NCBI GenBank assembly: GCA_963825135.1
Contig: CAWGRW010000010.1
Coordinates: forward strand, 32,001 to 96,000
Reading direction: 5' to 3'
Source: an uncultured bacterium
GTDB taxonomy: Bacteria > Desulfobacterota_D > UBA1144 > Nemesobacterales > UBA2774
DNA length: 64,000 nucleotides
A program made the translations under genes and the position numbers. Below are positions 1 to 64,000 of this stretch, piece by piece. The number at the start of each line of letters is the position of its first letter. Within the stretch, counting starts at the first letter, position 1. Below the pieces are notes generated by a model. It searched no databases. It worked only from the letters and a program-made list of their open reading frames with translations, and was not told the DNA's origin.

Positions 1-4
1 GGCG

Positions 5-673
5 TTGTCGCTATTCGTCGGATGCGGCTCATCTTTAGAAGCGACGGGCCCTCCGCCCGTTCCCCGGCTCCCGCGTAATTTTCAGTGGGAAGGCCGATAT
101 ATTGTCAGCGATCTTGACATAGATGTTCCTTTTACCTGGCAAGGAAGTGACGGGAATATTCAGATGATCGCCGGGGGTGAGGAGCAGGAAATTTATTTTA
201 CCAATCTAATATTTGACGGCCGCCTCTATACCCTTACTTATAAGTGGCCGGGTGTAGAACCGCCCCCTGACGACCCTGACAAGCCCCCTCATTGCTCTTG
301 TCTCGGGCAATTCACCCTGGACGTTTTGAACGAATGTCTGGCAAAGTCGCGTTATGCAGGTGCGGAGATTTTAGAGGGAGCGGAACCCCGGTCCGTGCAT
401 CATTTCAGGGTTGGCGTCGTTTTGGAGCTGGAGCCTCCGCCGAATCCGTTACGGACCCCGATAATGATGGGCGATTTTTATGTCGATCAGGAAGATTCAA
501 CCAAGTTCTGGGAAGTGCTGCATTTCGGTTATCAGAACCTCTACGACCCGGCGCTGGATGAGTGGATCGTGATGGATAAGTTCGAAGATACTCAGGGAGT
601 GGTCACGCTTCCCGAAGAGTGTAAGACCGTCGAGTGCCCACCCGTTCCGCTTACCGCGGATAACTGCAGATGA
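5..673 (+). CDS. Putative lipoprotein, probably 5'-truncated by the window edge; Cys-containing beta-rich hypothetical protein
   Basis: Long ORF with lipobox-like FVGC near the start. Confidence 0.6.
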   Translation: MSLFVGCGSSLEATGPPPVPRLPRNFQWEGRYIVSDLDIDVPFTWQGSDGNIQMIAGGEEQEIYFTNLIFDGRLYTLTYKWPGVEPPPDDPDKPPHCSCLGQFTLDVLNECLAKSRYAGAEILEGAEPRSVHHFRVGVVLELEPPPNPLRTPIMMGDFYVDQEDSTKFWEVLHFGYQNLYDPALDEWIVMDKFEDTQGVVTLPEECKTVECPPVPLTADNCR

Positions 674-703
674 GATTCCGGCGTATCTCAGGGCCTCGAT
701 CTC

Positions 704-1873
704 TCATGCCCCTGATGCGAGACGCCTTCGCACAATAAATAGAAGCGGTATAGAGGCGAGCTGCGCGAGGACGGAGAATACGACCATTGCCGCGACGCTC
801 CTTCCGTAGAGAACCCCCATCAGCGAGCTTCCGATGAACCACGCGAACCCGAACCCGGCGTTGAAAACACCGTAAGCGGTCGCGCGCCTGTCGGGAGAGG
901 TCATGTCCGATACGACGGCGCGGACGACAGATTCGAGCGCGCCCATCCCTATGCCCCAGAGCGCCATGCCCGCGATCAGCAGGCCCACCCCCGAGAGGTA
1001 AACGAGCGGGGCCGAGAGGGCCGTGACGCATACGGCGAGTAGGAGCACGCTCATTCCTTTTCTGTCGTAGAGGCGCCCGAGTGCGAGCGCGCTCAGGGCG
1101 TCCACCCCCATCGCGCCCGCGTAGAGGAGCGGTATCCACTTATCGGCCAGTATCCCGGCCGTCTTTATGTGAAACGCCGCGAGCGGAAAGTCGGCGAACC
1201 CCAGGGCTATGAAAGCGGCCGATGCGAGGTAGAGCCAGAACACGGGGCGGAGCTTCCCCGCCTCGCCGGGCTTAAAAGCGGGCTCGAGGGCGCGGGGATC
1301 GGGATACGTGACCCTCGCCGCGGCGAGCACGGCGAGGGCGAGGACTGCGGGGATTATCAGGACCGCGAAGCCGTAATGATAGCTCCCCTTCCAGGCGAGC
1401 ACCGCGGCCACTATCATGGGGCCTATTATCGCCCCCACCTGGTCCATCGCCTCGTGCACGCCGAAAGCCCATCCCCGGCCCATGTCGTGCGCGGCGTGGG
1501 AGAGCATGGCGTCGCGGGCGGGGTTTCTGACCGCCTTTCCCAAACGCTCTGTCATCATGAGCACCGCGGCCGCGGGCCAGTTGCCGGTAAGGGCGAGGGC
1601 GGGGACGGCGACGAGGCTGATCACGTATCCGGCGATCGTAATCGTCCAGTACCTGTGGGTGCGGTCGCTCACGAGGCCCGAGACTATCCTGAGCCCGTAG
1701 CCTATGAACTCGCCCAGCCCCGAGACCACCCCGACCACGGCTGCGCTCGCGCCCAGGAGGGCAAGATAGGGCCCCGCAATGCTCCGGGCCGCCTCGTACG
1801 TCATGTCTCCGAACAGGCTGACCGCGCCCAAAAGCAGAACGAACCTGAGAGCCGTGTTTTTTTTACGTGTCAT
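704..1873 (-). CDS. MFS transporter
   Basis: 389 aa with ~12 hydrophobic segments and MFS motifs GLVSDRTHR / GRLYDRKG. Confidence 0.9.
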   Translation of the reverse strand: MTRKKNTALRFVLLLGAVSLFGDMTYEAARSIAGPYLALLGASAAVVGVVSGLGEFIGYGLRIVSGLVSDRTHRYWTITIAGYVISLVAVPALALTGNWPAAAVLMMTERLGKAVRNPARDAMLSHAAHDMGRGWAFGVHEAMDQVGAIIGPMIVAAVLAWKGSYHYGFAVLIIPAVLALAVLAAARVTYPDPRALEPAFKPGEAGKLRPVFWLYLASAAFIALGFADFPLAAFHIKTAGILADKWIPLLYAGAMGVDALSALALGRLYDRKGMSVLLLAVCVTALSAPLVYLSGVGLLIAGMALWGIGMGALESVVRAVVSDMTSPDRRATAYGVFNAGFGFAWFIGSSLMGVLYGRSVAAMVVFSVLAQLASIPLLFIVRRRLASGA

Positions 1874-2027
1874 GGGAAAGTACGCCCGGGATAACGGATG
1901 ATGGAAAGTATATATGGAACCGGACGCGAATTACGAGCGGGAGCGGGAGGACGGCGACGGGGTAGTATCGCCGCTCAGGTATAACCGGGGCACGCCGCGC
2001 ACGGGCGCGCGGGATATTGTGAAGCGT

Positions 2028-2327
2028 TCAGCCCTTGCTCTTTTTGGAGGGTTTTTCTTTTTCGGGAGCTTCCGTTTCCTTTTTCCCGTCATCGACGCTA
2101 TCGACGATCATGCCGCTCTGGAGCACGTAAACGAGGCGGTTTATTATCTGGTGGACGTTCCTGTACCTGTCCTCGAGCTGACACTGGGCGAGCTCGAGCC
2201 AGTCGACGAGGATGCGGGTCATGGGGATGTTCTGCTGTTTGGACCTCGTCCTCAATAGGTGCTCGAGGTCGTCGATGCCCATGCCCAAGAGCTCGAATTC
2301 CTTTTCCCTGTCGGTGAGTTCAGCCAT
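2028..2327 (-). CDS. Hypothetical protein
   Basis: 99-aa ORF with AAGGAG RBS upstream. Confidence 0.6.
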   Translation of the reverse strand: MAELTDREKEFELLGMGIDDLEHLLRTRSKQQNIPMTRILVDWLELAQCQLEDRYRNVHQIINRLVYVLQSGMIVDSVDDGKKETEAPEKEKPSKKSKG

Positions 2328-2457
2328 ATTAAGTCTCCTTTCTCAGTTTGTGTGTGTATGCCCGGGGGCCCGGTAACCCCCGCGCCCGGTTTATATTACA
2401 TAACTAACGGCCTATTAACAATTGCCCGGTTGTGCGTCTCCGAATATACTATAGTCT

Positions 2458-2871
2458 ATGAAAAGAGCCGTTATCTCAGCCGCGTTAATGCTCATGACCC
2501 TCTCCGCCGGGCTCGCGCGCGGGGAGGAATACCTTCCCGACTCCATGAAGACCCACCCGGAATGGTACATACATATAAGCGACTGGTCCGTTTACGCAAC
2601 CTGGGGAGGGGTCGCCATAATCCAGGGCCTGACGATAGAGAACACGTCCGACCTCACGTACAGGGACGTGAAGGTGAGGGTTACGTACTCTTCGAGCGCG
2701 GCCGGGGGGGCCGGGGGCGTCGTCAATCAGGAAGCGGGCGTGCTCCCGATCACGCTCCCGCCGCATAGCACGGACACGTACCTGAGAGCGGGCTACCCGT
2801 TCGGCGCGGGCTCGCAGTTCATGAACCCTCTCGACATACAGGTACTGGGCGCGACCCCGGCGTCCGAGTGA
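2458..2871 (+). CDS. Secreted hypothetical protein (Ig-like/FxLYD-like)
   Basis: Signal peptide; TIENTSDLTYRDVKVRVTY motif. Confidence 0.65.
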   Translation: MKRAVISAALMLMTLSAGLARGEEYLPDSMKTHPEWYIHISDWSVYATWGGVAIIQGLTIENTSDLTYRDVKVRVTYSSSAAGGAGGVVNQEAGVLPITLPPHSTDTYLRAGYPFGAGSQFMNPLDIQVLGATPASE

Positions 2872-3484
2872 ATGCCCGGAAAGGTTCACACCCTGAGGGG
2901 GAAGAAATACATCCGGGACAAAAAATTTTCTTCCCGTCACAAAATTGAAGTCCGGCTTTAATCCTCTTCGATATCCGAACGCCGCTCCCGCCGCACGTAC
3001 CTCATAAATCTTCACAACCGTCTGTATTCAATGACGATATCGTACCGCTTGATGCGCCGTAGAGCATAGGCTGCATCGACGCGGCCGGGCTCCCCGGGGC
3101 ATCAGCGGATGCCTGATCAAGTCTCTGTGAATAAAATGTGGATAAAAAAGATGCAAAATAATTCAAACTTTGCTATAATGATAGATAACCGGTTGTTACA
3201 ACCTGAGCCCCGTCAACTGAAGACTAGGGTCCTCTTGGCAGGGGTCCGAAATCTTCCGGGGCTCATGGAATAATACCAATTTTACTCATACGAAAGTTTT
3301 TGTTTTTTGATTTAAATTCGAAGGCAAAGGTGTAGAGGTATTTCGGATCAGTGGATACCGGCGGAGTTTTATTTTTATGCGGGTCCGCGGATTGTTACGT
3401 CTGCACTACCGGAAGGCGGTCTGACAATCCGCAGGAACGCGAACCTCAAAACACGCCGCGCGCAGGTCTTTAAAACCCGGTTGA

Positions 3485-4225
3485 CTACCTGGACATCCCG
3501 CCGAGCTCTTTTTCCGCTTCGTTCGCGGCGACCCCGGAAGATTTCGTGATGCCGAGTATCGCGCCCGATATAGTTCCCGATTGAAAATAGTTGTTCACGT
3601 CTATCATGGCCGCGCCCAGGGTATAGGGGTTATCGCCCTGCGTGCCGTATTTCATCCTCTGGCGGATCAGCACGAGCCTCTCGAGCCTGAGCGAATCCAT
3701 CTTGGATATCAGGGCCGGGAGCGCGTCCTGGTAGAAATCGTCCTTGTCGACGGTCGTTTCGGGACCGGTGAGACCGCCGGATATGGCGAGCAGTATGTCC
3801 TTCGCCCTCTTGGCCGGGTTTATTGCGTCGGCCGCGTCGAGACCGAGGACCGCAATGTCGGTCACGATGTTCGTGTTGGTCTTTGCGCCCCGCATCTCGT
3901 TCCTGAACTGGTTGTAGTAGTAATCGATCACGTATATGCGCCCGTTTATGACCTCGTCCCTGTACACCCTCTGGCGGTCGGGCTCCGCGCTGAGTGAGTT
4001 GTAGGTGTCTATCACGCCCGCGACGTAGTACTTCTTCTCCATCTCCAGCACCTCGCCGTTTATGACCTCGGGCCGGCTCTCGCTGTCAACGCCGGTCGCG
4101 GCGACGTTGGTGCGGACGGTCCCCGTCCCCGCCCCCGCGCACGCGGAGAGCACGAGCGCGCATGCGACGAGCGCCCGCAAAGGGATGCGATTGTAAGACT
4201 TTACAGATGTTAATAGCCCTGACAT
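3485..4225 (-). CDS. Lipoprotein, hypothetical
   Basis: Lipobox LSAC; AAAGGAG RBS. Confidence 0.7.
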   Translation of the reverse strand: MSGLLTSVKSYNRIPLRALVACALVLSACAGAGTGTVRTNVAATGVDSESRPEVINGEVLEMEKKYYVAGVIDTYNSLSAEPDRQRVYRDEVINGRIYVIDYYYNQFRNEMRGAKTNTNIVTDIAVLGLDAADAINPAKRAKDILLAISGGLTGPETTVDKDDFYQDALPALISKMDSLRLERLVLIRQRMKYGTQGDNPYTLGAAMIDVNNYFQSGTISGAILGITKSSGVAANEAEKELGGMSR

Positions 4226-4536
4226 GGGTATGATTCTCCTTTCTGAGGCAATATTATACCGCTTTCCGATGAGCGCTTCAGCAGGAATTTTTCAGCCGTA
4301 CGGAGGCGGGCTGCGCCCGCTCCGGGCCCACACACAGCCGGGGCGGCGGGGGCGAACATTGACATTATTGACACCGGAGTCAAATGGCTATAGGTATTAA
4401 TCAAAATAAACAGCTTCCCGGATTCGGCGGACATCGGGGCATAACCATTTCGGACTTGTCTTGTCAGCGATCATCTTAATGGTTGTGGTCCCGTTACCGG
4501 CCGCTGCGTACGGGAGGCCTCGAGCGGGACGGAGTG

Positions 4537-5691
4537 ATGATACCGAATCGAAATATGACAATACGCCTCATCCCGGGATGTTTTATACTCGTAATCCTGG
4601 TCCTTGCGTCGCTCCGGGCGCTGCCTGCGCACTCCGCTGAGCCAGCCCCGCCCGTCGGGCAAATTCCGGCGGTCATTCACGTCGGGGTGATTCCCCTCGA
4701 GCCCTTCGTCATTGAAAATAACGGCAAACTGAAGGGTATCTCCATAGAGCTTTGGGAGGAGATCGCCAAGACCCGGGGATGGAAGTATGAATATACCCTC
4801 CTGCCCGCAACGGGTTATCTGGATTTCGTGCCCGAGCTCGAGGGAAATAAGTTCGACGTCGTGATCGGGCCGGTCGTGGTCACGTACCAGCGTTTGAGCG
4901 ATGTTTCATTTACTATTCCGTACTATATATCCACCTCGAACGTGATCACGAGGAACGAACCGACTTCATTCCCCTTATTATTCATTCATTTAATCGAAAG
5001 CTCCTTCAAACGTCCGCTCATTATTTTATTTTTGACGATTTTCATCTGCAGTTTCCTGATCTGGCATAAAGAACGGCACAATTTCCCGGAGGCCTTTCCT
5101 CAGACTTTACACAAGGGGATACGGTATTCGATCTGGTACGGCTTTCATACCATGTTCTCTAACGATATATTCTTCGAGATCCAGGACACATACGCGCGCA
5201 TCCTCACGATCATCATGCTGGTATGCAGCCTCGCCACCGGTTCGATCCTGGCGGCGACGCTCACGAGCGCCCTTACACTGTCCCACACGGGACGGAAATC
5301 CGATATAGACGAGCTCGAGGATTTGAAAGGCCAGACAGTCGCGATAATAGGCGGTTCGGACGTGGAGGACTATCTTCAGAACCTCGATTTCAGCGTCGTC
5401 GATAAGAAATCGCTCGAAGAAGCGCTCGAAGCCCTGAATAATGAGGATGTCGTCGCCGTCATCGCCGATAGATTGACGGTAAAGAGTTATTTGCGGCATA
5501 ACAATATGAGCGACGTACACGTTTCCGACATGGTAATCAGGAGTAATATTCTCTCCTACGCACTGCAGAAAGGCTCCCCGCTGCGCGACCTTATGAACAA
5601 ATCAATCGTCGATCTGGAAAATTCGAACTGGATATACAGGATGTGCCTCAACTATCTCGACAGGCGCGACGCCGCATTCTGCACGTTATAG
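4537..5691 (+). CDS. Substrate-binding domain / ion-channel fusion (GluR0-like ligand-gated channel architecture)
   Basis: PBP3 S1 half (PFVI..GISIELWEEIA, FTIPYY), TM-pore-TM segment (LIWHKER...ARILTIIML), then S2 half. Confidence 0.8.
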   Translation: MIPNRNMTIRLIPGCFILVILVLASLRALPAHSAEPAPPVGQIPAVIHVGVIPLEPFVIENNGKLKGISIELWEEIAKTRGWKYEYTLLPATGYLDFVPELEGNKFDVVIGPVVVTYQRLSDVSFTIPYYISTSNVITRNEPTSFPLLFIHLIESSFKRPLIILFLTIFICSFLIWHKERHNFPEAFPQTLHKGIRYSIWYGFHTMFSNDIFFEIQDTYARILTIIMLVCSLATGSILAATLTSALTLSHTGRKSDIDELEDLKGQTVAIIGGSDVEDYLQNLDFSVVDKKSLEEALEALNNEDVVAVIADRLTVKSYLRHNNMSDVHVSDMVIRSNILSYALQKGSPLRDLMNKSIVDLENSNWIYRMCLNYLDRRDAAFCTL

Positions 5692-5867
5692 GACAATTCC
5701 CTCTCCGGAGAATTATTTCCCGCCCCCTCTTCCCTTTTATGAAGGTTTTGTATTATAATAGGATTGGGTCATCAGCATTTTTGTTCGCATCACGTTTGCG
5801 GGCCGTCTCCGGCTGATATGGGTCTTGCCGGGCGGTATGAAAAAATCCTCAGCTGGTCGGAAGAAAA

Positions 5868-6557
5868 ATGGTAAATCAGTGGGGCACAATCGGAATACCT
5901 TCCGAAAACCGTTTCCTGGGGCTCTACTACGAGCCCGAGAGCGAGCAGTTCCTTGCGCATTTCCAGAAGCACCTCGGCGACGGATACGAAATAAAGAGCA
6001 TATACGCCAGGCACATGAAGGACGATACCTACAGGAGGCTTACTCCGGAGACGGAGGAGTTTTCCTACGAGGACGTCATACTGTGTCCGCGCGTATCCAA
6101 GATATTCGTTAACGTATTCCGGGTGCTCAGAAAGGGCGGCAAGTGCCTGGGCTCCGAATGGCATTCGGTCCAGGAGATAGACACGGACACCGGGGAAATT
6201 ACAACGGTGCTCACCCCGCACGACCTCCCGGTCGAGCCTCAATACTCTAAGGCATGGATAAGCAGGCTCCGGAACGTGAAGAGCGAGGGCCGTAAGCACG
6301 GCGGAGAGTTTCAGACAGACGAGGAAGAGTTCGCAGGCGAGCCCCGCGCCCACGCGGTTTACGGGACGGGCGGAAAGGAAATCCTCTGCACCGTGTCGTT
6401 CAGGAAGAAGAAGAGCGGCCGCGACGAGCCGGTCGAGGACTACCTCTGCAAGGTATCCCCGGATACGGGCGGGTACAGGAAGATAACGAGGATAATCAAC
6501 GCCGCGAAGGATATGCCCGCGCACGTAAAAACGGCGGGCGGGAACCTGGCCGTCTGA
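5868..6557 (+). CDS. Hypothetical protein
   Basis: 229-aa ORF with host-like GC3 bias. Confidence 0.6.
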   Translation: MVNQWGTIGIPSENRFLGLYYEPESEQFLAHFQKHLGDGYEIKSIYARHMKDDTYRRLTPETEEFSYEDVILCPRVSKIFVNVFRVLRKGGKCLGSEWHSVQEIDTDTGEITTVLTPHDLPVEPQYSKAWISRLRNVKSEGRKHGGEFQTDEEEFAGEPRAHAVYGTGGKEILCTVSFRKKKSGRDEPVEDYLCKVSPDTGGYRKITRIINAAKDMPAHVKTAGGNLAV

Positions 6558-6632
6558 GCGCGGAGAACCGACCCGGCTTCACTCAACCCCGATAGTTACC
6601 GGATTACGGATAAATACACCACTCGCAGGCTT

Positions 6633-7352
6633 TCAATTCCGGGAAAGGAGCGACGAGAACTCCTCCCGCGTGCCGCTATAGACGTTCAGGTCTACGAAGC
6701 CGCCTACCCCCCAGAGCCTCCCCCTGTTCGTGTACTGCCAGAAGCTCCAGGCCCTGCCGTCAGGAAGCCGGGGAGCCCCGTATATATCCCTTATCCAAAT
6801 CTGATAGCCGGGCAGCTCGCCCGAGAGAAAGTCGATGTAGGACTGCTTCGTAGTGTAGATGAGCGGGCGGCTCCCGTACCTGCGCTCGACGATTTCCGAG
6901 AACATCTTTATCTCACGCAGGAGCTCCTCCTTCCGGGGACGCGCGCTGCAGTTGCCCCCGTATTCGAGGTCGATCACCGCCGGCAGCTGCCCCTCGCCGG
7001 CGGGCACTGTCTCTATGTAGTTCTCCGCCTGCTCCTTCCCGGACTTGCAGAACGTGAAGAAGTGGTATGCGCCCCTCGCGAGACCGAGCTCCCCTGCCCT
7101 CTTCCAGTACTCGTCGAATTTGGTGTCCTTGTGGTCGCCCCCTTCGGTCGCCTTTATGAATATGAAATCGAGGTCCGCGCGCTCGAGTATGCCCCAGTCT
7201 ATATCCGTCTGGTGGTGGGAAATGTCTATCCCCCGGACGGGGTATTTCTCGTCGCTCGGGTAATTGAACCTGATGTAGCCCTCGTCGAAAAATACGAGCA
7301 GGACTGCGGCTGAGAGTAATACGAAACCCGATACGGCTATGGCGCGGTTCAT
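6633..7352 (-). CDS. GH25 lysozyme/muramidase with N-terminal anchor
   Basis: GIDISHHQ, IKATEG, GAYHFF, DLE, WQYT and VDLN motifs; start placed at MNRAIAV. Confidence 0.92.
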   Translation of the reverse strand: MNRAIAVSGFVLLSAAVLLVFFDEGYIRFNYPSDEKYPVRGIDISHHQTDIDWGILERADLDFIFIKATEGGDHKDTKFDEYWKRAGELGLARGAYHFFTFCKSGKEQAENYIETVPAGEGQLPAVIDLEYGGNCSARPRKEELLREIKMFSEIVERRYGSRPLIYTTKQSYIDFLSGELPGYQIWIRDIYGAPRLPDGRAWSFWQYTNRGRLWGVGGFVDLNVYSGTREEFSSLLSRN

Positions 7353-7450
7353 AATGCGGGCGCTTGCCCGGATAATATTATACCGCCCCGGGCCGGATAA
7401 TCCCATTTTAATTAAAGCGTTACGGCGTATTCCGCGCGGGGGGAATGTTC

Positions 7451-7499
7451 GGTATCTTGAGGCGGGTATGTCGAAGTACGTTCTTATCCGGCCAGCGCT
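7451..7499 (+). repeat. ~50-bp motif GTATCTT..ATGYYGAARTACGTTCTTATCCGG, copy 1 of 3 (others at ~9330 and ~11808)
   Basis: Direct visual alignment of the three copies. Confidence 0.75.
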
Positions 7500-7754
7500 G
7501 TTCACGGCCGGGTTCATGGACGAATGTCGGATACGAGATCCAGCGCGGGGGGAACGAGATGATGAGGGTGTGGGTTCAATTAATATTTAAAGAAATAAGA
7601 ATACTAATTTGGGAGGCATTTCAGACTGTGTTAGTATCTATAAATCATGAGACAGCAACATTTATCGGAAGTGAGAGATTCCGCATTTATACACTTCATG
7701 TAGTGTGGCTTAAACCGTGTAAATATATTAACACACAGATCGAGTTTGTAGAAT

Positions 7755-8678
7755 ATGAGTAATAATAACGATACCAATATTGAAGAAGACTTAGATAACA
7801 ATGAACTAATCACCAATCTATTGGAAAAACTTCCTCCCTATTCCACGATTGAGGTCGCTAATCCATTTTGGAGATATAGTTTAGCTGTTCTTGTATTACC
7901 CAATACCCCAGCTAAACAAATGATATTTCCAGAATCTATCACAATATATTGTCATTCTGAAGAGTGCAATAGGCCTTGCCCATTTGACTCCCAGAGCTCA
8001 AATCCATATATCAGTCCAACAAAATCAACTCAAGAATTTTTAGAATATATATGTCGGACATGCCGTAAAACATCCAAAATATTCAGTCTAAGATTCGAAT
8101 CAACATTTGACGTTGATGAGAAAATTATCCCATCTACGAAAGTAACTAAGTATATGAAAATAACAAAATTTGGAGAGTATCCGCCTTTTGACCCGCACAC
8201 TCCTACGAGATTAATAACAATGTTTGGCAAACACAGAGACTTATATCTTCGGGGCAGAAGAAGTGAAAGCCAGAGTTTAGGAATTGGAGCATTCGTTTAC
8301 TATAGGAGAGTTATAAAAGATCTAAAAAATGAGATAATTGATCTGATTATTAAAGCGGCAAATACATATCATGCTGACCCCATGCTGATAGCAGAATTAG
8401 AAAAAGCAAAGAAGGAAAGTGAATTCGCCAAATCAATGGAAATAATCAAACACGAATTTCCAGATGCATTAAAGATAGCGGGCGAGAACCCACTCACAGC
8501 ACTCAACACTGCTTTAAGTACCGGCATTCATAATAAATCAGACAAAGAATGTTTGGAGTTAGCACAAAGCGTAAGAACCATACTATGCAGCTTCGTTGAA
8601 AGATTTACCGAACTTTCAAAGAATAATGATAATTTAAAGAAAGCCTTGAAAAACATTGATAAGTTTAAGAATAAATGA
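7755..8678 (+). CDS. Low-GC hypothetical protein (Cys motifs, DUF4145/HEPN-like helical C-terminus)
   Basis: 307 aa, AT-rich; CxxxxC and CxxC motifs; LGIGAFVYYRRV, STGIH. Confidence 0.65.
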   Translation: MSNNNDTNIEEDLDNNELITNLLEKLPPYSTIEVANPFWRYSLAVLVLPNTPAKQMIFPESITIYCHSEECNRPCPFDSQSSNPYISPTKSTQEFLEYICRTCRKTSKIFSLRFESTFDVDEKIIPSTKVTKYMKITKFGEYPPFDPHTPTRLITMFGKHRDLYLRGRRSESQSLGIGAFVYYRRVIKDLKNEIIDLIIKAANTYHADPMLIAELEKAKKESEFAKSMEIIKHEFPDALKIAGENPLTALNTALSTGIHNKSDKECLELAQSVRTILCSFVERFTELSKNNDNLKKALKNIDKFKNK

Positions 8679-9150
8679 GAACGCATTGGACACCATAATT
8701 ATAGCAAAATATGCATCTATAGTAATAGTCAGCTTGTTGGCTCTATTCCTAGGATCGATGGCAACTGCCTGGAGACGAGCATGTGTTTATATCACAAAGG
8801 AGGTCTACCCATTCGACAAACTTAATGGAGAGAATATTGAAAAATTTACCCCTAGATATATATCACAAAGGAATTTATTTTCGGTTGCGTTATTAATTCT
8901 CTCTGGTCTAATGGCACTGATCTTTATAAATTGGATGATAGCTCTTGTGCTAATAGCTACAAACTACATACTCATGATATTATTTGCCTACCTCTTTCCA
9001 AACAAGCAATCTGAATACTACTTATCACGAGTAGAAGATGACTTCATCACTCGTAGGAACCTATATAAAAAATTTAACGACACTGAGAACGAGCAAGAAA
9101 TGCAGAAACGATTGGATTTACTCTATAAAGCATTCAGGCCAAACCAGTAA
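8656..9150 (+). CDS. Low-GC membrane protein (start uncertain)
   Basis: Three hydrophobic helices; lies in the AT-rich island. Confidence 0.6.
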   Translation: MISLRINENALDTIIIAKYASIVIVSLLALFLGSMATAWRRACVYITKEVYPFDKLNGENIEKFTPRYISQRNLFSVALLILSGLMALIFINWMIALVLIATNYILMILFAYLFPNKQSEYYLSRVEDDFITRRNLYKKFNDTENEQEMQKRLDLLYKAFRPNQ

Positions 9151-9362
9151 AATGAAACCGTAGCTCACTTTTTTTTGTCTTTCCACACCAGTCAGCTTGC
9201 GCACGCACCATACATCGTACCTCTTATGAAAGACACCGAATCCTTCGAGGCAGGTGACAAATAGATCGCGGGAATTCTCGCCTGATCTCAGGCGTATGCG
9301 GCTCTCCCGGCGTGTGCGCCGAAACTCCTGTATCTTACGGGGGGGTATGCCGAAATACGTTC

Positions 9363-9938
9363 TTATCCGGCCAGCGCTTTCTCGATACGGCGGTCAGGGA
9401 TGAGCCACATAGCGGCAACCAGGACGTACAGGGCACAGGCAATCCACGAATTCACAAAGGAAAGCGGTATTGCCAGAGCGTAGAGCACAAGAGATGCTTT
9501 TCCCTTGAAGTCCCGGCCGACCGCCGTCGCTAGAGTGGAATCCGTGCCCTGGTAGAATATGAGAGTGCGGGTGAGGATAACATAAGCGAACCCGGCTAAT
9601 AACAGGGCCATTCCATAAAGTGCAACCGGCCAGGTAGCGAAGTGGTTTTCACCCATCCATCCCGTAGCGAAAGGGATTAGCGACAACCAGAATAACAGGT
9701 TCATGTTAGCCCACAGAATACGGCCGTTAACCTGCCGGACCGCCTGTAACAGATGATGGTGATTGTTCCAGTATATCCCGATGTAAATAAAACTAAGCAC
9801 ATAACTCAGTAATTTCGGTATCAGCGGGCGGAGCGCACCCAAACCGGCCTCATGCGGTATCGTCAATTCCAACACCATGATGGTGATAATTATGGCAATG
9901 ACGCCATCGCTGAATGCTTCTAATCTTCCTTTAGTCAT
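9363..9938 (-). CDS. TMEM175-family (DUF1211) potassium channel
   Basis: RLEAFSDGVIAIIITIMVLE and YWNNHH signatures. Confidence 0.93.
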   Translation of the reverse strand: MTKGRLEAFSDGVIAIIITIMVLELTIPHEAGLGALRPLIPKLLSYVLSFIYIGIYWNNHHHLLQAVRQVNGRILWANMNLLFWLSLIPFATGWMGENHFATWPVALYGMALLLAGFAYVILTRTLIFYQGTDSTLATAVGRDFKGKASLVLYALAIPLSFVNSWIACALYVLVAAMWLIPDRRIEKALAG

Positions 9939-10197
9939 TTGCGATCTCTACATTTCCGATTCTGACGGGGGTACTTTTTCGCTTCACAATTGAGAGTCAA
10001 TAATTATAAATTTTTCACACAAGGTGAGCCTCGATTCGGGGATATTACTCATCAGCGTTATCCAGAGAGAGTATTCGGGGTCTCGCCGGAGAATGTGATT
10101 TGCGTGGGGTGACTCTTCGTGCAGACACCCCAGGCGCCTTCGCCGAGGGTGTCCGGCTAATTATCACGGACTGCCCAACCAGGTGATGCGAGAAGCG

Positions 10198-10704
10198 TTA
10201 GCGACTCTTGCGCGGGGCGCGTCTTTTGGGGTCTCCGTTAACGTCCGGAACTTCTTCGCCGAGGGCTGTGGCCAAATCGATTTGATGGTCCTGCTCCTGT
10301 ATCAGGATCTGGCGAATTTGTTCCGCCATCGCGTATTCTCCCAGCGTTTCACACTGCCGGATGCGGTCGCGGTAATTGCGAATGGTTTCGTTTTCATTCT
10401 CGAGATCGTAACGGAGCATGTCTTTCGGATTCTTCGATGTGCGTACAGGCTTGGGGGTGACCACAGGCATTTTGCCGAGATAATCGATCTGCCGCGAAAG
10501 GATCAGGGCATGATCGAGCTCCTGTTTGGCGTGGATTTCGAGCTGGGCGGCGATGTTCATGTATTGGGCGCCGCTTAGCACCTGGGAATAGACCACGTAG
10601 GCTATGATGGCTTGATATTCGCGGGAAAGGTCTTCATTCAACAGCTCCGCGAGGCGGTCGCGGGAAATTTCGTTTTTGTTCGCGGCGGATTTGTGTTTAG
10701 CCAT
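10198..10704 (-). CDS. Ferritin-like / bacterioferritin-family protein
   Basis: EDLSREYQAIIAY, ELDHA and EQDH di-iron motifs; GGAGG RBS. Confidence 0.88.
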   Translation of the reverse strand: MAKHKSAANKNEISRDRLAELLNEDLSREYQAIIAYVVYSQVLSGAQYMNIAAQLEIHAKQELDHALILSRQIDYLGKMPVVTPKPVRTSKNPKDMLRYDLENENETIRNYRDRIRQCETLGEYAMAEQIRQILIQEQDHQIDLATALGEEVPDVNGDPKRRAPRKSR

Positions 10705-10850
10705 TTGATTCCTCCCATAAATAAAATGACGGTTTAACAATCTCTAGCTGCACTACGGCTCCCATGTCAGACATGGCGCGATGGAGACCATCTTCTCCTA
10801 ATTATAGACGAATTTTATGTTGCTATTCTCGCACAAAAATGAGGTTTGTG

Positions 10851-11600
10851 TCAAGGCGTCGTGCGGCTGAGCCAGTCCTCGAAATGCGTCGGGCCGATGC
10901 GCGGGTTGTCGCCCGGGGTGAGGGATTGATCGTTCACCTTTAAGCCGTAGTAGCGCGCGTTGACGTCCGTGATCACCTGACGCGCGTCCTTGTTTGCGCT
11001 CAAGTACCGCCTGACGAGCTCGTCGAGACGGAGCTTTTCGGGACCGGCCACCTCGACCGTGCCGTTCTCAGGCTCCCCGAGTGCTATGTCGGCGAGCGCG
11101 GCGGCAACGTCGTCCGATACGACGGGCTGCATAAGGACAGACGGCAACCTGACCGTTTTCCCGTCGGTTGCCTCCTGGGCGATGCCGCCCGCGAATTCGA
11201 AGAACTGCGTTGCGCGGAGGATAGTATAAGGAATCTTGGAAGCCTTGATCAGGTTTTCCTGGGCCATTTTCGCGCGGAAATAACCGCTCTCCAGAAGGCG
11301 ATCCGTGCCGACGACAGACAACGCAACGTGATGTCCCACGCCTGTGGCCGCCTCTGCGGCAAGGAGGTTGCGGCTCGACGTCTCGAAGAACTCCAAGACT
11401 GCCTTATCCTCCCACGATGGAGAGTTCGTCACGTCGACGACGACCTTGGCGCCTGCAAGCGCTGGAGCCAGCCCCTCGCCTGTGACGGAGTTGACGCCCG
11501 AGGAGGGTGAGGCCGCCACGACCTCATGGCCGAGCTGACGGAGCCTGTTCACGAGCTTTGATCCGATGAGCCCTGTACCACCGATAACCACAATTTTCAT
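10851..11600 (-). CDS. NmrA-like SDR oxidoreductase
   Basis: GGTGLIG Rossmann motif, YFRAK, LRATQF. Confidence 0.9.
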   Translation of the reverse strand: MKIVVIGGTGLIGSKLVNRLRQLGHEVVAASPSSGVNSVTGEGLAPALAGAKVVVDVTNSPSWEDKAVLEFFETSSRNLLAAEAATGVGHHVALSVVGTDRLLESGYFRAKMAQENLIKASKIPYTILRATQFFEFAGGIAQEATDGKTVRLPSVLMQPVVSDDVAAALADIALGEPENGTVEVAGPEKLRLDELVRRYLSANKDARQVITDVNARYYGLKVNDQSLTPGDNPRIGPTHFEDWLSRTTP

Positions 11601-11887
11601 GATTCGTCTCCTTGAACTATAATCCCAAACTCAGGCTGTTTTAGAGCTACTCCGGACTGTCCCCGGAAACTCCGGCAGAGCGGCGTTGACCTGATCCGGT
11701 GCGCGGCGTCAGGCCGTGCGGAGCACTCGAATTATATTATACAGACCCCGGCCGGATAATCACAAATAGAGGCGTTACAGCGTATTCCGCGCTCTCACCA
11801 ATAGTCCGGTATCTTATCGGAAGCATGCTGAAATACGTTCTTATCCGGACCGCGCTCTTCCCGGAGAGCGGGGAATAAGGTGAAGCC

Positions 11888-12574
11888 ATGGCTTTGAAGC
11901 TCGACGACGTAGTCCCTTTCGGGAGGTCTTTTGACGAGTACAGGCGCATATTCGCGCTTACGGAAGAAGACCTCGGCAGGAAAATAATCGGCGCGGCCGA
12001 CGGGCCCGCGGGATTTAACGCCGAGATGAGAAGGCGCGGCAAGAGAGTCGTCTCGGTCGATCCCATTTATGAATTCAGCGGGGAGGAAATCGAGATGAGG
12101 TTTTACGAGGCGGTCGACGGCGTCATAGAACAGGTGAGGACGACCCCGGGCGACTGGACGTGGACGTACCACGAGTCCCCCGAAGGGCTCAGGGCCAACC
12201 GGGTGCGGGCTCTCGAAACGTTCCTCCCGGATTACGAGGCGGGCAAGAAAGAGGGAAGATACGTGACCGGGGAGCTCCCGCGTCTCGGTTTTAAGGACGG
12301 GGCATTCGACATAGCCCTCTGCTCTCATTTCCTGTTTCTCTACTCGGACAAGTTCGGCTATGAATTCCACAGGGATTCGATATTGGAGATGATGCGCGTG
12401 GCCGGGGAAGCGAGGATATTCCCCATGCTCGCCCTTTCGCTCGCGCGCTCCCCCTACATCGAGCCGCTCAGGGAAGAGCTCGAATCACGCGGCTTCACGG
12501 TCGGGATAACGAAGGTCGATTACGAGATCCAGCGCGGGGGGAACGAGATGATGCGGGTGGGGAGGGGTCGGTGA
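11888..12574 (+). CDS. SAM-dependent methyltransferase-like protein
   Basis: GRSFDEY..IF, DGPAGF, FDIALCSHFLFLY, YEIQRGGNEM. Confidence 0.8.
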   Translation: MALKLDDVVPFGRSFDEYRRIFALTEEDLGRKIIGAADGPAGFNAEMRRRGKRVVSVDPIYEFSGEEIEMRFYEAVDGVIEQVRTTPGDWTWTYHESPEGLRANRVRALETFLPDYEAGKKEGRYVTGELPRLGFKDGAFDIALCSHFLFLYSDKFGYEFHRDSILEMMRVAGEARIFPMLALSLARSPYIEPLREELESRGFTVGITKVDYEIQRGGNEMMRVGRGR

Positions 12575-12723
12575 CGGCGAGGCCGACGCGCTCGTTGCTG
12601 TCGATAAAGGGGAGTGGACCCGTTAGGCTCCCGGCAGTGAATCTTTACGGACAATTGACAAATTTCATGAATTATTATAGCATCTTATCGAATTAGCTCG
12701 TTTTTTATGCATTAGAATCTTTA

Positions 12724-13630
12724 ATGGAGGATGAAATGCAGAAAAAAATAGTATTTTTCCTGGTTAAAATAAACTTAGCTATTGTCCTGACGCTTTTCCT
12801 GGCGGTCGGTCCGGTGAACGGACAGGATTTTCCCGACGGGTTGATCGGTATATCGAGCACAGGACCCGCCATATTGTATTCTATAGACGAAGCCACGGGT
12901 CATGCTACTCCGATTGTGACCCTCAACGGCTACGCGAGCATAACGGGTCTGGCGTTCCTGCAGAGAACCCTTTACGGAACGGACCTCGGCGGTTTTCCCG
13001 GAGGTGTATCATCTGAAAACATCGGGTCGATATCAGCGGGCGGAACTATAGATTTTCTCGGGATTCAGAACGGATCGTTTAACTGGTTTGGTCTGGCGGC
13101 GGACGAGACCAGGGGCATTTTATACACGATCGATAATGACAAATCCAATCTACTCACGGCACAGTTCCCGAACGGTCTGGTAGAGACAATAGGCTCCGGA
13201 GCGGGCATCAATGGATGCGGTATGGAATACGACGATACGCACGGCATATTGTACGCTCTATCCTCAGACGCGTCATTGTACACGGTCTCGACCGAAACCG
13301 GCACCGCGAGCCTTATAGGCCCTACCGGAATCGAAAGCGCCAGCAGCTCTGTCGGTCTGGCTTACGATGAATGCAGCCAGATTTTGTACGCCAACTATGG
13401 GAACCTCAAGCAGTTGTATACACTGGACGTAACCACGGGCACAGCAACACTTGTCGGCCCGAACGGCGTCGACGAGGTAATCGACGGCCTTGCCTGGAAG
13501 GGCCCATGCGGGCCGGGCGCGATTACGAGCCAGATACCTACCACTCTCCGAATGGGGCTTAATTGCTATGGCGGGTATTTTGGGAATAGCCGGATTTATC
13601 GTTATACACAGAAAGAAAGCTATTGCCTGA
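12724..13630 (+). CDS. Secreted beta-repeat protein with IPTL-CTERM sorting domain (one-base frameshift at ~13542)
   Basis: Repeated LYTxDxxTGxATxxG; removing one base restores IPTLSEWGLIAMAGILGIAGFIVIHRKKAIA*. Confidence 0.85.
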
Positions 13631-13656
13631 CATAATCTGAATAACATGGATATATA

Positions 13657-13687
13657 AAAAGGGTGACTACGGTCGCCCTTTTTTGTT
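13657..13687 (+). terminator. Intrinsic terminator
   Basis: AAAAGGGTGAC-TACG-GTCGCCCTTTTTT hairpin with U tract. Confidence 0.75.
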
Positions 13688-13846
13688 TAATCGGCGCAAG
13701 GCGCGGCTCGAAGCCGCTCCTCCTGATATATTTTAAAGATTGGATCCCCGATCGGTGCCGGGAAGGACAGAAAGGATAAAAATGAGATTGCCGCGATCGC
13801 GAAATACGCTCCCTCGCAATGACAAAAAGGGGAGATCGACGTTAAC

Positions 13847-14116
13847 ATGCTCAGGATAGAAATCTGGTCGAATGACAATATGGAATGGTCGCTCGAAGGG
13901 GACGGGGACGAGCCCCAGTACCGGCAGGCGGCGATAAAGCTGCGCTCCCTCTTCCCGGACTCGGAGGAGGTCGAGCTCGTCCTCGGCGGGGATAACGTCA
14001 GGACGGTCCCGCTCATTGAAGCTATAGATGAGATAAAATCGCTCGGCGGAAAACAAAACCTGATGCTTTGCGATAAAAAATATGAGAAAATTATGATGTT
14101 CGTATACGGGAGCTGA
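13847..14116 (+). CDS. Hypothetical protein
   Basis: 89-aa ORF with GGAG RBS, operonic with the next gene. Confidence 0.55.
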   Translation: MLRIEIWSNDNMEWSLEGDGDEPQYRQAAIKLRSLFPDSEEVELVLGGDNVRTVPLIEAIDEIKSLGGKQNLMLCDKKYEKIMMFVYGS

Positions 14117-14126
14117 AAGAGGGCAT

Positions 14127-14720
14127 ATGAGGAATGTAAGAACTGCCGCTCTGTGCGGGGCATTGATCCTGATGATCGCGGGCGCTGCGCTCGCCGCCGG
14201 GGGAAAGGAGAGCGCGAAGGACCGGGACCCGGAAAAGACCTACAAGAGCAGGCACGGTTTCTCGATCGAGTACCCGGAGGATTGGGTGCTCGTGACGTAC
14301 ATGGAGGAATACAAGACGCTCAAGGAAGCGGAGAAGGACGCGGGGAATTATTTTTCCATTCAGAGTTACCAGGACGACGACCCCCGTATAAGGAGCTACC
14401 ACTACTTCCCCGCCGACACGCTCAAGATAGAGGCGTGGGTGTACCCCGATTACGGCGGCACGCTTGCCGAGATGATAACGCAGACGAAGGACATCACCCG
14501 TATAGACGACTTCACGATAGGCGGCAAGAAGGCCAAGAAGGTATGGCAGAAGGTAGGCGAAGGGGTGGACGAGGGGGACGAGATCTATTCGATTTACTTC
14601 GTGGACGCGGGCAAGAGGGCGATATTCACCTGCTATCCGGTCTATTCGAGCCTGACCAACAAGTTCGAGGAGATAGTCGGGAGCTTCAGGTTCGAGGGGA
14701 GCCCGGCGAAGAAGCAATAA
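14127..14720 (+). CDS. Secreted PsbP-like protein
   Basis: Signal peptide, GFSIEYPEDW, FEEIVGSFRF. Confidence 0.75.
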   Translation: MRNVRTAALCGALILMIAGAALAAGGKESAKDRDPEKTYKSRHGFSIEYPEDWVLVTYMEEYKTLKEAEKDAGNYFSIQSYQDDDPRIRSYHYFPADTLKIEAWVYPDYGGTLAEMITQTKDITRIDDFTIGGKKAKKVWQKVGEGVDEGDEIYSIYFVDAGKRAIFTCYPVYSSLTNKFEEIVGSFRFEGSPAKKQ

Positions 14721-14779
14721 ATCCGGCAGACTCCGCGCTTTCGGGCGGGTAACGGTCATGAACCGGGCGAGCGGAGCTT

Positions 14780-16644
14780 CTACTCGAACAATTCGGGGAG
14801 AGGGTTTCCGGTCGCGCCGTTGGGGTATGGTATTTTGAGGAGCGCCGAGACCGTAGGCGCTATGTCGGTGATGTTCACGGGACGCATGGATTCCCCCTTC
14901 TTGATGTTATGCCCGTAGAATATGAGCGGGACGTGCGTGTCGTAGTCGTAAGGCGCCCCGTGCGTCGTCCCTTTCTTGGCGTACGCAGCATTGAACTCAA
15001 TCCACGAGGGCTCCATTATCACGATGACATCGCCCGATCTCTTCCTGTTGTAGCCGTTCTCGACAAGCTGTCTCGCCCCGGTCGTGAAATCCGCCGCGTT
15101 GAGCTCGGACGCCGTTACCACGTCGGCGACACCGTCGAGCGTCATGAGAAACGAAGCTGCTTCCTTCTCCACGTTTTCGAGGGACAACCCTATGTCCCTT
15201 ATCAGGTCGCGGTCGAGGTACACCTGCTGATTATTGTATGCAAGGACGAACTCTGAGACCACCCGGTCCGAATACCTTACCGAGGTGCTTGTTGAGCCTG
15301 TTCTCGTGTTAATCGTCGTCGAGGAAATACCCGGAGGGCACTCCTATGTCCTGCAGATAGAGGGGGCCGTCCCCGACGCCGTGGTCGGCTGTGAGGAAGA
15401 CGAGGTAGTTGTCTTCTCCGATCTCCGCGTCGAGCGCGTTCAGGAGGTCGGCGATGTCGAGATCGACCCTGAGATACGCGTCTTCGACCTCGACGGACCT
15501 CGGGCCCGTAGTAATGCCCGATTATGTCGGTCGATGAAAAGCTGACGGCGAGGAAGTCCGTAACGTCGTCCTTCCCGAGCCCCTCCCCCCTGACCGCGGC
15601 AAGGGCGAAGTCCTTGGTCATCGAGTTCCCGAAGGGCGTAGCCTTTATGAGTTTCCCGTACTGCCCCTTCGTCTCCGCCTTGTTCCCGGCGAGGACGTCT
15701 TTCAGGACGTAGGGGAAGACGGGTTTTCCGTACTCCCCTGTCTCTTCGTCCCTGCCCCTGATAGATTTCTCATAGACGTTGTCGTCGGGCAGGCTCTCGC
15801 TGTAGGTAGATATGTCCCGGAGCGTATTCCACACGCCGTCTATGCCGGGCTTGTTCACGTATTTTTCGGCGGAATATTTCGCGTTGAAGTCCTCCACCCA
15901 GGCGGGGAGCGCGGGCTTCGCCCCTTCGGGCAATTTCACGCCGCGGTAATAATACGTGCTCGTGACCCACCGGCCGCTCTCGTCGTCGAGCCAGTACGCG
16001 GCGTTCCCCAGGTGCCCCGCCGGCATTATCGCGGCCCTGTCCTTGAGCGCAATGCCTATCACTTTGGATTTCATGTTCGTGGCCAGCCTCAATTCGTCCG
16101 TCACCGTCGTGGTGAGTAAATTGCGCGGCGAGAGCTGCCCGGCCTCCGCGGCCTCGCCCGCGATTCCCCCTACGAGACCGGCCGTCGTGTCGCGGGCGCA
16201 GTAGGTCTCGCCCCTCTCGGGGGCCCTGACGAACCAGTCGTTGCCGATTATGCCGTGGACGGAGGGAGCGGCGCCCGTGTATATGGACGCGTGACCGGGA
16301 CAGGTCGTAGTCGGCACGTAGCTGTATCTCGCGTCCCTGAAGCTAAACCCGTCGTCCGTGAGCCTGTTGAAGCCGTCATCGCCGTACCTGTCCCTGAACC
16401 TGTCCAGGAAATCGTACGCCATCTGGTCGACGACTATCCCCACGACGAGCCTCGGCGGCGCGTCCTCTTTGGTTTCCTCGCCGGGCGCGGGGCTCCGGGC
16501 CGGCCCCAATGTCGGATGCGGGACGTTCTGCCGGCTAGATACATGCGCCCTCTCCCGCTCCGGCTGCCTGCACGAGAGCAGTAACGAGAGCGCGAGAAAA
16601 ATTGCGATGGCGCATATAATCCGGGGTTTTATAGGGTGTTTCAT
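14780..16644 (-). CDS. PafA-type alkaline phosphatase family lipoprotein, frameshifted (~15503 and ~15270-15300)
   Basis: GIVVDQM, TCPGHASIYTG, SFSSTD..GH, LTADHG in shifted frame, HGAPYDYDTHVPL. Confidence 0.88.
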
Positions 16645-16822
16645 ATCCGCGTCCCAGTCGGTCGTATATTGATAAGTTTACTCTATCAATGTTAAATCAG
16701 CATGAAGCGAATGACGAGCGCATACATATTGTAGTTCGATCCCCGAAACCTCGCAAAAAGTCTTTCTCAAAAAACACATTAGGAGTTATAATACCGGTAA
16801 ACATCGAAATAAGGAGGAGTAA

Positions 16823-17389
16823 ATGAATAAGGCAAAACTAATATTCGTCTTCGCCCTCGTATTCGCGGCGGGGTGCGTGCCCCAGGGGCAGTACAACCAG
16901 GAAGTCCAGGAGAACACGCAGCTCACGTATTTAAACGCGACGTATCAGCAGCTTAACCAGGCGCTCGAAGCGGAGGTCGCCGCCAACCAGGTCCAGATAC
17001 AGCAGCTCCAGGGCGAGCTCCAGGTCACGATGGTGAACGACATCCTCTTCGCGGAAGGCGGATGGGAGCTCCACAGCCAGGGGCGTCAGGTGATAAACAA
17101 GATAATTCCCGCGCTCCAGCAGGTGCCGGGCAAGTACATTGTGATACAGGGATTCACGGACAACCTCCCGATACTGGAGCCTCTCGCCGGAAGGTTCCCG
17201 ACGAACTGGGACCTCGCAGCAGGGCGCGCCGTATCGGTGGTACGCTACCTCGCCGACCAGGGGATAGACCCGGACTATCTGGCGGCCGTATCGTTCGGGC
17301 AGTACCACCCGGTAGCCGACAACAGCACGTCCGCGGGACGCGCGCAGAACAGGCGCATCAACATAACGATACAGGACGAGATGCCGTAG
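16823..17389 (+). CDS. OmpA/MotB-family peptidoglycan-binding lipoprotein
   Basis: Lipobox AAGC; GFTDN..NWDLAAGRA..V; NRRINI. Confidence 0.9.
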   Translation: MNKAKLIFVFALVFAAGCVPQGQYNQEVQENTQLTYLNATYQQLNQALEAEVAANQVQIQQLQGELQVTMVNDILFAEGGWELHSQGRQVINKIIPALQQVPGKYIVIQGFTDNLPILEPLAGRFPTNWDLAAGRAVSVVRYLADQGIDPDYLAAVSFGQYHPVADNSTSAGRAQNRRINITIQDEMP

Positions 17390-17610
17390 GACAAAAGTCC
17401 GGATTGAAGAAATAGTTCATTTACTTTAATCTCCCTCCTTTGAAAAAGGAGGGCTGGGGAGGATTTAACAATTTTATTCATTAAATCCCCCTGAATCCCC
17501 CTTTTTCTAAGGGGGAAAATAAAACTACTACTCCGCTCGTTTTAATTTCAATATTTTCCCATCCCCCCCACTGGCAAAATTAAACTAATCGTTTATATTG
17601 TATTTCTTGA

Positions 17611-18048
17611 TTGGGAGGGGTTGCCCGGCTCACCCTGCCGGGACAATACACGCACATACTGATGCTGAACCGCACATTGCCGGGAAGGAAGCCGCTCGCG
17701 CTCGCTATTTCGTTCGGGGTAATCATTCTGGGGCTCTACGCCTTCCGCTTCGTGAGCGGTACGCACACCGAGTACTGCCCCCTTTCCCACAAGCTGAGCG
17801 ACACGGCCGACTGCATAGTGCTCCACGTCTCCGGGGGAAGGGTGCTCATACGCCACAGGGACAGCTTTACGAAAGACGCCTACTTCGAGATAATCGGGGG
17901 CGGCCGCTCGACCAAATTCGAGATCCCCGATTACAGCCTTGCCCCGGGCGCAGAGAAAAAGTTCCGCGTGAGGCTCATAGACGGGGAACCGGGCGCGGTC
18001 ACGATAAACGGCGAGAGATTCGACCTTACCCCCATTAAGAATCAGTAG
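17611..18048 (+). CDS. Membrane-anchored hypothetical protein (start uncertain)
   Basis: Single N-terminal TM; host-like codon bias. Confidence 0.5.
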   Translation: MGGVARLTLPGQYTHILMLNRTLPGRKPLALAISFGVIILGLYAFRFVSGTHTEYCPLSHKLSDTADCIVLHVSGGRVLIRHRDSFTKDAYFEIIGGGRSTKFEIPDYSLAPGAEKKFRVRLIDGEPGAVTINGERFDLTPIKNQ

Positions 18049-18063
18049 AAGCGGGCGGGGATT

Positions 18064-18594
18064 TCAAAAATACGGAATGGACTCGATGCACCGGGGCGGG
18101 GTGGAGCTGGCGCAGAAATTGCAAACGACGTCTTCCGACCTTACGCCCGGTATGTCGATCGTAAGCGAAAGCTTGTCTATCTGAAACGGGTCGATGTCCT
18201 TAAGCGTGCCCGCGAGGTCCCCCTTCACGAACCTGCCGAAGTTGTTCTGGAACGTCTCGTAGAGCGTGAGCGTCCCGCAGTCGGTGAACTCTGCTATCCA
18301 CTTGTCAGGGGTGTTCAGGAACGCGAATATCGTGCCCGGGTCCTGCGTGCCTTCTATCAGGCCCACGCTCCAGGCGATCGAGAACTGATCCCCCGTCTCC
18401 TGACCCGTGCACCTGTAGCACCCGAGCCCGTCCTGCTGGCCTATAGCGAGTATGTTTTCCGCAGCGCACGGCGGGGACTCGAGGTTCACCCCGAAGCAGC
18501 CGCCGATTTCCGAGTCGCAGGATATAAAGTATATCCCGCATATTATAATCAGGACGACCGCCGGGAATAACGCCGCGCTGCTACCGGACCTCAT
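18064..18594 (-). CDS. Cys-rich lipoprotein, hypothetical
   Basis: Start MRSGSS; lipobox FISC; the longer ORF-track extension is antisense to the SDR. Confidence 0.7.
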   Translation of the reverse strand: MRSGSSAALFPAVVLIIICGIYFISCDSEIGGCFGVNLESPPCAAENILAIGQQDGLGCYRCTGQETGDQFSIAWSVGLIEGTQDPGTIFAFLNTPDKWIAEFTDCGTLTLYETFQNNFGRFVKGDLAGTLKDIDPFQIDKLSLTIDIPGVRSEDVVCNFCASSTPPRCIESIPYF

Positions 18595-18699
18595 GCGATA
18601 ATTATAGCCAGAAATCAAACCACTTTTTCCAGTTTTCGGCGGGCAGCCCCGTTTATGGCGAAGTCCCGCTTTTCCTGTAGAATGTAATATCGCGGAAGA

Positions 18700-19470
18700 A
18701 TGATGAAAATGAGGTTTGAAGGCAAGAGCGTGATAGTCACGGGGGGCGGCACGGGGATAGGAAAGGAAACGGCGCTTCAGTTCGCGAAAGAAGGGGCGCT
18801 GGTCCTCATCACGGGCAGGAGGGAGGATAAGCTCGTAGAGGTGACGACCGAGGCCGCGGGGCTGGGACTCGAAATCGCGTGCAGGGCGTCCGACATATCG
18901 AGAGAGGCGGATTGCGCTTCTGCGGTCGAATACGCGCTCGAGAGGTTCGGGAAGGTGGACGTGCTGTTTAATAACGCCGGGGTGCTCTATCCGGGGACTA
19001 CGCACGAGACCCCAGTATCCGTGTGGGAGAAGACTTTCGACATAAACGTGAGGGGCGCCTGGCTCATGAGCAAGTTCGTGATACCGCACATGCTCGGGCG
19101 GGGCGGGGGGCGGATAGTGAACAACGCCTCGATCGTGGGGATGAAGGGGTTCCCGGCCCTGGCCGCCTACACGGCGTCCAAGGGCGCCCTGGTGCAGCTC
19201 ACGAGGAGCATGGCTCTTGAGTACGCGGACAAGGGGATTACGGTGAACGCCGTATGCCCCGGCACCACGATGACGCCCCTCGTCACGGAGGGTTATCTGA
19301 AGAGGGTCGGCGAGGAGGAGGGCATGAGGTTCATGAACTCGCTCCACCCCATGGGGCGGATAGCGAAAGCGAGCGAGGTGGCCCGCGCGGTGCTATTCCT
19401 CGCGGGAGAGGACGCGGGGTTTATAACGGGGCAGATGCTCGCGGTCGACGGCGGCTGGGGGGCTAAATAA
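18700..19470 (+). CDS. SDR family oxidoreductase
   Basis: TGGGTGIG, NNAG, YTASK. Confidence 0.95.
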   Translation: MMKMRFEGKSVIVTGGGTGIGKETALQFAKEGALVLITGRREDKLVEVTTEAAGLGLEIACRASDISREADCASAVEYALERFGKVDVLFNNAGVLYPGTTHETPVSVWEKTFDINVRGAWLMSKFVIPHMLGRGGGRIVNNASIVGMKGFPALAAYTASKGALVQLTRSMALEYADKGITVNAVCPGTTMTPLVTEGYLKRVGEEEGMRFMNSLHPMGRIAKASEVARAVLFLAGEDAGFITGQMLAVDGGWGAK

Positions 19471-19510
19471 ACGAGACTATGAGAGAAATAAAGATAGAAG
19501 GAGCGTAGAT

Positions 19511-19906
19511 ATGAAAATCGACGAGTTCGTTTACAAGCTTTGCACGGAGGGGAAGAACTTCGCGTCCCTGGCGACGCTGATGCCGGACGGCTCACCTCAG
19601 GTGAGCGTCACATGGGTGGATTCGGACGGGGAGTACATATTGATCAACACCGTCGAGGGGCGCGTGAAGACGGGGAATATGAGGAGGGACCCCCGGGTCG
19701 CGGTCTCCGTATCGGACGCGGGTAACCCCTACAGGCAGGCCATGATAACCGGGAGAGTGGCGGGAGACACTTACGACGGCGCCGATGAACATATAGACAG
19801 GATGGCCAAAAAGTATCTGAAGCTCGACACATACCCCCGCACGCGGAAGGACGAGAAGCGCGTCATATTCAGGATAAAGCCCGAGAAGGTGTTCAAGCTC
19901 ACGTAA
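19511..19906 (+). CDS. PPOX-class (F420/FMN-dependent) oxidoreductase
   Basis: LATLMPDGSPQVS..W, K..NMRRDPRVAV. Confidence 0.9.
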   Translation: MKIDEFVYKLCTEGKNFASLATLMPDGSPQVSVTWVDSDGEYILINTVEGRVKTGNMRRDPRVAVSVSDAGNPYRQAMITGRVAGDTYDGADEHIDRMAKKYLKLDTYPRTRKDEKRVIFRIKPEKVFKLT

Positions 19907-20038
19907 GCGGCCGCACGCGGTATAGCCCGCGCAGCGCCTTTGCCGGCATCTACTGCCTGTCCCGCCGGCCGCACTGCGGTCTATCCGATAATCGGAATAT
20001 TCCCGCATCTAATTCCCGCGCACAGCATCTAACCGGTC

Positions 20039-20836
20039 ATGGCAAAAAAAATAATCAGGGAGAATAACGTCATGAAGCTTGCGAATAAGACAGCGCTTAT
20101 CACCGGAGGCGGAACGGGTATAGGTAAGCATACCGCCCTGCTCTTCGCGCGCGAGGGGGCGAAAGTAGTCGTCACGGGGAGGAGGGAGGCGAAGCTAAAA
20201 GAGGTCGCGGAGGAGGCCGGGAGGGAAGGACTCGCCTTAGACTACGTCGTCTCGGACGTATCGAAGGAGAAGGACTGCAAGGGGGCGGTTGATTACACGA
20301 TCGGGAAATACGGAAGGATCGACATACTATTTAACAACGCGGGCGTTCTTTTCTCGGGACTCACTCACGAGACTGACGCCGTGACCTGGGAAAAGATCTT
20401 CGATACGAACGTCAAGGGGACGTTCTTCATGTCCAAATACGTCATACCGAACATGCTCGAACACGGGGGTGGCTCGATAGTGAACAATTCCTCCGTGGGA
20501 GGGCTGAACGGGTTTCCGGGCCTCGCCGCATACACGGCGTCCAAGGGCGCCGTGACCCTGCTGACGAAGACCATGGCGCTCGAGTACGCGGATAAGGGAA
20601 TAAAGGTGAACGCCATATGCCCGGGGACGATCGAAACTCCGATGGTCGTGGACGAATTCCTGGGGAAGGTGGACGACAGGGCGGCGGCCGAGAAATTCCT
20701 CCTGTCACTTCACCCCATAGGGAGGTTCGGCAAACCTGAGGAGGTAGCGCATACGGTGCTCTTCCTCTGCGACGACAACGTGGGTTTCATGACGGGGAAC
20801 ATGATCTCGATAGACGGCGGATGGAACGCGAGATAG
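20039..20836 (+). CDS. SDR family oxidoreductase, paralogue of 18700-19470
   Basis: TGGGTGIG, NNAG, YTASKG; near-colinear with the upstream SDR. Confidence 0.95.
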   Translation: MAKKIIRENNVMKLANKTALITGGGTGIGKHTALLFAREGAKVVVTGRREAKLKEVAEEAGREGLALDYVVSDVSKEKDCKGAVDYTIGKYGRIDILFNNAGVLFSGLTHETDAVTWEKIFDTNVKGTFFMSKYVIPNMLEHGGGSIVNNSSVGGLNGFPGLAAYTASKGAVTLLTKTMALEYADKGIKVNAICPGTIETPMVVDEFLGKVDDRAAAEKFLLSLHPIGRFGKPEEVAHTVLFLCDDNVGFMTGNMISIDGGWNAR

Positions 20837-20887
20837 CGTGAGGCCCGCGGATGGAAGGCGCGTCAGGCGTCTCGGGCAAAAGCTTCA

Positions 20888-22138
20888 TCAAGACGAGCGC
20901 CTCCCGAGAATCCTCTCTCCGGCCGAACGGGTGAGCTTCCCCGTGCGTCTCACGAGCTCGAACACGGAATACATGACCAGATGCCATGCGCTCCCCATGC
21001 CGAAGACGTGCTGGAGGAATCCGGGGAACCCGGAAACCCTGGCAAGCAGATTCTTCCCGCCGTTTTCGCCCGAATAGGAATTCCAGAGAAACCTGAGCTC
21101 TACGAGCCCGACCAGGACACCCGGGGGCCTCGTCCTCACGCCGTATTCGAAACGCGCGGCCTTCGTCACGGGGACCGAATCCAGTTTTCGGAGGACCGCA
21201 TCGGGCACGCGAGATTCCGGATACCGGTTCAGATACCTGAGCGCTTCCCCGACGGCAAGCGCCTTTCCGTGCCTCTCCGCCCCTGAGGCGACCCTCTCCC
21301 AGTCAAGCCCCTCCCCTTCCTTACGCACTATGGCGGCCGCGTCGGCCACCCACCTTATGGGCGGGACTCTATTCCACGCGACCCCGTGCGCGCATACCTG
21401 GAGGAGCTGATCGGCGGGGTCGAGCGCGAGCGCCTTTACCCCCTCTACGCTTATGCTCCGCGCCCCTTCCCAGAAAGAGTCGTCCGCGTCGGGCCGGTTG
21501 TAGCCGTGGAGGAGGTGCCAGTGGAGGTCTATGGTGAACTGCGCGGGGTTGGTGAAGTCCTGCCCGTGCCTGACTGTGAAATATTCATCGGTATAGTCCT
21601 GAACGCCCCTCTCCCCCGGCGTCCATCCGAGCCTCGAGAGGAGCTTCATATCCGTAAAGCCCTTGAGCGGGGTGACGGAAGAGCGCCATCCGAGCCCCGT
21701 GATTATATCTATCGCCTCGCGCACGCGCGAGGTCGGGACGAGCAGGTCGGCGTCCATCATCGGGCGCGTGCCCGGGTCGCTGTAATAGAGTAGCGCGAGC
21801 GCCGAGCCCTTGAGGAGTATCGCCGGCATGCCGCGGCCGTTTAACTCCTGGAGGAGTGCCGAGAGCCTGCCGTAGAGCGTCCTGTTGTTGGAGAGTGTCT
21901 TCGCGTAGACCCAGCCGAAAATGTTCATGAGCGGGTCGCCGATGCCCATGGATTTGAGATTGACGTAGAGGAGGGGGAAGAGCCTGTAGGAGCCGGGGTC
22001 GACCGCGCCCATGTCGGCCGACGACTTCCATTCAAGAAAGGCGTCCACGGCTTCATCCCCGGTCAGTATGCAGGCCTTTAGCAGCAGCTCCTGCGGGCGG
22101 GTGGGCCAGCATCCGCCGTCGTTTATCAGTCCGCTCAT
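20888..22138 (-). CDS. Uncharacterised nucleotidyltransferase family protein (PF14907-like, common in lasso/HprK-associated clusters)
   Basis: LLKGSALALLYY...RPMMDADLLV, IDLHW, RWVAD motifs. Confidence 0.9.
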   Translation of the reverse strand: MSGLINDGGCWPTRPQELLLKACILTGDEAVDAFLEWKSSADMGAVDPGSYRLFPLLYVNLKSMGIGDPLMNIFGWVYAKTLSNNRTLYGRLSALLQELNGRGMPAILLKGSALALLYYSDPGTRPMMDADLLVPTSRVREAIDIITGLGWRSSVTPLKGFTDMKLLSRLGWTPGERGVQDYTDEYFTVRHGQDFTNPAQFTIDLHWHLLHGYNRPDADDSFWEGARSISVEGVKALALDPADQLLQVCAHGVAWNRVPPIRWVADAAAIVRKEGEGLDWERVASGAERHGKALAVGEALRYLNRYPESRVPDAVLRKLDSVPVTKAARFEYGVRTRPPGVLVGLVELRFLWNSYSGENGGKNLLARVSGFPGFLQHVFGMGSAWHLVMYSVFELVRRTGKLTRSAGERILGRRSS

Positions 22139-22262
22139 ATTATCATTTCCCCGACCGGACTATTATCTATAATAGAAACGAATGTAACAAGCGAGGGATA
22201 AGGAGGAATTGTTCGTGCGGGATAGGGCTCAAATCGGATGCGCAGGCCTCTGTACAGGTTAC

Positions 22263-22406
22263 CGCGTCCGCTGTAGCAAGGTTGAGCCCCCGGTTAAGCA
22301 TCATCACGGAAATAACGGTCGGGATGATGAACGCGCCCCAGGTCGCATTCTCCCGGAACTCGCGCCTTTCCGGGTTTATGCTTTAAAGAAATTTCTTTTC
22401 GCCCAT
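22263..22406 (-). pseudogene. Degenerate precursor-peptide copy
   Basis: MGEKKFL*SINPERREFRENATWGAFIIPTVISVMMLNRGLNLATADA; in-frame TAA at 22383-22385 plus several substitutions. Confidence 0.8.
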
Positions 22407-22497
22407 TCGATTATCTCCGGCTTACCGGATATGAATCAATATAAACCGCAATACATGCGAAGAATAGCTAATACTATAATCTTCCAGGCGGCGCGGT

Positions 22498-22695
22498 TTA
22501 TGGAACAGGCATAGGAACCGCCCCATCGTTACTCTGGGCGTTCGCGGTCGTGAGGTTGAGCTTCTGGTTAAGCATCATCACGGAAATAACGGTCGGGATG
22601 ATGAATGCGCCCTTGGTCACTCTCTCCAGAAACTCGCGCCGTTCGGGATTCACGTCTTTAAGGAACCCTTTGGCGGCCTTCTCGTCGTCACTCAT
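22498..22695 (-). CDS. Putative RiPP precursor peptide, 65 aa (tail QSNDGAVPMPVP)
   Basis: GGAGG RBS; conserved RREFL...FIIPTV...TTANAQSN block shared with four other copies. Confidence 0.88.
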   Translation of the reverse strand: MSDDEKAAKGFLKDVNPERREFLERVTKGAFIIPTVISVMMLNQKLNLTTANAQSNDGAVPMPVP

Positions 22696-22815
22696 CAGTC
22701 ATCCTCCGGAAGCAGAATTTATTATAGTTTATAATATATAAACCTGCGTAAAATGCAACCAGGGACAGAAAATTTTTGTTAGTGCGAGAAAGGTACGGAC
22801 AGGGCGTCCGGCAGC

Positions 22816-23923
22816 TCAGGATTTTTTAAGGAGAGCGGATATGAATTTGTGCTTCGTTCGGTATTCGGGGTTCTCAGGGTCCCGCGCGAGGGCGAGGGCG
22901 TAGCATCGCCCGCTCTCTTCGAGCCTGCCCAGCTTGAAATAGCACGTTCCCATGGGCTCGTACGAGAACTCGCGGAATATCCTGCTGTCGTACGAGATCC
23001 TGCCGGGGTCTATACCGTCGGGATCGACCGACGCGAGACTCCCGAAGAGCGCGGCCGCCTCCCCGTATGCGCCTCCGTGCATTAGCACCATGGCCCTGAC
23101 CCAGATCATCAGGTAATTGTCCGGGAACAGTGTCTCCGCTTCTTTCAGAACCCCGGAGTAGTCCTCGTCCTTTTCGAGCAGGAGCCTGATCAGATCGTAA
23201 TACGGCTGGCAGTCCCTGGGCACGATATCCTTTCTGCCCCGGATAGTATCTATCGCCCGCCGCCACTCCCGCTCCGCCCCCTCCGTATCGCCCAGGGCCT
23301 TGAGCACGGTGCCGAGCTTGTATCTGAGAAAGGAAATATCCGGATGGTCCTCGACGTGCTTACTGCAGAAGCGGCAGGTTCCTCCTGTGCTTGCGGCCCA
23401 TCTCCCCGTCATACCCGAGGTGGTCGATCTCGAGAATGGAATTCCCTATGGCAAGCCCCTCTTCCTCCCCCACCCTCGTGACGGAAGGGAGCACGGTCTC
23501 GTGTATTATCCCCTCGAACCTTATCCTCGGGTCGTTCCGGAATATCCTGAATTCCCTGAAAGGGGTAAACCCGGTGATCGGCCGGTAATTGACCGTAAAC
23601 GCGGCGTATCCGGGCCGCGAGAGGTCGGCTTTGACGAGGGATTTATCGACCGATCTCAGCCTCTCGTCGGCGTCTATGTAGAGTATCCATTCCCCCAGGC
23701 AGCGGTCGACGGACACGTTGCGGGCGGCGGAGAAGTCGTCCCGCCACGGGAAATCGAAGAGCCTCGCGCCGTACCGGGCCGCGATCTCCTTCGTCCGGTC
23801 GGTCGATCCCGTATCGACGATGACTATCTCGTCCGCTACGTCTTTAAGCGATTCGAGACAGCCTTCGAGGAAACGCTCCTCGTTACGCACGATCATGGCG
23901 GCTGAAAGGAATATATCGTTCAA
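22816..23923 (-). CDS. GT2 glycosyltransferase with TPR-like C-terminus (SunS-like architecture), one-base frameshift at ~23362
   Basis: MIVRNEE, VDTGSTD, FSAARN, IDADE, IHE; colinear with 27146-28267 after removing one T. Confidence 0.88.
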
Positions 23924-24092
23924 TGCCGGTTAACCCTGAAACAATGATAACAGGAAGGAATCAATAAGAAACACGATATCATCTATAGATACGGAGCAGC
24001 ACGACGGCCGCTTTCATCCGGCACATGACCGGGGCCGGATATTCCAGGCCGTACCGGCCTGCCGCCCCCGCGCCTCCGTCCGTTTCCGGCTA

Positions 24093-24254
24093 TCAGTTGT
24101 CGTTACTCTGGGCGTTGGCGGTTGTGAGGTTCAATTTCTGGTTCAGCATCATCACGGATATTACGGTCGGGATGATGAACGCACCCTTGGTAACCTTCTC
24201 CAGGAACTCGCGCCTTTCGGGGTTTACGTCTTCGAGGAATTTCTTTTGGCTCAT
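24093..24254 (-). CDS. Putative RiPP precursor peptide, 53 aa (tail QSNDN), not in ORF track
   Basis: MSQKKFLEDVNPERREFLEKVTKGAFIIPTVISVMMLNQKLNLTTANAQSNDN*; GGAG RBS. Confidence 0.88.
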   Translation of the reverse strand: MSQKKFLEDVNPERREFLEKVTKGAFIIPTVISVMMLNQKLNLTTANAQSNDN

Positions 24255-24358
24255 TCGAGTATCTCCAGTTTATTGGATTGTGCGTCAATATGCCGCGGAT
24301 CCCGTTTCATTGCGCGTCTCAGCCGCTATGACACTGCACGGAATCGCAACCGGCTCTG

Positions 24359-24514
24359 TTACCCGTCGTTGCTCTGGGCGTTGGCGGTGGTGAGGTTCAA
24401 TTTCTGGTTCAGCATCATCACGGATATTACGGTAGGGATGATGAACGCGCCCTTGGTAACCTTCTCCAGGAACTCGCGCCTTTCGGGGTTTACGTCTTCG
24501 AAGAACTTCTTCAT
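24359..24514 (-). CDS. Putative RiPP precursor peptide, 51 aa (tail QSNDG; alternative GTG start at 24520), not in ORF track
   Basis: MKKFFEDVNPERREFLEKVTKGAFIIPTVISVMMLNQKLNLTTANAQSNDG*; GGAGG RBS. Confidence 0.88.
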   Translation of the reverse strand: MKKFFEDVNPERREFLEKVTKGAFIIPTVISVMMLNQKLNLTTANAQSNDG

Positions 24515-24644
24515 AGCCACGGACAGCCTCCAAACATTCGATTTATCAGAAATATATCATATCGCGGATCGACATACAAGCAATATTTGCAGAATTCCGG
24601 ATAAGTTACACACGACAACATTTCCCGGCGGCGCAGGGACTTTA

Positions 24645-26401
24645 TCAGAGGGAGCGCATGTATTCGAGGAGCTGCTGCTGGGAGCCCTCGTTGGTCCATC
24701 TGTTCTCGATCCACCGGGCCCCCTGCATGGCGCGTATGAGGTGGCTGCCGTAATTCCGGTACACGTCCCATACCGCGTCCTCTATGTCGCCCAGGCTGAC
24801 CCTGTCCCACTGCCCGTAGGCATTCCCTTCGTAGTTCGCATCTTCCTTCCCGCAGACCGGTATGACCTTACAGAAACCGGATTCGATTATCTCCCGGTGG
24901 ACCGGAATATCGGTCAGAAGCGTCGGTATGCCCAGATACATGCTTTCGCGAGGGGTGAAAGACCACCCCTCCCCGCTCGACGGGAAGACGTAACATGAAA
25001 GATTACGGTACCATTCGCCCGTCCGCTCGTCGGTCCACTCCCCCCAGGTCCATTCGACGAACGGGGAGCGTTCCATCAGGGCGACCTCGGGCGTGTACAT
25101 ACCCCGCATAAACATGGAGGAATGAACGACGAGCCTGAGCCCGGGGATTTTCCCCAGGAGATTCACGCACGCCTGATAGAGTTTGAATAAATTTTTTCTC
25201 TTGTAAGGCACGCCCAGGAACCCGATCCTGAAAACGTCGCCCCGGGGCTTGATAGAGGACCTCCTGTCGTACCTCGTGAACCCCTGCTGTATAGCGGCGA
25301 CCGGGATTCTGACGCCCGAGGATTCGAACACCCCCTTCATGTATTCATGAGGGACGATACAGCGGGCGTAATGCTCGTTAATCGGCTTTATCCAGTGACG
25401 GGGAATCTCCGACGTCTCGAACGTAGTATAAGCTACGTTGATATTTCCCTTCGAAAGCCTGTCGGTAAAAAACGGCGCCATACCGGCAACCAGGACCTTT
25501 TTGCTCGAGAGATGCTTCGTATCTTTCACGACCGTGCCGATAACGCTCGAACGGTCGTACACCGTGGTCAGGCCGTCGAAGGGCTTTTCCTTGTATATCC
25601 GGAGCACGTATATATCGTCGGGAATATTTATTCCGGCGATTTTCGAATCTATCCCGCGGCGGATACCGGCGGCAGCCGCCGCGCTCACCTTCTTCCTTGA
25701 GCCGCCCGCGTATTCGGGCGATCCCTTCTTGTGCTCCCACCTCCAGGAAGCCTCGTGGTGGTGCCTGCCGTAGTTCCCGAAATGGCAAGCTACCGCCCCC
25801 GTTACGGGACATATGCGGTCGGGGTTCGGGAGGAGCACCACGTCCCTGAGCTTTTGCCTGCAGTCGTGATACACCGTGGTTACGAGGCCGGGGCCGGTGG
25901 ATTCGAGGACGTCGTTCTCGGTCAGTATTTCGCGGCGCGACTCCCGTGCCATCTTTCTCAGTATATGGAGCAGGAACGGGTGGCCGGGCTCGCTCCCGAA
26001 CATGTAGTTCGCCACGCGGAGTCGGTCCCTGTGTCCGAGCCTCAGGGCCGTCTCCACGGTCAGCGTCGATTCCTCGCCGAACACGCAGCGGAATTCGCAA
26101 AGCCCGTCGAGCGGGTTAAGGCACTCGACGTCCATGTCCATATAAAACCCGCCCTCCCCGTAAACGACTACGATGCGGAATATATCGGTCCTCTGAATGA
26201 CCGACGCGCGGTCGTAAACCGGGAGGAACTCGGGGAAGAACCTTGTTCAACGGCGTCCCTGCACGCCTCATCGTCGTAGAATTTGTATTCCCAGGCGGGA
26301 TGGAGGGCGATGAGGTTCTCCCTGTAACGGCGGTACTTCGCCGGAACGTCCTCGTTCTTATACGTCTGGTGGATTATCCTGGGGATGGCCATGTTCGTCA
26401 C
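24645..26401 (-). CDS. Two-domain glycosyltransferase: GT32/OCH1-like DXD domain fused to GT4-like GT-B domain; frameshift at ~26242
   Basis: IPRIIHQTY...DIFR....GGFYMDMD, STGP; C-terminal YKRKN and FPSSGEGWSFTPRESM. Confidence 0.85.
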
Positions 26402-26418
26402 GAATCTCCGCCGCAGCT

Positions 26419-27153
26419 CTATCCTTCTATTCCGTCCAGCAGGCGCGACGCCTCTTCCCCGGTGTACCTGCCGTCGAGTATGCCTTTAATTATCGAGGTC
26501 GATTCCGCCGAAAGCTCGCTCGACGCGCTGAATATCTTCTCCCAGTGCTCTCTCGTGCACAGGTTGTTACCGTGATAAACGTATATATAGAGCTTCGGCA
26601 TCATCACGGGGAAAATGAGGCTCCGCTTGAAGAGCTCCCTTATGAGGTACGTATCCTCGTGCCGGAAGACTTCCTCGTACCTGAGATCGCCGCCGAGTAA
26701 CGATTTCCTGCACAGGAGCGACCCCTCCCACGGCCTCCTGTTGGATAGATAGGCCTTACCCGTACGCTCGTCATACATGAGCCAGTGAAATAGAAGGCAC
26801 GCGGGCAGCCCGCTCGCCTTGATCACGTCCATCTGGAACGAGAGCCTGTCGCGGTGAGACCAGTCGTCGTCGTCCCATTGGCAGAAATACTCCCCGCGGC
26901 ACTCCGCCAGGGAACGGTTTCTCAGTCTGCCGAGATTAAATCCTTCGGAAGAAGGCAGCTCGACTAAAATGAGATTATGATCTTCCAGGGCTCTCACGTA
27001 TTCGGCCGTCTCTCCGTCATCGCTCTCGTAGAGTATTACGAGCTCCTTCCGAGGATACGTCTGGTCCCTGAAGGACTGAACGGCCCTTTGGAGGAGCTTC
27101 TTCCTGCCGTGCGTAACGCAGAGGCACGATATGAGCGGCATGTCGTCATTCAT
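26419..27153 (-). CDS. GT2 family glycosyltransferase
   Basis: PLISCLCVT, QTYPRKELVI, GRLRN, QWDDDD, ED motif. Confidence 0.92.
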   Translation of the reverse strand: MNDDMPLISCLCVTHGRKKLLQRAVQSFRDQTYPRKELVILYESDDGETAEYVRALEDHNLILVELPSSEGFNLGRLRNRSLAECRGEYFCQWDDDDWSHRDRLSFQMDVIKASGLPACLLFHWLMYDERTGKAYLSNRRPWEGSLLCRKSLLGGDLRYEEVFRHEDTYLIRELFKRSLIFPVMMPKLYIYVYHGNNLCTREHWEKIFSASSELSAESTSIIKGILDGRYTGEEASRLLDGIEG

Positions 27154-28267
27154 GTCGGGTCCCGGTTTTTTTCAGCAGCGCGCCCAAGAATTTGCGTTTG
27201 GTTTCATACTCATGGTTGCCGGGGCGGAGCTCGGCCGCGAGCGAATAGTATTTGAGGCTCTCCCCGTATCTTCCGAGCTTGAAAAGACAGGCCGCGAGAG
27301 GCTCATAGGAAAGCTCGCCGAATATGGCGGTGTTGTACGAGAGGGGGCCTTCGACCAGGGTCTCGGGGTCAACGGAAACGAGCGATTCGAGGAGCGGGAC
27401 GGCTTCTTCGAAACGGCGGCTCCGCGCGAGCGTCACCGCCCTGGTCCATATCAGGAGATAGTTGTCGGGGAAGAGGCGGAGGGCCTCGTCGAGGAGCGCG
27501 GAGGAGTCCCCGCCCTTGTCGTTGAGAAGACAGATCATTTCATAAAACGCGTGACTGTCCTCGTGCGTCACGGTCTCTTTCCGGCGCGATATTTCCATGG
27601 CTTCCGTCCACGTCTTTTCGGCCGCGTCCGGGTCTCCGAGGCCCTTCAGGGCCACGCCCAGCTGCCACCTGAGATACATCCTCTGCGGCTCGTTCTCTAT
27701 CTGTTTTATGAGCAGGGGGAGGTTCCTCCCGTGCTTTTGCAGGAGGTCCCCGTCGTAGCCGGTGTGGTCTATGGCGAGGGGGCAGTCGCCGATGCCCATC
27801 CCGTTCTCTTCCATGAAGACCTCGATCGAGGGGAATATGGTCTCGTGAATGGTGTTGCAGAACCGTATGCGGGGGTCGTTCCTGAAAATCCGGTATTCCT
27901 TGTACGCGGTATAGCCACCTATGGGGTGGAACCTGACGGTATAGACGGCAATCTTCGTGTCGGAAAGTATCCGCGTTACCTCTTCCCTGCTCACGGGTCT
28001 GAGCCTCTCGTCAGCGTCTATGTAGAGTATCCATTCGCCGCGGCAGTGATCGAGGGACTCGTTGCGTGCGGCTGAGAAATCGTCCCGCCAGGGGAAATCG
28101 AAGACCCTCGCGCCGTACCGGGAAGCGATCTCCTTCGTCCGGTCGGTCGATCCCGTATCGACGATGACTATCTCGTCGACCACGTCCCTGATGGATTCGA
28201 GACAGCCTTCGAGGAATCGCTCTTCGTTGCGCACGATCATGGAGGCCGAAAAGATTATATCGCTCAA
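27146..28267 (-). CDS. GT2 glycosyltransferase with TPR-like C-terminus (SunS-like architecture)
   Basis: TTG start inferred from the paralogue; MIVRNEE, VDTGSTD, IDADE, IHE, then helical repeats. Confidence 0.9.
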   Translation of the reverse strand: MSDIIFSASMIVRNEERFLEGCLESIRDVVDEIVIVDTGSTDRTKEIASRYGARVFDFPWRDDFSAARNESLDHCRGEWILYIDADERLRPVSREEVTRILSDTKIAVYTVRFHPIGGYTAYKEYRIFRNDPRIRFCNTIHETIFPSIEVFMEENGMGIGDCPLAIDHTGYDGDLLQKHGRNLPLLIKQIENEPQRMYLRWQLGVALKGLGDPDAAEKTWTEAMEISRRKETVTHEDSHAFYEMICLLNDKGGDSSALLDEALRLFPDNYLLIWTRAVTLARSRRFEEAVPLLESLVSVDPETLVEGPLSYNTAIFGELSYEPLAACLFKLGRYGESLKYYSLAAELRPGNHEYETKRKFLGALLKKTGTRHE

Positions 28268-28403
28268 TTCCTCATCACCAGGATTAAATAATAACCGGAG
28301 AGGACGCGTACCAAAACGGCGGGGAACAGGAAATATAAAACTCGGGGGACGGGACGCGTGCCCGTGAAAAGCGGATTGCCGGGTCACAAAAGGCGTCCGG
28401 GCT

Positions 28404-29021
28404 TTAACCGCAGTAAGGCTGATCTTCCGGCAAAAGGAGCTTACGAATGAAGAACTTCGAATCCGGGGCAAGCGTGCTGCCCAGAGGAATTCCGTTTGCG
28501 AAGTAAAATCCGGTCTCGCCGGAAGGCAGGAGGTCGTACGTATGACCGGCCTCGTACCGGACCTTCTCTATCGATAACAGCACCGCTCCGTCCAATGTGT
28601 CGCCCGGCAAGAGATCGCCTGCTTCCCCGGCGTCCGTGGTAGGATGCCCCGGAGACACGAACAATTCTCTGCCGTCATTCAAAACCAGACGACAAAGGGT
28701 ATGGTCTCCCGGAACCGACGCCTTCGACACGAGCTCTATCGGTCTTACGACCTTGTTTCCGTTCGAGTCGAGGGTGAATACCGGCATCCCCGGCCTTAAA
28801 TCGACGATGGAAACGTCCCCGTCCGGGGTCGAGATCAGGGTCGCCGCAGACAGGCACGGCGCTGTCCCGTTGCTCTGGGCGTTTGCCGTCGTGAGATGGA
28901 GCTTCTGATTGAGCATCATCACGGAAATGACCGTCGGTATAACGAACGCGCCCTTCGTAAGCTTCTCGAGGAACTCGCGCCTCTCGGGATTAACGCCGTC
29001 CAGAAACCTTTTGTCACTCAT
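28404..29021 (-). CDS. Precursor peptide fused to a C-terminal Hint (Hedgehog/intein) domain
   Basis: aa 1-55 match the precursor family; Hint motifs C56LSAATLISTPDG, SPGHP, TYDL, FYFANGIPLGS. Confidence 0.9.
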   Translation of the reverse strand: MSDKRFLDGVNPERREFLEKLTKGAFVIPTVISVMMLNQKLHLTTANAQSNGTAPCLSAATLISTPDGDVSIVDLRPGMPVFTLDSNGNKVVRPIELVSKASVPGDHTLCRLVLNDGRELFVSPGHPTTDAGEAGDLLPGDTLDGAVLLSIEKVRYEAGHTYDLLPSGETGFYFANGIPLGSTLAPDSKFFIRKLLLPEDQPYCG

Positions 29022-29059
29022 GATACGCCCCCTTTATATTACAATACAGACTGCGACGA

Positions 29060-29896
29060 TTATATCACAGACATTTTTTCCTGTAAACCCGAGACGGCCC
29101 CATCGAGATCGCCTATATAAAGCAGATAGCAATGAGCGCTGTCTATCAGCCCGCATAGCCCGCCGATTTTCAAATGGTCGTTTGTCTCCGAAAGGAAGCT
29201 CATGGGCATAATTTTCTCGACCATGCGGTATTTGGGGCACTCCTCTATACGCGTCTCTCCGCCGTGATTCCGTACGAGATAGAAGACGGCGCTGACTTCC
29301 CCCTCGTCGATCTTCCAGGGGCGTCCCGCGTCGAGGGGCGTAAACGAGTACATCTTCTGTTTATTGTAGGTGATGTTGTACGGGAGCGATTCGAAGGGCG
29401 GCTTCATTTTCGGCAAAAGACCCGTGCTCTCCTGTTTGATGTTGAACCGCCTCGGGAACGGTATGGCCTTGCAGTCCCGGACAAGCGCGAGCTCGTCCCC
29501 GACGACCCGAAATCCCGCCAGCACCAGACTGACCATGAGCGTGGTCTTCCCGGCTCCCTTGTCCCCGACGACAAGGAACCTCTTCCCGTTCCATTCCGCG
29601 CACCCGGCGTGAATGCGTATCCTGTCCGTGATCCCGGAAAGCACCTCCTTGTGCATGAGCCACTGGAGGTTGAAGATCGTGGCGCTGAGGTCGCCCGAGG
29701 AGTGGCGGACCTCGCCGCTTCTCAGGACTTCATAAACGCCGTCCCTGACCCTCAATTCATAGAGGGCCTCGTTCGTGACGGGATAGTCCTGCTCCGCGTC
29801 GTGCACTATGAAATCGAGAAGGCGCGCCGATTCTTCGTCTTCGGTGCGTATGGTGAATGCGGTGTCGAGCAGTGTATGCCTGCGTTCGTGAATTAT
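29060..29896 (-). CDS. HprK-related P-loop kinase (start probably ATA at 29896; GTG 29806 in ORF track)
   Basis: IHAGCA, GDKGAGKTT, VGDE, PFPR motifs. Confidence 0.85.
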   Translation of the reverse strand: MIHERRHTLLDTAFTIRTEDEESARLLDFIVHDAEQDYPVTNEALYELRVRDGVYEVLRSGEVRHSSGDLSATIFNLQWLMHKEVLSGITDRIRIHAGCAEWNGKRFLVVGDKGAGKTTLMVSLVLAGFRVVGDELALVRDCKAIPFPRRFNIKQESTGLLPKMKPPFESLPYNITYNKQKMYSFTPLDAGRPWKIDEGEVSAVFYLVRNHGGETRIEECPKYRMVEKIMPMSFLSETNDHLKIGGLCGLIDSAHCYLLYIGDLDGAVSGLQEKMSVI

Positions 29897-30150
29897 TTGA
29901 CCAGTCCTTCCTGAATGAGCGTATTGAGGCAGTCGGCGACTTCTTTCTCCGGGTCCTCCGGGAGCTGATACGCCTCCCTCACGACCGCCGTGATATCGGC
30001 CAGAGAGTTTGTGCCCGTGCAGGCCTCGAGCACGAGCACCGCGGTCTTGTTGAGGTAGTGGACCTTATCCTTCTCGCTCTGGTAGATGACGTAGCCGTCC
30101 TCGACCTCGTTTATGTCTATGCCATCGGCTATTTTGGGGTATTCGCTCAT
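29893..30150 (-). CDS. PqqD-family RiPP recognition element
   Basis: 85 aa; HYLNKTAVLVLEAC.G....I.......Y...........L..EGLV. Confidence 0.93.
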   Translation of the reverse strand: MSEYPKIADGIDINEVEDGYVIYQSEKDKVHYLNKTAVLVLEACTGTNSLADITAVVREAYQLPEDPEKEVADCLNTLIQEGLVK

Positions 30151-30288
30151 CGAAGTACGTCCTGCCTCGTTTCGGTATTTGTAAAAACAGAGTATTTATT
30201 ATCCCGAATTGCGGCGGGACTTTCAAGACCGCGGAGGAATCACATGCGAACCTGCATCGGGAATTTTCCGAAATCGGTCATCAGAAAC

Positions 30289-30334
30289 AAAAAAAACCCC
30301 GGAACGCCTCTATGGGCGCTCCGGGGCTTTCTTT
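30289..30334 (-). terminator. Intrinsic terminator downstream of the small lipopeptide gene
   Basis: Minus strand GCCCCGGAGCGCC-CATAGA-GGCGTTCCGGGG-T8. Confidence 0.8.
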
Positions 30335-30366
30335 ACATTTAATAATATCTTCCGGTCTATTAAAGC

Positions 30367-30525
30367 CTATGACTGGGTCGAGTCGCCCGAGCCCGAACCT
30401 GTGGGCTGGTTTGACGTCGTGTCCTTATCCTTTCCGCCGCAGGCGAGTACGTTAGACGTAGTCAATACTATTCCGCCGAGCGCTATCCCCAATGTAATTG
30501 CCAGTGCAAATAATACCTTTTTCAT
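30367..30525 (-). CDS. 52-aa Ser/Thr/Gly-rich secreted peptide or lipopeptide, not in ORF track
   Basis: MKKVLFALAITLGIALGGIVLTTSNVLA-CGGKDKDTTSNQPTGSGSGDSTQS*; GGGAGGT RBS; own terminator. Confidence 0.8.
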   Translation of the reverse strand: MKKVLFALAITLGIALGGIVLTTSNVLACGGKDKDTTSNQPTGSGSGDSTQS

Positions 30526-30642
30526 GTCGTCTTACCTCCCGCTGTTTTGTATCTAAAGTCTAGCCCAGGATCGGGGAAATTGCCAGTTTTTTTATACCGG
30601 CGTCCGAATGCCCGCGCCGGCCGCGTCATTTTCTCAAATGAT

Positions 30643-31479
30643 TCAAGGCTTCCTCGTCCACGCGCTTATCCAGGTGTTCGACATGCCCACTCTGTCGGCC
30701 GCCCCGACGTCCGCGGCTTCGGCGGCGAGTCTCTCCTTGAGCGTGTCGATGCCGACTTCGTCCGCCGTAGCGATGCCGAGCTTCTCCATCATCGGCAAGA
30801 GGCTCTTTATAGTGCTGACGAACCAGTCAATACCCGGGGAGTTCGCCCCGCCCACGAACGCGTCCATGTGCATCGCGGGCTCGGGAAGTCCGGCCTTCAT
30901 ATAGACCGGGAGGAGCTTGAACCCCATCTGCATCTCCGTCCCCGACTTTTCCATAGCGGCGTACAGCCAGTCCCAGAGCTTCATGAACAGCGGAAAAGGC
31001 GGTATCGCCACGGGGCGTATCGTAAAGTCCACCTCCTGGAAAACGACCACTCCGCCCGGCTTCACGTGCCGGACAAGCGTCGTCAGGACCTTGACCGGCT
31101 CGGGCACGTACATCAGCACCGCCCGCCCGGCAAGCGCGTCGAACACCCCCTCGGGCTCGGCCGCGCCGATATCGCCGACGACGAACCTGATATTGGCGAA
31201 GCCCCTTTCCAGGGCCCGCTTTTTCGCCGTCTCCTGAATCTCCGGGTTCCTCTCTATGCTGACGACCTCACCCTTGGGCCCCACCATCTCGGCCAGCAGC
31301 AGCGCCACGTCCCCGGCCCCCGTGCCTAGCTCCAGCACCCTCATGCCCTTCCCGATGCCCGCGAGCTCGAATATCCTCTCCGTCGTCCGGATAATTATCC
31401 GCGACTGTTCCTCGAGCCGCTTCTTCTCGTTCTCCGTGTCGCTGAGCGCGTATTCTTTCTTAATGTCGCTATCCGCCAT
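30643..31479 (-). CDS. Class I SAM-dependent methyltransferase
   Basis: VLELGTGAGD, FDALAGRAVLMY, VKPGG. Confidence 0.92.
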   Translation of the reverse strand: MADSDIKKEYALSDTENEKKRLEEQSRIIIRTTERIFELAGIGKGMRVLELGTGAGDVALLLAEMVGPKGEVVSIERNPEIQETAKKRALERGFANIRFVVGDIGAAEPEGVFDALAGRAVLMYVPEPVKVLTTLVRHVKPGGVVVFQEVDFTIRPVAIPPFPLFMKLWDWLYAAMEKSGTEMQMGFKLLPVYMKAGLPEPAMHMDAFVGGANSPGIDWFVSTIKSLLPMMEKLGIATADEVGIDTLKERLAAEAADVGAADRVGMSNTWISAWTRKP

Positions 31480-31626
31480 GTGTCTGTCTCCTGCAAATAG
31501 TATAGCCGTAAGTGCCGCCCCGGTAACGTAAAATATTGCTCCCGGCTAAATTAATGTTTCAAACTTTGCGTCTTTTCCGCATTCCCCCCGTCTGTACAGA
31601 TAGAAAATAAAAAAAGGAGGCCCGAA

Positions 31627-31743
31627 ATGGCTGAGCAGGAAAAGAAAGAAGTGAATTCCGGTGACGAGGAATGCAGGTGCGGGGAAAATACGTGCTGTAA
31701 GGTCGTATGCGAATGCACATGCACGTGCTGCGAGTGCCGCTGA
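31627..31743 (+). CDS. 38-aa metallothionein-like Cys-rich peptide, not in ORF track
   Basis: MAEQEKKEVNSGDEECRCGENTCCKVVCECTCTCCECR*; AAGGAGG RBS 6 nt upstream. Confidence 0.8.
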   Translation: MAEQEKKEVNSGDEECRCGENTCCKVVCECTCTCCECR

Positions 31744-31893
31744 AGCGGGGCATGACAAGACGGCGGGCGCGCGTTTGATAGTTTTACCTTATAATATAGC
31801 CGTGCGCCCGCGGGGTTTCCGGACGGATAATCCCCCCCCGCGTGGGGGACGGACGGATGGTTTCCAGGGGGATGGGGATGACAGAGGAATAAT

Positions 31894-32466
31894 ATGGAAA
31901 CGATGCCTGAGACGCAGGCCTGGATCTGGGAGGAGTTTTCGGGGAGGGTAAGGTCTCATCTCCTGAGAAAGATACGCGACAAGGCAGACGTGGACGACCT
32001 CATGCAGGAGATATTCATCAAGATCCACGCCCACCTGCCGCACCTGCGGGAACGGGAGAAACTCTCTTCGTGGATATACCGGATCGCCGAGAACACGCTC
32101 AACGATTATTACAGGCGCGGCCGGGGCCGTGAAACGGAGTACGACGAGAATAGAGCCGCCCGCGGCGGACCAGATGAAGAAAACCCGCTCGAAGGCATCG
32201 AGGGCTGCATCGAGGCGTTCATCGCCAGGCTGCCGGATAAATACAGGGAGCCGCTGGTGATGAGCGATATAGAGGGTATGAGTCAGAAGGATATAGCTGA
32301 AAAGATGGGGATCTCCTACTCGGGCTTGAAATCAAGGGTGCAGAGGGGACGGGAGATGATAAAGGAGATGTTCGTAGAGTGCTGCAGGTTGTCGATCGGG
32401 GAGGACGGGAAGCTAACGGGCGAGGTCGGGAAGATGGACGACTGCACATTCTGCGGGAGAAATTAG
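31894..32466 (+). CDS. sigZ: ECF RNA polymerase sigma factor, SigZ family
   Basis: DDLMQEIFIKIH, WIYRIAEN, SGLKSRVQRGR, C-terminal CC and CxxC. Confidence 0.85.
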   Translation: METMPETQAWIWEEFSGRVRSHLLRKIRDKADVDDLMQEIFIKIHAHLPHLREREKLSSWIYRIAENTLNDYYRRGRGRETEYDENRAARGGPDEENPLEGIEGCIEAFIARLPDKYREPLVMSDIEGMSQKDIAEKMGISYSGLKSRVQRGREMIKEMFVECCRLSIGEDGKLTGEVGKMDDCTFCGRN

Positions 32467-32642
32467 GATACATTCCCTAGCCAGGGGCAGCCCGGTGTTG
32501 CAATCTAGTTCCTCGATCAACTTCCTAGAGGGGACGATTGCGTTCAGCTGCACATCTTAATCGGTGCGGAGCTTATAATTACTACGTGATGAGCTGCGAA
32601 ATCGAGCCTATCCGACAGTTGGCTTTCCTCAAATCTAAATAG

Positions 32643-33060
32643 ATGAAACAATAAAGTCTTCGGCATTATATTTTTCGCCGCCCTCGTTTTTTCAGCCTGC
32701 GACGGAGGCAACGGGGATAACTGCGTCAGCATCGGAGACGACCCTGATTTTCTCTCAGGCTTCGAAGAATGCCCGACTGACGGGCTTCAGGAGGTCTGCA
32801 ATAAATACGACTGCGTTCTATCGATCCCGATCGGCGACCCGCCCCCGCCCGAACAGCTCGTAAGGATAAATCCCCGGAGCTGCGACGCCCTGGATTGCTT
32901 CACCATGGTATGCGAGACGAGGAATCCGTTCAGCGGGGAGTTCGTCGGCGACCTCACGTATTCGATCGAGGACGTCTCCTCAGGAAGCGTCTTCTCGGGC
33001 ATCACGCTCGAGGGCGACGTAGCGGGCTTCACCTACACCTGCTCGCCGAAGCTCGACTGA
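32643..33060 (+). CDS. Cys-rich lipoprotein hidden by one extra A just after the ATG
   Basis: Corrected frame MNNKVFGIIFFAALVFSA-CDGGNGDNC...TCSPKLD*, open for ~137 codons. Confidence 0.65.
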
Positions 33061-33167
33061 GCCCGGCCCCTCCCCAGCCGTGCGCCGCCGATACTAATCG
33101 CTATTTACAGTTGTATCCGCATTCCGTATGATTCATATAGAGAGAAGCGGTCAGCCGAACCACGTCA

Positions 33168-34476
33168 ATGAGCGGCAATAGGAAATGGATAAAGAGCCTC
33201 AGGCTCGACTTCAGATACGAGAGCTACAATATAGCGCTCGTATCCCAGACCCGTATCGAGATCATCCCCCCGCCATCCGATCCGGTAGATCAGGCGGATG
33301 ATTACAACGGATACTATGTAAAGCTAACCGACGGAGAGGGACGTGTTTTCTACGTCCAGCGGCTGCAGAACCCTTTCCGCACCGAAACCGAGTCGTACGG
33401 CGACGATGCGCCCGGCCCGATCACTTACGAAAGCCTCAAAGACCCGGACCTGACGTTCTCGATCCTGATTCCCGACCCCGGGGCCGTTTTTACCCTCGAA
33501 ATCATAAACAACCCGCTGCTGCCGGAGATGTTTTTTAGAATAGCGAGGCAGTCGTTCGCATTTACGGTCGACCCCGCGGAAGTAATACTGCGGCCGATGG
33601 CAGTCGCCAGGATTGTTGAGAACGGGGCAGTCCTGGGGAAGGAGAAGATCGTCGATCACGGGAAGGACAATGAATGCTGGAATATCTCGATTCTCGCGGA
33701 AGGCTACAAGGCGGAAGAAATCCCTAAATTCGTTTCCGATGCGAATAGCTTCATAAACGTATTTAAGAATTTCGCGCCGTTCAACGAATTCTGGGAGAAG
33801 ACAAACGTATATATTTTAAAAGTCGCGTCCACGGACAGCGGCGCTGACTTGCCGGCTCAATGTCAGGGGGGAAGTCCCCCGGTCGATGTGCGAACTTATT
33901 TTAACGCCAGCTTCTGCGGCGCCGCTCAACCAGAAGCGTCTCCTGGTCGTGGATCAGAGGACGGCGAAAAAGGTTTGGGATATGTGGATTCCGCAGGCGC
34001 ATATCGCGTTTGCCATGGTAAACAGCGCGATCTACGGCGGGTCAGGGGGGAATGTCCCGGTTTTTTCGACCAACTCCCTCTCCGCCCTTATCGGCATTCA
34101 CGAGCTCGGGCATAGCTTATTCAAGCTGGCGGACGAATACGAATCGCCCTATATCAACGATAACCCGGATAACTATCCGAATTTAACCAGTCAGACCGCT
34201 CCGTCGCAAATAAAATGGAAGGACTTGATAGCACCCACGACCCCCGTCCCGACGTCGAGGAACCAATGTCCGGGCGGAAACCCCGTTTCCCACCCCGTAC
34301 CTGAGGGCACAGTGGGGCTTTTCGAGGGAGGGCTTTACAAGTCCTGTAATGTGTTCAGATCCGAGAAGAACTGCCTGATGCGTGATTTCGGGAAGAAGCG
34401 GTTCTGCGCGGTGTGCACAAAAACCATCCGCAATAAGCTTTCGGAGTTATTGCAGATCGACGTGCCTATCGTTTAG
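33168..34476 (+). CDS. M64 (IgA peptidase-like) zinc metallopeptidase, frameshift at ~33921
   Basis: LAEGY, HELGHSLFKLADEY, GLFEGG, CLMR..FCAVC. Confidence 0.85.
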
Positions 34477-34624
34477 CTCCGCATCCGCACCCGCCCCGGT
34501 ACTTCCTCTCACCTCCCCCTCCCCCAGCATGTGTCATAGCTATTGTCTGTGGGCCAATCAATCTCTTGCTCTAATGGCATCCGGTGGTTAATATAGGACG
34601 AACCTACGGTTCTAGGTCAACAAA

Positions 34625-34677
34625 GCACCACATATTGACGTCTAACCCTTGACAAACACAAGATGTTGTGGTTTAAT
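34625..34677 (+). promoter_or_regulatory. Tandem NrdR-like boxes overlapping a sigma70 promoter
   Basis: GCACCACATATTGACG (34625) and ACACAAGATGTTGTGG (34656), 31 bp apart; TTGACA-N17-TTTAAT. Confidence 0.65.
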
Positions 34678-34862
34678 CGGTAATATGTGATGGGTAAGCC
34701 TATGCGAACCTAAAACTGAAAGAGGGCGTGTTGTCGCACGCCCCCGTTTTGTCCTCACTCCATCTGTTGAGATGGGAAAGGAGTTAGTAGTTTGCGCTCA
34801 TTATAATCTCCATGTTCCCAAATTTCAACAAAACCAAATGGAATTGAGGAAGGAGGCCCATT

Positions 34863-35039
34863 ATGGGCAAAACACTAAAGCCGGGAGAAAAAGCCCCGGC
34901 CTCAGGCCAGTACCGAAACACACGTACTGGCAACGAAGTTACAGTTGTGAGGGGTGAACCTTTACCGCCAACTCCTAGATCCGGTCAAGGTTATACACTT
35001 GTAGACTTGACCAAGCACAAGCCTAGCGGAAGACGGTGA
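34863..35039 (+). CDS. YjzC-like small protein, 58 aa, not in ORF track
   Basis: MGKTLKPGEKAPASGQY...VRGEPLPPTP..GQGYTLVD; GGAGG RBS. Confidence 0.85.
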   Translation: MGKTLKPGEKAPASGQYRNTRTGNEVTVVRGEPLPPTPRSGQGYTLVDLTKHKPSGRR

Positions 35040-35391
35040 GGTGTTAAAGGGGAGGAAGGGGAAATATAATGCTTATCCTCCCCTTGAATTCTAATTTATC
35101 ATGTGCAAGAATTACTTAATTATTATAGTTATCTCAGAAACAATGTAGGAGGTTCAGAAAATACAAGCCCCGATTACTAAGTACATCTTCAACTCTATTT
35201 ACATCTGCTTAATATTCTACGGTATTTTATTTGCTATTCCTTGTTACTCAGAATCTGAGTTCACGACGGAAACTTCCTTCTGCTCAATAAATATTTCTTA
35301 CGGTAAATTTTCAGACATTTTAGATGAATTAAGGAGTTTTACAAAAAATGCAAACAAAAATTTCAAGCAATGGAAAGTTACCGAGTATTTA

Positions 35392-35970
35392 GTGTTAGGA
35401 GATAAAAATGTACGAATTAAAATAGAGAATGAGTTTAATGAATCTGCATTCAACCAAGGTCCGAAAATTGCTAATGACCTTTATTACAAGTATGAAAATT
35501 TTGATGCGCCTATCTCGACCATAGAACTTAGATTAAGTGATTACGTTAGAACCTTAACAATAACGGGTTATGATAAAACACAGGTAAATGCACTTGCATC
35601 ATTAATAAAGGATGAATTCAATCTTGTAGGATGCTCTATCGGTGGTCTTAATCACCGAGCTATTATTTATATTGTACTGGGAGTATCAGCATTGATTGTA
35701 TATTTCTTTACTGTAAAATATTTCGTGACAACTGAAAGAATTGCTTTGTTGCTATATTTCATGTTTGTTCTTTTTTATTTCATTCTTATATATACCTTAC
35801 CTTGGGATTTATGGTTTTCTGGTGCAACAATCCGATCTAGTCCTCTTTCTTTTTTAGATCGCCATGCAGGGTTATTATCGTTACTCGGTATTCTGGTATC
35901 AATTTTATTACCCATATCAGCACATTTTGTAAAAAAAACAATTACGAGAAAATCTTCAGGAAACCTTTAA
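35392..35970 (+). CDS. Low-GC membrane protein (true start probably further upstream)
   Basis: AT-rich ORF with three C-terminal TM helices. Confidence 0.6.
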   Translation: MLGDKNVRIKIENEFNESAFNQGPKIANDLYYKYENFDAPISTIELRLSDYVRTLTITGYDKTQVNALASLIKDEFNLVGCSIGGLNHRAIIYIVLGVSALIVYFFTVKYFVTTERIALLLYFMFVLFYFILIYTLPWDLWFSGATIRSSPLSFLDRHAGLLSLLGILVSILLPISAHFVKKTITRKSSGNL

Positions 35971-36002
35971 GAACCGATTGTTCTAGATCATCATGCAATA
36001 AA

Positions 36003-36203
36003 CTACTTACCCCTCCCCCAGCATGCGTCGCATATTCCCGCCGTGGGAGAGGTCATCACGAGCCTCCGGCACGGTATCCTGCACGAGGCGCACGGCTGCT
36101 CCCCGTACCTCTCGTCGAAGTGTATCCACATGAGATAGGGCTTCCCCGAGTGGAAGCTCAGTATCAGCTCGTTAAGGCTTGGTACCGGCGACATTACTTC
36201 CAT
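36003..36203 (-). CDS. Small CxxC...CxxC protein
   Basis: CASC and CDAC motifs; overlaps the upstream gene; GGAG RBS. Confidence 0.55.
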   Translation of the reverse strand: MEVMSPVPSLNELILSFHSGKPYLMWIHFDERYGEQPCASCRIPCRRLVMTSPTAGICDACWGRGK

Positions 36204-36576
36204 TGCTCCCCTCCTTCTCGGGCTTCTTCCTGTAATACTCCTCCATCTTCTCCATGTGCTTGAGTATCTCGGTCTGTATCTCTATCTGGAGGTAAATCTT
36301 CTCCCCGAGCTCCCGGATGGATTCCTCGAGAGAGCGCCTCACGTACCAGAGCGGTATCCCGTCGGCGTCCGTCTTGTTGTGCCATTCGTGAAGGTCGTCC
36401 ACCTTGTCCTTTATCGCGGACACCGCCCCCCTTACGTCGTTAACGTGCTCGTTCATGATGAGGCTCTGCCCTCCCCCGCCGTTCTTCTTCTTTTCGAGGA
36501 ACCCGAGCACCTCGCGTATGACCATGATAGCGGCGATGAACCCCACGCCCAGCTCTAGAAGCTTTGCATCCATCAT
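36172..36576 (-). CDS. Holin-like single-TM/coiled-coil protein (phage-like)
   Basis: N-terminal TM followed by a charged coiled-coil; coupled operon. Confidence 0.5.
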   Translation of the reverse strand: MMDAKLLELGVGFIAAIMVIREVLGFLEKKKNGGGGQSLIMNEHVNDVRGAVSAIKDKVDDLHEWHNKTDADGIPLWYVRRSLEESIRELGEKIYLQIEIQTEILKHMEKMEEYYRKKPEKEGSNGSNVAGTKP

Positions 36577-37070
36577 TCGGCGCCGTCTCCGTCCGATGCG
36601 GCATCCCCCTCCCCATCCAGCATCAGGCTCCCGCCGCAGGTGAGGAACATTCCGGATTTATGATTCTCATCGAGCTCTCCGGTGTGCATGTAAAGCCAGT
36701 GGTGGACGCACTCGTGCGCGATGACGTCTATCCCCTCGCCCTCGGGCACAATTATCCATCCGCTCCTCCCGGCCCCCGTATCGGGACCGGCCTCGTAGCA
36801 TCCCTTCCTGAGAGTCCCTCCGCACTCGACCGCGTTCCCGCCCCTCATGCCGCGTATCTTCGGCAGCGCGTAATTGTATTCACTCAGTCCCATGCACGCC
36901 TTCGCCAGCATGCATGTTTCGAGGACCTTTTGCGCCGACGGGTACGTGACCGAATCGTTCCCGAGAAGCTCCCCTTCGTAAACGACCTCCGTCGCGGGCG
37001 TCATGCCCTTCCACGCGCACGATGACATAAGCATCAGCAGCGCAACCGTGATATTTCTAATTCCCTTCAT
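36573..37070 (-). CDS. Lipoprotein with HEXXH motif
   Basis: MSSC lipobox; AHECVHH. Confidence 0.65.
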   Translation of the reverse strand: MKGIRNITVALLMLMSSCAWKGMTPATEVVYEGELLGNDSVTYPSAQKVLETCMLAKACMGLSEYNYALPKIRGMRGGNAVECGGTLRKGCYEAGPDTGAGRSGWIIVPEGEGIDVIAHECVHHWLYMHTGELDENHKSGMFLTCGGSLMLDGEGDAASDGDGAE

Positions 37071-37383
37071 TCCGCGCCTCCTTCCTCACCGGTATCGGGG
37101 TGAAGTCGAGCTTGTCGCTCGTGCCGAAAATCCCCGCGTAGTTGAATGTAGATACGATCGTGTCTATGAACATCGATACGAGGTTCAGGAACTGGAGCTG
37201 TCCCTCCGGGTTCCTGCCGACGAAGTAGTCCTTCGTGTCGAGAATGTTGCCGATGATGTTCATCACCCTCGACTTCCTTATCTCGCCGCGCTTCAACCCC
37301 GTGACGACCTTCTCGACGTCTATGACCGTCTGAATAATTATCGGGATCAGGTCGGGCGTAATCTTCAGCAATTCCTTCCACAT
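37057..37383 (-). CDS. Hypothetical protein (phage-like)
   Basis: AAGGAGG RBS; first gene of a four-gene overlapping operon. Confidence 0.65.
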   Translation of the reverse strand: MWKELLKITPDLIPIIIQTVIDVEKVVTGLKRGEIRKSRVMNIIGNILDTKDYFVGRNPEGQLQFLNLVSMFIDTIVSTFNYAGIFGTSDKLDFTPIPVRKEARNEGN

Positions 37384-37846
37384 AACTTCCTCCTTCCTCT
37401 AAAATATTTTGTCGTTTTTTCTTCCCCTCCTCCTCATTAGAAGGGGGAACAGTTGCAAGCGTAGTGAAACGAAGCGCGGCAATCTCGTCTTTTCTTGCCC
37501 GACATTACAGAATTTGCGTTAAGAAAATCGATTGTACGAGCGTTAAGAATCTTCCGCGGGGTGGGGTGGAATTGGAAGATTTAGCGAGTACATGAGATTT
37601 TTAGCAAATTCTGTAGTCGGAATGATTTTTGCTTCTTTTCATCAAGGAAAAGAAGGATAAATAAAATAGCCTTTCACCTTTCTAGTCTTTTCTTTTCGAA
37701 TGATCACGCTATGTATCTTCATCCAGGAAAAGAAGAAAATGAAAATTGCATTTCTCCTTTATTTGTATTTGATAATGCAACCTACGCCGCCATCCCCTCC
37801 CCCTTCTCCTTGATTTTTCCCCATCATTTAATACAATTTGTCCCTC

Positions 37847-38173
37847 ATGAACAAACTGATTCTCGCCCTCTTCTTAATAATGCCCTTCGCGGTCCCCGCA
37901 TTCTCCGAGCCCGCTCCCTACCAGAACGTCTGCGAGGTGAAGGAAATCATCCAATGCAGCTACGTAGGCAAGAAAGCCTATTTGAAATCAGACGAGAACA
38001 AATCCGTCCTGGGAAAGATCATCGCCGTCGTATGGAAGGAAAAAGGCGACCCCGTCGAGGTCAACCCGACCCTCACCTCGACCCAGAGCGGATATTACTA
38101 CGTAATCGCCCCGACCTCTCAGAAGTCCGACCGGATCATCGTCAGCATCAACCGCATCGCCGTCCTCCAGTAA
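37847..38173 (+). CDS. Secreted hypothetical protein
   Basis: Signal peptide MNKLILALFLIMPFAVPAFS. Confidence 0.65.
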   Translation: MNKLILALFLIMPFAVPAFSEPAPYQNVCEVKEIIQCSYVGKKAYLKSDENKSVLGKIIAVVWKEKGDPVEVNPTLTSTQSGYYYVIAPTSQKSDRIIVSINRIAVLQ

Positions 38174-38740
38174 CCACCGCCAATATGTCATTCCCGAATG
38201 CCTTAATCGGGAATCCAGTCTTTAATCTTGTCATTGCGAGCGGAGCTTATGAAGTAAGCGATGCGCGGCAATCTAGTCTTTAGTCTTTTCCTCTCCCGAC
38301 ATTACAGAATTTGCGGTACACAGTGTGTGCGAGTATACGATCCATCTCTACCTCCGCTGCTTAATACCGGAAACGTAGCCCAGCCGTTCGCCCTGAGCGT
38401 GTCGAAGGTCAGAATTAGCGCCCTTCCCCTGAGGGGGGAAGGTACGGATGGGGGTGTTACCTTCAGTTAAATCATTCGAATCACCTTTGTCCTTCCGACA
38501 TTACGACGTTGCGTTAGAAAATCGAGACGAGCGTTAAGAATCTTCCGCCGGGTGGGGCGGAATCGGAAGATTTAGCGAGTACATGAGATTTTTAGCACAA
38601 TTATGTAGTCGGATGATTTTTGCTTCTTTGTCATCAAGGACAAAGAAGATATCAATATTCGTCTTTGCTTTTTCTTTGTCTTTTGAAAGAGTGGACACTC
38701 AAAGCGAGCCCCGGCAATCCCATCTGTTATCCTTATACAT

Positions 38741-39310
38741 ATGAAGAAACTCTGCACCGGCTGCCTCTACATCGGCTACGAGGACCGCACCTCACACGGC
38801 AGCGTCAAGACCGAATCCGCCCTCTGGACGGTCGCCTTCGTCCTCGCCTTCGCCGGGGTCTTCGAGAAAGACCTCTGGCTCCCGGCGACTATCGTATTCG
38901 CCGTCGCCTTCTTCTACACGCTCACTCTATTCAGAATAAAGATATGCGTCTGCCCCCGCTGCGGCCGCGACGCCATGATCCCGCTCAATACTCCCAAAGC
39001 GGACGAGATCATCGGGGAAAATCATCTCCCGCTCCCCCGCGAATTCGCCGACCCCGCGCGCACCTTCTGGGGCTTCACGCTGCGCGACGTGCTCCTCATT
39101 CTCACATCCATCCTCGTCGCCATAATCCTCTACAAAGAATTCGCTAATCATTCTTTCCTGACTTTCCCCTGTCCCTTCGAGGCGAACGGGTCCAGAGCAG
39201 AAGTCTGTCATTTCGAATCGTTGCTCGAGGTTACAAAGAAATTTTGCAGTCCAATTAGATTTCAGCCTCAACACGATTTTAGCAAATCTGTGAGGAGGAT
39301 ACGGGTGTGA
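38741..39310 (+). CDS. Membrane protein with CxxC...CxxC zinc-ribbon; C-terminus reads into repeat DNA
   Basis: CTGC, TM pair, CPRCG...IP. Confidence 0.6.
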   Translation: MKKLCTGCLYIGYEDRTSHGSVKTESALWTVAFVLAFAGVFEKDLWLPATIVFAVAFFYTLTLFRIKICVCPRCGRDAMIPLNTPKADEIIGENHLPLPREFADPARTFWGFTLRDVLLILTSILVAIILYKEFANHSFLTFPCPFEANGSRAEVCHFESLLEVTKKFCSPIRFQPQHDFSKSVRRIRV

Positions 39311-39673
39311 GTTTTGCTCTTATCATCAACTGATCAATCTACTTTCTTTCGATGATTTTTAAAGACACAACTGCGTGTGTTCATCAAGGAAAAGAAGGAT
39401 AAATAAATAGCCTTTTCCTTATATTTCCTTATAACCAGAAGCAGCGCAACGATCCCGCCTTCCTTCCTCTTCAAACATCCATAATTTTCTCTTGACTCCC
39501 GTCCCCCGCATGATTTATAATATAGTTATTGGAGGTAATCATGGGAAGTGAAAGTGACACTCCACCGGACTACATGGTGAGTAACCTGTGAAGTCCAATA
39601 GCGGTGAGTCGATAAATAACCTCACCACAAAAAATAGCTAATAAAGCTATTGCAGAAAATAAGCATACAAACC

Positions 39674-39706
39674 AAAGGGAGCCCGCTCGGCTCCCTTTTT
39701 TATTTG
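39674..39706 (+). terminator. Intrinsic terminator
   Basis: AAAGGGAGCC-CGCTC-GGCTCCCTTTTTT. Confidence 0.75.
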
Positions 39707-40060
39707 TACCCATAATCATTCTGTCATTCCCGACACCGATCGGGAATCTCGCCTTTTCTTTTATTTCCCTCATTAGAAAAAGAAGGCTATGGTGGGTTTT
39801 ATCAACCCGTTCGTCCTGAGCTTGTCGAAGGTTCGAAGGGTACAGCCCGCTCAGGATTACGGAAGTAATCCTAAAACTGCGAACTTTACTACTCAATAAC
39901 CGCTTGGTATCATTAGATATATTGCCAGAAGGAGAAAAAAGGGCAAAAAAAAACGGAGAAGATGTTCTCAGTCTCCGTTCCTTTGTGCTTACGCTTTAGG
40001 GCGTTGTTCGCCCGCTTATGTATAAACTATACAAATTCTCGGGCCCTGTCAATCACCTTT

Positions 40061-41068
40061 GGTAATGTGCAAGCACATATGGCGGTATTCCCTACAATGG
40101 GGGATATGAGCATATGTATGGCAAAAACGATTAAAGAAGAGCGATTAAGGTGGGTGCTGCCCATTGTTCAAAAAGAGATAAAATTGGTCGAAGCAGCAAG
40201 AGTTTGTCCGTACAGCACACGAAGCCTGGAGCGGTGGGTGGCTGAATACCGGCGGGGTGGAGAAACCGCCTGGAGCCAAAATCAACCGCGCGCAAGACAC
40301 AAGAGAAAGAAACACCAATTCGCATTAAGGAACATATCGTAGAACTGAGGAAACGGACCAAGAAATGCGCCTTGAAGTTGCATTGGCACATGAAGAAGGA
40401 GGGACTGGTTATTCCGCCAAGGACTATTGGTGAAATTTTGAAACGAGAGGGGTTGGTACGAAGATACAGAGTCAAGAGAATTAAATACAAATACATCAAG
40501 GCAGAGAGAAAACCGGGTGAGCTCATCGAGATCGACGTCAAATATGTGCCAGGACCCGTTGAAAACAGGCAGTATTTCCAATACACAGCAATAGATACGG
40601 CTTCCCGGTGGAGATATTTGGCCGTCTATGATGAACAAAACACCTACCACTCCATTTTGTTTCTAGAAGAAGTGGTGAAGCGGTTTCCTCACCCAATTGC
40701 AGCAGTCAAAACTGACAATCATTCAACATTTACTAACTATTACGTCGGCACGAATAAACGGAGCGATCTGACGGTAAAAACGTTACATGCCTTCGATCTT
40801 TTCTGCGCTTCACGCGGAATTATTCATTATCTCATCGATCCCGGTAAGCCGGCGCAGAACGGCACTGTTGAGCGGAGTCATCGGGAAGATGAAGAGAAGT
40901 TTTATCAAGAAAACACGTTCAAGAACTTTGATGATTTGCAAAAGAAGCTGAGACAGTGGAATATGTATTACAATAACCTTGAACACTGTGGATTGAGCGG
41001 TATGACGCCCAACGAATTTCTTGCAGATTACCAACTAACGAATCCGCCATATGTGCCTGCCTAAAACA
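40061..41068 (+). mobile_element. IS481-family insertion sequence; transposase 40107-41064 frameshifted at ~40270
   Basis: HTH plus rve core (EIDVKY, TDN, NGTVERSH); imperfect IRs sharing GCACATATGGCGG at both ends. Confidence 0.88.
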
Positions 41069-41073
41069 CTTTT

Positions 41074-41367
41074 TTATAGTTCTCTTTTTATAGCTCTCTT
41101 AAAAAGTTTCATAGCCCCCATCGTGGTCATTCCCATCAGCTCGCCCATCTCGCCATACGAGCGCTCCACCCCGTCTTCAAACCCGTATCGAAGTTTTATG
41201 GCCGTCCTCTCCTTCGGAGTAAGCGCGGAGAATATTTCCTCCACCCGTGAGTGGCTCACCCTTTCCCTCACCTCCGCCGGCATCAGGTGGATAATATTTA
41301 TAATTCTGTCGTTACTATTCTGCCCCATATTTTGGTCAGGATTAGGACGTTTCATGATGCTTAGCAT
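41074..41367 (-). CDS. Sigma-70 region 4 HTH small protein
   Basis: LTPKERTAIKLRYG.......SYGEMG..MG......KRAI. Confidence 0.7.
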   Translation of the reverse strand: MLSIMKRPNPDQNMGQNSNDRIINIIHLMPAEVRERVSHSRVEEIFSALTPKERTAIKLRYGFEDGVERSYGEMGELMGMTTMGAMKLFKRAIKREL

Positions 41368-41401
41368 TTATTATGATTTATCTGATTCAACCCCCTCCCC
41401 C

Positions 41402-41878
41402 CTACTCCGCCGGCTTCCCCGTCACCGCGAACGACTCCGCGATCACGTTCACTACCGGCCCGTACGTCTCCTTCTTCGCCTCCGGATACTCGATCTCGAG
41501 CGTGTAATACACGTTATTCTTGAGCATCTTCTTTATGTAATACACCTCCCCGTTCCTCACCCCCGAGATCTCGAACCACTGCTCCCCGTATATCACCTTG
41601 AATTTGTCGTCCGGGCTCTGGAGGTTTTCGTACTCGTACTTGAGCGTCGTGTTGTCGACGTTGTTCGACGCCTTCACCCTCATGTCCGCGTCCTGGCTCT
41701 TCGAAAGGAGCGTTATCCCCGACTTGTCGTCGAGCTCGCTTTGAATCGTGAATACGTCCTTCGGATATTTGAGCGTGTACCCGAACCCTATGTTCACGTA
41801 CCTCTCGTACCCCTCGTCCGCGAACGCCCCCAGCCCCACGGCAAGCATCAATACGAGCACGCCTGTGAATTTCCTCAT
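41402..41878 (-). CDS. Secreted PsbP-like protein
   Basis: Signal peptide MRKFTGVLV; YVN..FGYTLKYP; ATGA overlap with the upstream gene. Confidence 0.75.
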   Translation of the reverse strand: MRKFTGVLVLMLAVGLGAFADEGYERYVNIGFGYTLKYPKDVFTIQSELDDKSGITLLSKSQDADMRVKASNNVDNTTLKYEYENLQSPDDKFKVIYGEQWFEISGVRNGEVYYIKKMLKNNVYYTLEIEYPEAKKETYGPVVNVIAESFAVTGKPAE

Positions 41879-42741
41879 CGCACTTTCTCCCTTATTCCTT
41901 TTTCGGGCTCCTCTAACGACCCGTAAAGCACATTTCCATGCCTGTTCTCTATACTCATCATAACATTTATGCTTCCGCCCTTCGCCTTCTCGGCCTCCCT
42001 GATAATGCGGTCTATATCCTCGAGTCCGTCCTTCCTGAAGAGGAGAAAGTCCTGGGTCCTCTTGTAACGGAGGTCCTCGTTCCTCACCCTGAGCGTGAAC
42101 CACTCTACCGGCTTCCCGTTCCAGTTCTGCCTGGACTCCACTATCTCCAGATACCTTATATCGCCGTACTTGATCGTGACCGGCTTTAACGTCAGCCCGG
42201 TGTTATAGACGATCCCCGTCTCCGACACTCCCACGTACATATTGTAGAGCCGGAAATTGAGCGCCGTGCACAGGATTCCGGCCGCGAGCACGACCGGCTT
42301 GAAACGCGGTATGTCTTTATAGAGCGGCCATCCGTCGTATCTCCTCAGGAGGAATTTCCTCACGTCGTCCTCCCCGCGCCTCGCGTAGAGCCAGGAGAAG
42401 AAAAAGAGCATCAGGAACACGGCCATTATCGCCGAAGGAATGACCGGGTACAGGACATAGTCCGAGTACCTGAGCACGTACGTCAGCCCCCGGTCCCCGG
42501 CGACGTCCCGGAGGAGATAGGCCTGGAGGACGCTCAGAAGGACCGCGGCCGTCGTATACGCCGCGAATATATAGAGGTAATGCCTCGCCCTGAATTTATA
42601 CGGGGTCAGCCCGTGCCCGAGCTTCTGTATCTCGCCCTCGACGAAATAGTCCCTCAGGCTTATCGGGAAAAACACCGCGAGCACGATCGACGCGATCAGC
42701 GGAAACCCGACCGCGATATAATCGGTAAAGCCCATGTTCAT
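41875..42741 (-). CDS. Integral membrane protein, hypothetical
   Basis: Four TM helices followed by a PH-like segment. Confidence 0.7.
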   Translation of the reverse strand: MNMGFTDYIAVGFPLIASIVLAVFFPISLRDYFVEGEIQKLGHGLTPYKFRARHYLYIFAAYTTAAVLLSVLQAYLLRDVAGDRGLTYVLRYSDYVLYPVIPSAIMAVFLMLFFFSWLYARRGEDDVRKFLLRRYDGWPLYKDIPRFKPVVLAAGILCTALNFRLYNMYVGVSETGIVYNTGLTLKPVTIKYGDIRYLEIVESRQNWNGKPVEWFTLRVRNEDLRYKRTQDFLLFRKDGLEDIDRIIREAEKAKGGSINVMMSIENRHGNVLYGSLEEPEKGIREKVR

Positions 42742-42889
42742 CAGACTAATATTCCGTCATTAGCCGCCGTTGTCAAAACTTCTTTTTTTGTAATTTTTAT
42801 ATGTATGTGACGGAAATTTCTCCGGTCATTCCATGAAGCGCTGTCCCGCCCCGCCGCCTAAACCGGAACTGCCCAAGCATGCTCTAATA

Positions 42890-44260
42890 TTTTCCCCTCC
42901 CCCTACACAAGGGAGAGGGTGAGGGTGGGGGTTACCACGTTAATCTTATCTTTAACCTTTAATTCCTTCCCCCCTGCGAGGGGGAAGGTTAGGATGGGGG
43001 GCACCTTGGCCAAATAAATCAAAACCGGCTTTGCCTTTCAATTCATTTCGCTCGATCGTGCCTGAACAAAAATAGTGCGAGCGGGGGTGTCATTTCGAGC
43101 TTAAGGCGAGAAATCTATCTTTGCCTTTTCTTCCCCGACATTACAGAATTTGCGTCACATTGTTTCCCTCCCCCTTCCCAAGGGGGAGGGTGTGGGTGGG
43201 GGTTTACCTTATCAGCCGTCAATCCAGAGAGTCTTTCTCTTTCCAAGGTCAGCAGTCCAATTGAAAGATTTTAGCTTAAACATAAGATTTTTAGCGTAAT
43301 TCTGTAGTCGGATTGATTTTTGCTTCTTTTCATCAAGGAAAAGAAGGATAAAAAAATAGCCTTTCACCTTTCTTTGTCTTTCCGAAAGGCCCACGGCAAT
43401 CTCTCCCTCCCCTCCGCCGCGAGAATAATAGAAGCGATACCGAACCCGTTCACCCTGAGCGCACACGAAGTGTGCCGTCGAAGGGCACATTATCCGTCAT
43501 TGCGAGGCTTCGCAGAAGCCGCGGCAATCTCATATTTAAAATTTATTTCCCTCCCCATCACATACCCGAGAGGGGGAGGGTTAAGGGTGGGGGTGTCACC
43601 TTTCATACATTAAATCATGCTTAAGTCTTTCTCTTCCCCGACATTACAGAATTTGCGTCACATTGTTTCCCTCCCCCTTTTCAAAGTGGGAACGGATGCG
43701 AGCGTGCAAGCATTCAGTCGCTCTTCCAACAAAGTCCGTGAGGCATATTAACCCCCCGCTCGACGATGCCTGAGCCAAAATAGTTCGGGTGGGGGTTTAC
43801 CTTATCAGCCTATCAATCCAGAGAGTCTTTCTCTTCCCGACATTACAGAATTTGCGTTAAGAAAATCGATTGTACGAGCGTTAAGAATCTTACGTGGGCA
43901 GGGGTGGGATCGAAAGATTTAGCGAGTACATGAGATTTTTAGCAAATTATGTAGTCGGATGATTTTTGCTTCTTTTCATCAAGGAAAAGAAGGATAAAAA
44001 AACAGCTTTTCACCTTTCTTTTGTCTTCCCGAAAGGCCCGCGGCAATCTCTCCCCCCCTCCGCCGCGAGAATAATAGAAGCGATTCCCTCCCCCGTTCGC
44101 CCCGAGCCTGTCAAAAGGTCGAAGGGTGGACGCGAGTCATTTCGAGCACAGCGCGGCAACCACATATTTAATATTTTTCCCCTCTCCCCTTTTTTGAGGG
44201 CGGGAGAGGGCCAGGGTGAGGGGGTACCATATCGTAGGAGCGGCTTCCAGCCGCGATTCA
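42890..44260. repeat. Intergenic mosaic of REP/MITE-like modules
   Basis: CCCTCCCCC..GGGAGGG..GGGTGGGGG, CCGTTCACCCTGAGC..GTCGAAGGG, GTCATTGCGAG..GCAATCT and GTAGGAGCGGC..GCCGCGA modules. Confidence 0.85.
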
Positions 44261-44320
44261 TTAAGTTACTTCTGCGGATTTATTTTTAATCCTGTATATC
44301 AAACAATTAACATATAAATT

Positions 44321-44549
44321 GCAATAGCGGCAATAGAAAATCGCATAATCCGGCCGGCTCCCGCCCGTCGTACCCAACGCCTCACACCATGTCTCACACC
44401 ATTACGCAATAGCGGCAATAGAAACGCCGTCTTTCTCCCCACGCCCGAGCAATCCGCATCCAAACCATTCGCAATAGCGGCATTAGTAACGGCCGATCGA
44501 CCCTCACATCGGAGATTGCCCGTCAACGAATCCGCAATAGCGGCATTAA
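44321..44549 (+). repeat. Four spaced GCAATAGCGGCAWTA direct repeats
   Basis: Copies at 44321, 44406, 44471 and 44534. Confidence 0.8.
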
Positions 44550-44556
44550 AATCCCG

Positions 44557-45627
44557 TCACTGCCCGCCGCTTCCGAGAAACTCGGTCACCTGCGCCGGAG
44601 TCACGTCGAGCGTATCCGCGTCGTGCTCCCCGCCCTCGGTTATCGATATCACGTTCGTCACGCCCGCCGCGTCGAGCGCGTCCTCGAGATCGACCGCCTG
44701 CATCCAGGGCACGAAGCAGTCCTTCGTCCCGGCCGCGATAAACACGGGCGGGTCCCCGGCGTCGACGTGCGTAACCGGGCTCGCCTCGTCGAGGTCGTTC
44801 TCATCGCAACCGCTGAGAGGGTCCTGCAGATTGTCAGGCACCGGACATTCGAGGAGCGCCCAGATCGGGAGCGGGTTAAGCTCGATCCCGCAGCTCCCTG
44901 TGAGCAGCACGTCGAGCGCCTCGTCCACGATCGTATCGAAATCATACGGCCCGTAGAAGAGCACCGCCGCGGCGACATCGCTCGAAGCCCCGGGGTTCAC
45001 CGTCCCCTCGAGGTCCGCGACGCCCGACGATAGCGCGATCATCGCCGCCAGGTGAGCTCCCGCCGACTCCCCCGTCACTATTATCGCGTCCGGGTCGACG
45101 CCCAGCTCCTCCGAGTTCAATTTAATCCACCTCACGGCGGACTTCACCTCCCGGATAATCCCCGGCCAGTCCTCCGCCCCCTGCCCGACGAGCCTGTACC
45201 CGACCGATATAAGCTGAAACCCGCCGGCCTCCGCTATGTCAAACGCTATCCCCTCTATGTTCTCCTTCGAATTGATCACCCACCCGCCTCCGTGAAACCA
45301 CACGAGCGCGGGCCTCGGCGCGGATACGCCCTTTATCCTGTACAGGTCGAGCGTCTGTCTCTCCGTCCCTCCCTCCACGTAGAAAAACGTCTCGGGCTCC
45401 GGAGCGAGCGTCCCCCCCGTCTCAATATCTATGCCCGGGCCGCTCCCGTTCCCGCCCCCGCCGCCGGTGCCGCCGCCGGTCCCGCCGCCGTCGCACCCGA
45501 TCGCCGCCGCTGCCGCGCACAATATCAGGAACATCACGAGCGCGCGGATATTGTCGCTCCACTCGTTCTTTTTTTCACGGATATTCATATCATCCTCCCT
45601 CGTATCGTGGAGATACCCTCCATACAT
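44557..45627 (-). CDS. Alpha/beta hydrolase (esterase/lipase) lipoprotein
   Basis: HGGGW, GESAG, D and H catalytic residues; lipobox AIGC. Confidence 0.92.
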   Translation of the reverse strand: MYGGYLHDTREDDMNIREKKNEWSDNIRALVMFLILCAAAAAIGCDGGGTGGGTGGGGGNGSGPGIDIETGGTLAPEPETFFYVEGGTERQTLDLYRIKGVSAPRPALVWFHGGGWVINSKENIEGIAFDIAEAGGFQLISVGYRLVGQGAEDWPGIIREVKSAVRWIKLNSEELGVDPDAIIVTGESAGAHLAAMIALSSGVADLEGTVNPGASSDVAAAVLFYGPYDFDTIVDEALDVLLTGSCGIELNPLPIWALLECPVPDNLQDPLSGCDENDLDEASPVTHVDAGDPPVFIAAGTKDCFVPWMQAVDLEDALDAAGVTNVISITEGGEHDADTLDVTPAQVTEFLGSGGQ

Positions 45628-46459
45628 TATACAGGGTGCTATCGGCGGAAGAAGCTGTTTTTTATAGACGCGTGCGGCTCGACTACAGGCCGCGTTACAT
45701 GCACTTGCAATCCCCCCGCCCGCCCCCTTCCTTTAACAAACCTAAAGTGATTTCTCACCGACCCCGGGACGTGCCTTAAAGTAAAGCGAATACTGTTCAA
45801 GAACTGTCTTTAATGTCCTATCTTAACTATTATATATATTCCGGACAGGCGCTTAGCCCTCATATTTTATATATACTTTATATTACATCATATCCATTCT
45901 AAAACACTTAATAAAACTAACGTAACGATCAAGCCCCTACTCCAGAATTTACTTTAACAGAGGAATCTCTCTCCCGCCCTTTCGGAAATAGGGCGAACCG
46001 TGATTAAGGCGGGTTAGCAGACCCGTTCACGACCCGGATCCCCGGTTAGTCCTCCCCCGCGGAGTGCGTCACCGGACACTCCCGGCATCTTTATGATTAT
46101 TTAAGAATTCAATTGACAGCTTCATCGCTTATCAGATTTCACCAACAATTTTCAGAATTCAACAAGATGCTACTTGACACTGCAGTGTAAGGACGCAATA
46201 ATTAAAAATATTTTGCCGGGGCGTAAATTTTCATCGATAGCGATTAAGAGAGAGGGTTCGCTGTCATGGAATGATTCGAGAAGAGGATATTCAATACCCG
46301 TACGGAAACCGCTTTTGATCTCTTCATCTTAATTCTCCTTGCTAACGGCAAGCTCGAATCAAGAAGCGTAAGCACATTTCATCATCGTTCTCAGCCGTTG
46401 TGTAACTACCGGACCGAGAGCGAATAAGACCATGGATTTCACGCGCTAGTATTAACTCG

Positions 46460-46507
46460 CTCCGTCTCCCTCTACCGCCAGAATGGGGGGGACGGGGCGT
46501 TTTTTTG
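46460..46507 (+). terminator. Putative intrinsic terminator
   Basis: CTCCGTCTCCCT...GGGGGGACGGGGC-T8. Confidence 0.5.
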
Positions 46508-46619
46508 CCGGACGGGGTTGAGTTCCCCAACTTGAGCCCATTTCCCCGATTTGCCGCCCCCCCTTCCCAACCGCCCCCTTCTTCTGATAGACTATCCTTT
46601 TAGCCAAGAAGTCCCTGGG

Positions 46620-47510
46620 GTGAACAATATGATATTGCTGACCGGCGCTACGGGCACGACAGGCCGTAGAGTCGCCAGGCGTTTGACGAAATGGGGTTAC
46701 AGGTTTACAGCAATGGTCCGCGAGCCCGAAAAGGTCTCCGGGTTAAAGTCCTCAAAAGTCGAGCTGATTAAAGGAGATTTCAAAAAGCCTGACTCTCTCA
46801 GGAGAGCGATGGAGGGGATCGAACACGCGTTTCTCCTCCCGCCCAACACCGAGAACCAGTTCAAGCTCGAGAGGAATTTCATCGACGCCGCCAGGGAATC
46901 GGGCGTCAGATACCTCGTCAAGTACTCGGCCATAGGCGCCGATCCCGACTCCCCCGCCCGCCTGCTGAGATGGCACGGCGAGGCGGAAAAGTATCTGGAA
47001 CAATCGGGCCTGCGGTATTCCATCGTCCGCCCGAACATATTCATGCAGAATTTCACGAACCTCTACGCGAGGCTGATAAGGGAGGAAAAGGAGTTCAGGC
47101 TGCCGTTCGGGGACGCGCGGTGCGGATGGGTCGACGTGAGGGACATAGGAAGGCTCATCGCCAGGATGCTGACGGAGAACGGGCACCAGAACAACATACT
47201 CACCGTAACGGGCCCCGAAACACTGAAGTGTAAAGACCTGGCCGAAATCCTCTCCCACGCGGTGGGCAAAAAGATTGAATACGTGGACGTGAAGCCCAGG
47301 GAATTCAAAAAAGAGATGATTGAAACGGGCGTGCCCGAAATTATGGCCGAAGCGGCAACGGAGCTTTTCAAGCTCGTCAGCGACGGTCTCTGTGACGCAG
47401 TCACCGACACCTTCTATGAAATTACAGAGAAGCAGCCCCGCACCTTCGAGGAATTCGTCGACGACAACCTTACCTTCTTCCTCAAGAAGAAAACCAAATC
47501 GAAAAAATAA
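46620..47510 (+). CDS. NmrA-like SDR/NAD(P)H-binding protein
   Basis: TGATGTTG, RPNIFMQN, VDVRDI, TGPE. Confidence 0.9.
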   Translation: MNNMILLTGATGTTGRRVARRLTKWGYRFTAMVREPEKVSGLKSSKVELIKGDFKKPDSLRRAMEGIEHAFLLPPNTENQFKLERNFIDAARESGVRYLVKYSAIGADPDSPARLLRWHGEAEKYLEQSGLRYSIVRPNIFMQNFTNLYARLIREEKEFRLPFGDARCGWVDVRDIGRLIARMLTENGHQNNILTVTGPETLKCKDLAEILSHAVGKKIEYVDVKPREFKKEMIETGVPEIMAEAATELFKLVSDGLCDAVTDTFYEITEKQPRTFEEFVDDNLTFFLKKKTKSKK

Positions 47511-47946
47511 TTTTTACAATTCGCGGGAGCGGCTTTCAGCAGCGTCGCACGTAGTGTGCGCATATACGCGTCCTTCGAACCTCCACCGCCCAATCCAGCG
47601 ACCGCCGCACAACCCGTTAGGCGAGCCTGTCAAAGGGTCGAATGGCGCAGTTTTATTCCCTCTCCCTCCACAGGAGGGGAGAGGGCCAGGGTGAGGGTGT
47701 ACCTTAGATAAATAAACAATAAATCCGTTCACCCTGAGCATAGCCTATCCTGAGCGAAGTCGCAGAATATTCCTTGATTCCCCTCTCCCTCCACAGGAGG
47801 GGAGAGGGACAGGGTGAGGGTGTACGACCGGTGGAATTAATTCCCGTTTCGCGCCGTTCACGGAATTTGCGGCGGGCGCACCCCTCCGGCGCCGCGCCAT
47901 AAAAGTCAGTCGGAATTATTACGAAAGACCAGGCGAATGCCCCTTC

Positions 47947-48519
47947 TCAATACCACCAGTACCGCCTTGGATACGGCCCCCAGTAGTATGGCCCGGGGAA
48001 CCGGCATACCCTGTATCCCGTGTACCAGTTATAGTGGCACACGGCCCCGTCAGGCGCGACCCACCAGTCTATGAACACCGATGTGAGCCCGCCTTCGGGC
48101 GGCATCTTCCCGTCGAGCACCTTCACGTCGTACGTAAGGTCGCCCTTCTCGCTCAGGGCCGGGTTGGAAAGCTCGACGACCACGTCCGCATCGGTCATAC
48201 CTTCCCTATCGCCGATTATGGACAGGTTGGCGTTAGGCGGGTCGTTCTTGAAGCTGTCCTTCCCCTCGTCCCACATCTTGAGGAAATGGGTCGTCGGGAA
48301 ATGCCCCGCCATCCTCTCGGGCCTGTCGGCGAAGAACACCATCGAGGGCGATACGTTCTTTAAGGTCAGCTTCCCGTCCTTATACGACATGGACGTCGCC
48401 GTCTGGACGAAAAGGAAGCTGTACGGGGTCTGGCCCGCGTTCCCCTGCTGGGCGAATGACGCCGTAGAGAATACCGTCAACAAAATTACTGCCAGCGAAG
48501 CAATTACCGTTCTTGCCAT
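47947..48519 (-). CDS. Secreted hypothetical protein
   Basis: Signal peptide MARTVIASL; LFVQTA, FADRPER, PPNA; GAGGT RBS. Confidence 0.75.
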   Translation of the reverse strand: MARTVIASLAVILLTVFSTASFAQQGNAGQTPYSFLFVQTATSMSYKDGKLTLKNVSPSMVFFADRPERMAGHFPTTHFLKMWDEGKDSFKNDPPNANLSIIGDREGMTDADVVVELSNPALSEKGDLTYDVKVLDGKMPPEGGLTSVFIDWWVAPDGAVCHYNWYTGYRVCRFPGPYYWGPYPRRYWWY

Positions 48520-49220
48520 ATTACACCTCTCGAAAATGTAATTTCGGATACCGATTTGCCTAATATTACCATCAATCCCGCCGGGTTTATAAACCGAATT
48601 TGTAATCCGGATAATTTTCTTCCGGATCTCCCCCGCTAAACCCGGCGACCAGGCCAAATCCGTTCACCCCGAGCGCACACGTAGCGTGCTGTCGAAGGGT
48701 CTTCTTTAATTTCCCTCCCCCTTAGAGGGGGAACGCTTCGAGCAAGCAAGCAGTCGGTCGCTCTTCCAACAAAGTCCGTGAGGCATATTAACCATCTCCC
48801 GCTTGCGAGCTTGGCGAGATGGTACCTGAGCCACGAAGATAGTTCGAGTGGGGGGTGGTTACGATTACACTTCAACCAATCCAGAGAAGTTCGGCTCTTT
48901 TCTTCCCGACATTACAGAATTTGCGTCAAGAAAATCGATTGTACGAGCGTTAAGAATCTTACGTGGGCCGGGGCGGGATCGGAAGATTTAGCGAGTACAT
49001 GAGATTTTTAGCAAATTATGTAGTCGGATGATTTTTGCTTCTTTTCATCAAGGAAAAGAAGGATAAAAAAAACAGCCTTTCACCATTCTAGTCTTTTCAT
49101 GATCTTTTCATAGACCACTTTAGGTGCACGGTGTTTTCAGAACCCACACTATGTGCGTTCATCAAGGAAAAGAAGGATGAAAAAAACAGCTTTTCACCTT
49201 TCTTTATCTTTCCGAAAGGC

Positions 49221-50460
49221 CTACGGCAATCTCTCCCTCCCCTCCGCCGCGAGAATAATAGCCGCTAGTATCGCCACCCCCGCAAGCGCGACCAGAGGCA
49301 GCCTGAGCGCGAGCGCCGCAAGGAGCCCCGCCGCTAACCCCGAGAGCGCCTCCGCTCCCACGAGGATCGACTGGTTATTCCCGAGCACGCTCCCCTGCTC
49401 GTCCGCGCTTACCATCAGCGAAAGCATCGACGCGCACGCGGGCAGGGCCACGGCGATCGCGAGGCCGGGCAGGAACAGCGTCGCCCAGAGCGCCCCTTCC
49501 TGCCGGGGCAGCAATATCAGCGGCATTAGTATCCCGAGCAGCGCCGTCGAGTAAATGGTTATCTTCCTCGCAGAGAACCGCGTCGCCAGGTATCCCGTCA
49601 GCCACACATTGGCCAGCACGATTGGCACAGCTACCCACGCGATGAAATCGGACACCCTCCCCACTCCCATATTGTAGCGGTCGACGAGATACATGGGGTA
49701 CGCCCTGAAAAATCCGAATATGGAAAAGTAGATGAGAAAATTCACGAGATATACGGTCCTTATCCGCCCGGCAGCTGAATATCGTAAGCATGTTTGTGAA
49801 CGCTTCGGCGTAATTTGTCTTCGCCCCGGCATCGGGCGTGCGTGTTTCTTCGAATACGTAGTAAGTGAACGCGAGGGCGAATAGCAGGAGTATGAATACC
49901 GCCCAATACGGGGTCGCGTAATCGAACCACGGCATGACCGCCGGGTCCGCGAGCTTCCCTCCGACGAGTGGCCCGGCGACGAATGCGCCGCTCCCGCTCA
50001 GGTACATATATCCGAAAAGCCTGCTCCTGTTCTCCTCGGTACTCACGTCGGCGATCGCGCTCTGGGCCGTCACGATGTCGGCGTCGGCGAGCCCCATTAA
50101 AAGAGAGATACCCATGAGCGCGGGCAGGCAGTTCAACTGAAGCGAAATTGCGAAGAGGGCGTAGCACATCGCGATGACGGCCAGCGAGACGAGGAGCACC
50201 GGCCTTCTTCCGAACCTGTCCGACATCGCGCCCATCACGGGCGAGCCCAGGAACTGCCCCAGCGGATAGAGCGTTAGAAGCACTCCCAGCACGATTGACC
50301 TGTCCGCATCGAACGGCAGCGAGTCGAGTATGCCCCCGCTGTTGTCGAGGATCATGGGCGTCATGATCGCCGTCATCAGGCTGTAGCCTATGAACCCTAT
50401 GAATATTACGAAGTAGAGCGGGAGTATCTGAAGAAAGCCCGATTTCCGGTTGTCTGTCAT
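49221..50460 (-). CDS. MFS (TetA-like) transporter, frameshift at ~49768
   Basis: GAMSDRFGRRPVL, GPLVGG; two ORFs join in one reading path. Confidence 0.88.
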
Positions 50461-51287
50461 CGCGTTAACCCCGGCCAGCCGCATGAGATTAACCGCCAAA
50501 CGGAATCTTGTCATTCCCGGCCGGGCGGGGAAACAAGTATATCGCAGGAGCGGCTTCCAGCCGCGGCACATGCGTAGTAAGGCACAGAACCCGTGCTCGT
50601 GCACATTCCCTCCGAATCTCTTCCGGTCATACCGGCAACGAAGCCAGACCCGTTCGTTCTGAGCTTGTCGAAGAACAATTGCGAGCGAGTGAGCAATTGG
50701 TCGCCCTTGCTAACCTTGTATCGAAGATTATTGAAACGGTCAATGAGCCAATGATATGTCAGCGGCGACACTCCACCCGTTCACCCCGAGCGCGTACGAA
50801 GTGTGCTGTCGAAGGATCTTCCTTAATTCCCTCCCCCTCAATAGGAGGGGGGAGGGTTAGGGTGGGGGTGTACCTAGATATGTAAAACCGTTCGTGCTGA
50901 GCTAGTCGAAGCACGTCACCGACATTACAGAATTTGCGTTAAGAAAATCGATTGTACGAGCGTTAAGAAATCTTAGTGGGCTGGGGTTGAATTGGAAGAT
51001 TTAGCTGAGAACATGAGATTTTTAGCAAATTCTGTAGAGTTCGGACCACATGTGATTTTTGCTTCTTTTCATCAAGGAAAAGAAGGATAAAAAAAACAGC
51101 CTCTCACCTTTCTTTTCTTTTCATTATCTTTTCATAGACCATTTAGGTGCACGGTGTTTTCATTAACCACACTACGTGTGTGGTGTGTGATTTTTGCTTC
51201 TTTGTATCCAGACAAAGAAGAAAATAATATTGTCTTTGTCTTTTCTTTGTCTTTCCGAAAATCGCCACAGAATCGCGGCAATTCCCC

Positions 51288-51560
51288 CTACTCCGCCATC
51301 AAAAACGCCTTTATCCTCTCCTGAGGATCGATGGACAAAACGAGATAGCATAATATAGATACCGCAATCACAATCACGGCCGCGATGACGATCAGGCCGG
51401 CCCTGCTGAAGTTCCTCCTGTTGGGGTCGATCCCCCTGCCGAACGACCAGTATAGCAGGACCGCCACGTTAAGCATCGGCACCAGAGCGACTATTATCGT
51501 TACCATCCAGCCCGGTACCGAAATCGGCTTCATATCCGTGCCGGTCGTCCCTGAATTCAT
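51288..51560 (-). CDS. Small two-TM membrane protein
   Basis: ISVPGWM...VPMLN..LLYWSF...NRRNFSRA. Confidence 0.7.
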   Translation of the reverse strand: MNSGTTGTDMKPISVPGWMVTIIVALVPMLNVAVLLYWSFGRGIDPNRRNFSRAGLIVIAAVIVIAVSILCYLVLSIDPQERIKAFLMAE

Positions 51561-51874
51561 CTTCCTCTCCCGTCATAAAGAAATATTTCAAACCCTAATG
51601 CCCGGCCGCCGGAGGCTTTTCAAGCTCATCAAAACTCCGGTTATCCGCCTCCCTCCCTCAAATCCGGTTCGGTCGTTCCCGGCGGTCTTTACCGGGGATC
51701 CGTTCTCGCGCTTAGCGGCCGCGAGCGCGCCTGAAAATATATACGAACCGTCCCGTCATAAAGTTTTATGTTGCGTTCGCGCCGCCCCGCTCCCCTCTGC
51801 TCTTTTTCATTGTTAACCCTCCCGTTTCATGTTACGTTGAAAGTAGCGTCTGAGAACCAACCGGAGGTCGCGGC

Positions 51875-53380
51875 ATGAAAAATTACTCTTTAATCGCTTT
51901 TGCGGTGTTATCCCTATTGGTTGCGTCATGGGTCGGGGAGTCCCGCTCCGCCGATGAGGAGCTCGACGGGCTCGACGCCTTCGTCGAGCTCGCGATGGAG
52001 CAATACGGCGTCCCCGGCGCGTCCGTGGCGGTCGTAAAAGACGGCGACGTCGTATATCTCAAGGGATTCGGCGTGAGGAAAATCGGCAGTAAAGAGAAAG
52101 TCGACGGCGACTCCGTATTTCAGCTCGCGTCGGTTACGAAGACCTTCACCGCCGCATCGGTCGCCTCGATGGTCGACAGGGGCAAGATGAGCTTCGACGA
52201 GGAGGTCATAAAGATAATCCCCGACTTCGCCCTCATGGAGCCCTACTCCACCCGCTTCACGACCCCGCGGGACCTCCTCGCGCACCGCACCGGACTCCCC
52301 CCGTTCACGGGCGACATATTCGACCACCTCGGTTACTCCCGCGACGAGGTCATCAGGCGCGTCCGTTACTTCACCCCCGCCTGCAGCTTCAGGGAGGACG
52401 CGAACTATTCCAACATCGGCTACTTCCTCGCGGGCGAGACGGCGGCCTATGCCGCCGACTCCTCCTGGGAGGACGTGGTGACGGAGAACATAATAAAGCC
52501 CCTAGGCCTCAAACACACGGGTTTTACGTACGATATAGAAGAAGAGGACAACGTCGCCTACCCGCACGCGGATGTGGACGGAGAGACGAAGGTGATTCCG
52601 TTCAACGAGCAGAGGGTGCTCGCACCGGCGGGCGCGATGACTTCGTCGGCGTCCGACCTGGCCCGGTACCTCATCATGTACCTGGACGAGGGGAAATTCA
52701 GGGGCAAGGAAATACTCAGCGCCGAATCGGTAAAGCAGTTATTCACCCCAGCGATCGTGGACAAACCCTCATTCGCGGAATTGCCCCCTATCTCCGATGA
52801 CAACGGGTTCAGCTACGGCCTCGGATGGGGCATCTACTACTGGCATAACCACAAGATTCTGGAGAAAGGCGGCGCGCTCGACGGATACAGGACCGTGGTC
52901 GTCCTCGTACCGGACATGGAGCTCGGCATAGTGGTGCTTTCGAACATGAACCTCACGGTATTCCCCGAGGCCGTGCGCGCGTTCGTGCTGGAACAATACC
53001 TGGGCGAGGCGGGCTTCGACATGCAGGAAGCCATCATGGAAAGGTCCAAGAAAATAGCGGATATGATTGGCACGGACAGGACCGTCCAGCCTAAAGACCC
53101 GCGCCCGCCGAGCAAGGACCTCGACGCATACACGGGCACCTACGAGAACGACCTCTACGGCCGGTTCACGGTCGAGAAGGACGGCGACGCCCTCAGGATC
53201 GAGGCGGGCCCCGCGAAATACGCCGGCACGCTCACGCACGTCAATTACGATACGTTCTACCTGAGCTGGCCAGTATTCATTTCCGTCCCGGATCAGGTTT
53301 CCTTTATAATTGACGCCGGGGGGAACATTACCGAGTTCATAGACGATTCCCTCGGCAGGTTCAAGAGGGTGAACGAATAA
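51875..53380 (+). CDS. Serine hydrolase (beta-lactamase/AmpC-like fold) with DUF3471-like C-terminus
   Basis: SVTK, YSN, KGG motifs; YTGTYEN..YG. Confidence 0.92.
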   Translation: MKNYSLIAFAVLSLLVASWVGESRSADEELDGLDAFVELAMEQYGVPGASVAVVKDGDVVYLKGFGVRKIGSKEKVDGDSVFQLASVTKTFTAASVASMVDRGKMSFDEEVIKIIPDFALMEPYSTRFTTPRDLLAHRTGLPPFTGDIFDHLGYSRDEVIRRVRYFTPACSFREDANYSNIGYFLAGETAAYAADSSWEDVVTENIIKPLGLKHTGFTYDIEEEDNVAYPHADVDGETKVIPFNEQRVLAPAGAMTSSASDLARYLIMYLDEGKFRGKEILSAESVKQLFTPAIVDKPSFAELPPISDDNGFSYGLGWGIYYWHNHKILEKGGALDGYRTVVVLVPDMELGIVVLSNMNLTVFPEAVRAFVLEQYLGEAGFDMQEAIMERSKKIADMIGTDRTVQPKDPRPPSKDLDAYTGTYENDLYGRFTVEKDGDALRIEAGPAKYAGTLTHVNYDTFYLSWPVFISVPDQVSFIIDAGGNITEFIDDSLGRFKRVNE

Positions 53381-54181
53381 CTACCGCCTCGCCTCCGCCC
53401 GGCCTGCCTTGTCATTGCAACGGTTCTGATGAATAAGAAGAACCGGTCGCTGCTGGCTGATTGCATTCAAGCTGCTGTGCCATGGGACGAACCTGCCAAA
53501 TAAAAGCTGCGAAGCAGCGCGGCAATCTCGCCTTTTCTTCCCCGACATTACAGAATCTGCGGCGGGTGCTCACCCGCACATTAATTTCCCTCCCCCCTTT
53601 TTTAAAGTGGGAACGGATGCGAGCGTGCAAGCATTCGGTCGCTCTTCCAACAAAGTCCGTGAGGCATATCAACCCCCCGCTCGACGATGCCTGAGCCAAA
53701 ATAGTTAGGATGGGGGTGGTCACCTTACCCCCCAATCAAGCAAGAAAGCCTTTTCTTCCCCGACATTACAGAATTTGCGGCGGGCACACACAATGTGTGT
53801 CTCTACGATTCTTCCGTAACTCCTCTGCTCAACCAGCAACGAAGCCCAACCCGTCCGTGCTGAGCTAGTCGAAGCACGTTACCGACATTACAGAATTTGC
53901 GTCTAGAAAATCGATTGTACGAGCGTTAAAAATCTTCCACGGGCTGGGGTTGAATTGGAAGATTTAGCGAGTACATGAGATTTTTAGCACAATTCTGTAG
54001 TCGGATGATTTTTGCTTCTTTGTATCCAGACAAAGAAGAAAATAGAATTGTCTTTGCTTTTTCTTTGTCTTTTCGAGAACCACACTACGTGTGTGATTTT
54101 TGCTTCTTTTCATCAAGGAAAAGAAGAGGTATTTATCTTTCCTTTTTTTATTGTAATACCGGAAAGCGAATCAGCACCCCG

Positions 54182-54439
54182 TCAAGGCCCTTCGCACGGC
54201 ACGTTTGGCGGCGTGTCGTTACCCATATACGACGCGCACCTCTCGAGGTCGGCGCAGCTTATCTTGTTCTGCTTGCTCGCCGGGTCCATAGCCTCGTACG
54301 CCTCGACGCTCACAGGAATGTTATTGCAAATGCTCATGTCGAACCCGTCGTCCTTCTGCGCGCTCTCGTTCTGACCCGCACACGCGCCGAGCGCGAAAGC
54401 CCCGATCACGAGCGCCTTACATAGATCCTTCTTCGTCAT
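54182..54439 (-). CDS. Small Cys-containing lipoprotein
   Basis: Lipobox LGAC; GGAGG RBS. Confidence 0.7.
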   Translation of the reverse strand: MTKKDLCKALVIGAFALGACAGQNESAQKDDGFDMSICNNIPVSVEAYEAMDPASKQNKISCADLERCASYMGNDTPPNVPCEGP

Positions 54440-54579
54440 GCCAATCGTCCCTCCTGTAAATTATGCTGAAGCCGCAATACATTATACACCCGATAGCGAA
54501 ATAAATTAATCACCCCCCATCACCCCATTGCCATTCCCCCGGCGCCGATTATATTTTTCCGGAGCGGTGGAATACCACA

Positions 54580-54945
54580 ATGACCGATACGAAACACGGC
54601 GCCGGAAGCGAAAATCGCCACGCCGGAGACGTCGATAAATACTACTACTACCTCAACATGATAACGGAGAACGTCCGTAACGGCTATAACCTCATGGTCG
54701 TCAAATACTGCGATCTCTCCCTGCCCCTCATCCCCTCCCTCATCGAACAGACGCTCCGAGATTCGGGCGAATTCGACATCACGAATATCCCCGCGATCGA
54801 GCTCGGGGCGAAGATATGGAGCCATCAGGGGAGGAGAGACAGGATAGACGAGCTCGCGCGGCTCGTCTCCGCCCATCCGGAGCTCGCCCCCTGGCGGATA
54901 CACATCGACCGCGCATACGCCGTACTCAGCGAAGCGGAAAAATAA
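54580..54945 (+). CDS. Hypothetical protein
   Basis: 121-aa ORF with host-like codon bias. Confidence 0.6.
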   Translation: MTDTKHGAGSENRHAGDVDKYYYYLNMITENVRNGYNLMVVKYCDLSLPLIPSLIEQTLRDSGEFDITNIPAIELGAKIWSHQGRRDRIDELARLVSAHPELAPWRIHIDRAYAVLSEAEK

Positions 54946-55567
54946 ACCCCCTGCAACCCGCTCTTTTGTCTTTTTAGCGGCACTCCGGAATTTGCGGCGA
55001 GTGAGCACCCGCGGGCATATCATCTCTACCTCCCCCTCAGCTCAATCAACTCTCGTAGCCAAACCCGTTCGTGCTGAGCTAGTCGAAGCACGTTACCGAC
55101 ATTACAGAATTTGCGTTAAGAAAATCGCGTGTTTAAGCGTTAAGAAATCTTTGAGCAGTCCAATTGAAAGATTTTAGCTTAAACACAAGATTTTTAGCGT
55201 AATTCTGTAGTCGGATGATTTTTGCTTCTTTGTATCCAGACAAAGAAGAAAATATATTGTCTTTGCTTTTCATAATCCAAACTACGTGTGTGATTTTTGC
55301 TTCTTTTCATCGAGGAAAAGAAGGATTAAAAAAATCATCCTTTCACCTTTCTTTTCTGTCTTTCCGAAAGATCACATTGCGCTTGCGTCGCAGCTGGCCT
55401 GTCCAAGACTCGATCCTACAAGGGTTTGTCATTTCGAGGTAAAGCCGAGAAATCCATCTTTTCCCTCTCGACATTCCCAGAATCCTCTGCAATCCCTCCG
55501 CTCTCCCTCCCCACTTTGAATTTCCCTCTCTATCCATTATTCTTTTTAGCTACATCCAGAGGAGCAC

Positions 55568-56389
55568 ATGAGCAGAACATTGATCGGAATCTTCATCGCA
55601 GCGGCGCTGCTGGCGGCGCTGGCGCATCCCCTCCCCGCCCTTTCCCGGGACATGGACGGCTCCATGCTCGCGGAGAGTCCCGCCGGGAAGCCGGCCGATA
55701 ATCCCGCCCCGCCCCCGGGCGCGGCGAAAGAGCTCACCCTCGACGAAATTCTGGCGAAATACTACGGAGCGATAGGCGGGCTCGGGAACTGGGAGTCTCT
55801 CAGCACCCTCGTCATCAAGGGCACGATATTCTCCCAGAACGCGGAGATAACGACGACCGGCGAGTACATGCGCCCCGACAAGTGCAGGGTGTCGTATAAA
55901 ATAGGAGGCAAGCTCGTCGTTCAGTCCTTCAACGGCGAGACCGCCTGGCAGCAGAGCGCCCTATCGAAAAGCGTCGCGCCCGAAACCCTCGACGCCGAGC
56001 GCACTAATTACCTACGCGACAGGTGCGGCATAGAGAGCCCCCTCATCGACTACGCGAAAAAGAACCTCAGGGTTACGCTCGAAGGCAAAGACCTCGTCGA
56101 CGGCAAGGACTCCTACAAAATCAAGGTCACTTACTCTTCGGGAAATTTCCAGTACTACCTGCTCAACGCCTCGTCGTTCCTCCCCGTGAAAACGGTCGGT
56201 TTTTACAACGTAGGCGGAAAGCAAGTCGTCATGATGACCAGGTTCAAGGAATACAAGAGGGTGGGAAGCATCCTCGTCCCGTTTAAGCTCGCGATAGAGA
56301 AAAAAGGGAACGCGCCGCGCGAAGAATACGTCGTCGAATCCGTCACTCCCAACGCCCCCCTCGACCCCGCAATATTCAACATGCCCTGA
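55568..56389 (+). CDS. LolA-like outer-membrane lipoprotein-sorting family protein
   Basis: ILAKYYGAIGG, RPDKCR, FNGETAW, LDPAIF. Confidence 0.8.
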   Translation: MSRTLIGIFIAAALLAALAHPLPALSRDMDGSMLAESPAGKPADNPAPPPGAAKELTLDEILAKYYGAIGGLGNWESLSTLVIKGTIFSQNAEITTTGEYMRPDKCRVSYKIGGKLVVQSFNGETAWQQSALSKSVAPETLDAERTNYLRDRCGIESPLIDYAKKNLRVTLEGKDLVDGKDSYKIKVTYSSGNFQYYLLNASSFLPVKTVGFYNVGGKQVVMMTRFKEYKRVGSILVPFKLAIEKKGNAPREEYVVESVTPNAPLDPAIFNMP

Positions 56390-57227
56390 CGCCCGCACAC
56401 ACGTAGCGTGTTCCACGATCCTTCCGTATGTCTTCCGCCTAACCCGGCGACACGCCGCCCCGTTCACCCCGAGCGCACACGAAGTGTGCTGTCGAATGGT
56501 CTTCCTTAATTCCCTCCCCCTCAACAGGAGGGGGGAGGGTCAAGGGTGGGGGTGCACCTCAATATTTTTGTCATTGCAATGGTTCTGAGGAATAAGAAGA
56601 CCCGTTCGTGCTGGCTGATTGCATTCAAGCTGCCGTGCCGTGGGACGAACCTGCCAAATAAAATGTGTGAGAGCAGCGCGGCAATCTCGTCTTTCTTCCC
56701 GACATTACAGAATCTGCGGCGGGTGAGCACCCGCGGGCATACGATCTCTATTCCCTCCTCTGCCTAATCAACTCCTGAAGCCCAACCCGTTCGTGCTGAG
56801 CTGTCGAAGCACGTTACCGACATTACAGAATTTGCGTAAAGAAAATCGATTGTACGAGCGTTAAAAATCTTACGTGGGCCGGGGCGGGATCGGAAGATTT
56901 AGCGAGTACATGAGATTTTTAGCACAATTATGTAGTCGGATGATTTTTGCTTCTTTTCATCAAGAAAAGAAGGAATAAAAGCCTCACCTTTTCTTTGTCT
57001 TTCCTTTGCTTCTTTTCATGTCCTGAATTCATCAAGGAAAAGAAGGATCAAATCAAATAGCCTTTCACCTTTCTTTGTCTTTCCTCCGTCCGTACGCAAG
57101 GTGTATGGAGAACGCACAGGCCCCGCTTTCGAAATTCCACAAATCAGATGTATTATTAACCCATACGCCCGGCTCCCGTCCGGCCGCCCTGCACGGGTCG
57201 CTTTCGAACCGGAACCATCGCCCAACA

Positions 57228-57962
57228 ATGAAGAACAAGAGTGAACTCGTCATACCCGTCCTCGTCATCGCCCTGCTCGTCTCGGTAGCCGCGTGGATTC
57301 TATACAGCTATACGGGCGACCTCCGGTTCTACAAGAGACTCCGCGACCGCGGCGTCGAAACGACCGCGCTTGTCAAAATGAAGGCGATAATGAAGGACGG
57401 CGCTCTCGTCAGGGCGAGCGTAACGTCCTCGTCCGACGACCACAGGGTCATGGTATCCGTACGCATGCCCGGCGGGATATCCTCCGTCTGCACGCTCCGG
57501 GTATCGAAGTACACGTACGACGTCATATCCAGGCGCGACATACTGGACATAGCCTACCTCCCGGACGACCCCTCGCAATGCACGCTCCCCGACGGGATTG
57601 AGGTGAACCTCTACCTCCTGGGCTCCCTTCTGGCTGCCGCATTGTTCCTGCTCCTCCTCGCGGCCGGGTTCTCTTACTATGTGTACAGGTCGTTCAGAAA
57701 ACCGCCCCCCGGCAAAGAGACGGCGCTTACGACCGAGCTCGGAATTTCAGGCGGCATGGATTGCCCGGCGTGCGGCGCGCCGATGACCGAAGGCTACATG
57801 CCCACGGTCGGCGGCGTATCCTGGCGGGACAGGGACGATCCCATCGGCATCCCCACGATGTTCACCGGACTCCCCGGCACGACGTACTTTATAAAGCGCC
57901 CGGCCCTCCACGCTTACAGGTGCGAGCCCTGCCGTATAATCACTTTTAAATACGGCGGATAG
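57228..57962 (+). CDS. Membrane protein (DUF3592-like) with C-terminal zinc ribbon
   Basis: TM-LRDRGVET..YLPDDP-TM; CPACG..M.EG...RCEPC. Confidence 0.7.
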   Translation: MKNKSELVIPVLVIALLVSVAAWILYSYTGDLRFYKRLRDRGVETTALVKMKAIMKDGALVRASVTSSSDDHRVMVSVRMPGGISSVCTLRVSKYTYDVISRRDILDIAYLPDDPSQCTLPDGIEVNLYLLGSLLAAALFLLLLAAGFSYYVYRSFRKPPPGKETALTTELGISGGMDCPACGAPMTEGYMPTVGGVSWRDRDDPIGIPTMFTGLPGTTYFIKRPALHAYRCEPCRIITFKYGG

Positions 57963-58125
57963 CCTTCGTATTTCTCAGGTTTTTCATTATGGTCCGCAAA
58001 ACGCGCCGTCGCACGTCCGCCCGGTCTCCGGCCCTCATCGAGAAAGGCCTTTAAATTCCTATTGTAATTCGCGCTTTTTACTATAATCTTCAATAACATA
58101 TCTATACTAATTCAGGAGCGGTCCG

Positions 58126-58989
58126 ATGCGACGGAATCTATGCCTTATATTATTTTCAGCAGCCTTAATAGGATTTTTTGGGGCGGTATCCTGCAGACGC
58201 GCGGATGAAAAAGAGCATGCGAAGAAGGAGGAGCAGAAACAGTCGCCCTCCGAAAAAAACACCCCGGTCGAGCCCCGTCATGAGGCAGCAGCCGTTCCTT
58301 CCGGAACAGACACCGACGTCGACGCGATACTGACGAAATACTTCGAGGCTATCGGAGGCCCCGCAAAGTGGAACGAGGTCAAGACCCTCAAATACACGGG
58401 CAAGATGGACTCGATGGGCAAGCTTTTCCAGATGGCGATAGTTTACAAGCGCCCCGATAAGTGCAGGATAGACTTCAGCCTCGGCCATATCTATTTCATA
58501 CAGTCTTACGACGGCAAGGAGGCCTGGAAGTACAACCCCACCACGGAGGGCAGCAAGCCCGAAGTCCTCGAAGGGGACGACGCGGACGACCTGCTGGAAA
58601 CATGCGACTTCGACGGCCCGCTCGTCGACCCCAAGTCCAAGGGCATAAAGGTCGAGCTTGTAGGAAAGGAGACAATCGAGGGCCGGGAAGCATACAATCT
58701 CAAGGTAACGTTCAAGAGCGGGAACGTCGACAACTACTACCTCGACGCGAAAACATACCTGCCGTTCATGGTAAAAGGGACGACGAAACAGAACGGGAAG
58801 GTGCTCCCTTCAACCACGACCATCGACCAGTACATAGATACCGGCGGCGTGGTCATACCCTATTATTTCAAGTTCGACGCAGAGGGCAGCGAGGGCAGCG
58901 AGGAAATAAAGGTATCAACGGTAGAGCTCAACGCCAAACTCGACGACACTGTCTTCTCATTCCCCCGCCGCGTCGAAGACTCCTACTAG
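58126..58989 (+). CDS. LolA-like lipoprotein, paralogue of 55568-56389
   Basis: Lipobox AVSC; ILTKYFEAIGG, RPDKCR, YDGKEAW. Confidence 0.8.
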   Translation: MRRNLCLILFSAALIGFFGAVSCRRADEKEHAKKEEQKQSPSEKNTPVEPRHEAAAVPSGTDTDVDAILTKYFEAIGGPAKWNEVKTLKYTGKMDSMGKLFQMAIVYKRPDKCRIDFSLGHIYFIQSYDGKEAWKYNPTTEGSKPEVLEGDDADDLLETCDFDGPLVDPKSKGIKVELVGKETIEGREAYNLKVTFKSGNVDNYYLDAKTYLPFMVKGTTKQNGKVLPSTTTIDQYIDTGGVVIPYYFKFDAEGSEGSEEIKVSTVELNAKLDDTVFSFPRRVEDSY

Positions 58990-59223
58990 GGCGCACGCGC
59001 GCCACGCTGCGTGCGTCATTTCATCGAGGAAGTGAAGAACAAGCTATTCGTCTTGTGTCCTGAATCCTGACACCTCGGAGTGCGCCGATTGCCGCCTCCG
59101 GCCGTATGCGCGCCTGAAACATGAAGGATCACGGCAGGATACGGAGAATGATCCGGACGGCACACGCTTTGCAATCAATAGATAGGGCCGGGACGTGTTA
59201 AACTATCATTAGGAGGTACTCAA

Positions 59224-59652
59224 ATGAGCCTGGAAACACTTTGCAGAAGAGAAATAGTATGCGTTGACGTAAAAACCAAAGTACTCGAAGCGACCCAACT
59301 CATGGAAGAGATGAACGTAGGGAGCGTCGTCGTCATTCAGAACGACAGGCCCGTCGGCATAGTCACGGACAGGGACATAGTCCTGAGGGTGATAAACAAG
59401 AAGCTTGACCCCGCCAAATGCCCCATTGGCGACATCATGTCTCTGGATGTCGTAACCTTTAGGCAGAATACCGGCCTCTACGAAGCGCTAGAACAAATAA
59501 AGGAGAGCGGGAACAGCGTGCGCCGATTCCCCATCGTGGACGAGAACGGAGCGATAAAGGGCATCATCACGCTCGACGACGTCATCTATCTGCTCGGAAA
59601 GGAGATGTCCGACGTCGCGGCGATAATCGAGAACGAGCGCCCGAAGCTGTAA
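59224..59652 (+). CDS. CBS-domain protein
   Basis: GIVTDRDIV, RRFPIVD, GIITLDD. Confidence 0.93.
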   Translation: MSLETLCRREIVCVDVKTKVLEATQLMEEMNVGSVVVIQNDRPVGIVTDRDIVLRVINKKLDPAKCPIGDIMSLDVVTFRQNTGLYEALEQIKESGNSVRRFPIVDENGAIKGIITLDDVIYLLGKEMSDVAAIIENERPKL

Positions 59653-60582
59653 AATAACTCTTCACGCCTCCATTCCATAATTCCCGTTCTTTTCCAATCC
59701 GCCCCTCCTCGCTTATCATTCCGTAAGTCTTCTGCCTACCCCGGCAACCGCCGCCTCATCATATGTCCGCGGCGACTCGTCGCCGCGCTCACCCCGAGCA
59801 CACACGCACGTAGTGCGTTTCTACGATCCTTCCGTAACTCCTCTGCCATCGCCAGGGAATGAGCCCAACCCGTTCACCCTGCGCGCACACGAAGCGTGCT
59901 GTCGAAGGGTTTCTTCCTTTCAATTTCCCCCTTAGAAAAAGGAGGGCTAGGGAGGATTTAGTTTTACCCCGTTCGTGCTGAGCTTGTCGAAGCACGTTAC
60001 CGACATTACAGAATTTGCGTTAAGAAAATCGATTGTACGAGCGTTAAAAATCTTCCACGGGACGATTCCGAACTAGCGAGGAATCGGACGCCCTCTCCTA
60101 TCCGCACGACGTTAGTTAGCCACGGACATCGCTAAACTATCGCTCCGATGGGGTTGAATTGGAAGATTTAGCGAGTACATGAGATTTTTAGCACAATTCT
60201 GTAGTCGGATGATTTTTGCTTCTTTTCATCAAGGAAAAGAAGGATAAAAAAACGGTCTTTCACCTTTCTTTTCTTTTGTCTTCTCATAATCCACACTTCG
60301 CGTGTTCATCAAGGAAAAGAAAGATTAAAAAAACAGCCTTTCACCTTTCTTTTGTCCTTTCGAAAGATCACATTGCGCTTGCGTCGCGGCTGCAACCCGC
60401 TCCTACAGGGTTTGTCATTGCCAGCTGTGCGGGAAATTCATCATCCCCTTTTCCCCGTCCTTCAGGCCCAGCCTACCCCCTCCCCTCCCCTCCGGATTGA
60501 CACGGCCCCGCCTTTATGAGACTATCTCTATTCAGGCGCACAATACGTTTTGTGCCTTTATCCGGCAAAGGAGAAAACGCCC

Positions 60583-62013
60583 GTGCTCAAGACCCCCGAG
60601 GAATACGTCGAAAGCCTGAGAGAGCTCGACCCCGTAGTTTACATGAAGGGGAAACGAGTCGAGAGCGTCCCTGACGAGCCCATGCTGGAGCCCGGCATTA
60701 ACGCCGTCTCGGTCACGTACGAATTCGCGCTCCTGCCGGAGTACGCGGACACGATGACGGCCGTCTCTCACGTCACGGGCAGGAAGGTCAACCGACTGCT
60801 TCACATCAACACGTCCCAGAACGACTTGTTGAAAAAGCTCGAGATGGTGAGGCTCCTCTGCCGGGAAACAGGGTGCGCCCAGCGCTACCTCTGCCACGAC
60901 GCGTTAAACGCCCTCTACGAAACGACTCACAACGTCGACCTCAGGTTCGGCACCGACTATCACGTAAAGTTCCTCACGTACCTCGAATACCTGCAGGACG
61001 CGGACCTCACCGCGTGCGTCGCCATGACGGACGCCAAGGGCGACCGCACGAAGCGCCCCCACCAGCAGCACGACCCCGACCTCTACCTCCGCATCGTCGG
61101 GCGCGAAGACGCCGGTATTACCGTGCGGGGCATAAAGGCGATAGTCACGGGCGCCCCCTACACGCACGAAATAATAGTCCTCCCCACGCGCAGCATGACT
61201 GCGGAGGACGAAGACTACGCCCTGTCCTTCGCTATACCCATAGACACCGAAGGGGTAGAGCTCGTCTCCCGGCAGGCCGGAAGGCCCGGAGAGTCGGGCG
61301 CTCCGCTCACCTCCCGGTACGGCCAGGCCACGGCGCAGATTCTGTTCGACGACGTATTCATACCGTGGGACAGGGTATTCCTCGCCGGGGAATGGGAGCT
61401 CGCGGGCTCTCTCACCGAGAGCTTCGCCACGCACCACAGGGTCTCATGCATAGGCGCGAGGGCCGGGCTCGGCGACATGCTCATCGGCGCATCCGCAGCG
61501 CTCGCAGAGGCGAACGGACTCGACCCTCAGAAAACCGGGCACATCAGGGACAAGATATCCGACCTCATAAAATACGTGGAATCGTCCTACGCTTGCGGCG
61601 TTACGGCCGCCGTGTTCGGAAAGGAGACACGCGCGGGCAACTTCATACCCGACCCGGTCTACTCGAATATCGGCAAGCTCCTCCAGGGGGTGCACATATA
61701 CGATATGTTCAGGATAGTGCACGACACGGCGGGCGGCATCTTGGTCGCGTCTCCATACCCCGAGGACATGGAATCCCCCGCGGTGGGAGAACGGCTCACG
61801 CGCTACCTCCAGGGCAGGGAAGACATTCCGGCCGACTACAGGCTCTCCGTAGCGAGGCTCCTTGAGGACATCACCGCGTCATACCAGGGAGGCTGGTATT
61901 CCGTCATCAGCATATCCGGAGGCGGCTCGCCCGAAGCCACGCGCCTCGAGGTCATGCGCAAATACGACATCGACGAGCGCAAATCCCTCGCCGAAAAAAT
62001 CTCCGGCGCCTAG
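60583..62013 (+). CDS. 4-hydroxyphenylacetate 3-hydroxylase / 4-hydroxybutyryl-CoA dehydratase family protein
   Basis: EYVESLR, AMTDAKGDR..RP..Q.DPD, FDDVFIPWDRVFL, GGGSP. Confidence 0.88.
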   Translation: MLKTPEEYVESLRELDPVVYMKGKRVESVPDEPMLEPGINAVSVTYEFALLPEYADTMTAVSHVTGRKVNRLLHINTSQNDLLKKLEMVRLLCRETGCAQRYLCHDALNALYETTHNVDLRFGTDYHVKFLTYLEYLQDADLTACVAMTDAKGDRTKRPHQQHDPDLYLRIVGREDAGITVRGIKAIVTGAPYTHEIIVLPTRSMTAEDEDYALSFAIPIDTEGVELVSRQAGRPGESGAPLTSRYGQATAQILFDDVFIPWDRVFLAGEWELAGSLTESFATHHRVSCIGARAGLGDMLIGASAALAEANGLDPQKTGHIRDKISDLIKYVESSYACGVTAAVFGKETRAGNFIPDPVYSNIGKLLQGVHIYDMFRIVHDTAGGILVASPYPEDMESPAVGERLTRYLQGREDIPADYRLSVARLLEDITASYQGGWYSVISISGGGSPEATRLEVMRKYDIDERKSLAEKISGA

Positions 62014-62953
62014 CGCGCACGCACGTAGTGCGTTTCTATGATCCTTCCGAAACTCTTACGCTCAAACCGGCAACCTCGCCCAACCCGTTCGTGCTGAGCT
62101 AGTCGAAGCACGTTACCGACATTACAGAATTTGCGGCACACAATGTGTGCTCATATACGATTCTTCCGTAATTCCTCCGCCATCGCCAGGCAATTAGCCA
62201 AACCCGTTCACCCCGAGCGCACACGAAGTGCGCTGTCGAAGGGTCCTCCTTAATTCCCTCCCCCTCAATAGGAGGGGGGAGGGTCGAGGGTGGGGGTGTA
62301 CCTTAATCATTCTGTCATTGCAATGGTTCTGATGAATAAGAAGAACCGGTCGCTGCTGGCTGATTGCATTCAAGTCGCTATGCCATGGGACGAACCTGCC
62401 AAATAAAATCTGAGAGAGAAGCGCGGCAATCTAGTTTTTTCTTTATCTTCCCCGACATTACAGAATTTGCGTTAAGAAAATCGATTGTACGAGCGTTAAA
62501 AATCTTACGTGGGCTGGGGTTGAATTGGAAGATTTAGCGAGTACATGAGATTTTTAGCAAATTATGTAGTCGGATGATTTTTGCTTTTTTTCATCAAGGA
62601 AAAGAAGGATAAATAAATGGCCTTTCACCTTTCTTTGTCTTTCCTTCGTCCGTACGCAATGTGTATGGAGAACGCACAGGCTCCGATTGGGGCGGAATCG
62701 GAAGATTTAGCGAGTACGTGAGATTTTTAGCAAATTCTGTAGAGTCCTTTCGGAAACCACACTATGTGTGTGATTTTTGCTTCTTTTCATCAAGGAAAAG
62801 AAGGATAAAAAAACAGCTTTTCACCTTTCTTTTGTCTTTCCCGAAAGCCTTTATCGGGAATCCAGCCTTTAATCTTGTTCTTGGATTTATACTACTGGGC
62901 GGATTACGGGAATGTAAATCGAGAACCGCGGATATCACACCCTTGGCAATTCT

Positions 62954-63838
62954 TCAGAACGGAAACCCGAAGTTCACCGAGAAGGCCTTCAAGTCCCCGA
63001 ACCTGTACCCGACCCCGATCCTCGGGGCAGCCATTATCCAGAGCTTCTTGGGCGTCACCAAACCCACGGTCGCCGCGATTTCGAACTGGTTCTCCACCTT
63101 GAGCGGAGGCTTGAAGGCCCTGTCGAAAGTCGTATCGGGTATGAAGTAATACCAGTTGAAGTAAACGCTCATGTCGGGCTCGTAGCCCTTATATGTAAAC
63201 CCGAGCGGGTGCTTCACGTCTATACCGTTCTCGAGGAGGCCGAATGACTGCTCGGAGCTCTTATGGAAGTTCGTATTCCCCGCCCACGAGATCCTGTTCC
63301 CGAGGCTGAACGTGAACTTATCCCAGAACATCTGATACAGGCTCCCCAGCCCCACCGCGTACACGAGCACGAACGAATCGTCCACACTTAGCCCGTCAGG
63401 GGTCGAGCTGTCGTAAACCTGCCACGCGAGTCCGGCGTTTATGAAAGGCTTGATATGCCAATGACGGACAGGCTCCCACTGGAGCTCCAAACCGGGGATC
63501 ACGCTCATCATGTCCTGGTCCACCTTGATCCTCGCGCCGTCGGGTACGGTCTCCCTGTACCTGAACCTTCCGTAGAATACCGGAGTATCGAGCACGAGCT
63601 TGAGCTTCTCGCTCCCGAGAAAATCGTTAAAGGTATATGAGATAGGAAGGCTGTACACATCCACGCTGAGCCCGCCCACGTTATACGAGCCGAACCCCAG
63701 CTGGAAGGCGTAGATGAAATTGACCTCGACGTTCCCTTTCTTGTCCTTCGCGGACGATACGGCTGCGAGCGGCAGGAGAATAATCAGCGCGAGGACCGGG
63801 ATCAGCGCATGCTTCAGTCGAGAATTCATCTGGGACAA
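62954..63838 (-). CDS. Outer-membrane beta-barrel protein (solitary autotransporter-barrel-like)
   Basis: Signal peptide, amphipathic strands, C-terminal FGFPF. Confidence 0.7.
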   Translation of the reverse strand: MSQMNSRLKHALIPVLALIILLPLAAVSSAKDKKGNVEVNFIYAFQLGFGSYNVGGLSVDVYSLPISYTFNDFLGSEKLKLVLDTPVFYGRFRYRETVPDGARIKVDQDMMSVIPGLELQWEPVRHWHIKPFINAGLAWQVYDSSTPDGLSVDDSFVLVYAVGLGSLYQMFWDKFTFSLGNRISWAGNTNFHKSSEQSFGLLENGIDVKHPLGFTYKGYEPDMSVYFNWYYFIPDTTFDRAFKPPLKVENQFEIAATVGLVTPKKLWIMAAPRIGVGYRFGDLKAFSVNFGFPF

Positions 63839-64000
63839 ATTAAATACCTATTTTAACTATTTATCAAGACCGGCTAACAAATAATTCACATGCCGTCTCC
63901 CGCCCGCCTCACAACAAACCGGTCAGAAGCCCTATGGCTCCGCCCGCGAGCATCAGCCATGTCGGATTCACCCGGAGGAAAAAGAGCGCCCCGGCCGCGG

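Follow-up and report, generated by a model that had tools for sequence, protein, structure and literature searches.

A candidate RRE-guided phospho-glycopeptide cluster with twin-arginine-type leaders and Hint-fused precursors in an uncultured bacterium

Gene content and boundaries of the locus

We analysed a 64,000-nucleotide stretch of DNA from an uncultured bacterium (the window), which contains a compact cluster of peptide precursor and tailoring genes with the following features.

20039-20836, plus strand: convergent SDR flanking the cluster
20888..22138, minus strand: PF14907 nucleotidyltransferase (PsmN/LppN family), 416 aa (E 2e-39)
22201..22406, minus strand: decayed precursor copy (pseudogene) in which codon 8 is an in-frame TAA and the A-N-A-x-S region is degenerate
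22498..22695, minus strand: 65-aa short precursor whose N-terminus is longer
22816..23923, minus strand: GT2-TPR glycosyltransferase 2, with a frameshift in this assembly; other genomes of the genus have an intact gene
24093..24254, minus strand: short precursor, 53 aa
24359..24514, minus strand: short precursor, 51 aa
24645..26392, minus strand: GT32/GT4 two-domain glycosyltransferase, about 582 aa in relatives, frameshifted here
26419..27153, minus strand: GT2 glycosyltransferase, 244 aa (PF00535)
27146..28267, minus strand: GT2-TPR glycosyltransferase 1, about 373 aa (Pfam/NCBIfam matches and solved relatives)
28404..29021, minus strand: precursor with a C-terminal Hint domain, 205 aa (Hint_2 and intein N-terminal matches)
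29059..29087, minus strand: sigma-70-like promoter match (11/12 with TG, a consensus match only), 5' of the precursor::Hint gene
29060..29893, minus strand: HprK-related P-loop kinase, about 277 aa (TIGR04352, conserved motifs, 276-aa alignments to relatives)
29893..30150, minus strand: discrete RRE of the PqqD family, 85 aa (PF05402, E 8e-10)
30288..30335, minus strand: intrinsic terminator-like hairpin of 20 pairs upstream of PqqD, parting the cluster from upstream genes

Pfam and NCBIfam profiles bore out the gene content and order originally predicted, with the RRE, kinase, precursors, four glycosyltransferases and nucleotidyltransferase all on the minus strand, and the boundaries proposed at the convergent SDR and the terminator-like hairpin also held. 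The five predicted precursor copies proved to be four intact genes (one of them Hint-fused) and one pseudogene, and a further precursor::Hint gene, with no tailoring genes adjoining, lies outside the cluster on contig C9, with a frameshifted duplicate on contig C17. The 65-aa precursor type sits behind the second GT2-TPR gene in relatives too. All four glycosyltransferase genes are present as predicted, but GT32/GT4 and the second GT2-TPR are frameshifted in this assembly, by two extra bases at 26248 and one at 23364, respectively. Each frameshift is absent from contigs of three of the four runs compared, which represent near-identical strains, and the two-base insertion is also absent from a 96%-identical contig, so that these frameshifts are assembly errors or private lesions.

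Profile searches confirmed the predicted lack of a cyclase at the locus, and detected no B2 protease there. There was no dedicated SipW-like peptidase at the locus and no open reading frame for an MsbA-like ABC exporter in the interval bounded by the SDR and the methyltransferase, and neither recurs in related loci. The RRE, kinase and nucleotidyltransferase belong to lasso tailoring families, and the orphan precursor::Hint gene has one asparagine synthetase approximately 20 kb away, as would suit a lasso cluster that is a decayed remnant or has its cyclase and protease elsewhere in the genome. However, the genome-wide search for lasso B2 and C genes suggested in the original prediction gave no PF13471 (B2 protease) match over cut-off in this 94% complete genome, and the sole full-length asparagine synthetase is of the ordinary type, with a Cys-start amidotransferase domain. 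Many predicted cores, at 4-8 residues, are also too short for a ring and tail, and purifying selection on the precursor is strong. With neither B2 protease nor lasso-type cyclase found genome-wide, the provision of lasso enzymes in trans is largely refuted, and we regard a lasso origin as very improbable.

Precursor leaders and Hint fusions

The precursors are 51-70 aa long and present as several copies, whose leader hardly varies and whose tail is hypervariable. The leader carries RRxFL, a hydrophobic FxxPxV region and an A-N-A site; behind it come x-Ser-Asn and a variable tail that is very short. Across 79 precursor genes (41 codons) pS was 0.67 and pN 0.069, and the resulting dN/dS of 0.042 reflects strong purifying selection, showing that the precursor family is not a product of chance. 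FxxPx(V/I) is present in all 229 leaders. Ser occupies +2 in 219 of 225 precursors, and +1 takes 11 different residues. Only 97 of 203 short tails contain a further Ser or Thr, so the kinase and GT2-TPR may be rivals for a single residue; Cys occurs in 3 of the 203. No Pfam or NCBIfam family matched the precursors, and a solved-structure search with the precursor returned no relative. Atlas clusters for these sequences carried no names, the nearest named ones being Tat-signal families (0.85-0.87), which is a lead only.

The leader looks like a twin-arginine (Tat) signal, a feature missed in the original prediction. RRxFL, an uncharged stretch, an AxA site and a TatC encoded in the genome are consistent with a Tat substrate, and 228 of 229 leaders passed a TatFind-type rule applied without a shuffled control. 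Tat-dependent translocation is predicted from the motifs, and a leader of this type with an AxA site would account for the missing peptidase and exporter. The genome encodes one S26 peptidase (signal peptidase I), away from the locus, and four S24 proteins of the UmuD/repressor type. The twin-arginine motif is atypical, with Glu ahead of RR and Lys-Arg in several distant members, and leader conservation far exceeds that of ordinary signal peptides; both would fit a modified peptide that stays in the cytoplasm, with RRxFL as an enzyme-docking helix and with the core formed by the Thr/Ser-rich conserved stretch that precedes Ser-Asn. We consider this improbable, since the tripartite signal anatomy persists across distant, otherwise divergent families, the clusters share no other recurring exporter or peptidase, and the Hint domain is C-terminal in 30 of 30 of its longer relatives, in most of them behind a hydrophobic N-terminus.

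Alternatively, the peptide may receive the same modifications and never be released, the leader serving as a membrane anchor and the Ser-bearing end priming an oligosaccharide at the cell envelope. The near-invariance of the sequence up to Ser-Asn, the brevity of the core (median 8 residues after A-N-A, minimum 4), the chain-elongating glycosyltransferases of the cluster and the gain of a fucosyltransferase-like or Stealth enzyme in distant clusters all speak for such a primer. It is nevertheless unlikely: A-N-A never changes and the residue behind it varies freely, as expected of a signal-peptidase site, and the hydrophobic stretch is on the short side to anchor the peptide stably.

The original prediction recorded the Hint fusion and offered no reading of it. 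In the fused precursors the leader, A-N-A and x-Ser-Asn are followed by four residues and then Hint Cys1. The domain matched Hint_2 (E 2e-5), and C56, S123, H126 and D163 are invariant in 22 of 22 fusions, all of which end in x-G/A-S-T and a 10-30 residue tail with no terminal His-Asn. Only N-terminal cleavage is thus expected. Fold comparison, from a low-confidence model (pLDDT 49), gave a best Z of 10.3 (rmsd 3.0, 125 aligned). Sequence and model together show the features of a putative N-cleaving, BIL/hedgehog-like Hint domain: Cys1, the Ser/Thr and His of block B, the Asp of block F, and the fold. It shares Cys1, Ser/Thr-x-x-His and the Asp of block F with bacterial intein-like and hedgehog-type domains, but it is fused behind a peptide-precursor leader, and unlike splicing inteins it has neither a C-terminal His-Asn nor a C-extein nucleophile. 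That cleavage should yield exactly the stand-alone cores is a weak proposition: 3 of 21 pre-Cys tails are identical to one, though the lengths agree. Some Dadabacteria are reportedly sterol makers; we dropped hedgehog-like sterol ligation for this genome because neither oxidosqualene (sterol) cyclase nor squalene epoxidase was found in it (94% complete).

Co-occurrence and properties of the tailoring enzymes

We searched 120 genomes of the window's class for the precursor, leaving out one weak, stop-containing match. The precursor was found in 20, and GT2-TPR in exactly those 20 and in none of the other 100 at E 1e-30, although these genomes are kin and the counts not independent. A close kinase and an RRE were each found in 20 of the 120, 19 shared with the precursor set, the two exceptions reflecting either breaks in contigs or a genome that is 82% complete. 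All seven components share a single stretch in 15 of 21 other genomes and are split over two contigs in 2 more, while a Syntrophobacteraceae genome has the full set rearranged. As the original prediction had anticipated, the peptides and enzymes thus form one conserved unit. In a second class the leader occurs in 7 of 209 genomes, and the core kinase-precursor-GT2-TPR order recurs, both enzymes adjoining the precursor in five of five loci examined. An RRE was present in three of these and a nucleotidyltransferase in two, and neither GT2 nor GT32/GT4 was found beside the five precursors; some of the stretches end early. These precursors do not retain Ser at +2 and have it further along or near the C-terminus, which limits the phosphosite prediction to the window's own lineage. 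No GT2-TPR was seen in genome G261. In one incomplete genome (G121) a Stealth enzyme may stand in place of the kinase and nucleotidyltransferase, which is a lead only.

GT2-TPR 1 is, by sequence, of the protein- or peptide-glycosylating type: its closest solved relatives, GmaR (E 2.5e-30), 7msk (E 5e-16) and SunS (E 6e-15), glycosylate proteins or peptides. The match to the SunS family TIGR04195 (67 bits) is below the cut-off of 350. A role for GT2 in glycan elongation is probable from its weak solved relatives, which are chain-elongating enzymes. For GT32/GT4, GT4 was matched in the window, the GT32 half was revealed on an intact relative, and the solved-structure search gave no match. Among 27 metagenome loci with GT32/GT4, 12 match the GT32 half only and have neither precursor nor RRE, so this half alone is not a marker.

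The peptide might be only phosphorylated or nucleotidylated, as in the linear polyphosphorylated peptides (LPP) of Bacillota, with the glycosyltransferases as passengers acting on LPS, capsule or another protein. LPP clusters sit within capsule loci (PMC13381572), sister-family kinase cassettes lie in polysaccharide-export loci with no GT2-TPR match, and GT2 and GT32/GT4 resemble glycan elongators. Against this, GT2-TPR tracks the precursor throughout the class and lies immediately behind it in two classes; the flanks of Dadabacteria clusters change between genomes, with no conserved polysaccharide locus; and G121 keeps the RRE, precursor and glycosyltransferases where no kinase was found, with a short PF14907 fragment elsewhere. 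No flagellin was found in the window's genome (94% complete), which makes flagellin an unlikely substrate. We accordingly give this explanation little credence.

The RRE is the sole PqqD in the genome (genome-wide profile search; genome 94% complete), and scored 29 bits against a curated cut-off of 35 (TIGR04353). Its N34 is invariant in 14 of 14 relatives and corresponds by position, counting residues, to N33 of LppB, which holds the leader proline in LPP; the solved-structure search did not return LppB structures. Complex prediction of RRE with precursor gave a median of 0.26 against a mark of 0.32, which weighs neither for nor against binding. The kinase matched Hpr_kinase_C weakly (E 0.006) and TIGR04352 at E 3e-16 (59.6 bits against a cut-off of 200), and its His, Walker A and DE motifs were matched in 24 related loci. 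Its first common start codon is at 29806 but homology reaches 29890; translation therefore probably begins at a non-canonical codon that abuts the PqqD stop. In the nucleotidyltransferase D129 and D131 are invariant in 16 of 16 sequences, and the model (pLDDT 83) has a pol-beta-type fold resembling ANT(2'')-Ia (Z 13.1, rmsd 3.5, 166 aligned).

Relation to known systems and proposed pathway

A cyclase-free pathway of RRE, HprK kinase and NTP transferase has been shown experimentally for LPP (Popov et al. 2026, PMC13381572), so the claim of a new RiPP class in the original prediction is not supported in that form. Our comparison with LPP concerns gene content and motifs and makes no claim of descent. 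Both systems have an RRE that is discrete, an HprK-like kinase, an uncharacterised NTP transferase and no cyclase, and both have a single precursor or several, conserved at the N-terminus and variable at the C-terminus, with an aromatic-x-x-P-x-V docking motif. LppK phosphorylates Ser3 of LppA, whose core starts AQSN (PMC13381572), and the window precursors have A-Q-S-N. In contrast to LPP, this cluster has no LppS peptidase or LppD ABC exporter; its leader is twin-arginine-type with a hydrophobic region and FxxP in place of YxxP; and it adds GT2-TPR, GT2, GT32/GT4 and Hint-fused precursors in Gram-negative hosts. None of 229 precursors matches the LPP consensus YxxPxVLxHQxIxFETxxS; a relaxed [HND]Qx[IL]x[FLI]xT, fitted to these leaders, matches 221 of 229 and indicates resemblance only. 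Having no dedicated peptidase, exporter or leader consensus, the cluster is not an LPP member, and is probably an undescribed Gram-negative counterpart of that family.

Phosphorylated and phosphoglycosylated lasso peptides (paeninodin, PadeK; pseudomycoidin, PsmK/PsmN; PMC6993621, PMC8498205) share the HprK-type Ser kinase and a PF14907-type enzyme with DxD and an ANT(2'')-like fold, and by analogy Ser-phosphate-hexose chemistry may be expected here; they differ in having a macrolactam cyclase, B2 protease, ABC exporter and cores long enough to thread. HPr-rel-A cassettes (TIGR04352, TIGR04353) likewise combine a nucleotidyltransferase with a neighbouring PqqD-like chaperone and HprK-related kinase, but the latter two proteins here fall below the curated cut-offs, no NCBIfam substrate family matched the precursors, and an evident precursor family and glycosyltransferase block are present. 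GT2-TPR shares its architecture with SunS-type glycocin transferases and the flagellin O-GlcNAc transferase GmaR; unlike glycocin loci, this one has an RRE and kinase, and lacks any double-glycine leader, ABC transporter with a peptidase domain or disulfide core. The Hint-fused precursors and the glycosyltransferase block are new features relative to these known systems.

The phospho- and glyco-decorated linear peptide originally proposed remains the best reading by sequence and analogy, and the products are probably phosphorylated, sugar-decorated secreted peptides. We favour, at a probability of roughly 0.55, RRE-guided linear phospho-glycopeptides modified in the cytoplasm, exported by Tat and released by signal peptidase. 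The multicopy 51-70 aa precursors would be docked by the RRE on FxxPxV, a variant of the YxxPxV motif, as in LPP and lasso systems. The kinase would then phosphorylate the Ser of x-Ser-Asn after A-N-A, as LppK does in AQSN, and the nucleotidyltransferase, by analogy with PsmN, may cap or activate this phosphate for sugar attachment. From their families, GT2-TPR would place the first sugar on Ser or Thr, and GT2 and GT32/GT4 would extend it. Motifs and the lack of a cluster exporter and peptidase suggest that the leader would take the modified peptide through Tat and that signal peptidase I would cut after A-N-A, leaving a core of about 4-30 residues. As an accessory route, the observed Hint catalytic residues may support an N-S acyl shift at Cys1, after which hydrolysis or ligation to a nucleophile would free an equally long core. 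A separate RiPP class, with the RRE motif inside a Tat signal, a Ser-linked phospho-oligosaccharide built by the dedicated glycosyltransferases and, in some copies, a Hint-made thioester at the C-terminus of the core, ligated to a cell-surface nucleophile or the new N-terminus of the peptide itself (hedgehog-like anchoring or a cyclase-free ring), is a doubtful though conceivable extension.

PF14907 nucleotidyltransferases and HprK-related kinases occur in many clusters without a known final product, and deletion of LppN had no visible effect in LPP, where the authors suspected a missing partner enzyme (PMC13381572). This short, self-contained cluster offers candidate partner enzymes, predicts a precise site and comes with many naturally occurring core variants, and is therefore testable by simple co-expression. 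If the reading is correct, RiPP logic would reach leaders that double as Tat signals, the Hint autoprocessing domain would be an added precursor module, the pathway would provide a tolerant route to phospho-glycosylated peptides, and a biosynthetic product would be assigned to an uncultured lineage.

Gene content and distribution of the cluster

The gene set and order originally predicted for this locus were confirmed on the minus strand, including its limits, a convergent SDR gene on one side and a terminator-like hairpin upstream:

30150 to 20888, minus strand: PqqD (RRE), HprK-related kinase, precursor::Hint fusion, GT2-TPR, GT2, GT32/GT4, two short precursors, then
continued, minus strand: second GT2-TPR, third short precursor, decayed precursor copy, PF14907 nucleotidyltransferase

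In this assembly, frameshifts interrupt two of the GT genes, caused by one additional base at 23364 and two at 26248; these extra bases were each absent from the contigs of three of the four runs compared, and relatives carry both genes as whole ORFs. A phosphatase-like gene (14780-16644) and a peptidase M64 gene (33168-34476) in the window are likewise broken by frameshifts, and this suggests that some indel errors remain in the assembly. The genome has a single RRE, kinase and nucleotidyltransferase, and an additional precursor::Hint gene on its contig C9 (2160763-2161383, minus strand). This orphan adjoins no tailoring genes; the adjacent gene encodes a protein with a terminal sorting motif of the IPVL type, a polysaccharide-export locus lies about 4 kb away, and contig C17 (1134-1754) holds a frameshifted duplicate of the orphan.

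Among 120 genomes of the home class, the precursor matched 21, of which 20 were retained after removal of a weak match containing three stops. GT2-TPR (E 1e-30) was found in exactly these 20 genomes, the kinase in 23 (20 close, three at 21-25% identity) and the RRE in 21 (20 close). All four were present in 19 genomes; G098, one of two exceptions to this co-occurrence, is 82% complete. In G075, the RRE and kinase lie on a contig that terminates 13 codons into the precursor. The seven components formed one stretch in 15 of 21 other genomes, were on two contigs in two and were incomplete in four. The flanks vary among genomes, and orphan precursors occur in genomes with the cluster at another place. 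Close precursor relatives carry the source names Dadabacteria/Thermodesulfobacteriota. Two genomes of the genus encode an MbnB/TglH/ChrH (PF05114) enzyme several kilobases past the cluster (L033:18417-19340).

Since kin genomes are not independent, distant cases weigh more. The full set recurs in rearranged order in a Syntrophobacteraceae genome; the full, rearranged cluster of G120 (L059:4890-14186) also contains an extra GT2, a GT32 and a fucosyltransferase-like gene of family GT10, which gave a weak match to sulfotransferase as well. G121, from a second class, has the RRE, precursor and GT block, and a search of its genome for the kinase found none; its locus (L078:9680-15828) comprises RRE, a precursor lacking the +2 Ser, GT2-TPR, GT2, GT32/GT4, an additional GT32 and a Stealth phosphotransferase. 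Profile searches matched three of 401 genomes of that phylum, each adjoining RRE and kinase genes, seven of 209 in G121's class and one of 122 in G120's class. At five new loci the kinase and GT2-TPR always adjoined the precursor (5/5), the RRE did so in three and the nucleotidyltransferase in two; the GT2 and GT32/GT4 pair was not seen there. By this distribution the core consists of RRE, kinase and precursor, usually joined by GT2-TPR, and the remaining GTs and Hint are accessory. The reading that peptides and enzymes belong to a single conserved unit is supported.

A sister family contains a more distant cassette of YxxP Tat-leader peptide, kinase and PqqD (L121:6221-9230, L122:5574-7196, L123:1827-4505), two of the three adding a nucleotidyltransferase and polysaccharide-export (Wza/Wzc-like) genes. 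In G416 (L118:7494-10124), an RRE-kinase fusion and a nucleotidyltransferase accompany a peptide of 60 aa that has a twin-arginine leader and YxxP. A different RiPP-like cluster in G014 (L125:383-4880) combines PqqD, a ThiF-YcaO fusion, a transglutaminase-like B2 protein, a PF14907 nucleotidyltransferase and an ABC transporter.

Precursor peptides and Hint fusions

All 229 distinct precursor sequences contained FxxPx[V/I], and 225 an A-N-A-type site. Counting downstream of A-N-A in these 225, with the four non-matching sequences excluded, +1 was variable, +2 was Ser in 219 and +3 Asn in 190. Short cores had a median of 8 residues (range 4-54), with Pro, Gly and Asp abundant in the tails. Across 41 leader codons of 79 precursor genes, dN/dS was 0.042. 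A TatFind-type rule, run without a shuffled control, was passed by 228 of 229, and the genome encodes TatC and one signal peptidase I. The sequences have the build of a RiPP precursor, and the leader also resembles a Tat signal that includes a site for signal peptidase. The twin-arginine motif is atypical, with Lys-Arg in distant precursors, which counts against the Tat reading; a product that stays cytoplasmic is rather improbable. It is also unlikely, given the A-N-A-type site, that the peptide remains uncleaved as a membrane anchor. Family tails are Pro-rich, some collagen-like (L039, L043, L046). Two genomes (L035:8676-10196, L058:2795-3807) have a convergent 2OG-Fe(II) oxygenase flanked by orphan short precursors whose tails are hydrophobic.

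In the Hint fusions, Cys1, SxxH and the block F Asp were invariant (22/22 aligned) and the terminal His-Asn was absent, a pattern which points to N-terminal cleavage only. Just 2-6 residues separate x-Ser-Asn from Cys1, so cleavage would yield a peptide equal in length to the short precursors. A search of this genome (94% complete) found no sterol enzymes; sterol was accordingly dropped as a candidate nucleophile here, and plain hydrolysis was taken as the default. Of 21 genomes, 12 have precursor::Hint, and six otherwise complete clusters lack it. In all 30 longer relatives found (P0192-P0221, 40-56% identical to the window's Hint) the domain is C-terminal, mostly behind a hydrophobic N-terminus (signal or membrane anchor) and often just after Cys-Pro-Ile; partner domains include Gmad2, IPT/TIG, PEGA and peptidoglycan-binding. 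This subfamily may represent a so far undescribed module by which surface proteins process themselves or become anchored.

Tailoring enzymes and candidate pathway

The best solved relatives of GT2-TPR were GmaR, 7msk and SunS, which glycosylate proteins or peptides. Flagellin was sought in the genome as a GT substrate and none was found. That the GTs are passengers appears improbable. The kinase His, Walker A and acidic pair (DE) were kept in 24 loci; PsmK of pseudomycoidin requires an Asp-Asp pair, according to PMC6993621. The nucleotidyltransferase retains D129/D131, and its predicted fold resembles MenT1 (Z 16.1) and ANT(2'')-Ia (Z 13.1). The same paper describes PsmN as modelled on ANT(2'')-Ia, with DxD needed to place hexose on phospho-Ser.

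We propose, with a probability of about 0.55, that the RRE would guide phosphorylation of the serine in x-Ser-Asn, that the nucleotidyltransferase and GT2-TPR would attach a sugar, extended by GT2 and GT32/GT4, and that the modified peptide would be exported through Tat and released by signal peptidase I. This reading draws on gene content, motifs and conservation, which were observed directly and from which we infer all reactions. The model is limited by second-class precursors, which do not retain the +2 Ser site, and by the half of tails that contain no second Ser/Thr.

Relation to known pathways

The linear polyphosphorylated peptide (LPP) pathway of Bacillota likewise combines an RRE, an HprK kinase and an NTP transferase without a cyclase, and Ser3 of AQSN is phosphorylated, as stated in PMC13381572. 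However, the peptidase LppS, the exporter LppD and the LPP leader consensus are all missing from the window cluster, which works like the LPP pathway but is not a member of it. The cluster also failed the glycocin and TIGR04352/04353 tests. A lasso pathway with its enzymes encoded in trans would be another explanation for the missing cyclase, but lasso membership tests failed as well, and we regard it as very improbable. Literature searches, with most subscription papers beyond reach, turned up no account of an RRE/kinase/GT system with Tat-type leaders.

The cluster is real and conserved, and is probably a peptide-modification pathway. Rather than the wholly new RiPP class originally proposed, it is a fresh variation on RRE/kinase/nucleotidyltransferase pathways.

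Follow-up and report, generated by a model that had tools for sequence, protein, structure and literature searches.

A multicopy family of putative modified-peptide precursors with an export-signal-like leader in an uncultured Desulfobacterota_D bacterium

A 64,000-nt stretch of contig CAWGRW010000010.1 (assembly GCA_963825135.1; the whole stretch analyzed is referred to here as the window) from an uncultured Desulfobacterota_D bacterium (UBA2774) carries a family of small genes, four intact and one broken, all on the minus strand. It is highly probable that they encode the modified-peptide precursors of the gene cluster in which they lie. As a whole explanation, we propose that they specify ribosomally synthesized peptides that are modified by enzymes, are relatives of the linear polyphosphorylated peptides (LPP) of Bacillota, and are exported through Tat and LepB, a reading to which we assign a probability of about 0.5. 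Because an export-signal-like product with few variable residues adjoins a kinase and sugar-adding enzymes, the family is probably an undescribed variant of recently reported enzyme-modified secreted peptides.

A putative precursor family under strong purifying selection

The precursors have in common a 42-residue block, after which come either x-Ser-Asn with a short variable tail or a tail joined to a putatively self-cleaving Hint domain. Short precursor C (22498..22695; 65 amino acids [aa]) has the core QSNDGAVPMPVP, in which QSN is followed by DGAVPMPVP, a tail type seen again in other genomes. Short precursors B (24093..24254) and A (24359..24520), both of 53 aa, end in the cores QSNDN and QSNDG, and the precursor-Hint fusion (28404..29021; 205 aa) consists of a leader (residues 1 to 48), the core QSNGTAP, and a Hint domain from Cys56. 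The fifth copy (22167..22406) is decayed by an in-frame TAA at 22383-22385 (codon 8); its tail differs from those of the intact copies and contains Cys, and no intact counterpart of that tail was found among 23 related loci. An earlier note on this DNA had described a shared block with tails DN, DG, DGAVPMPVP, and GTAP-Hint plus a decayed copy, which the open reading frames (ORFs) and their alignment confirm, and the ERREFL, FIIPTV, and ANA-QSN motifs that it located in the block are all there. The four intact precursors align with 41 invariant columns and are identical at 38 of 42 positions over V10-N51. In each copy, a GGAG-type ribosome-binding site, read by eye, lies 6 to 7 bases 5' of the start.

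Across the 42 codons of the block, the copies at 24093 and 24359 differ by four synonymous and no nonsynonymous changes, as had been noticed earlier and attributed to either purifying selection or recent duplication. The other intact pairs have 15 to 20 synonymous versus 2 to 4 nonsynonymous differences, with a saturated dS of 0.9 to 2.1 and a dN/dS of about 0.02 to 0.03. Because dN/dS is 0.020 to 0.027 at this dS, the block is under very strong purifying selection on the translated product, and recent duplication alone does not account for it. Comparisons of the decayed copy with the other copies give a dN/dS of 0.10 to 0.34.

Further copies exist outside the window: a narrower search recovered 213 short relatives, and a wider profile recovered about 270 sequence clusters, almost exclusively from Dadabacteria/Thermodesulfobacteriota MAGs. 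The carriers are uncultured sediment and soil bacteria with many copies of the small gene; of 120 genomes of the class, 20 have it, in 1 to 9 copies each. In an alignment of 55 members, some of them only 39 to 49% identical, the positions R14, R15, F17, P29, M36, and A46 never vary, and A48 and S50 are conserved in at least 90% of the sequences; the twin arginine and AxA, on whose conservation in homologues the earlier proposal depended, are therefore retained. The 39 to 49% identical members also retain RRxF(L/I/M) plus K, as well as small residues at -3/-1. Distant members keep the aromatic-x-x-P-x-aliphatic motif as [F/Y]xxPxV, with Phe as its first residue in the main clade. Of 149 distinct tails, which are short, acidic or neutral, and Pro-rich, 143 have Ser as the second residue after AxA. 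On an unrelated high-GC contig (L046), distant precursors with SRRxFLKK and [F/Y]xxPx[I/V] lie beside HprK/NTP_transf_5/PqqD, and a short contig (L047) holds one more distant precursor of this type. These data support a real multicopy family of precursor-like genes in which the leader is invariant and the cores are short and variable.

The real genes could instead be ordinary exported Hint-domain proteins, with the short ORFs as nonfunctional 5' duplication fragments, as the decayed copy in the window and copies with internal stops in some other genomes might suggest. However, short forms outnumber Hint fusions by 166 to 18, have ribosome-binding sites, and evolve at a dN/dS of 0.02; some tail types are kept across genomes together with their stop codons, and four clusters (L015, L030, L031, and L033) contain short forms only. 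Contradicted by both the selection and the distribution data, this explanation is very improbable.

Cluster genes and related systems

All genes of the cluster are on the minus strand. The PqqD-family peptide-binding protein, or RRE (29893..30150; 85 aa), matches PF05402 above the cutoff (39.3 bits) and TIGR04353 under it (29 bits; cutoff, 35), and its gene has the same position in 15 related loci. The HprK-like P-loop kinase (29060..29806; 248 aa) contains a GDKGAGKT P-loop, is syntenic in relatives, and matches TIGR04352, HprK-related kinase A, with an E value of 2.6e-16 and a score of 59.6 bits that is under the cutoff of 200. Glycosyltransferase GT2-TPR a (27146..28471; PF00535, 83.7 bits, plus TPR repeats) probably has its true start near 28261 and not at the ORF start; its counterparts in relatives are 368 to 373 aa long. 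Its best solved relatives are GmaR (E value, 2.8e-30) and then 7msk and SunS (E values, 5e-16 to 1e-14). It is followed by a syntenic GT2 glycosyltransferase (26419..27153; 244 aa; PF00535, 47 bits) that is 54 to 93% identical in relatives. The NTP_transf_5 nucleotidyltransferase (20888..22138; 416 aa; PF14907, 135.9 bits), which contains a DAD motif, is the closing gene of the cluster in 10 related loci.

Frame changes interrupt two of the four glycosyltransferase genes in the window. One near 26243-26248, with the switch at 26243, divides the fusion of GT32 (DXD sugar-binding region) and GT1 (24645..26401; PF00534) between two ORFs, whereas relatives carry PF04488 and PF00534 on single ORFs of 582 to 583 aa; contigs of three of four runs lack 2 bases at 26248. 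In GT2-TPR b (22816..23923; PF00535 N-terminal, TPR C-terminal), a frame change near 23361-23364, with the switch at 23361-23363, leaves two overlapping ORFs where relatives have single ORFs of 368 to 373 aa; contigs of three of four runs lack 1 base at 23364. These frame changes may reflect decay of the cluster in the window or indel errors in the assembly.

The order PqqD, HprK-like kinase, GT2-TPR, GT2, and GT32-GT1, with precursors interspersed, recurs in 12 of the 23 related loci, 10 of which also include NTP_transf_5; the other 11 lie at contig ends or on short contigs, are orphan copies, or represent a kinase-less variant. In that variant, confined to one lineage (L032, L038, and L040), the kinase and NTP_transf_5 are absent from the cluster and the conserved Ser is absent from the precursors, a co-loss that is limited to this single lineage. 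No part of the cluster is more constant than its three to four glycosyltransferases, which are kept even there. The earlier note had recognized the precursor family but missed the glycosyltransferases, the kinase, and Hint as an alternative C-terminal form.

Among published systems, LPP (Popov et al., Nat Commun 2026, PMC13381572) is the closest. In LPP, an RRE binds YxxP, an HprK-like kinase polyphosphorylates Ser3 of a core beginning AQSN, and a signal-peptidase-type enzyme removes the leader. Both systems have a discrete PqqD-type RRE, an HprK-like kinase, and an NTP_transf-type protein, with one to several precursors that combine a conserved N-terminal leader and a variable C terminus. Both also have an aromatic-x-x-P-x-V leader motif (YxxPxV in LPP) and Ser 2 to 3 residues after the cleavage site (AQSN in LPP, A-Q-S-N here), and leader removal by signal-peptidase-type chemistry is predicted here. 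However, LPP has a SipW-like peptidase and an MsbA-like ABC exporter, which the cluster here lacks, and differs in phylum; fixed glycosyltransferases and precursors with a Hint domain are features of the present system. Cores have 4 to 13 residues here versus 45 in LPP, and the motif-to-Ser spacing is 25 versus 19 residues. The [F/Y]xxPxV motif matches the published RRE motif of lasso and LPP leaders, [Y/W]xxPx[L/V/I/F/A], but the main clade here begins it with Phe and the published one begins with Tyr or Trp. The leader here has RRxFLxK, a hydrophobic stretch, and AxA, whereas Tat, twin-arginine, and signal peptide have no occurrences in the LPP paper.

The phosphorylated and phospho-glycosylated lasso peptides paeninodin and pseudomycoidin (PMC6993621) are similar in their RRE-guided HprK-like kinase acting on a precursor Ser and an NTP_transf-type protein for hexose on phosphate; in pseudomycoidin, this protein, PsmN, is needed for hexose on phosphorylated Ser. 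The cluster here lacks a lasso cyclase and a B2 protease, and the proposed modified Ser would be near the core N terminus rather than C-terminal. The HPr-rel-A system (NCBIfam TIGR04352 and TIGR04353) has the same logic of chaperone, kinase, and nucleotidyltransferase, although the proteins here are under its curated cutoffs as given above; our literature search found no paper naming either model. GmaR of Listeria, which O-GlcNAcylates flagellin, and SunS/ThuS of the glycocins also have GT2 followed by TPR, and the GT2 domain scores 109 bits to GmaR and 57 to 62 bits to 7msk and SunS. The SunS family model gives 67 bits here versus a cutoff of 350, and, unlike glycocins, the precursors lack a Cys-bridged helix-loop-helix and the cluster lacks a C39 peptidase ABC transporter.

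Export-signal-like leader and proposed modification

In the leader, the twin-arginine motif, RRxF(L/I/M), is invariant; it is accompanied by AxA and by a hydrophobic stretch of 14 residues that lies between Lys and Asn-Gln-Lys. The genome encodes TatC, two TatA/B proteins, and one LepB-type signal peptidase; finding TatC is uninformative, however, since 116 of 120 genomes from the class encode it. No transporter or peptidase was found in the cluster, either in the window or in related loci including the 12 complete ones, in agreement with the earlier suggestion that the cluster has no dedicated one, and no SipW-type peptidase was found in the genome. Tat export and signal peptidase cleavage, with Ser as the modified site, is plausible from these motifs because the cluster has no SipW-like peptidase or ABC exporter and the leader has RRxF(L/I/M), a hydrophobic stretch, and AxA. 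However, compared with the genome's own Tat-type signals, geometry and hydrophobicity appear atypical, which counts against Tat: the hydrophobic stretch begins 10 residues after RR (versus about 3 to 13) with a Kyte-Doolittle value of 2.43 (versus 1.6 to 2.1), and AxA ends 35 residues after RR (versus 18 to 32). No Tat-signal HMM matched the window's peptides above threshold, and a distant member scored 14.8 against TIGR01409 (cutoff, 16.7). Among named language-model clusters, three of the nearest four consist of Tat-signal proteins (scores, 0.85 to 0.87), which serve as leads only. We consider Tat and LepB as the export and processing route to have slightly less than an even chance.

The subthreshold HMM scores and atypical geometry would also fit modified precursors in which RR, the hydrophobic stretch, and AxA function only in recognition by the RRE, the kinase, and the TPR glycosyltransferases, with export and leader removal performed by unlinked proteins and not by Tat/LepB. 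The whole leader is far more conserved than usual export signals, and LPP enzymes need the leader part downstream of YxxP (PMC13381572). Yet no RR motif is stated for LPP leaders, which function with a peptidase and an exporter of their own, neither of which occurs in the 12 complete related loci, and RRxF(L/I/M) plus K and the small -3/-1 residues are kept even in distant cassettes. We regard this alternative as unlikely, at perhaps half the weight of the Tat route. The constancy of the glycosyltransferases and the spacer-like character of the tails could alternatively indicate an uncleaved, membrane-held peptide, N terminus inside and sugar-decorated tail outside, that anchors or primes a surface glycan; LPP and related cassettes are often in polysaccharide loci (PMC13381572). 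However, the flanked 14-residue stretch, judged from the sequence, is too short for a stable membrane anchor, AxA and some tail types are conserved, and Hint fusions point to chemistry at the C terminus of a released core, making this idea improbable.

For Tat export of a modified peptide, we infer the following steps. The N-terminal part of about 48 invariant residues would be a leader with two overlapping jobs. Its [F/Y]xxPxV motif (F26-V31) would be held by the PqqD-type RRE, which would present the peptide to cytoplasmic enzymes. The HprK-like kinase would phosphorylate invariant Ser50, a target that we consider more likely than not given its conservation, its parallel with Ser3 of the LPP core, and its co-loss with the kinase in one lineage, and the GmaR/SunS-like GT2-TPR, GT2, and GT32-GT1 enzymes with NTP_transf_5 would build a sugar or phospho-sugar on Ser or nearby residues. 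RRxFLxK, the hydrophobic stretch, Lys40, and ANA would then route the finished peptide through the Tat translocase, and the housekeeping LepB-type signal peptidase would cut after A48 to give a 4- to 13-residue modified core, x-S-N-tail. In TorA/TorD and DmsA/DmsD (PMC3712460 and PMC3316669), the hydrophobic part of the Tat signal doubles as the binding site of a dedicated cytoplasmic chaperone that holds the substrate until it is finished. The cargo there is a large cofactor enzyme, whereas here it would be a few modified residues, with the RRE as chaperone.

Hint fusions

The Hint part of the fusion matches TIGR01445 over residues 56 to 127 from model position 1 at 21.8 bits (cutoff, 24.5), PF13403 at 25.8 bits (cutoff, 28.4), and the engineered intein 6dsl with an E value of 1.9e-4. 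In 15 fusions, Cys56 and S123-x-x-H126-P-T are invariant; His-Asn at the end of the domain is absent from all 15, and G-S-T is invariant there. Hedgehog-type and bacterial intein-like Hint domains are similar in having Cys1 and (S/T)xxH for N-terminal thioester formation, with no C-extein; here, the domain sits behind a 55-residue peptide precursor, and the penultimate His and terminal Asn are replaced. None of the papers listed by our literature search joined "Hint domain" with RiPP terms. The tails before Cys fall into the same types as those of the short forms, and the fusion appears to be an alternative C-terminal form of the same precursors. The domain would cut itself off at Cys1 and leave the core with a thioester-activated or free C terminus. 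A promoter-like site is present at 29087-29059 (11 of 12 matches).

A constrained family of probable precursors and its putative modification cluster

The short peptides encoded in the window are most likely precursors of modified peptides made by the cluster in which they lie, a reading to which we give a probability of roughly 0.8. Five related genes are found, all on the minus strand. Two of 53 amino acids (aa) end in DG (24359-24520) and DN (24093-24254) after a common block, one of 65 aa ends in DGAVPMPVP (22498-22695), and a 205-aa form (28404-29021) runs through GTAP into Cys56 and a Hint domain. The fifth copy (22167-22406) is decayed: its codon 8 is an in-frame TAA (22383-22385), and its tail differs from the others, with no intact counterpart found in 23 related loci. 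The earlier note had described a five-copy family with a near-invariant block and tiny variable tails, and the protein alignment of the four intact copies bears this out, with 41 invariant columns and identity at 38 of the 42 positions from V10 to N51. It had also pointed to purely synonymous differences within the block between the copies at 24093 and 24359. Nei-Gojobori counts over the 42-codon block give four synonymous and no nonsynonymous differences for this pair, 15 to 20 versus 2 to 4 for the remaining intact pairs (dS, 0.9 to 2.1; dN/dS, 0.020 to 0.027), and a dN/dS of 0.10 to 0.34 for the broken copy. A GGAG-type site, read by eye, precedes the start by 6 to 7 bases in all five copies. 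A look-up of RNA records turned up none for the locus. The family is real and far beyond chance, and, judging from these substitutions, the intact genes are translated and strongly constrained.

A word-indexed search recovered 213 related proteins of 29 to 93 aa, and a profile that took in divergent members recovered 270, with no other family among the best 120 of these. All named relatives are annotated as "hypothetical protein" and come from Thermodesulfobacteriota or Candidatus Dadabacteria metagenome-assembled genomes. When a profile was searched exhaustively against 1.84 billion representatives, only 16 matches at an E value of ≤0.001 emerged, and two of them are long repeat proteins and seemingly spurious. 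Pfam and NCBIfam assign no family to the short peptides at an E value of 0.01; at 10, there are only sub-threshold matches to TIGR04117, TIGR02811, and TIGR01409. Additional copies, which the earlier note had suggested looking for, are present in 20 of 120 genomes of the class at one to nine per genome, mainly in one family (18 of 32 genomes) and scattered unevenly among genera. The window's own genome carries one further copy on contig 9 (locus L005, 2159725-2162883), again a leader-Hint fusion, that lies far from the cluster and has an almost exact duplicate on contig 17, which is 3.2 kb long (locus L006). Adjoining this orphan fusion on the opposite strand is an open reading frame (ORF) of 177 to 187 aa with an H-E-M-E-H zinc-protease-like motif.

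Transcribed on the minus strand, the cluster opens with PqqD (29893-30150; PF05402, 39.3 bits) and an HprK-like P-loop kinase (29060-29806; TIGR04352, E value of 2.6e-16). The Hint-fused precursor is followed by GT2-TPR a (27146-28471), GT2 (26419-27153), and a GT32-GT1 fusion (24645-26401), then by the two 53-aa precursors, GT2-TPR b (22816-23923), the 65-aa precursor, the decayed copy, and finally NTP_transf_5 (20888-22138; PF14907, 135.9 bits), the glycosyltransferases having been assigned by Pfam/NCBIfam scan. A strong promoter-like site lies 5' of the Hint-fused precursor, and a terminator with a 20-bp stem (30334-30289) parts the cluster from upstream small lipoprotein and methyltransferase genes. 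The arrangement is conserved: 12 of 23 related loci have PqqD, kinase, GT2-TPR, GT2, and GT32-GT1 in the same order together with one to seven precursors, and 10 of those 12 also have NTP_transf_5. Contig ends and short contigs account for the rest, along with four orphan copies and one variant.

Two known peptide classes were considered for the cluster and rejected. The best solved-structure match of the PqqD profile is a lasso peptide system's RRE (RiPP recognition element), TfuB1, at an E value of 0.2. Pfam and NCBIfam find neither an asparagine-synthetase-like cyclase nor a transglutaminase-like B2 protease among the cluster ORFs. The best solved relatives of GT2-TPR are GmaR (E value of 2.8e-30), then 7msk and SunS, which are cytoplasmic enzymes that add sugars directly to Ser, Thr, or Cys of proteins or peptides. 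A SunS-type glycocin is contradicted by the TIGR04195 scores (62 to 67 bits against 350) and by the precursors, which are not of the Cys-bridged helical type, with Cys making up 0.5% of tail residues.

The window's copy of the cluster carries two apparent frame disruptions. GT2-TPR b and the GT32-GT1 fusion, single ORFs in relatives, are each split into two ORFs by frame switches at 23361-23363 and 26243, respectively; L011 and L014 are examples of loci in which the cluster is intact. Related-strain contigs, in a comparison that left 22247-22687 uncovered, are without one base at 23364 and without two bases at 26248, each in three of four independent runs. These splits are either cluster decay in this strain, which would fit the dead precursor copy, or indel errors of assembly.

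The leader as a candidate Tat signal

The leader is conserved over its whole length. Across 55 aligned members, some only 39 to 49% identical, R14, R15, F17, P29, M36, and A46 are invariant, and conservation reaches 90% or more at further positions that include P12, E16, L18, K20, F26, V31, S33, A48, and S50. Distant members keep the pattern (S/E)RR(E/D/A)F(L/I/M)(K/E)K ... A(F/Y)xxPxV(V)SVSM ... AxA. The homologues thus retain the RR and AxA elements, on which the earlier note had built export through Tat with signal-peptidase cleavage, as well as the aromatic-x-x-P-x-aliphatic motif it had recognized in FIIPTV, here [F/Y]xxPxV. The best explanation for such extreme conservation along the entire leader is that the RRE, the enzymes, and export impose overlapping constraints on it.

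Several features of the leader resemble a Tat signal. In the window, ERREFLEK presents RR, then F and L, with Lys nearby; a 14-residue hydrophobic stretch flanked by Lys23 and Asn-Gln-Lys40 follows, and then ANA, with conserved small residues at -3 and -1 of the presumed cleavage site. When named language-model clusters are ranked by closeness, three of the first four are Tat-signal proteins (a Rieske TAT-signal domain, a methylamine dehydrogenase light chain, and an iron hydrogenase small subunit); with scores of 0.85 to 0.87, they serve as leads only. Distant precursors that begin SRREFLKK or SRRDFLKK and carry [F/Y]xxPx[I/V] adjoin an HprK-like/NTP_transf_5/PqqD cassette on an unrelated high-GC contig (L046, 6563-10243). 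There, genes for an HprK-like protein, an NTP_transf_5-like protein, PqqD, and a 460-aa methyltransferase-like protein with a PqqD-like end precede a 79-aa precursor that starts SRREFLKK and contains Y-T-A-P-V-I, and another distant SRR-type precursor sits on a short contig (L047).

Other observations count against a Tat signal. The window's peptides do not match the Tat-signal models TIGR01409 and PF10518 at E values up to 10, and a distant family member, P0132, reaches 14.8 bits against the TIGR01409 cutoff of 16.7. Set beside seven plausible Tat signals of its own genome, the leader has a hydrophobic stretch that begins later, at 10 residues after RR, scores higher in hydrophobicity (2.43 versus 1.6 to 2.1), and ends farther from AxA (35 versus 18 to 32, with the AxA end counted from RR). 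The window's genome encodes TatC (234 bits), two TatA/B proteins, and a single LepB (162 bits). The presence of TatC cannot discriminate, however, because it is nearly universal in the class (116 of 120 genomes, versus 20 of 120 for the peptide).

The earlier note's expectation of a cluster lacking its own transporter and peptidase holds for the ORFs of the window and of two related loci, L014 and L032; specifically, no ABC transporter is encoded between 20888 and 31479 or in the corresponding part of those two loci. We counted the lack of any other export or cleavage gene in the cluster in favor of the Tat reading. Cargo that is small, unstructured, and hydrophilic can reportedly pass through Tat (Richter et al., 2007). 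Some Tat signals are known to double as binding sites for dedicated chaperones (PMC3712460, PMC3316669). On balance, Tat and LepB are a tentative export and cleavage route, at somewhat less than even odds.

Short putative cores, Ser50, and a possible Hint follower

The part after AxA is as short as the earlier note had proposed, at 4 to 13 residues in 145 of 149 distinct short tails, and the Ser it had singled out as the likely modification site occupies position 2 in 143 of them, with position 3 mostly Asn. Overall, the tails are 22.5% Pro, 11% Asp, and 11% Gly, with only 0.6% Lys plus Arg, and the C-terminal residue is Pro in 52 and Gly in 31. They are variable but not random, because the same types (for example, DG-x-VP-x-P-x-P, DT-V-T/S-x-P-D/E, L-P-P-P-P, M/V/I-T-I/L-P, and V-V-V-M) recur across genomes. 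An N-glycosylation sequon was rejected as the general site, since only 45 of 149 tails contain an N-x-S/T whose Asn is at position 3 or 4. It may be relevant for a subclass, as a sequon shifted by one is present in 10 of the 30 tails that lack Asn3. Two precursors, in L026 and L029, have 18-residue collagen-like tails of G-P-T repeats, and L014 encodes a collagen-triple-helix-repeat protein (7660-8757) just upstream of PqqD.

A divergent lineage bears on the role of Ser50. Three loci with an identical precursor (L032, L038, and L040) keep PqqD, the precursor, GT2-TPR, GT2, and GT32-GT1 and have no HprK-like or NTP_transf_5 gene within 10 kb, and their precursor reads V-V-G in place of x-S-N. 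Other divergent lineages that have the kinase retain the Ser, as QSSN in L039 and L041 and as ASGN in L042 and L045. This joint loss, a single independent event, would fit Ser50 as the kinase site together with at least one other sugar acceptor, and Ser50 is somewhat more likely than not to be the kinase target. At the end of the L032 cluster, on the other strand, lies a gene for a Stealth-family sugar-phosphate transferase (14827-15840, minus strand), which might, at a guess, be a replacement; an extra GT32 gene is also found there.

Of 18 Hint-fused forms seen, 15 were aligned, and all of these share Cys56 as Cys1, S123-x-x-H126-P-T with the (S/T)xxH of block B, and a D-L-L-P ... G-S-T block. 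The alignment to the N-terminal intein model TIGR01445 begins with model position 1 on Cys56 (21.8 bits versus a cutoff of 24.5), and an engineered intein matches blocks B to G of the domain (E value of 1.9e-4). The place of block G is taken by the invariant G-S-T, the penultimate His and terminal Asn are missing, and no C-extein lies behind the domain. This residue set fits N-terminal thioester formation and cleavage only, as far as can be predicted from sequence. An AlphaFold2 model built from 15 sequences reached a mean pLDDT of 48.4. Segments between AxA and Cys1, such as QSNMTVP, QSNVTI, QSNLPP, and QSNDD, fall into the types seen among the free tails, and in some genomes the gene in the same place has no Hint domain (L033). 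We read the domain as a putative optional, self-removing follower of the same precursors. The literature searched contained no description of Hint domains in RiPP precursors.

Relation to linear polyphosphorylated peptides and a proposed pathway

The closest described counterparts are the linear polyphosphorylated peptides (LPPs) of Bacillota. In that study (Popov 2026, PMC13381572), LPP precursors carry YxxPxVLxHQxIxFETxxS, the YxxP of which is bound by an RRE; a peptidase cuts FET|AQS in an RRE-dependent manner, and a kinase polyphosphorylates Ser3 of a core beginning AQSNWK. The NTP transferase was inactive in the authors' host and neighboring sugar genes were suspected of taking part, but the sugar-adding partners could not be identified because LPP clusters sit within large polysaccharide loci. 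For pseudomycoidin, the NTP transferase homologue PsmN is required for placing a hexose on phosphorylated Ser (PMC6993621).

The present system likewise encodes a stand-alone RRE, a kinase of HprK-like type, and an NTP transferase with its precursors, in an order conserved in 10 to 12 related loci, and it shares the aromatic-x-x-P-x-V motif and a conserved Ser just past the presumed cleavage site, where the local sequence is A-Q-S-N. In contrast to the LPP consensus, HQxIxFET is absent and the distance from motif to Ser is 25 rather than 19 residues, and the leader has an RR motif, a hydrophobic stretch, and AxA. Whereas LPP clusters encode a SipW-like signal peptidase and an MsbA-like exporter (PMC13381572), the window's cluster has neither the archaeal-type peptidase nor the ABC exporter, and TIGR02228, a model for SipW-type genes, has no match in the window's genome, which is 94% complete. 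The glycosyltransferase set, ultrashort cores, and Hint fusions are new at this locus. The HPr-rel-A system also differs, with both of its models below their curated cutoffs (TIGR04352, 59.6 versus 200 bits; TIGR04353, 29 versus 35 bits). Among solved structures, neither the leader profile nor the PqqD profile retrieved an LPP entry. The terms Tat, twin-arginine, and signal peptide do not occur in the LPP paper (PMC13381572), and literature searches for Tat-type RiPP leaders, Dadabacteria RiPPs, and the TIGR04352/TIGR04353 model names gave no description of the present system. We class it as LPP-like peptide modification in which the leader is of Tat type, the glycosyltransferases are built in, and a Hint domain is a putative follower. 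The reading of the earlier note, although unproven, appears largely to agree with the comparative evidence and the 2026 paper.

Under the pathway we propose, cytoplasmic PqqD would bind F26-x-x-P29-x-V31, the kinase would phosphorylate Ser50, and GT2-TPR, GT2, GT32-GT1, and NTP_transf_5 would add sugars, either directly or onto the phosphate. Release from the RRE would expose the signal, the decorated peptide would be exported by Tat, and LepB would cleave after A48 to give a phospho- or glycopeptide of 4 to 13 residues, often with an N-terminal Gln. In the fusions, the Hint domain would cut at Cys1 and leave the core C terminus activated or free. A bolder reading would make this the first ribosomal peptide pathway to use general Tat and a housekeeping signal peptidase instead of an exporter and a leader peptidase of its own. 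On that reading, the RRE would also act as a Tat "proofreading" chaperone that masks the signal's hydrophobic core until the Ser is phosphorylated and glycosylated. Hint would be a natural self-removing follower, and the 5- to 8-residue core it yields would carry a C-terminal thioester, which could be ligated to another molecule or, once the leader is cut, cyclized head to tail. We regard this bolder reading as unlikely.

If the Tat and signal-peptidase route is true, a general pathway would be able to export a modified peptide in folded or decorated form, and an RRE could behave like a Tat chaperone. In the Hint follower, intein-based peptide thioester chemistry would have a natural counterpart. 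Cassettes of the LPP and HPr-rel-A types are widespread. At this locus, a cluster of 11 kb with ultrashort cores contains the glycosyltransferases as a fixed and compact component, so the full modification chemistry is directly testable by expression and mass spectrometry.

Two genes upstream of the terminator may also be of interest. A 52-aa lipoprotein-like peptide (30367-30525, minus strand), with a signal ending L-A-C and a 24-residue Ser/Thr/Gly-rich mature part containing T-S-N-Q-P-T, recurs at the equivalent position ahead of PqqD in seven related loci, with 71 to 96% identity, and may offer the sugar enzymes a second substrate. The methyltransferase (30643-31479, minus strand) gives a protein-isoaspartate O-methyltransferase-type match (PF01135, 56 bits) and sub-threshold matches to RiPP-associated methyltransferases of FxLD and ATP-grasp systems, and it is found in only some related loci (L011, L015, L026, and L028). 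In roughly half of the tails, position 4 is Asp and the next residue is Gly, Ala, Ser, Thr, or Asn; protein-isoaspartate-type methyltransferases convert such Asp sites to aspartimide or isoaspartate in other RiPPs. Elsewhere in the window, stretches of low G+C content (8001-10000 and 34001-36000; 0.42 versus about 0.55) and the region of an integrase-core gene (40372-41061) may be acquired DNA.
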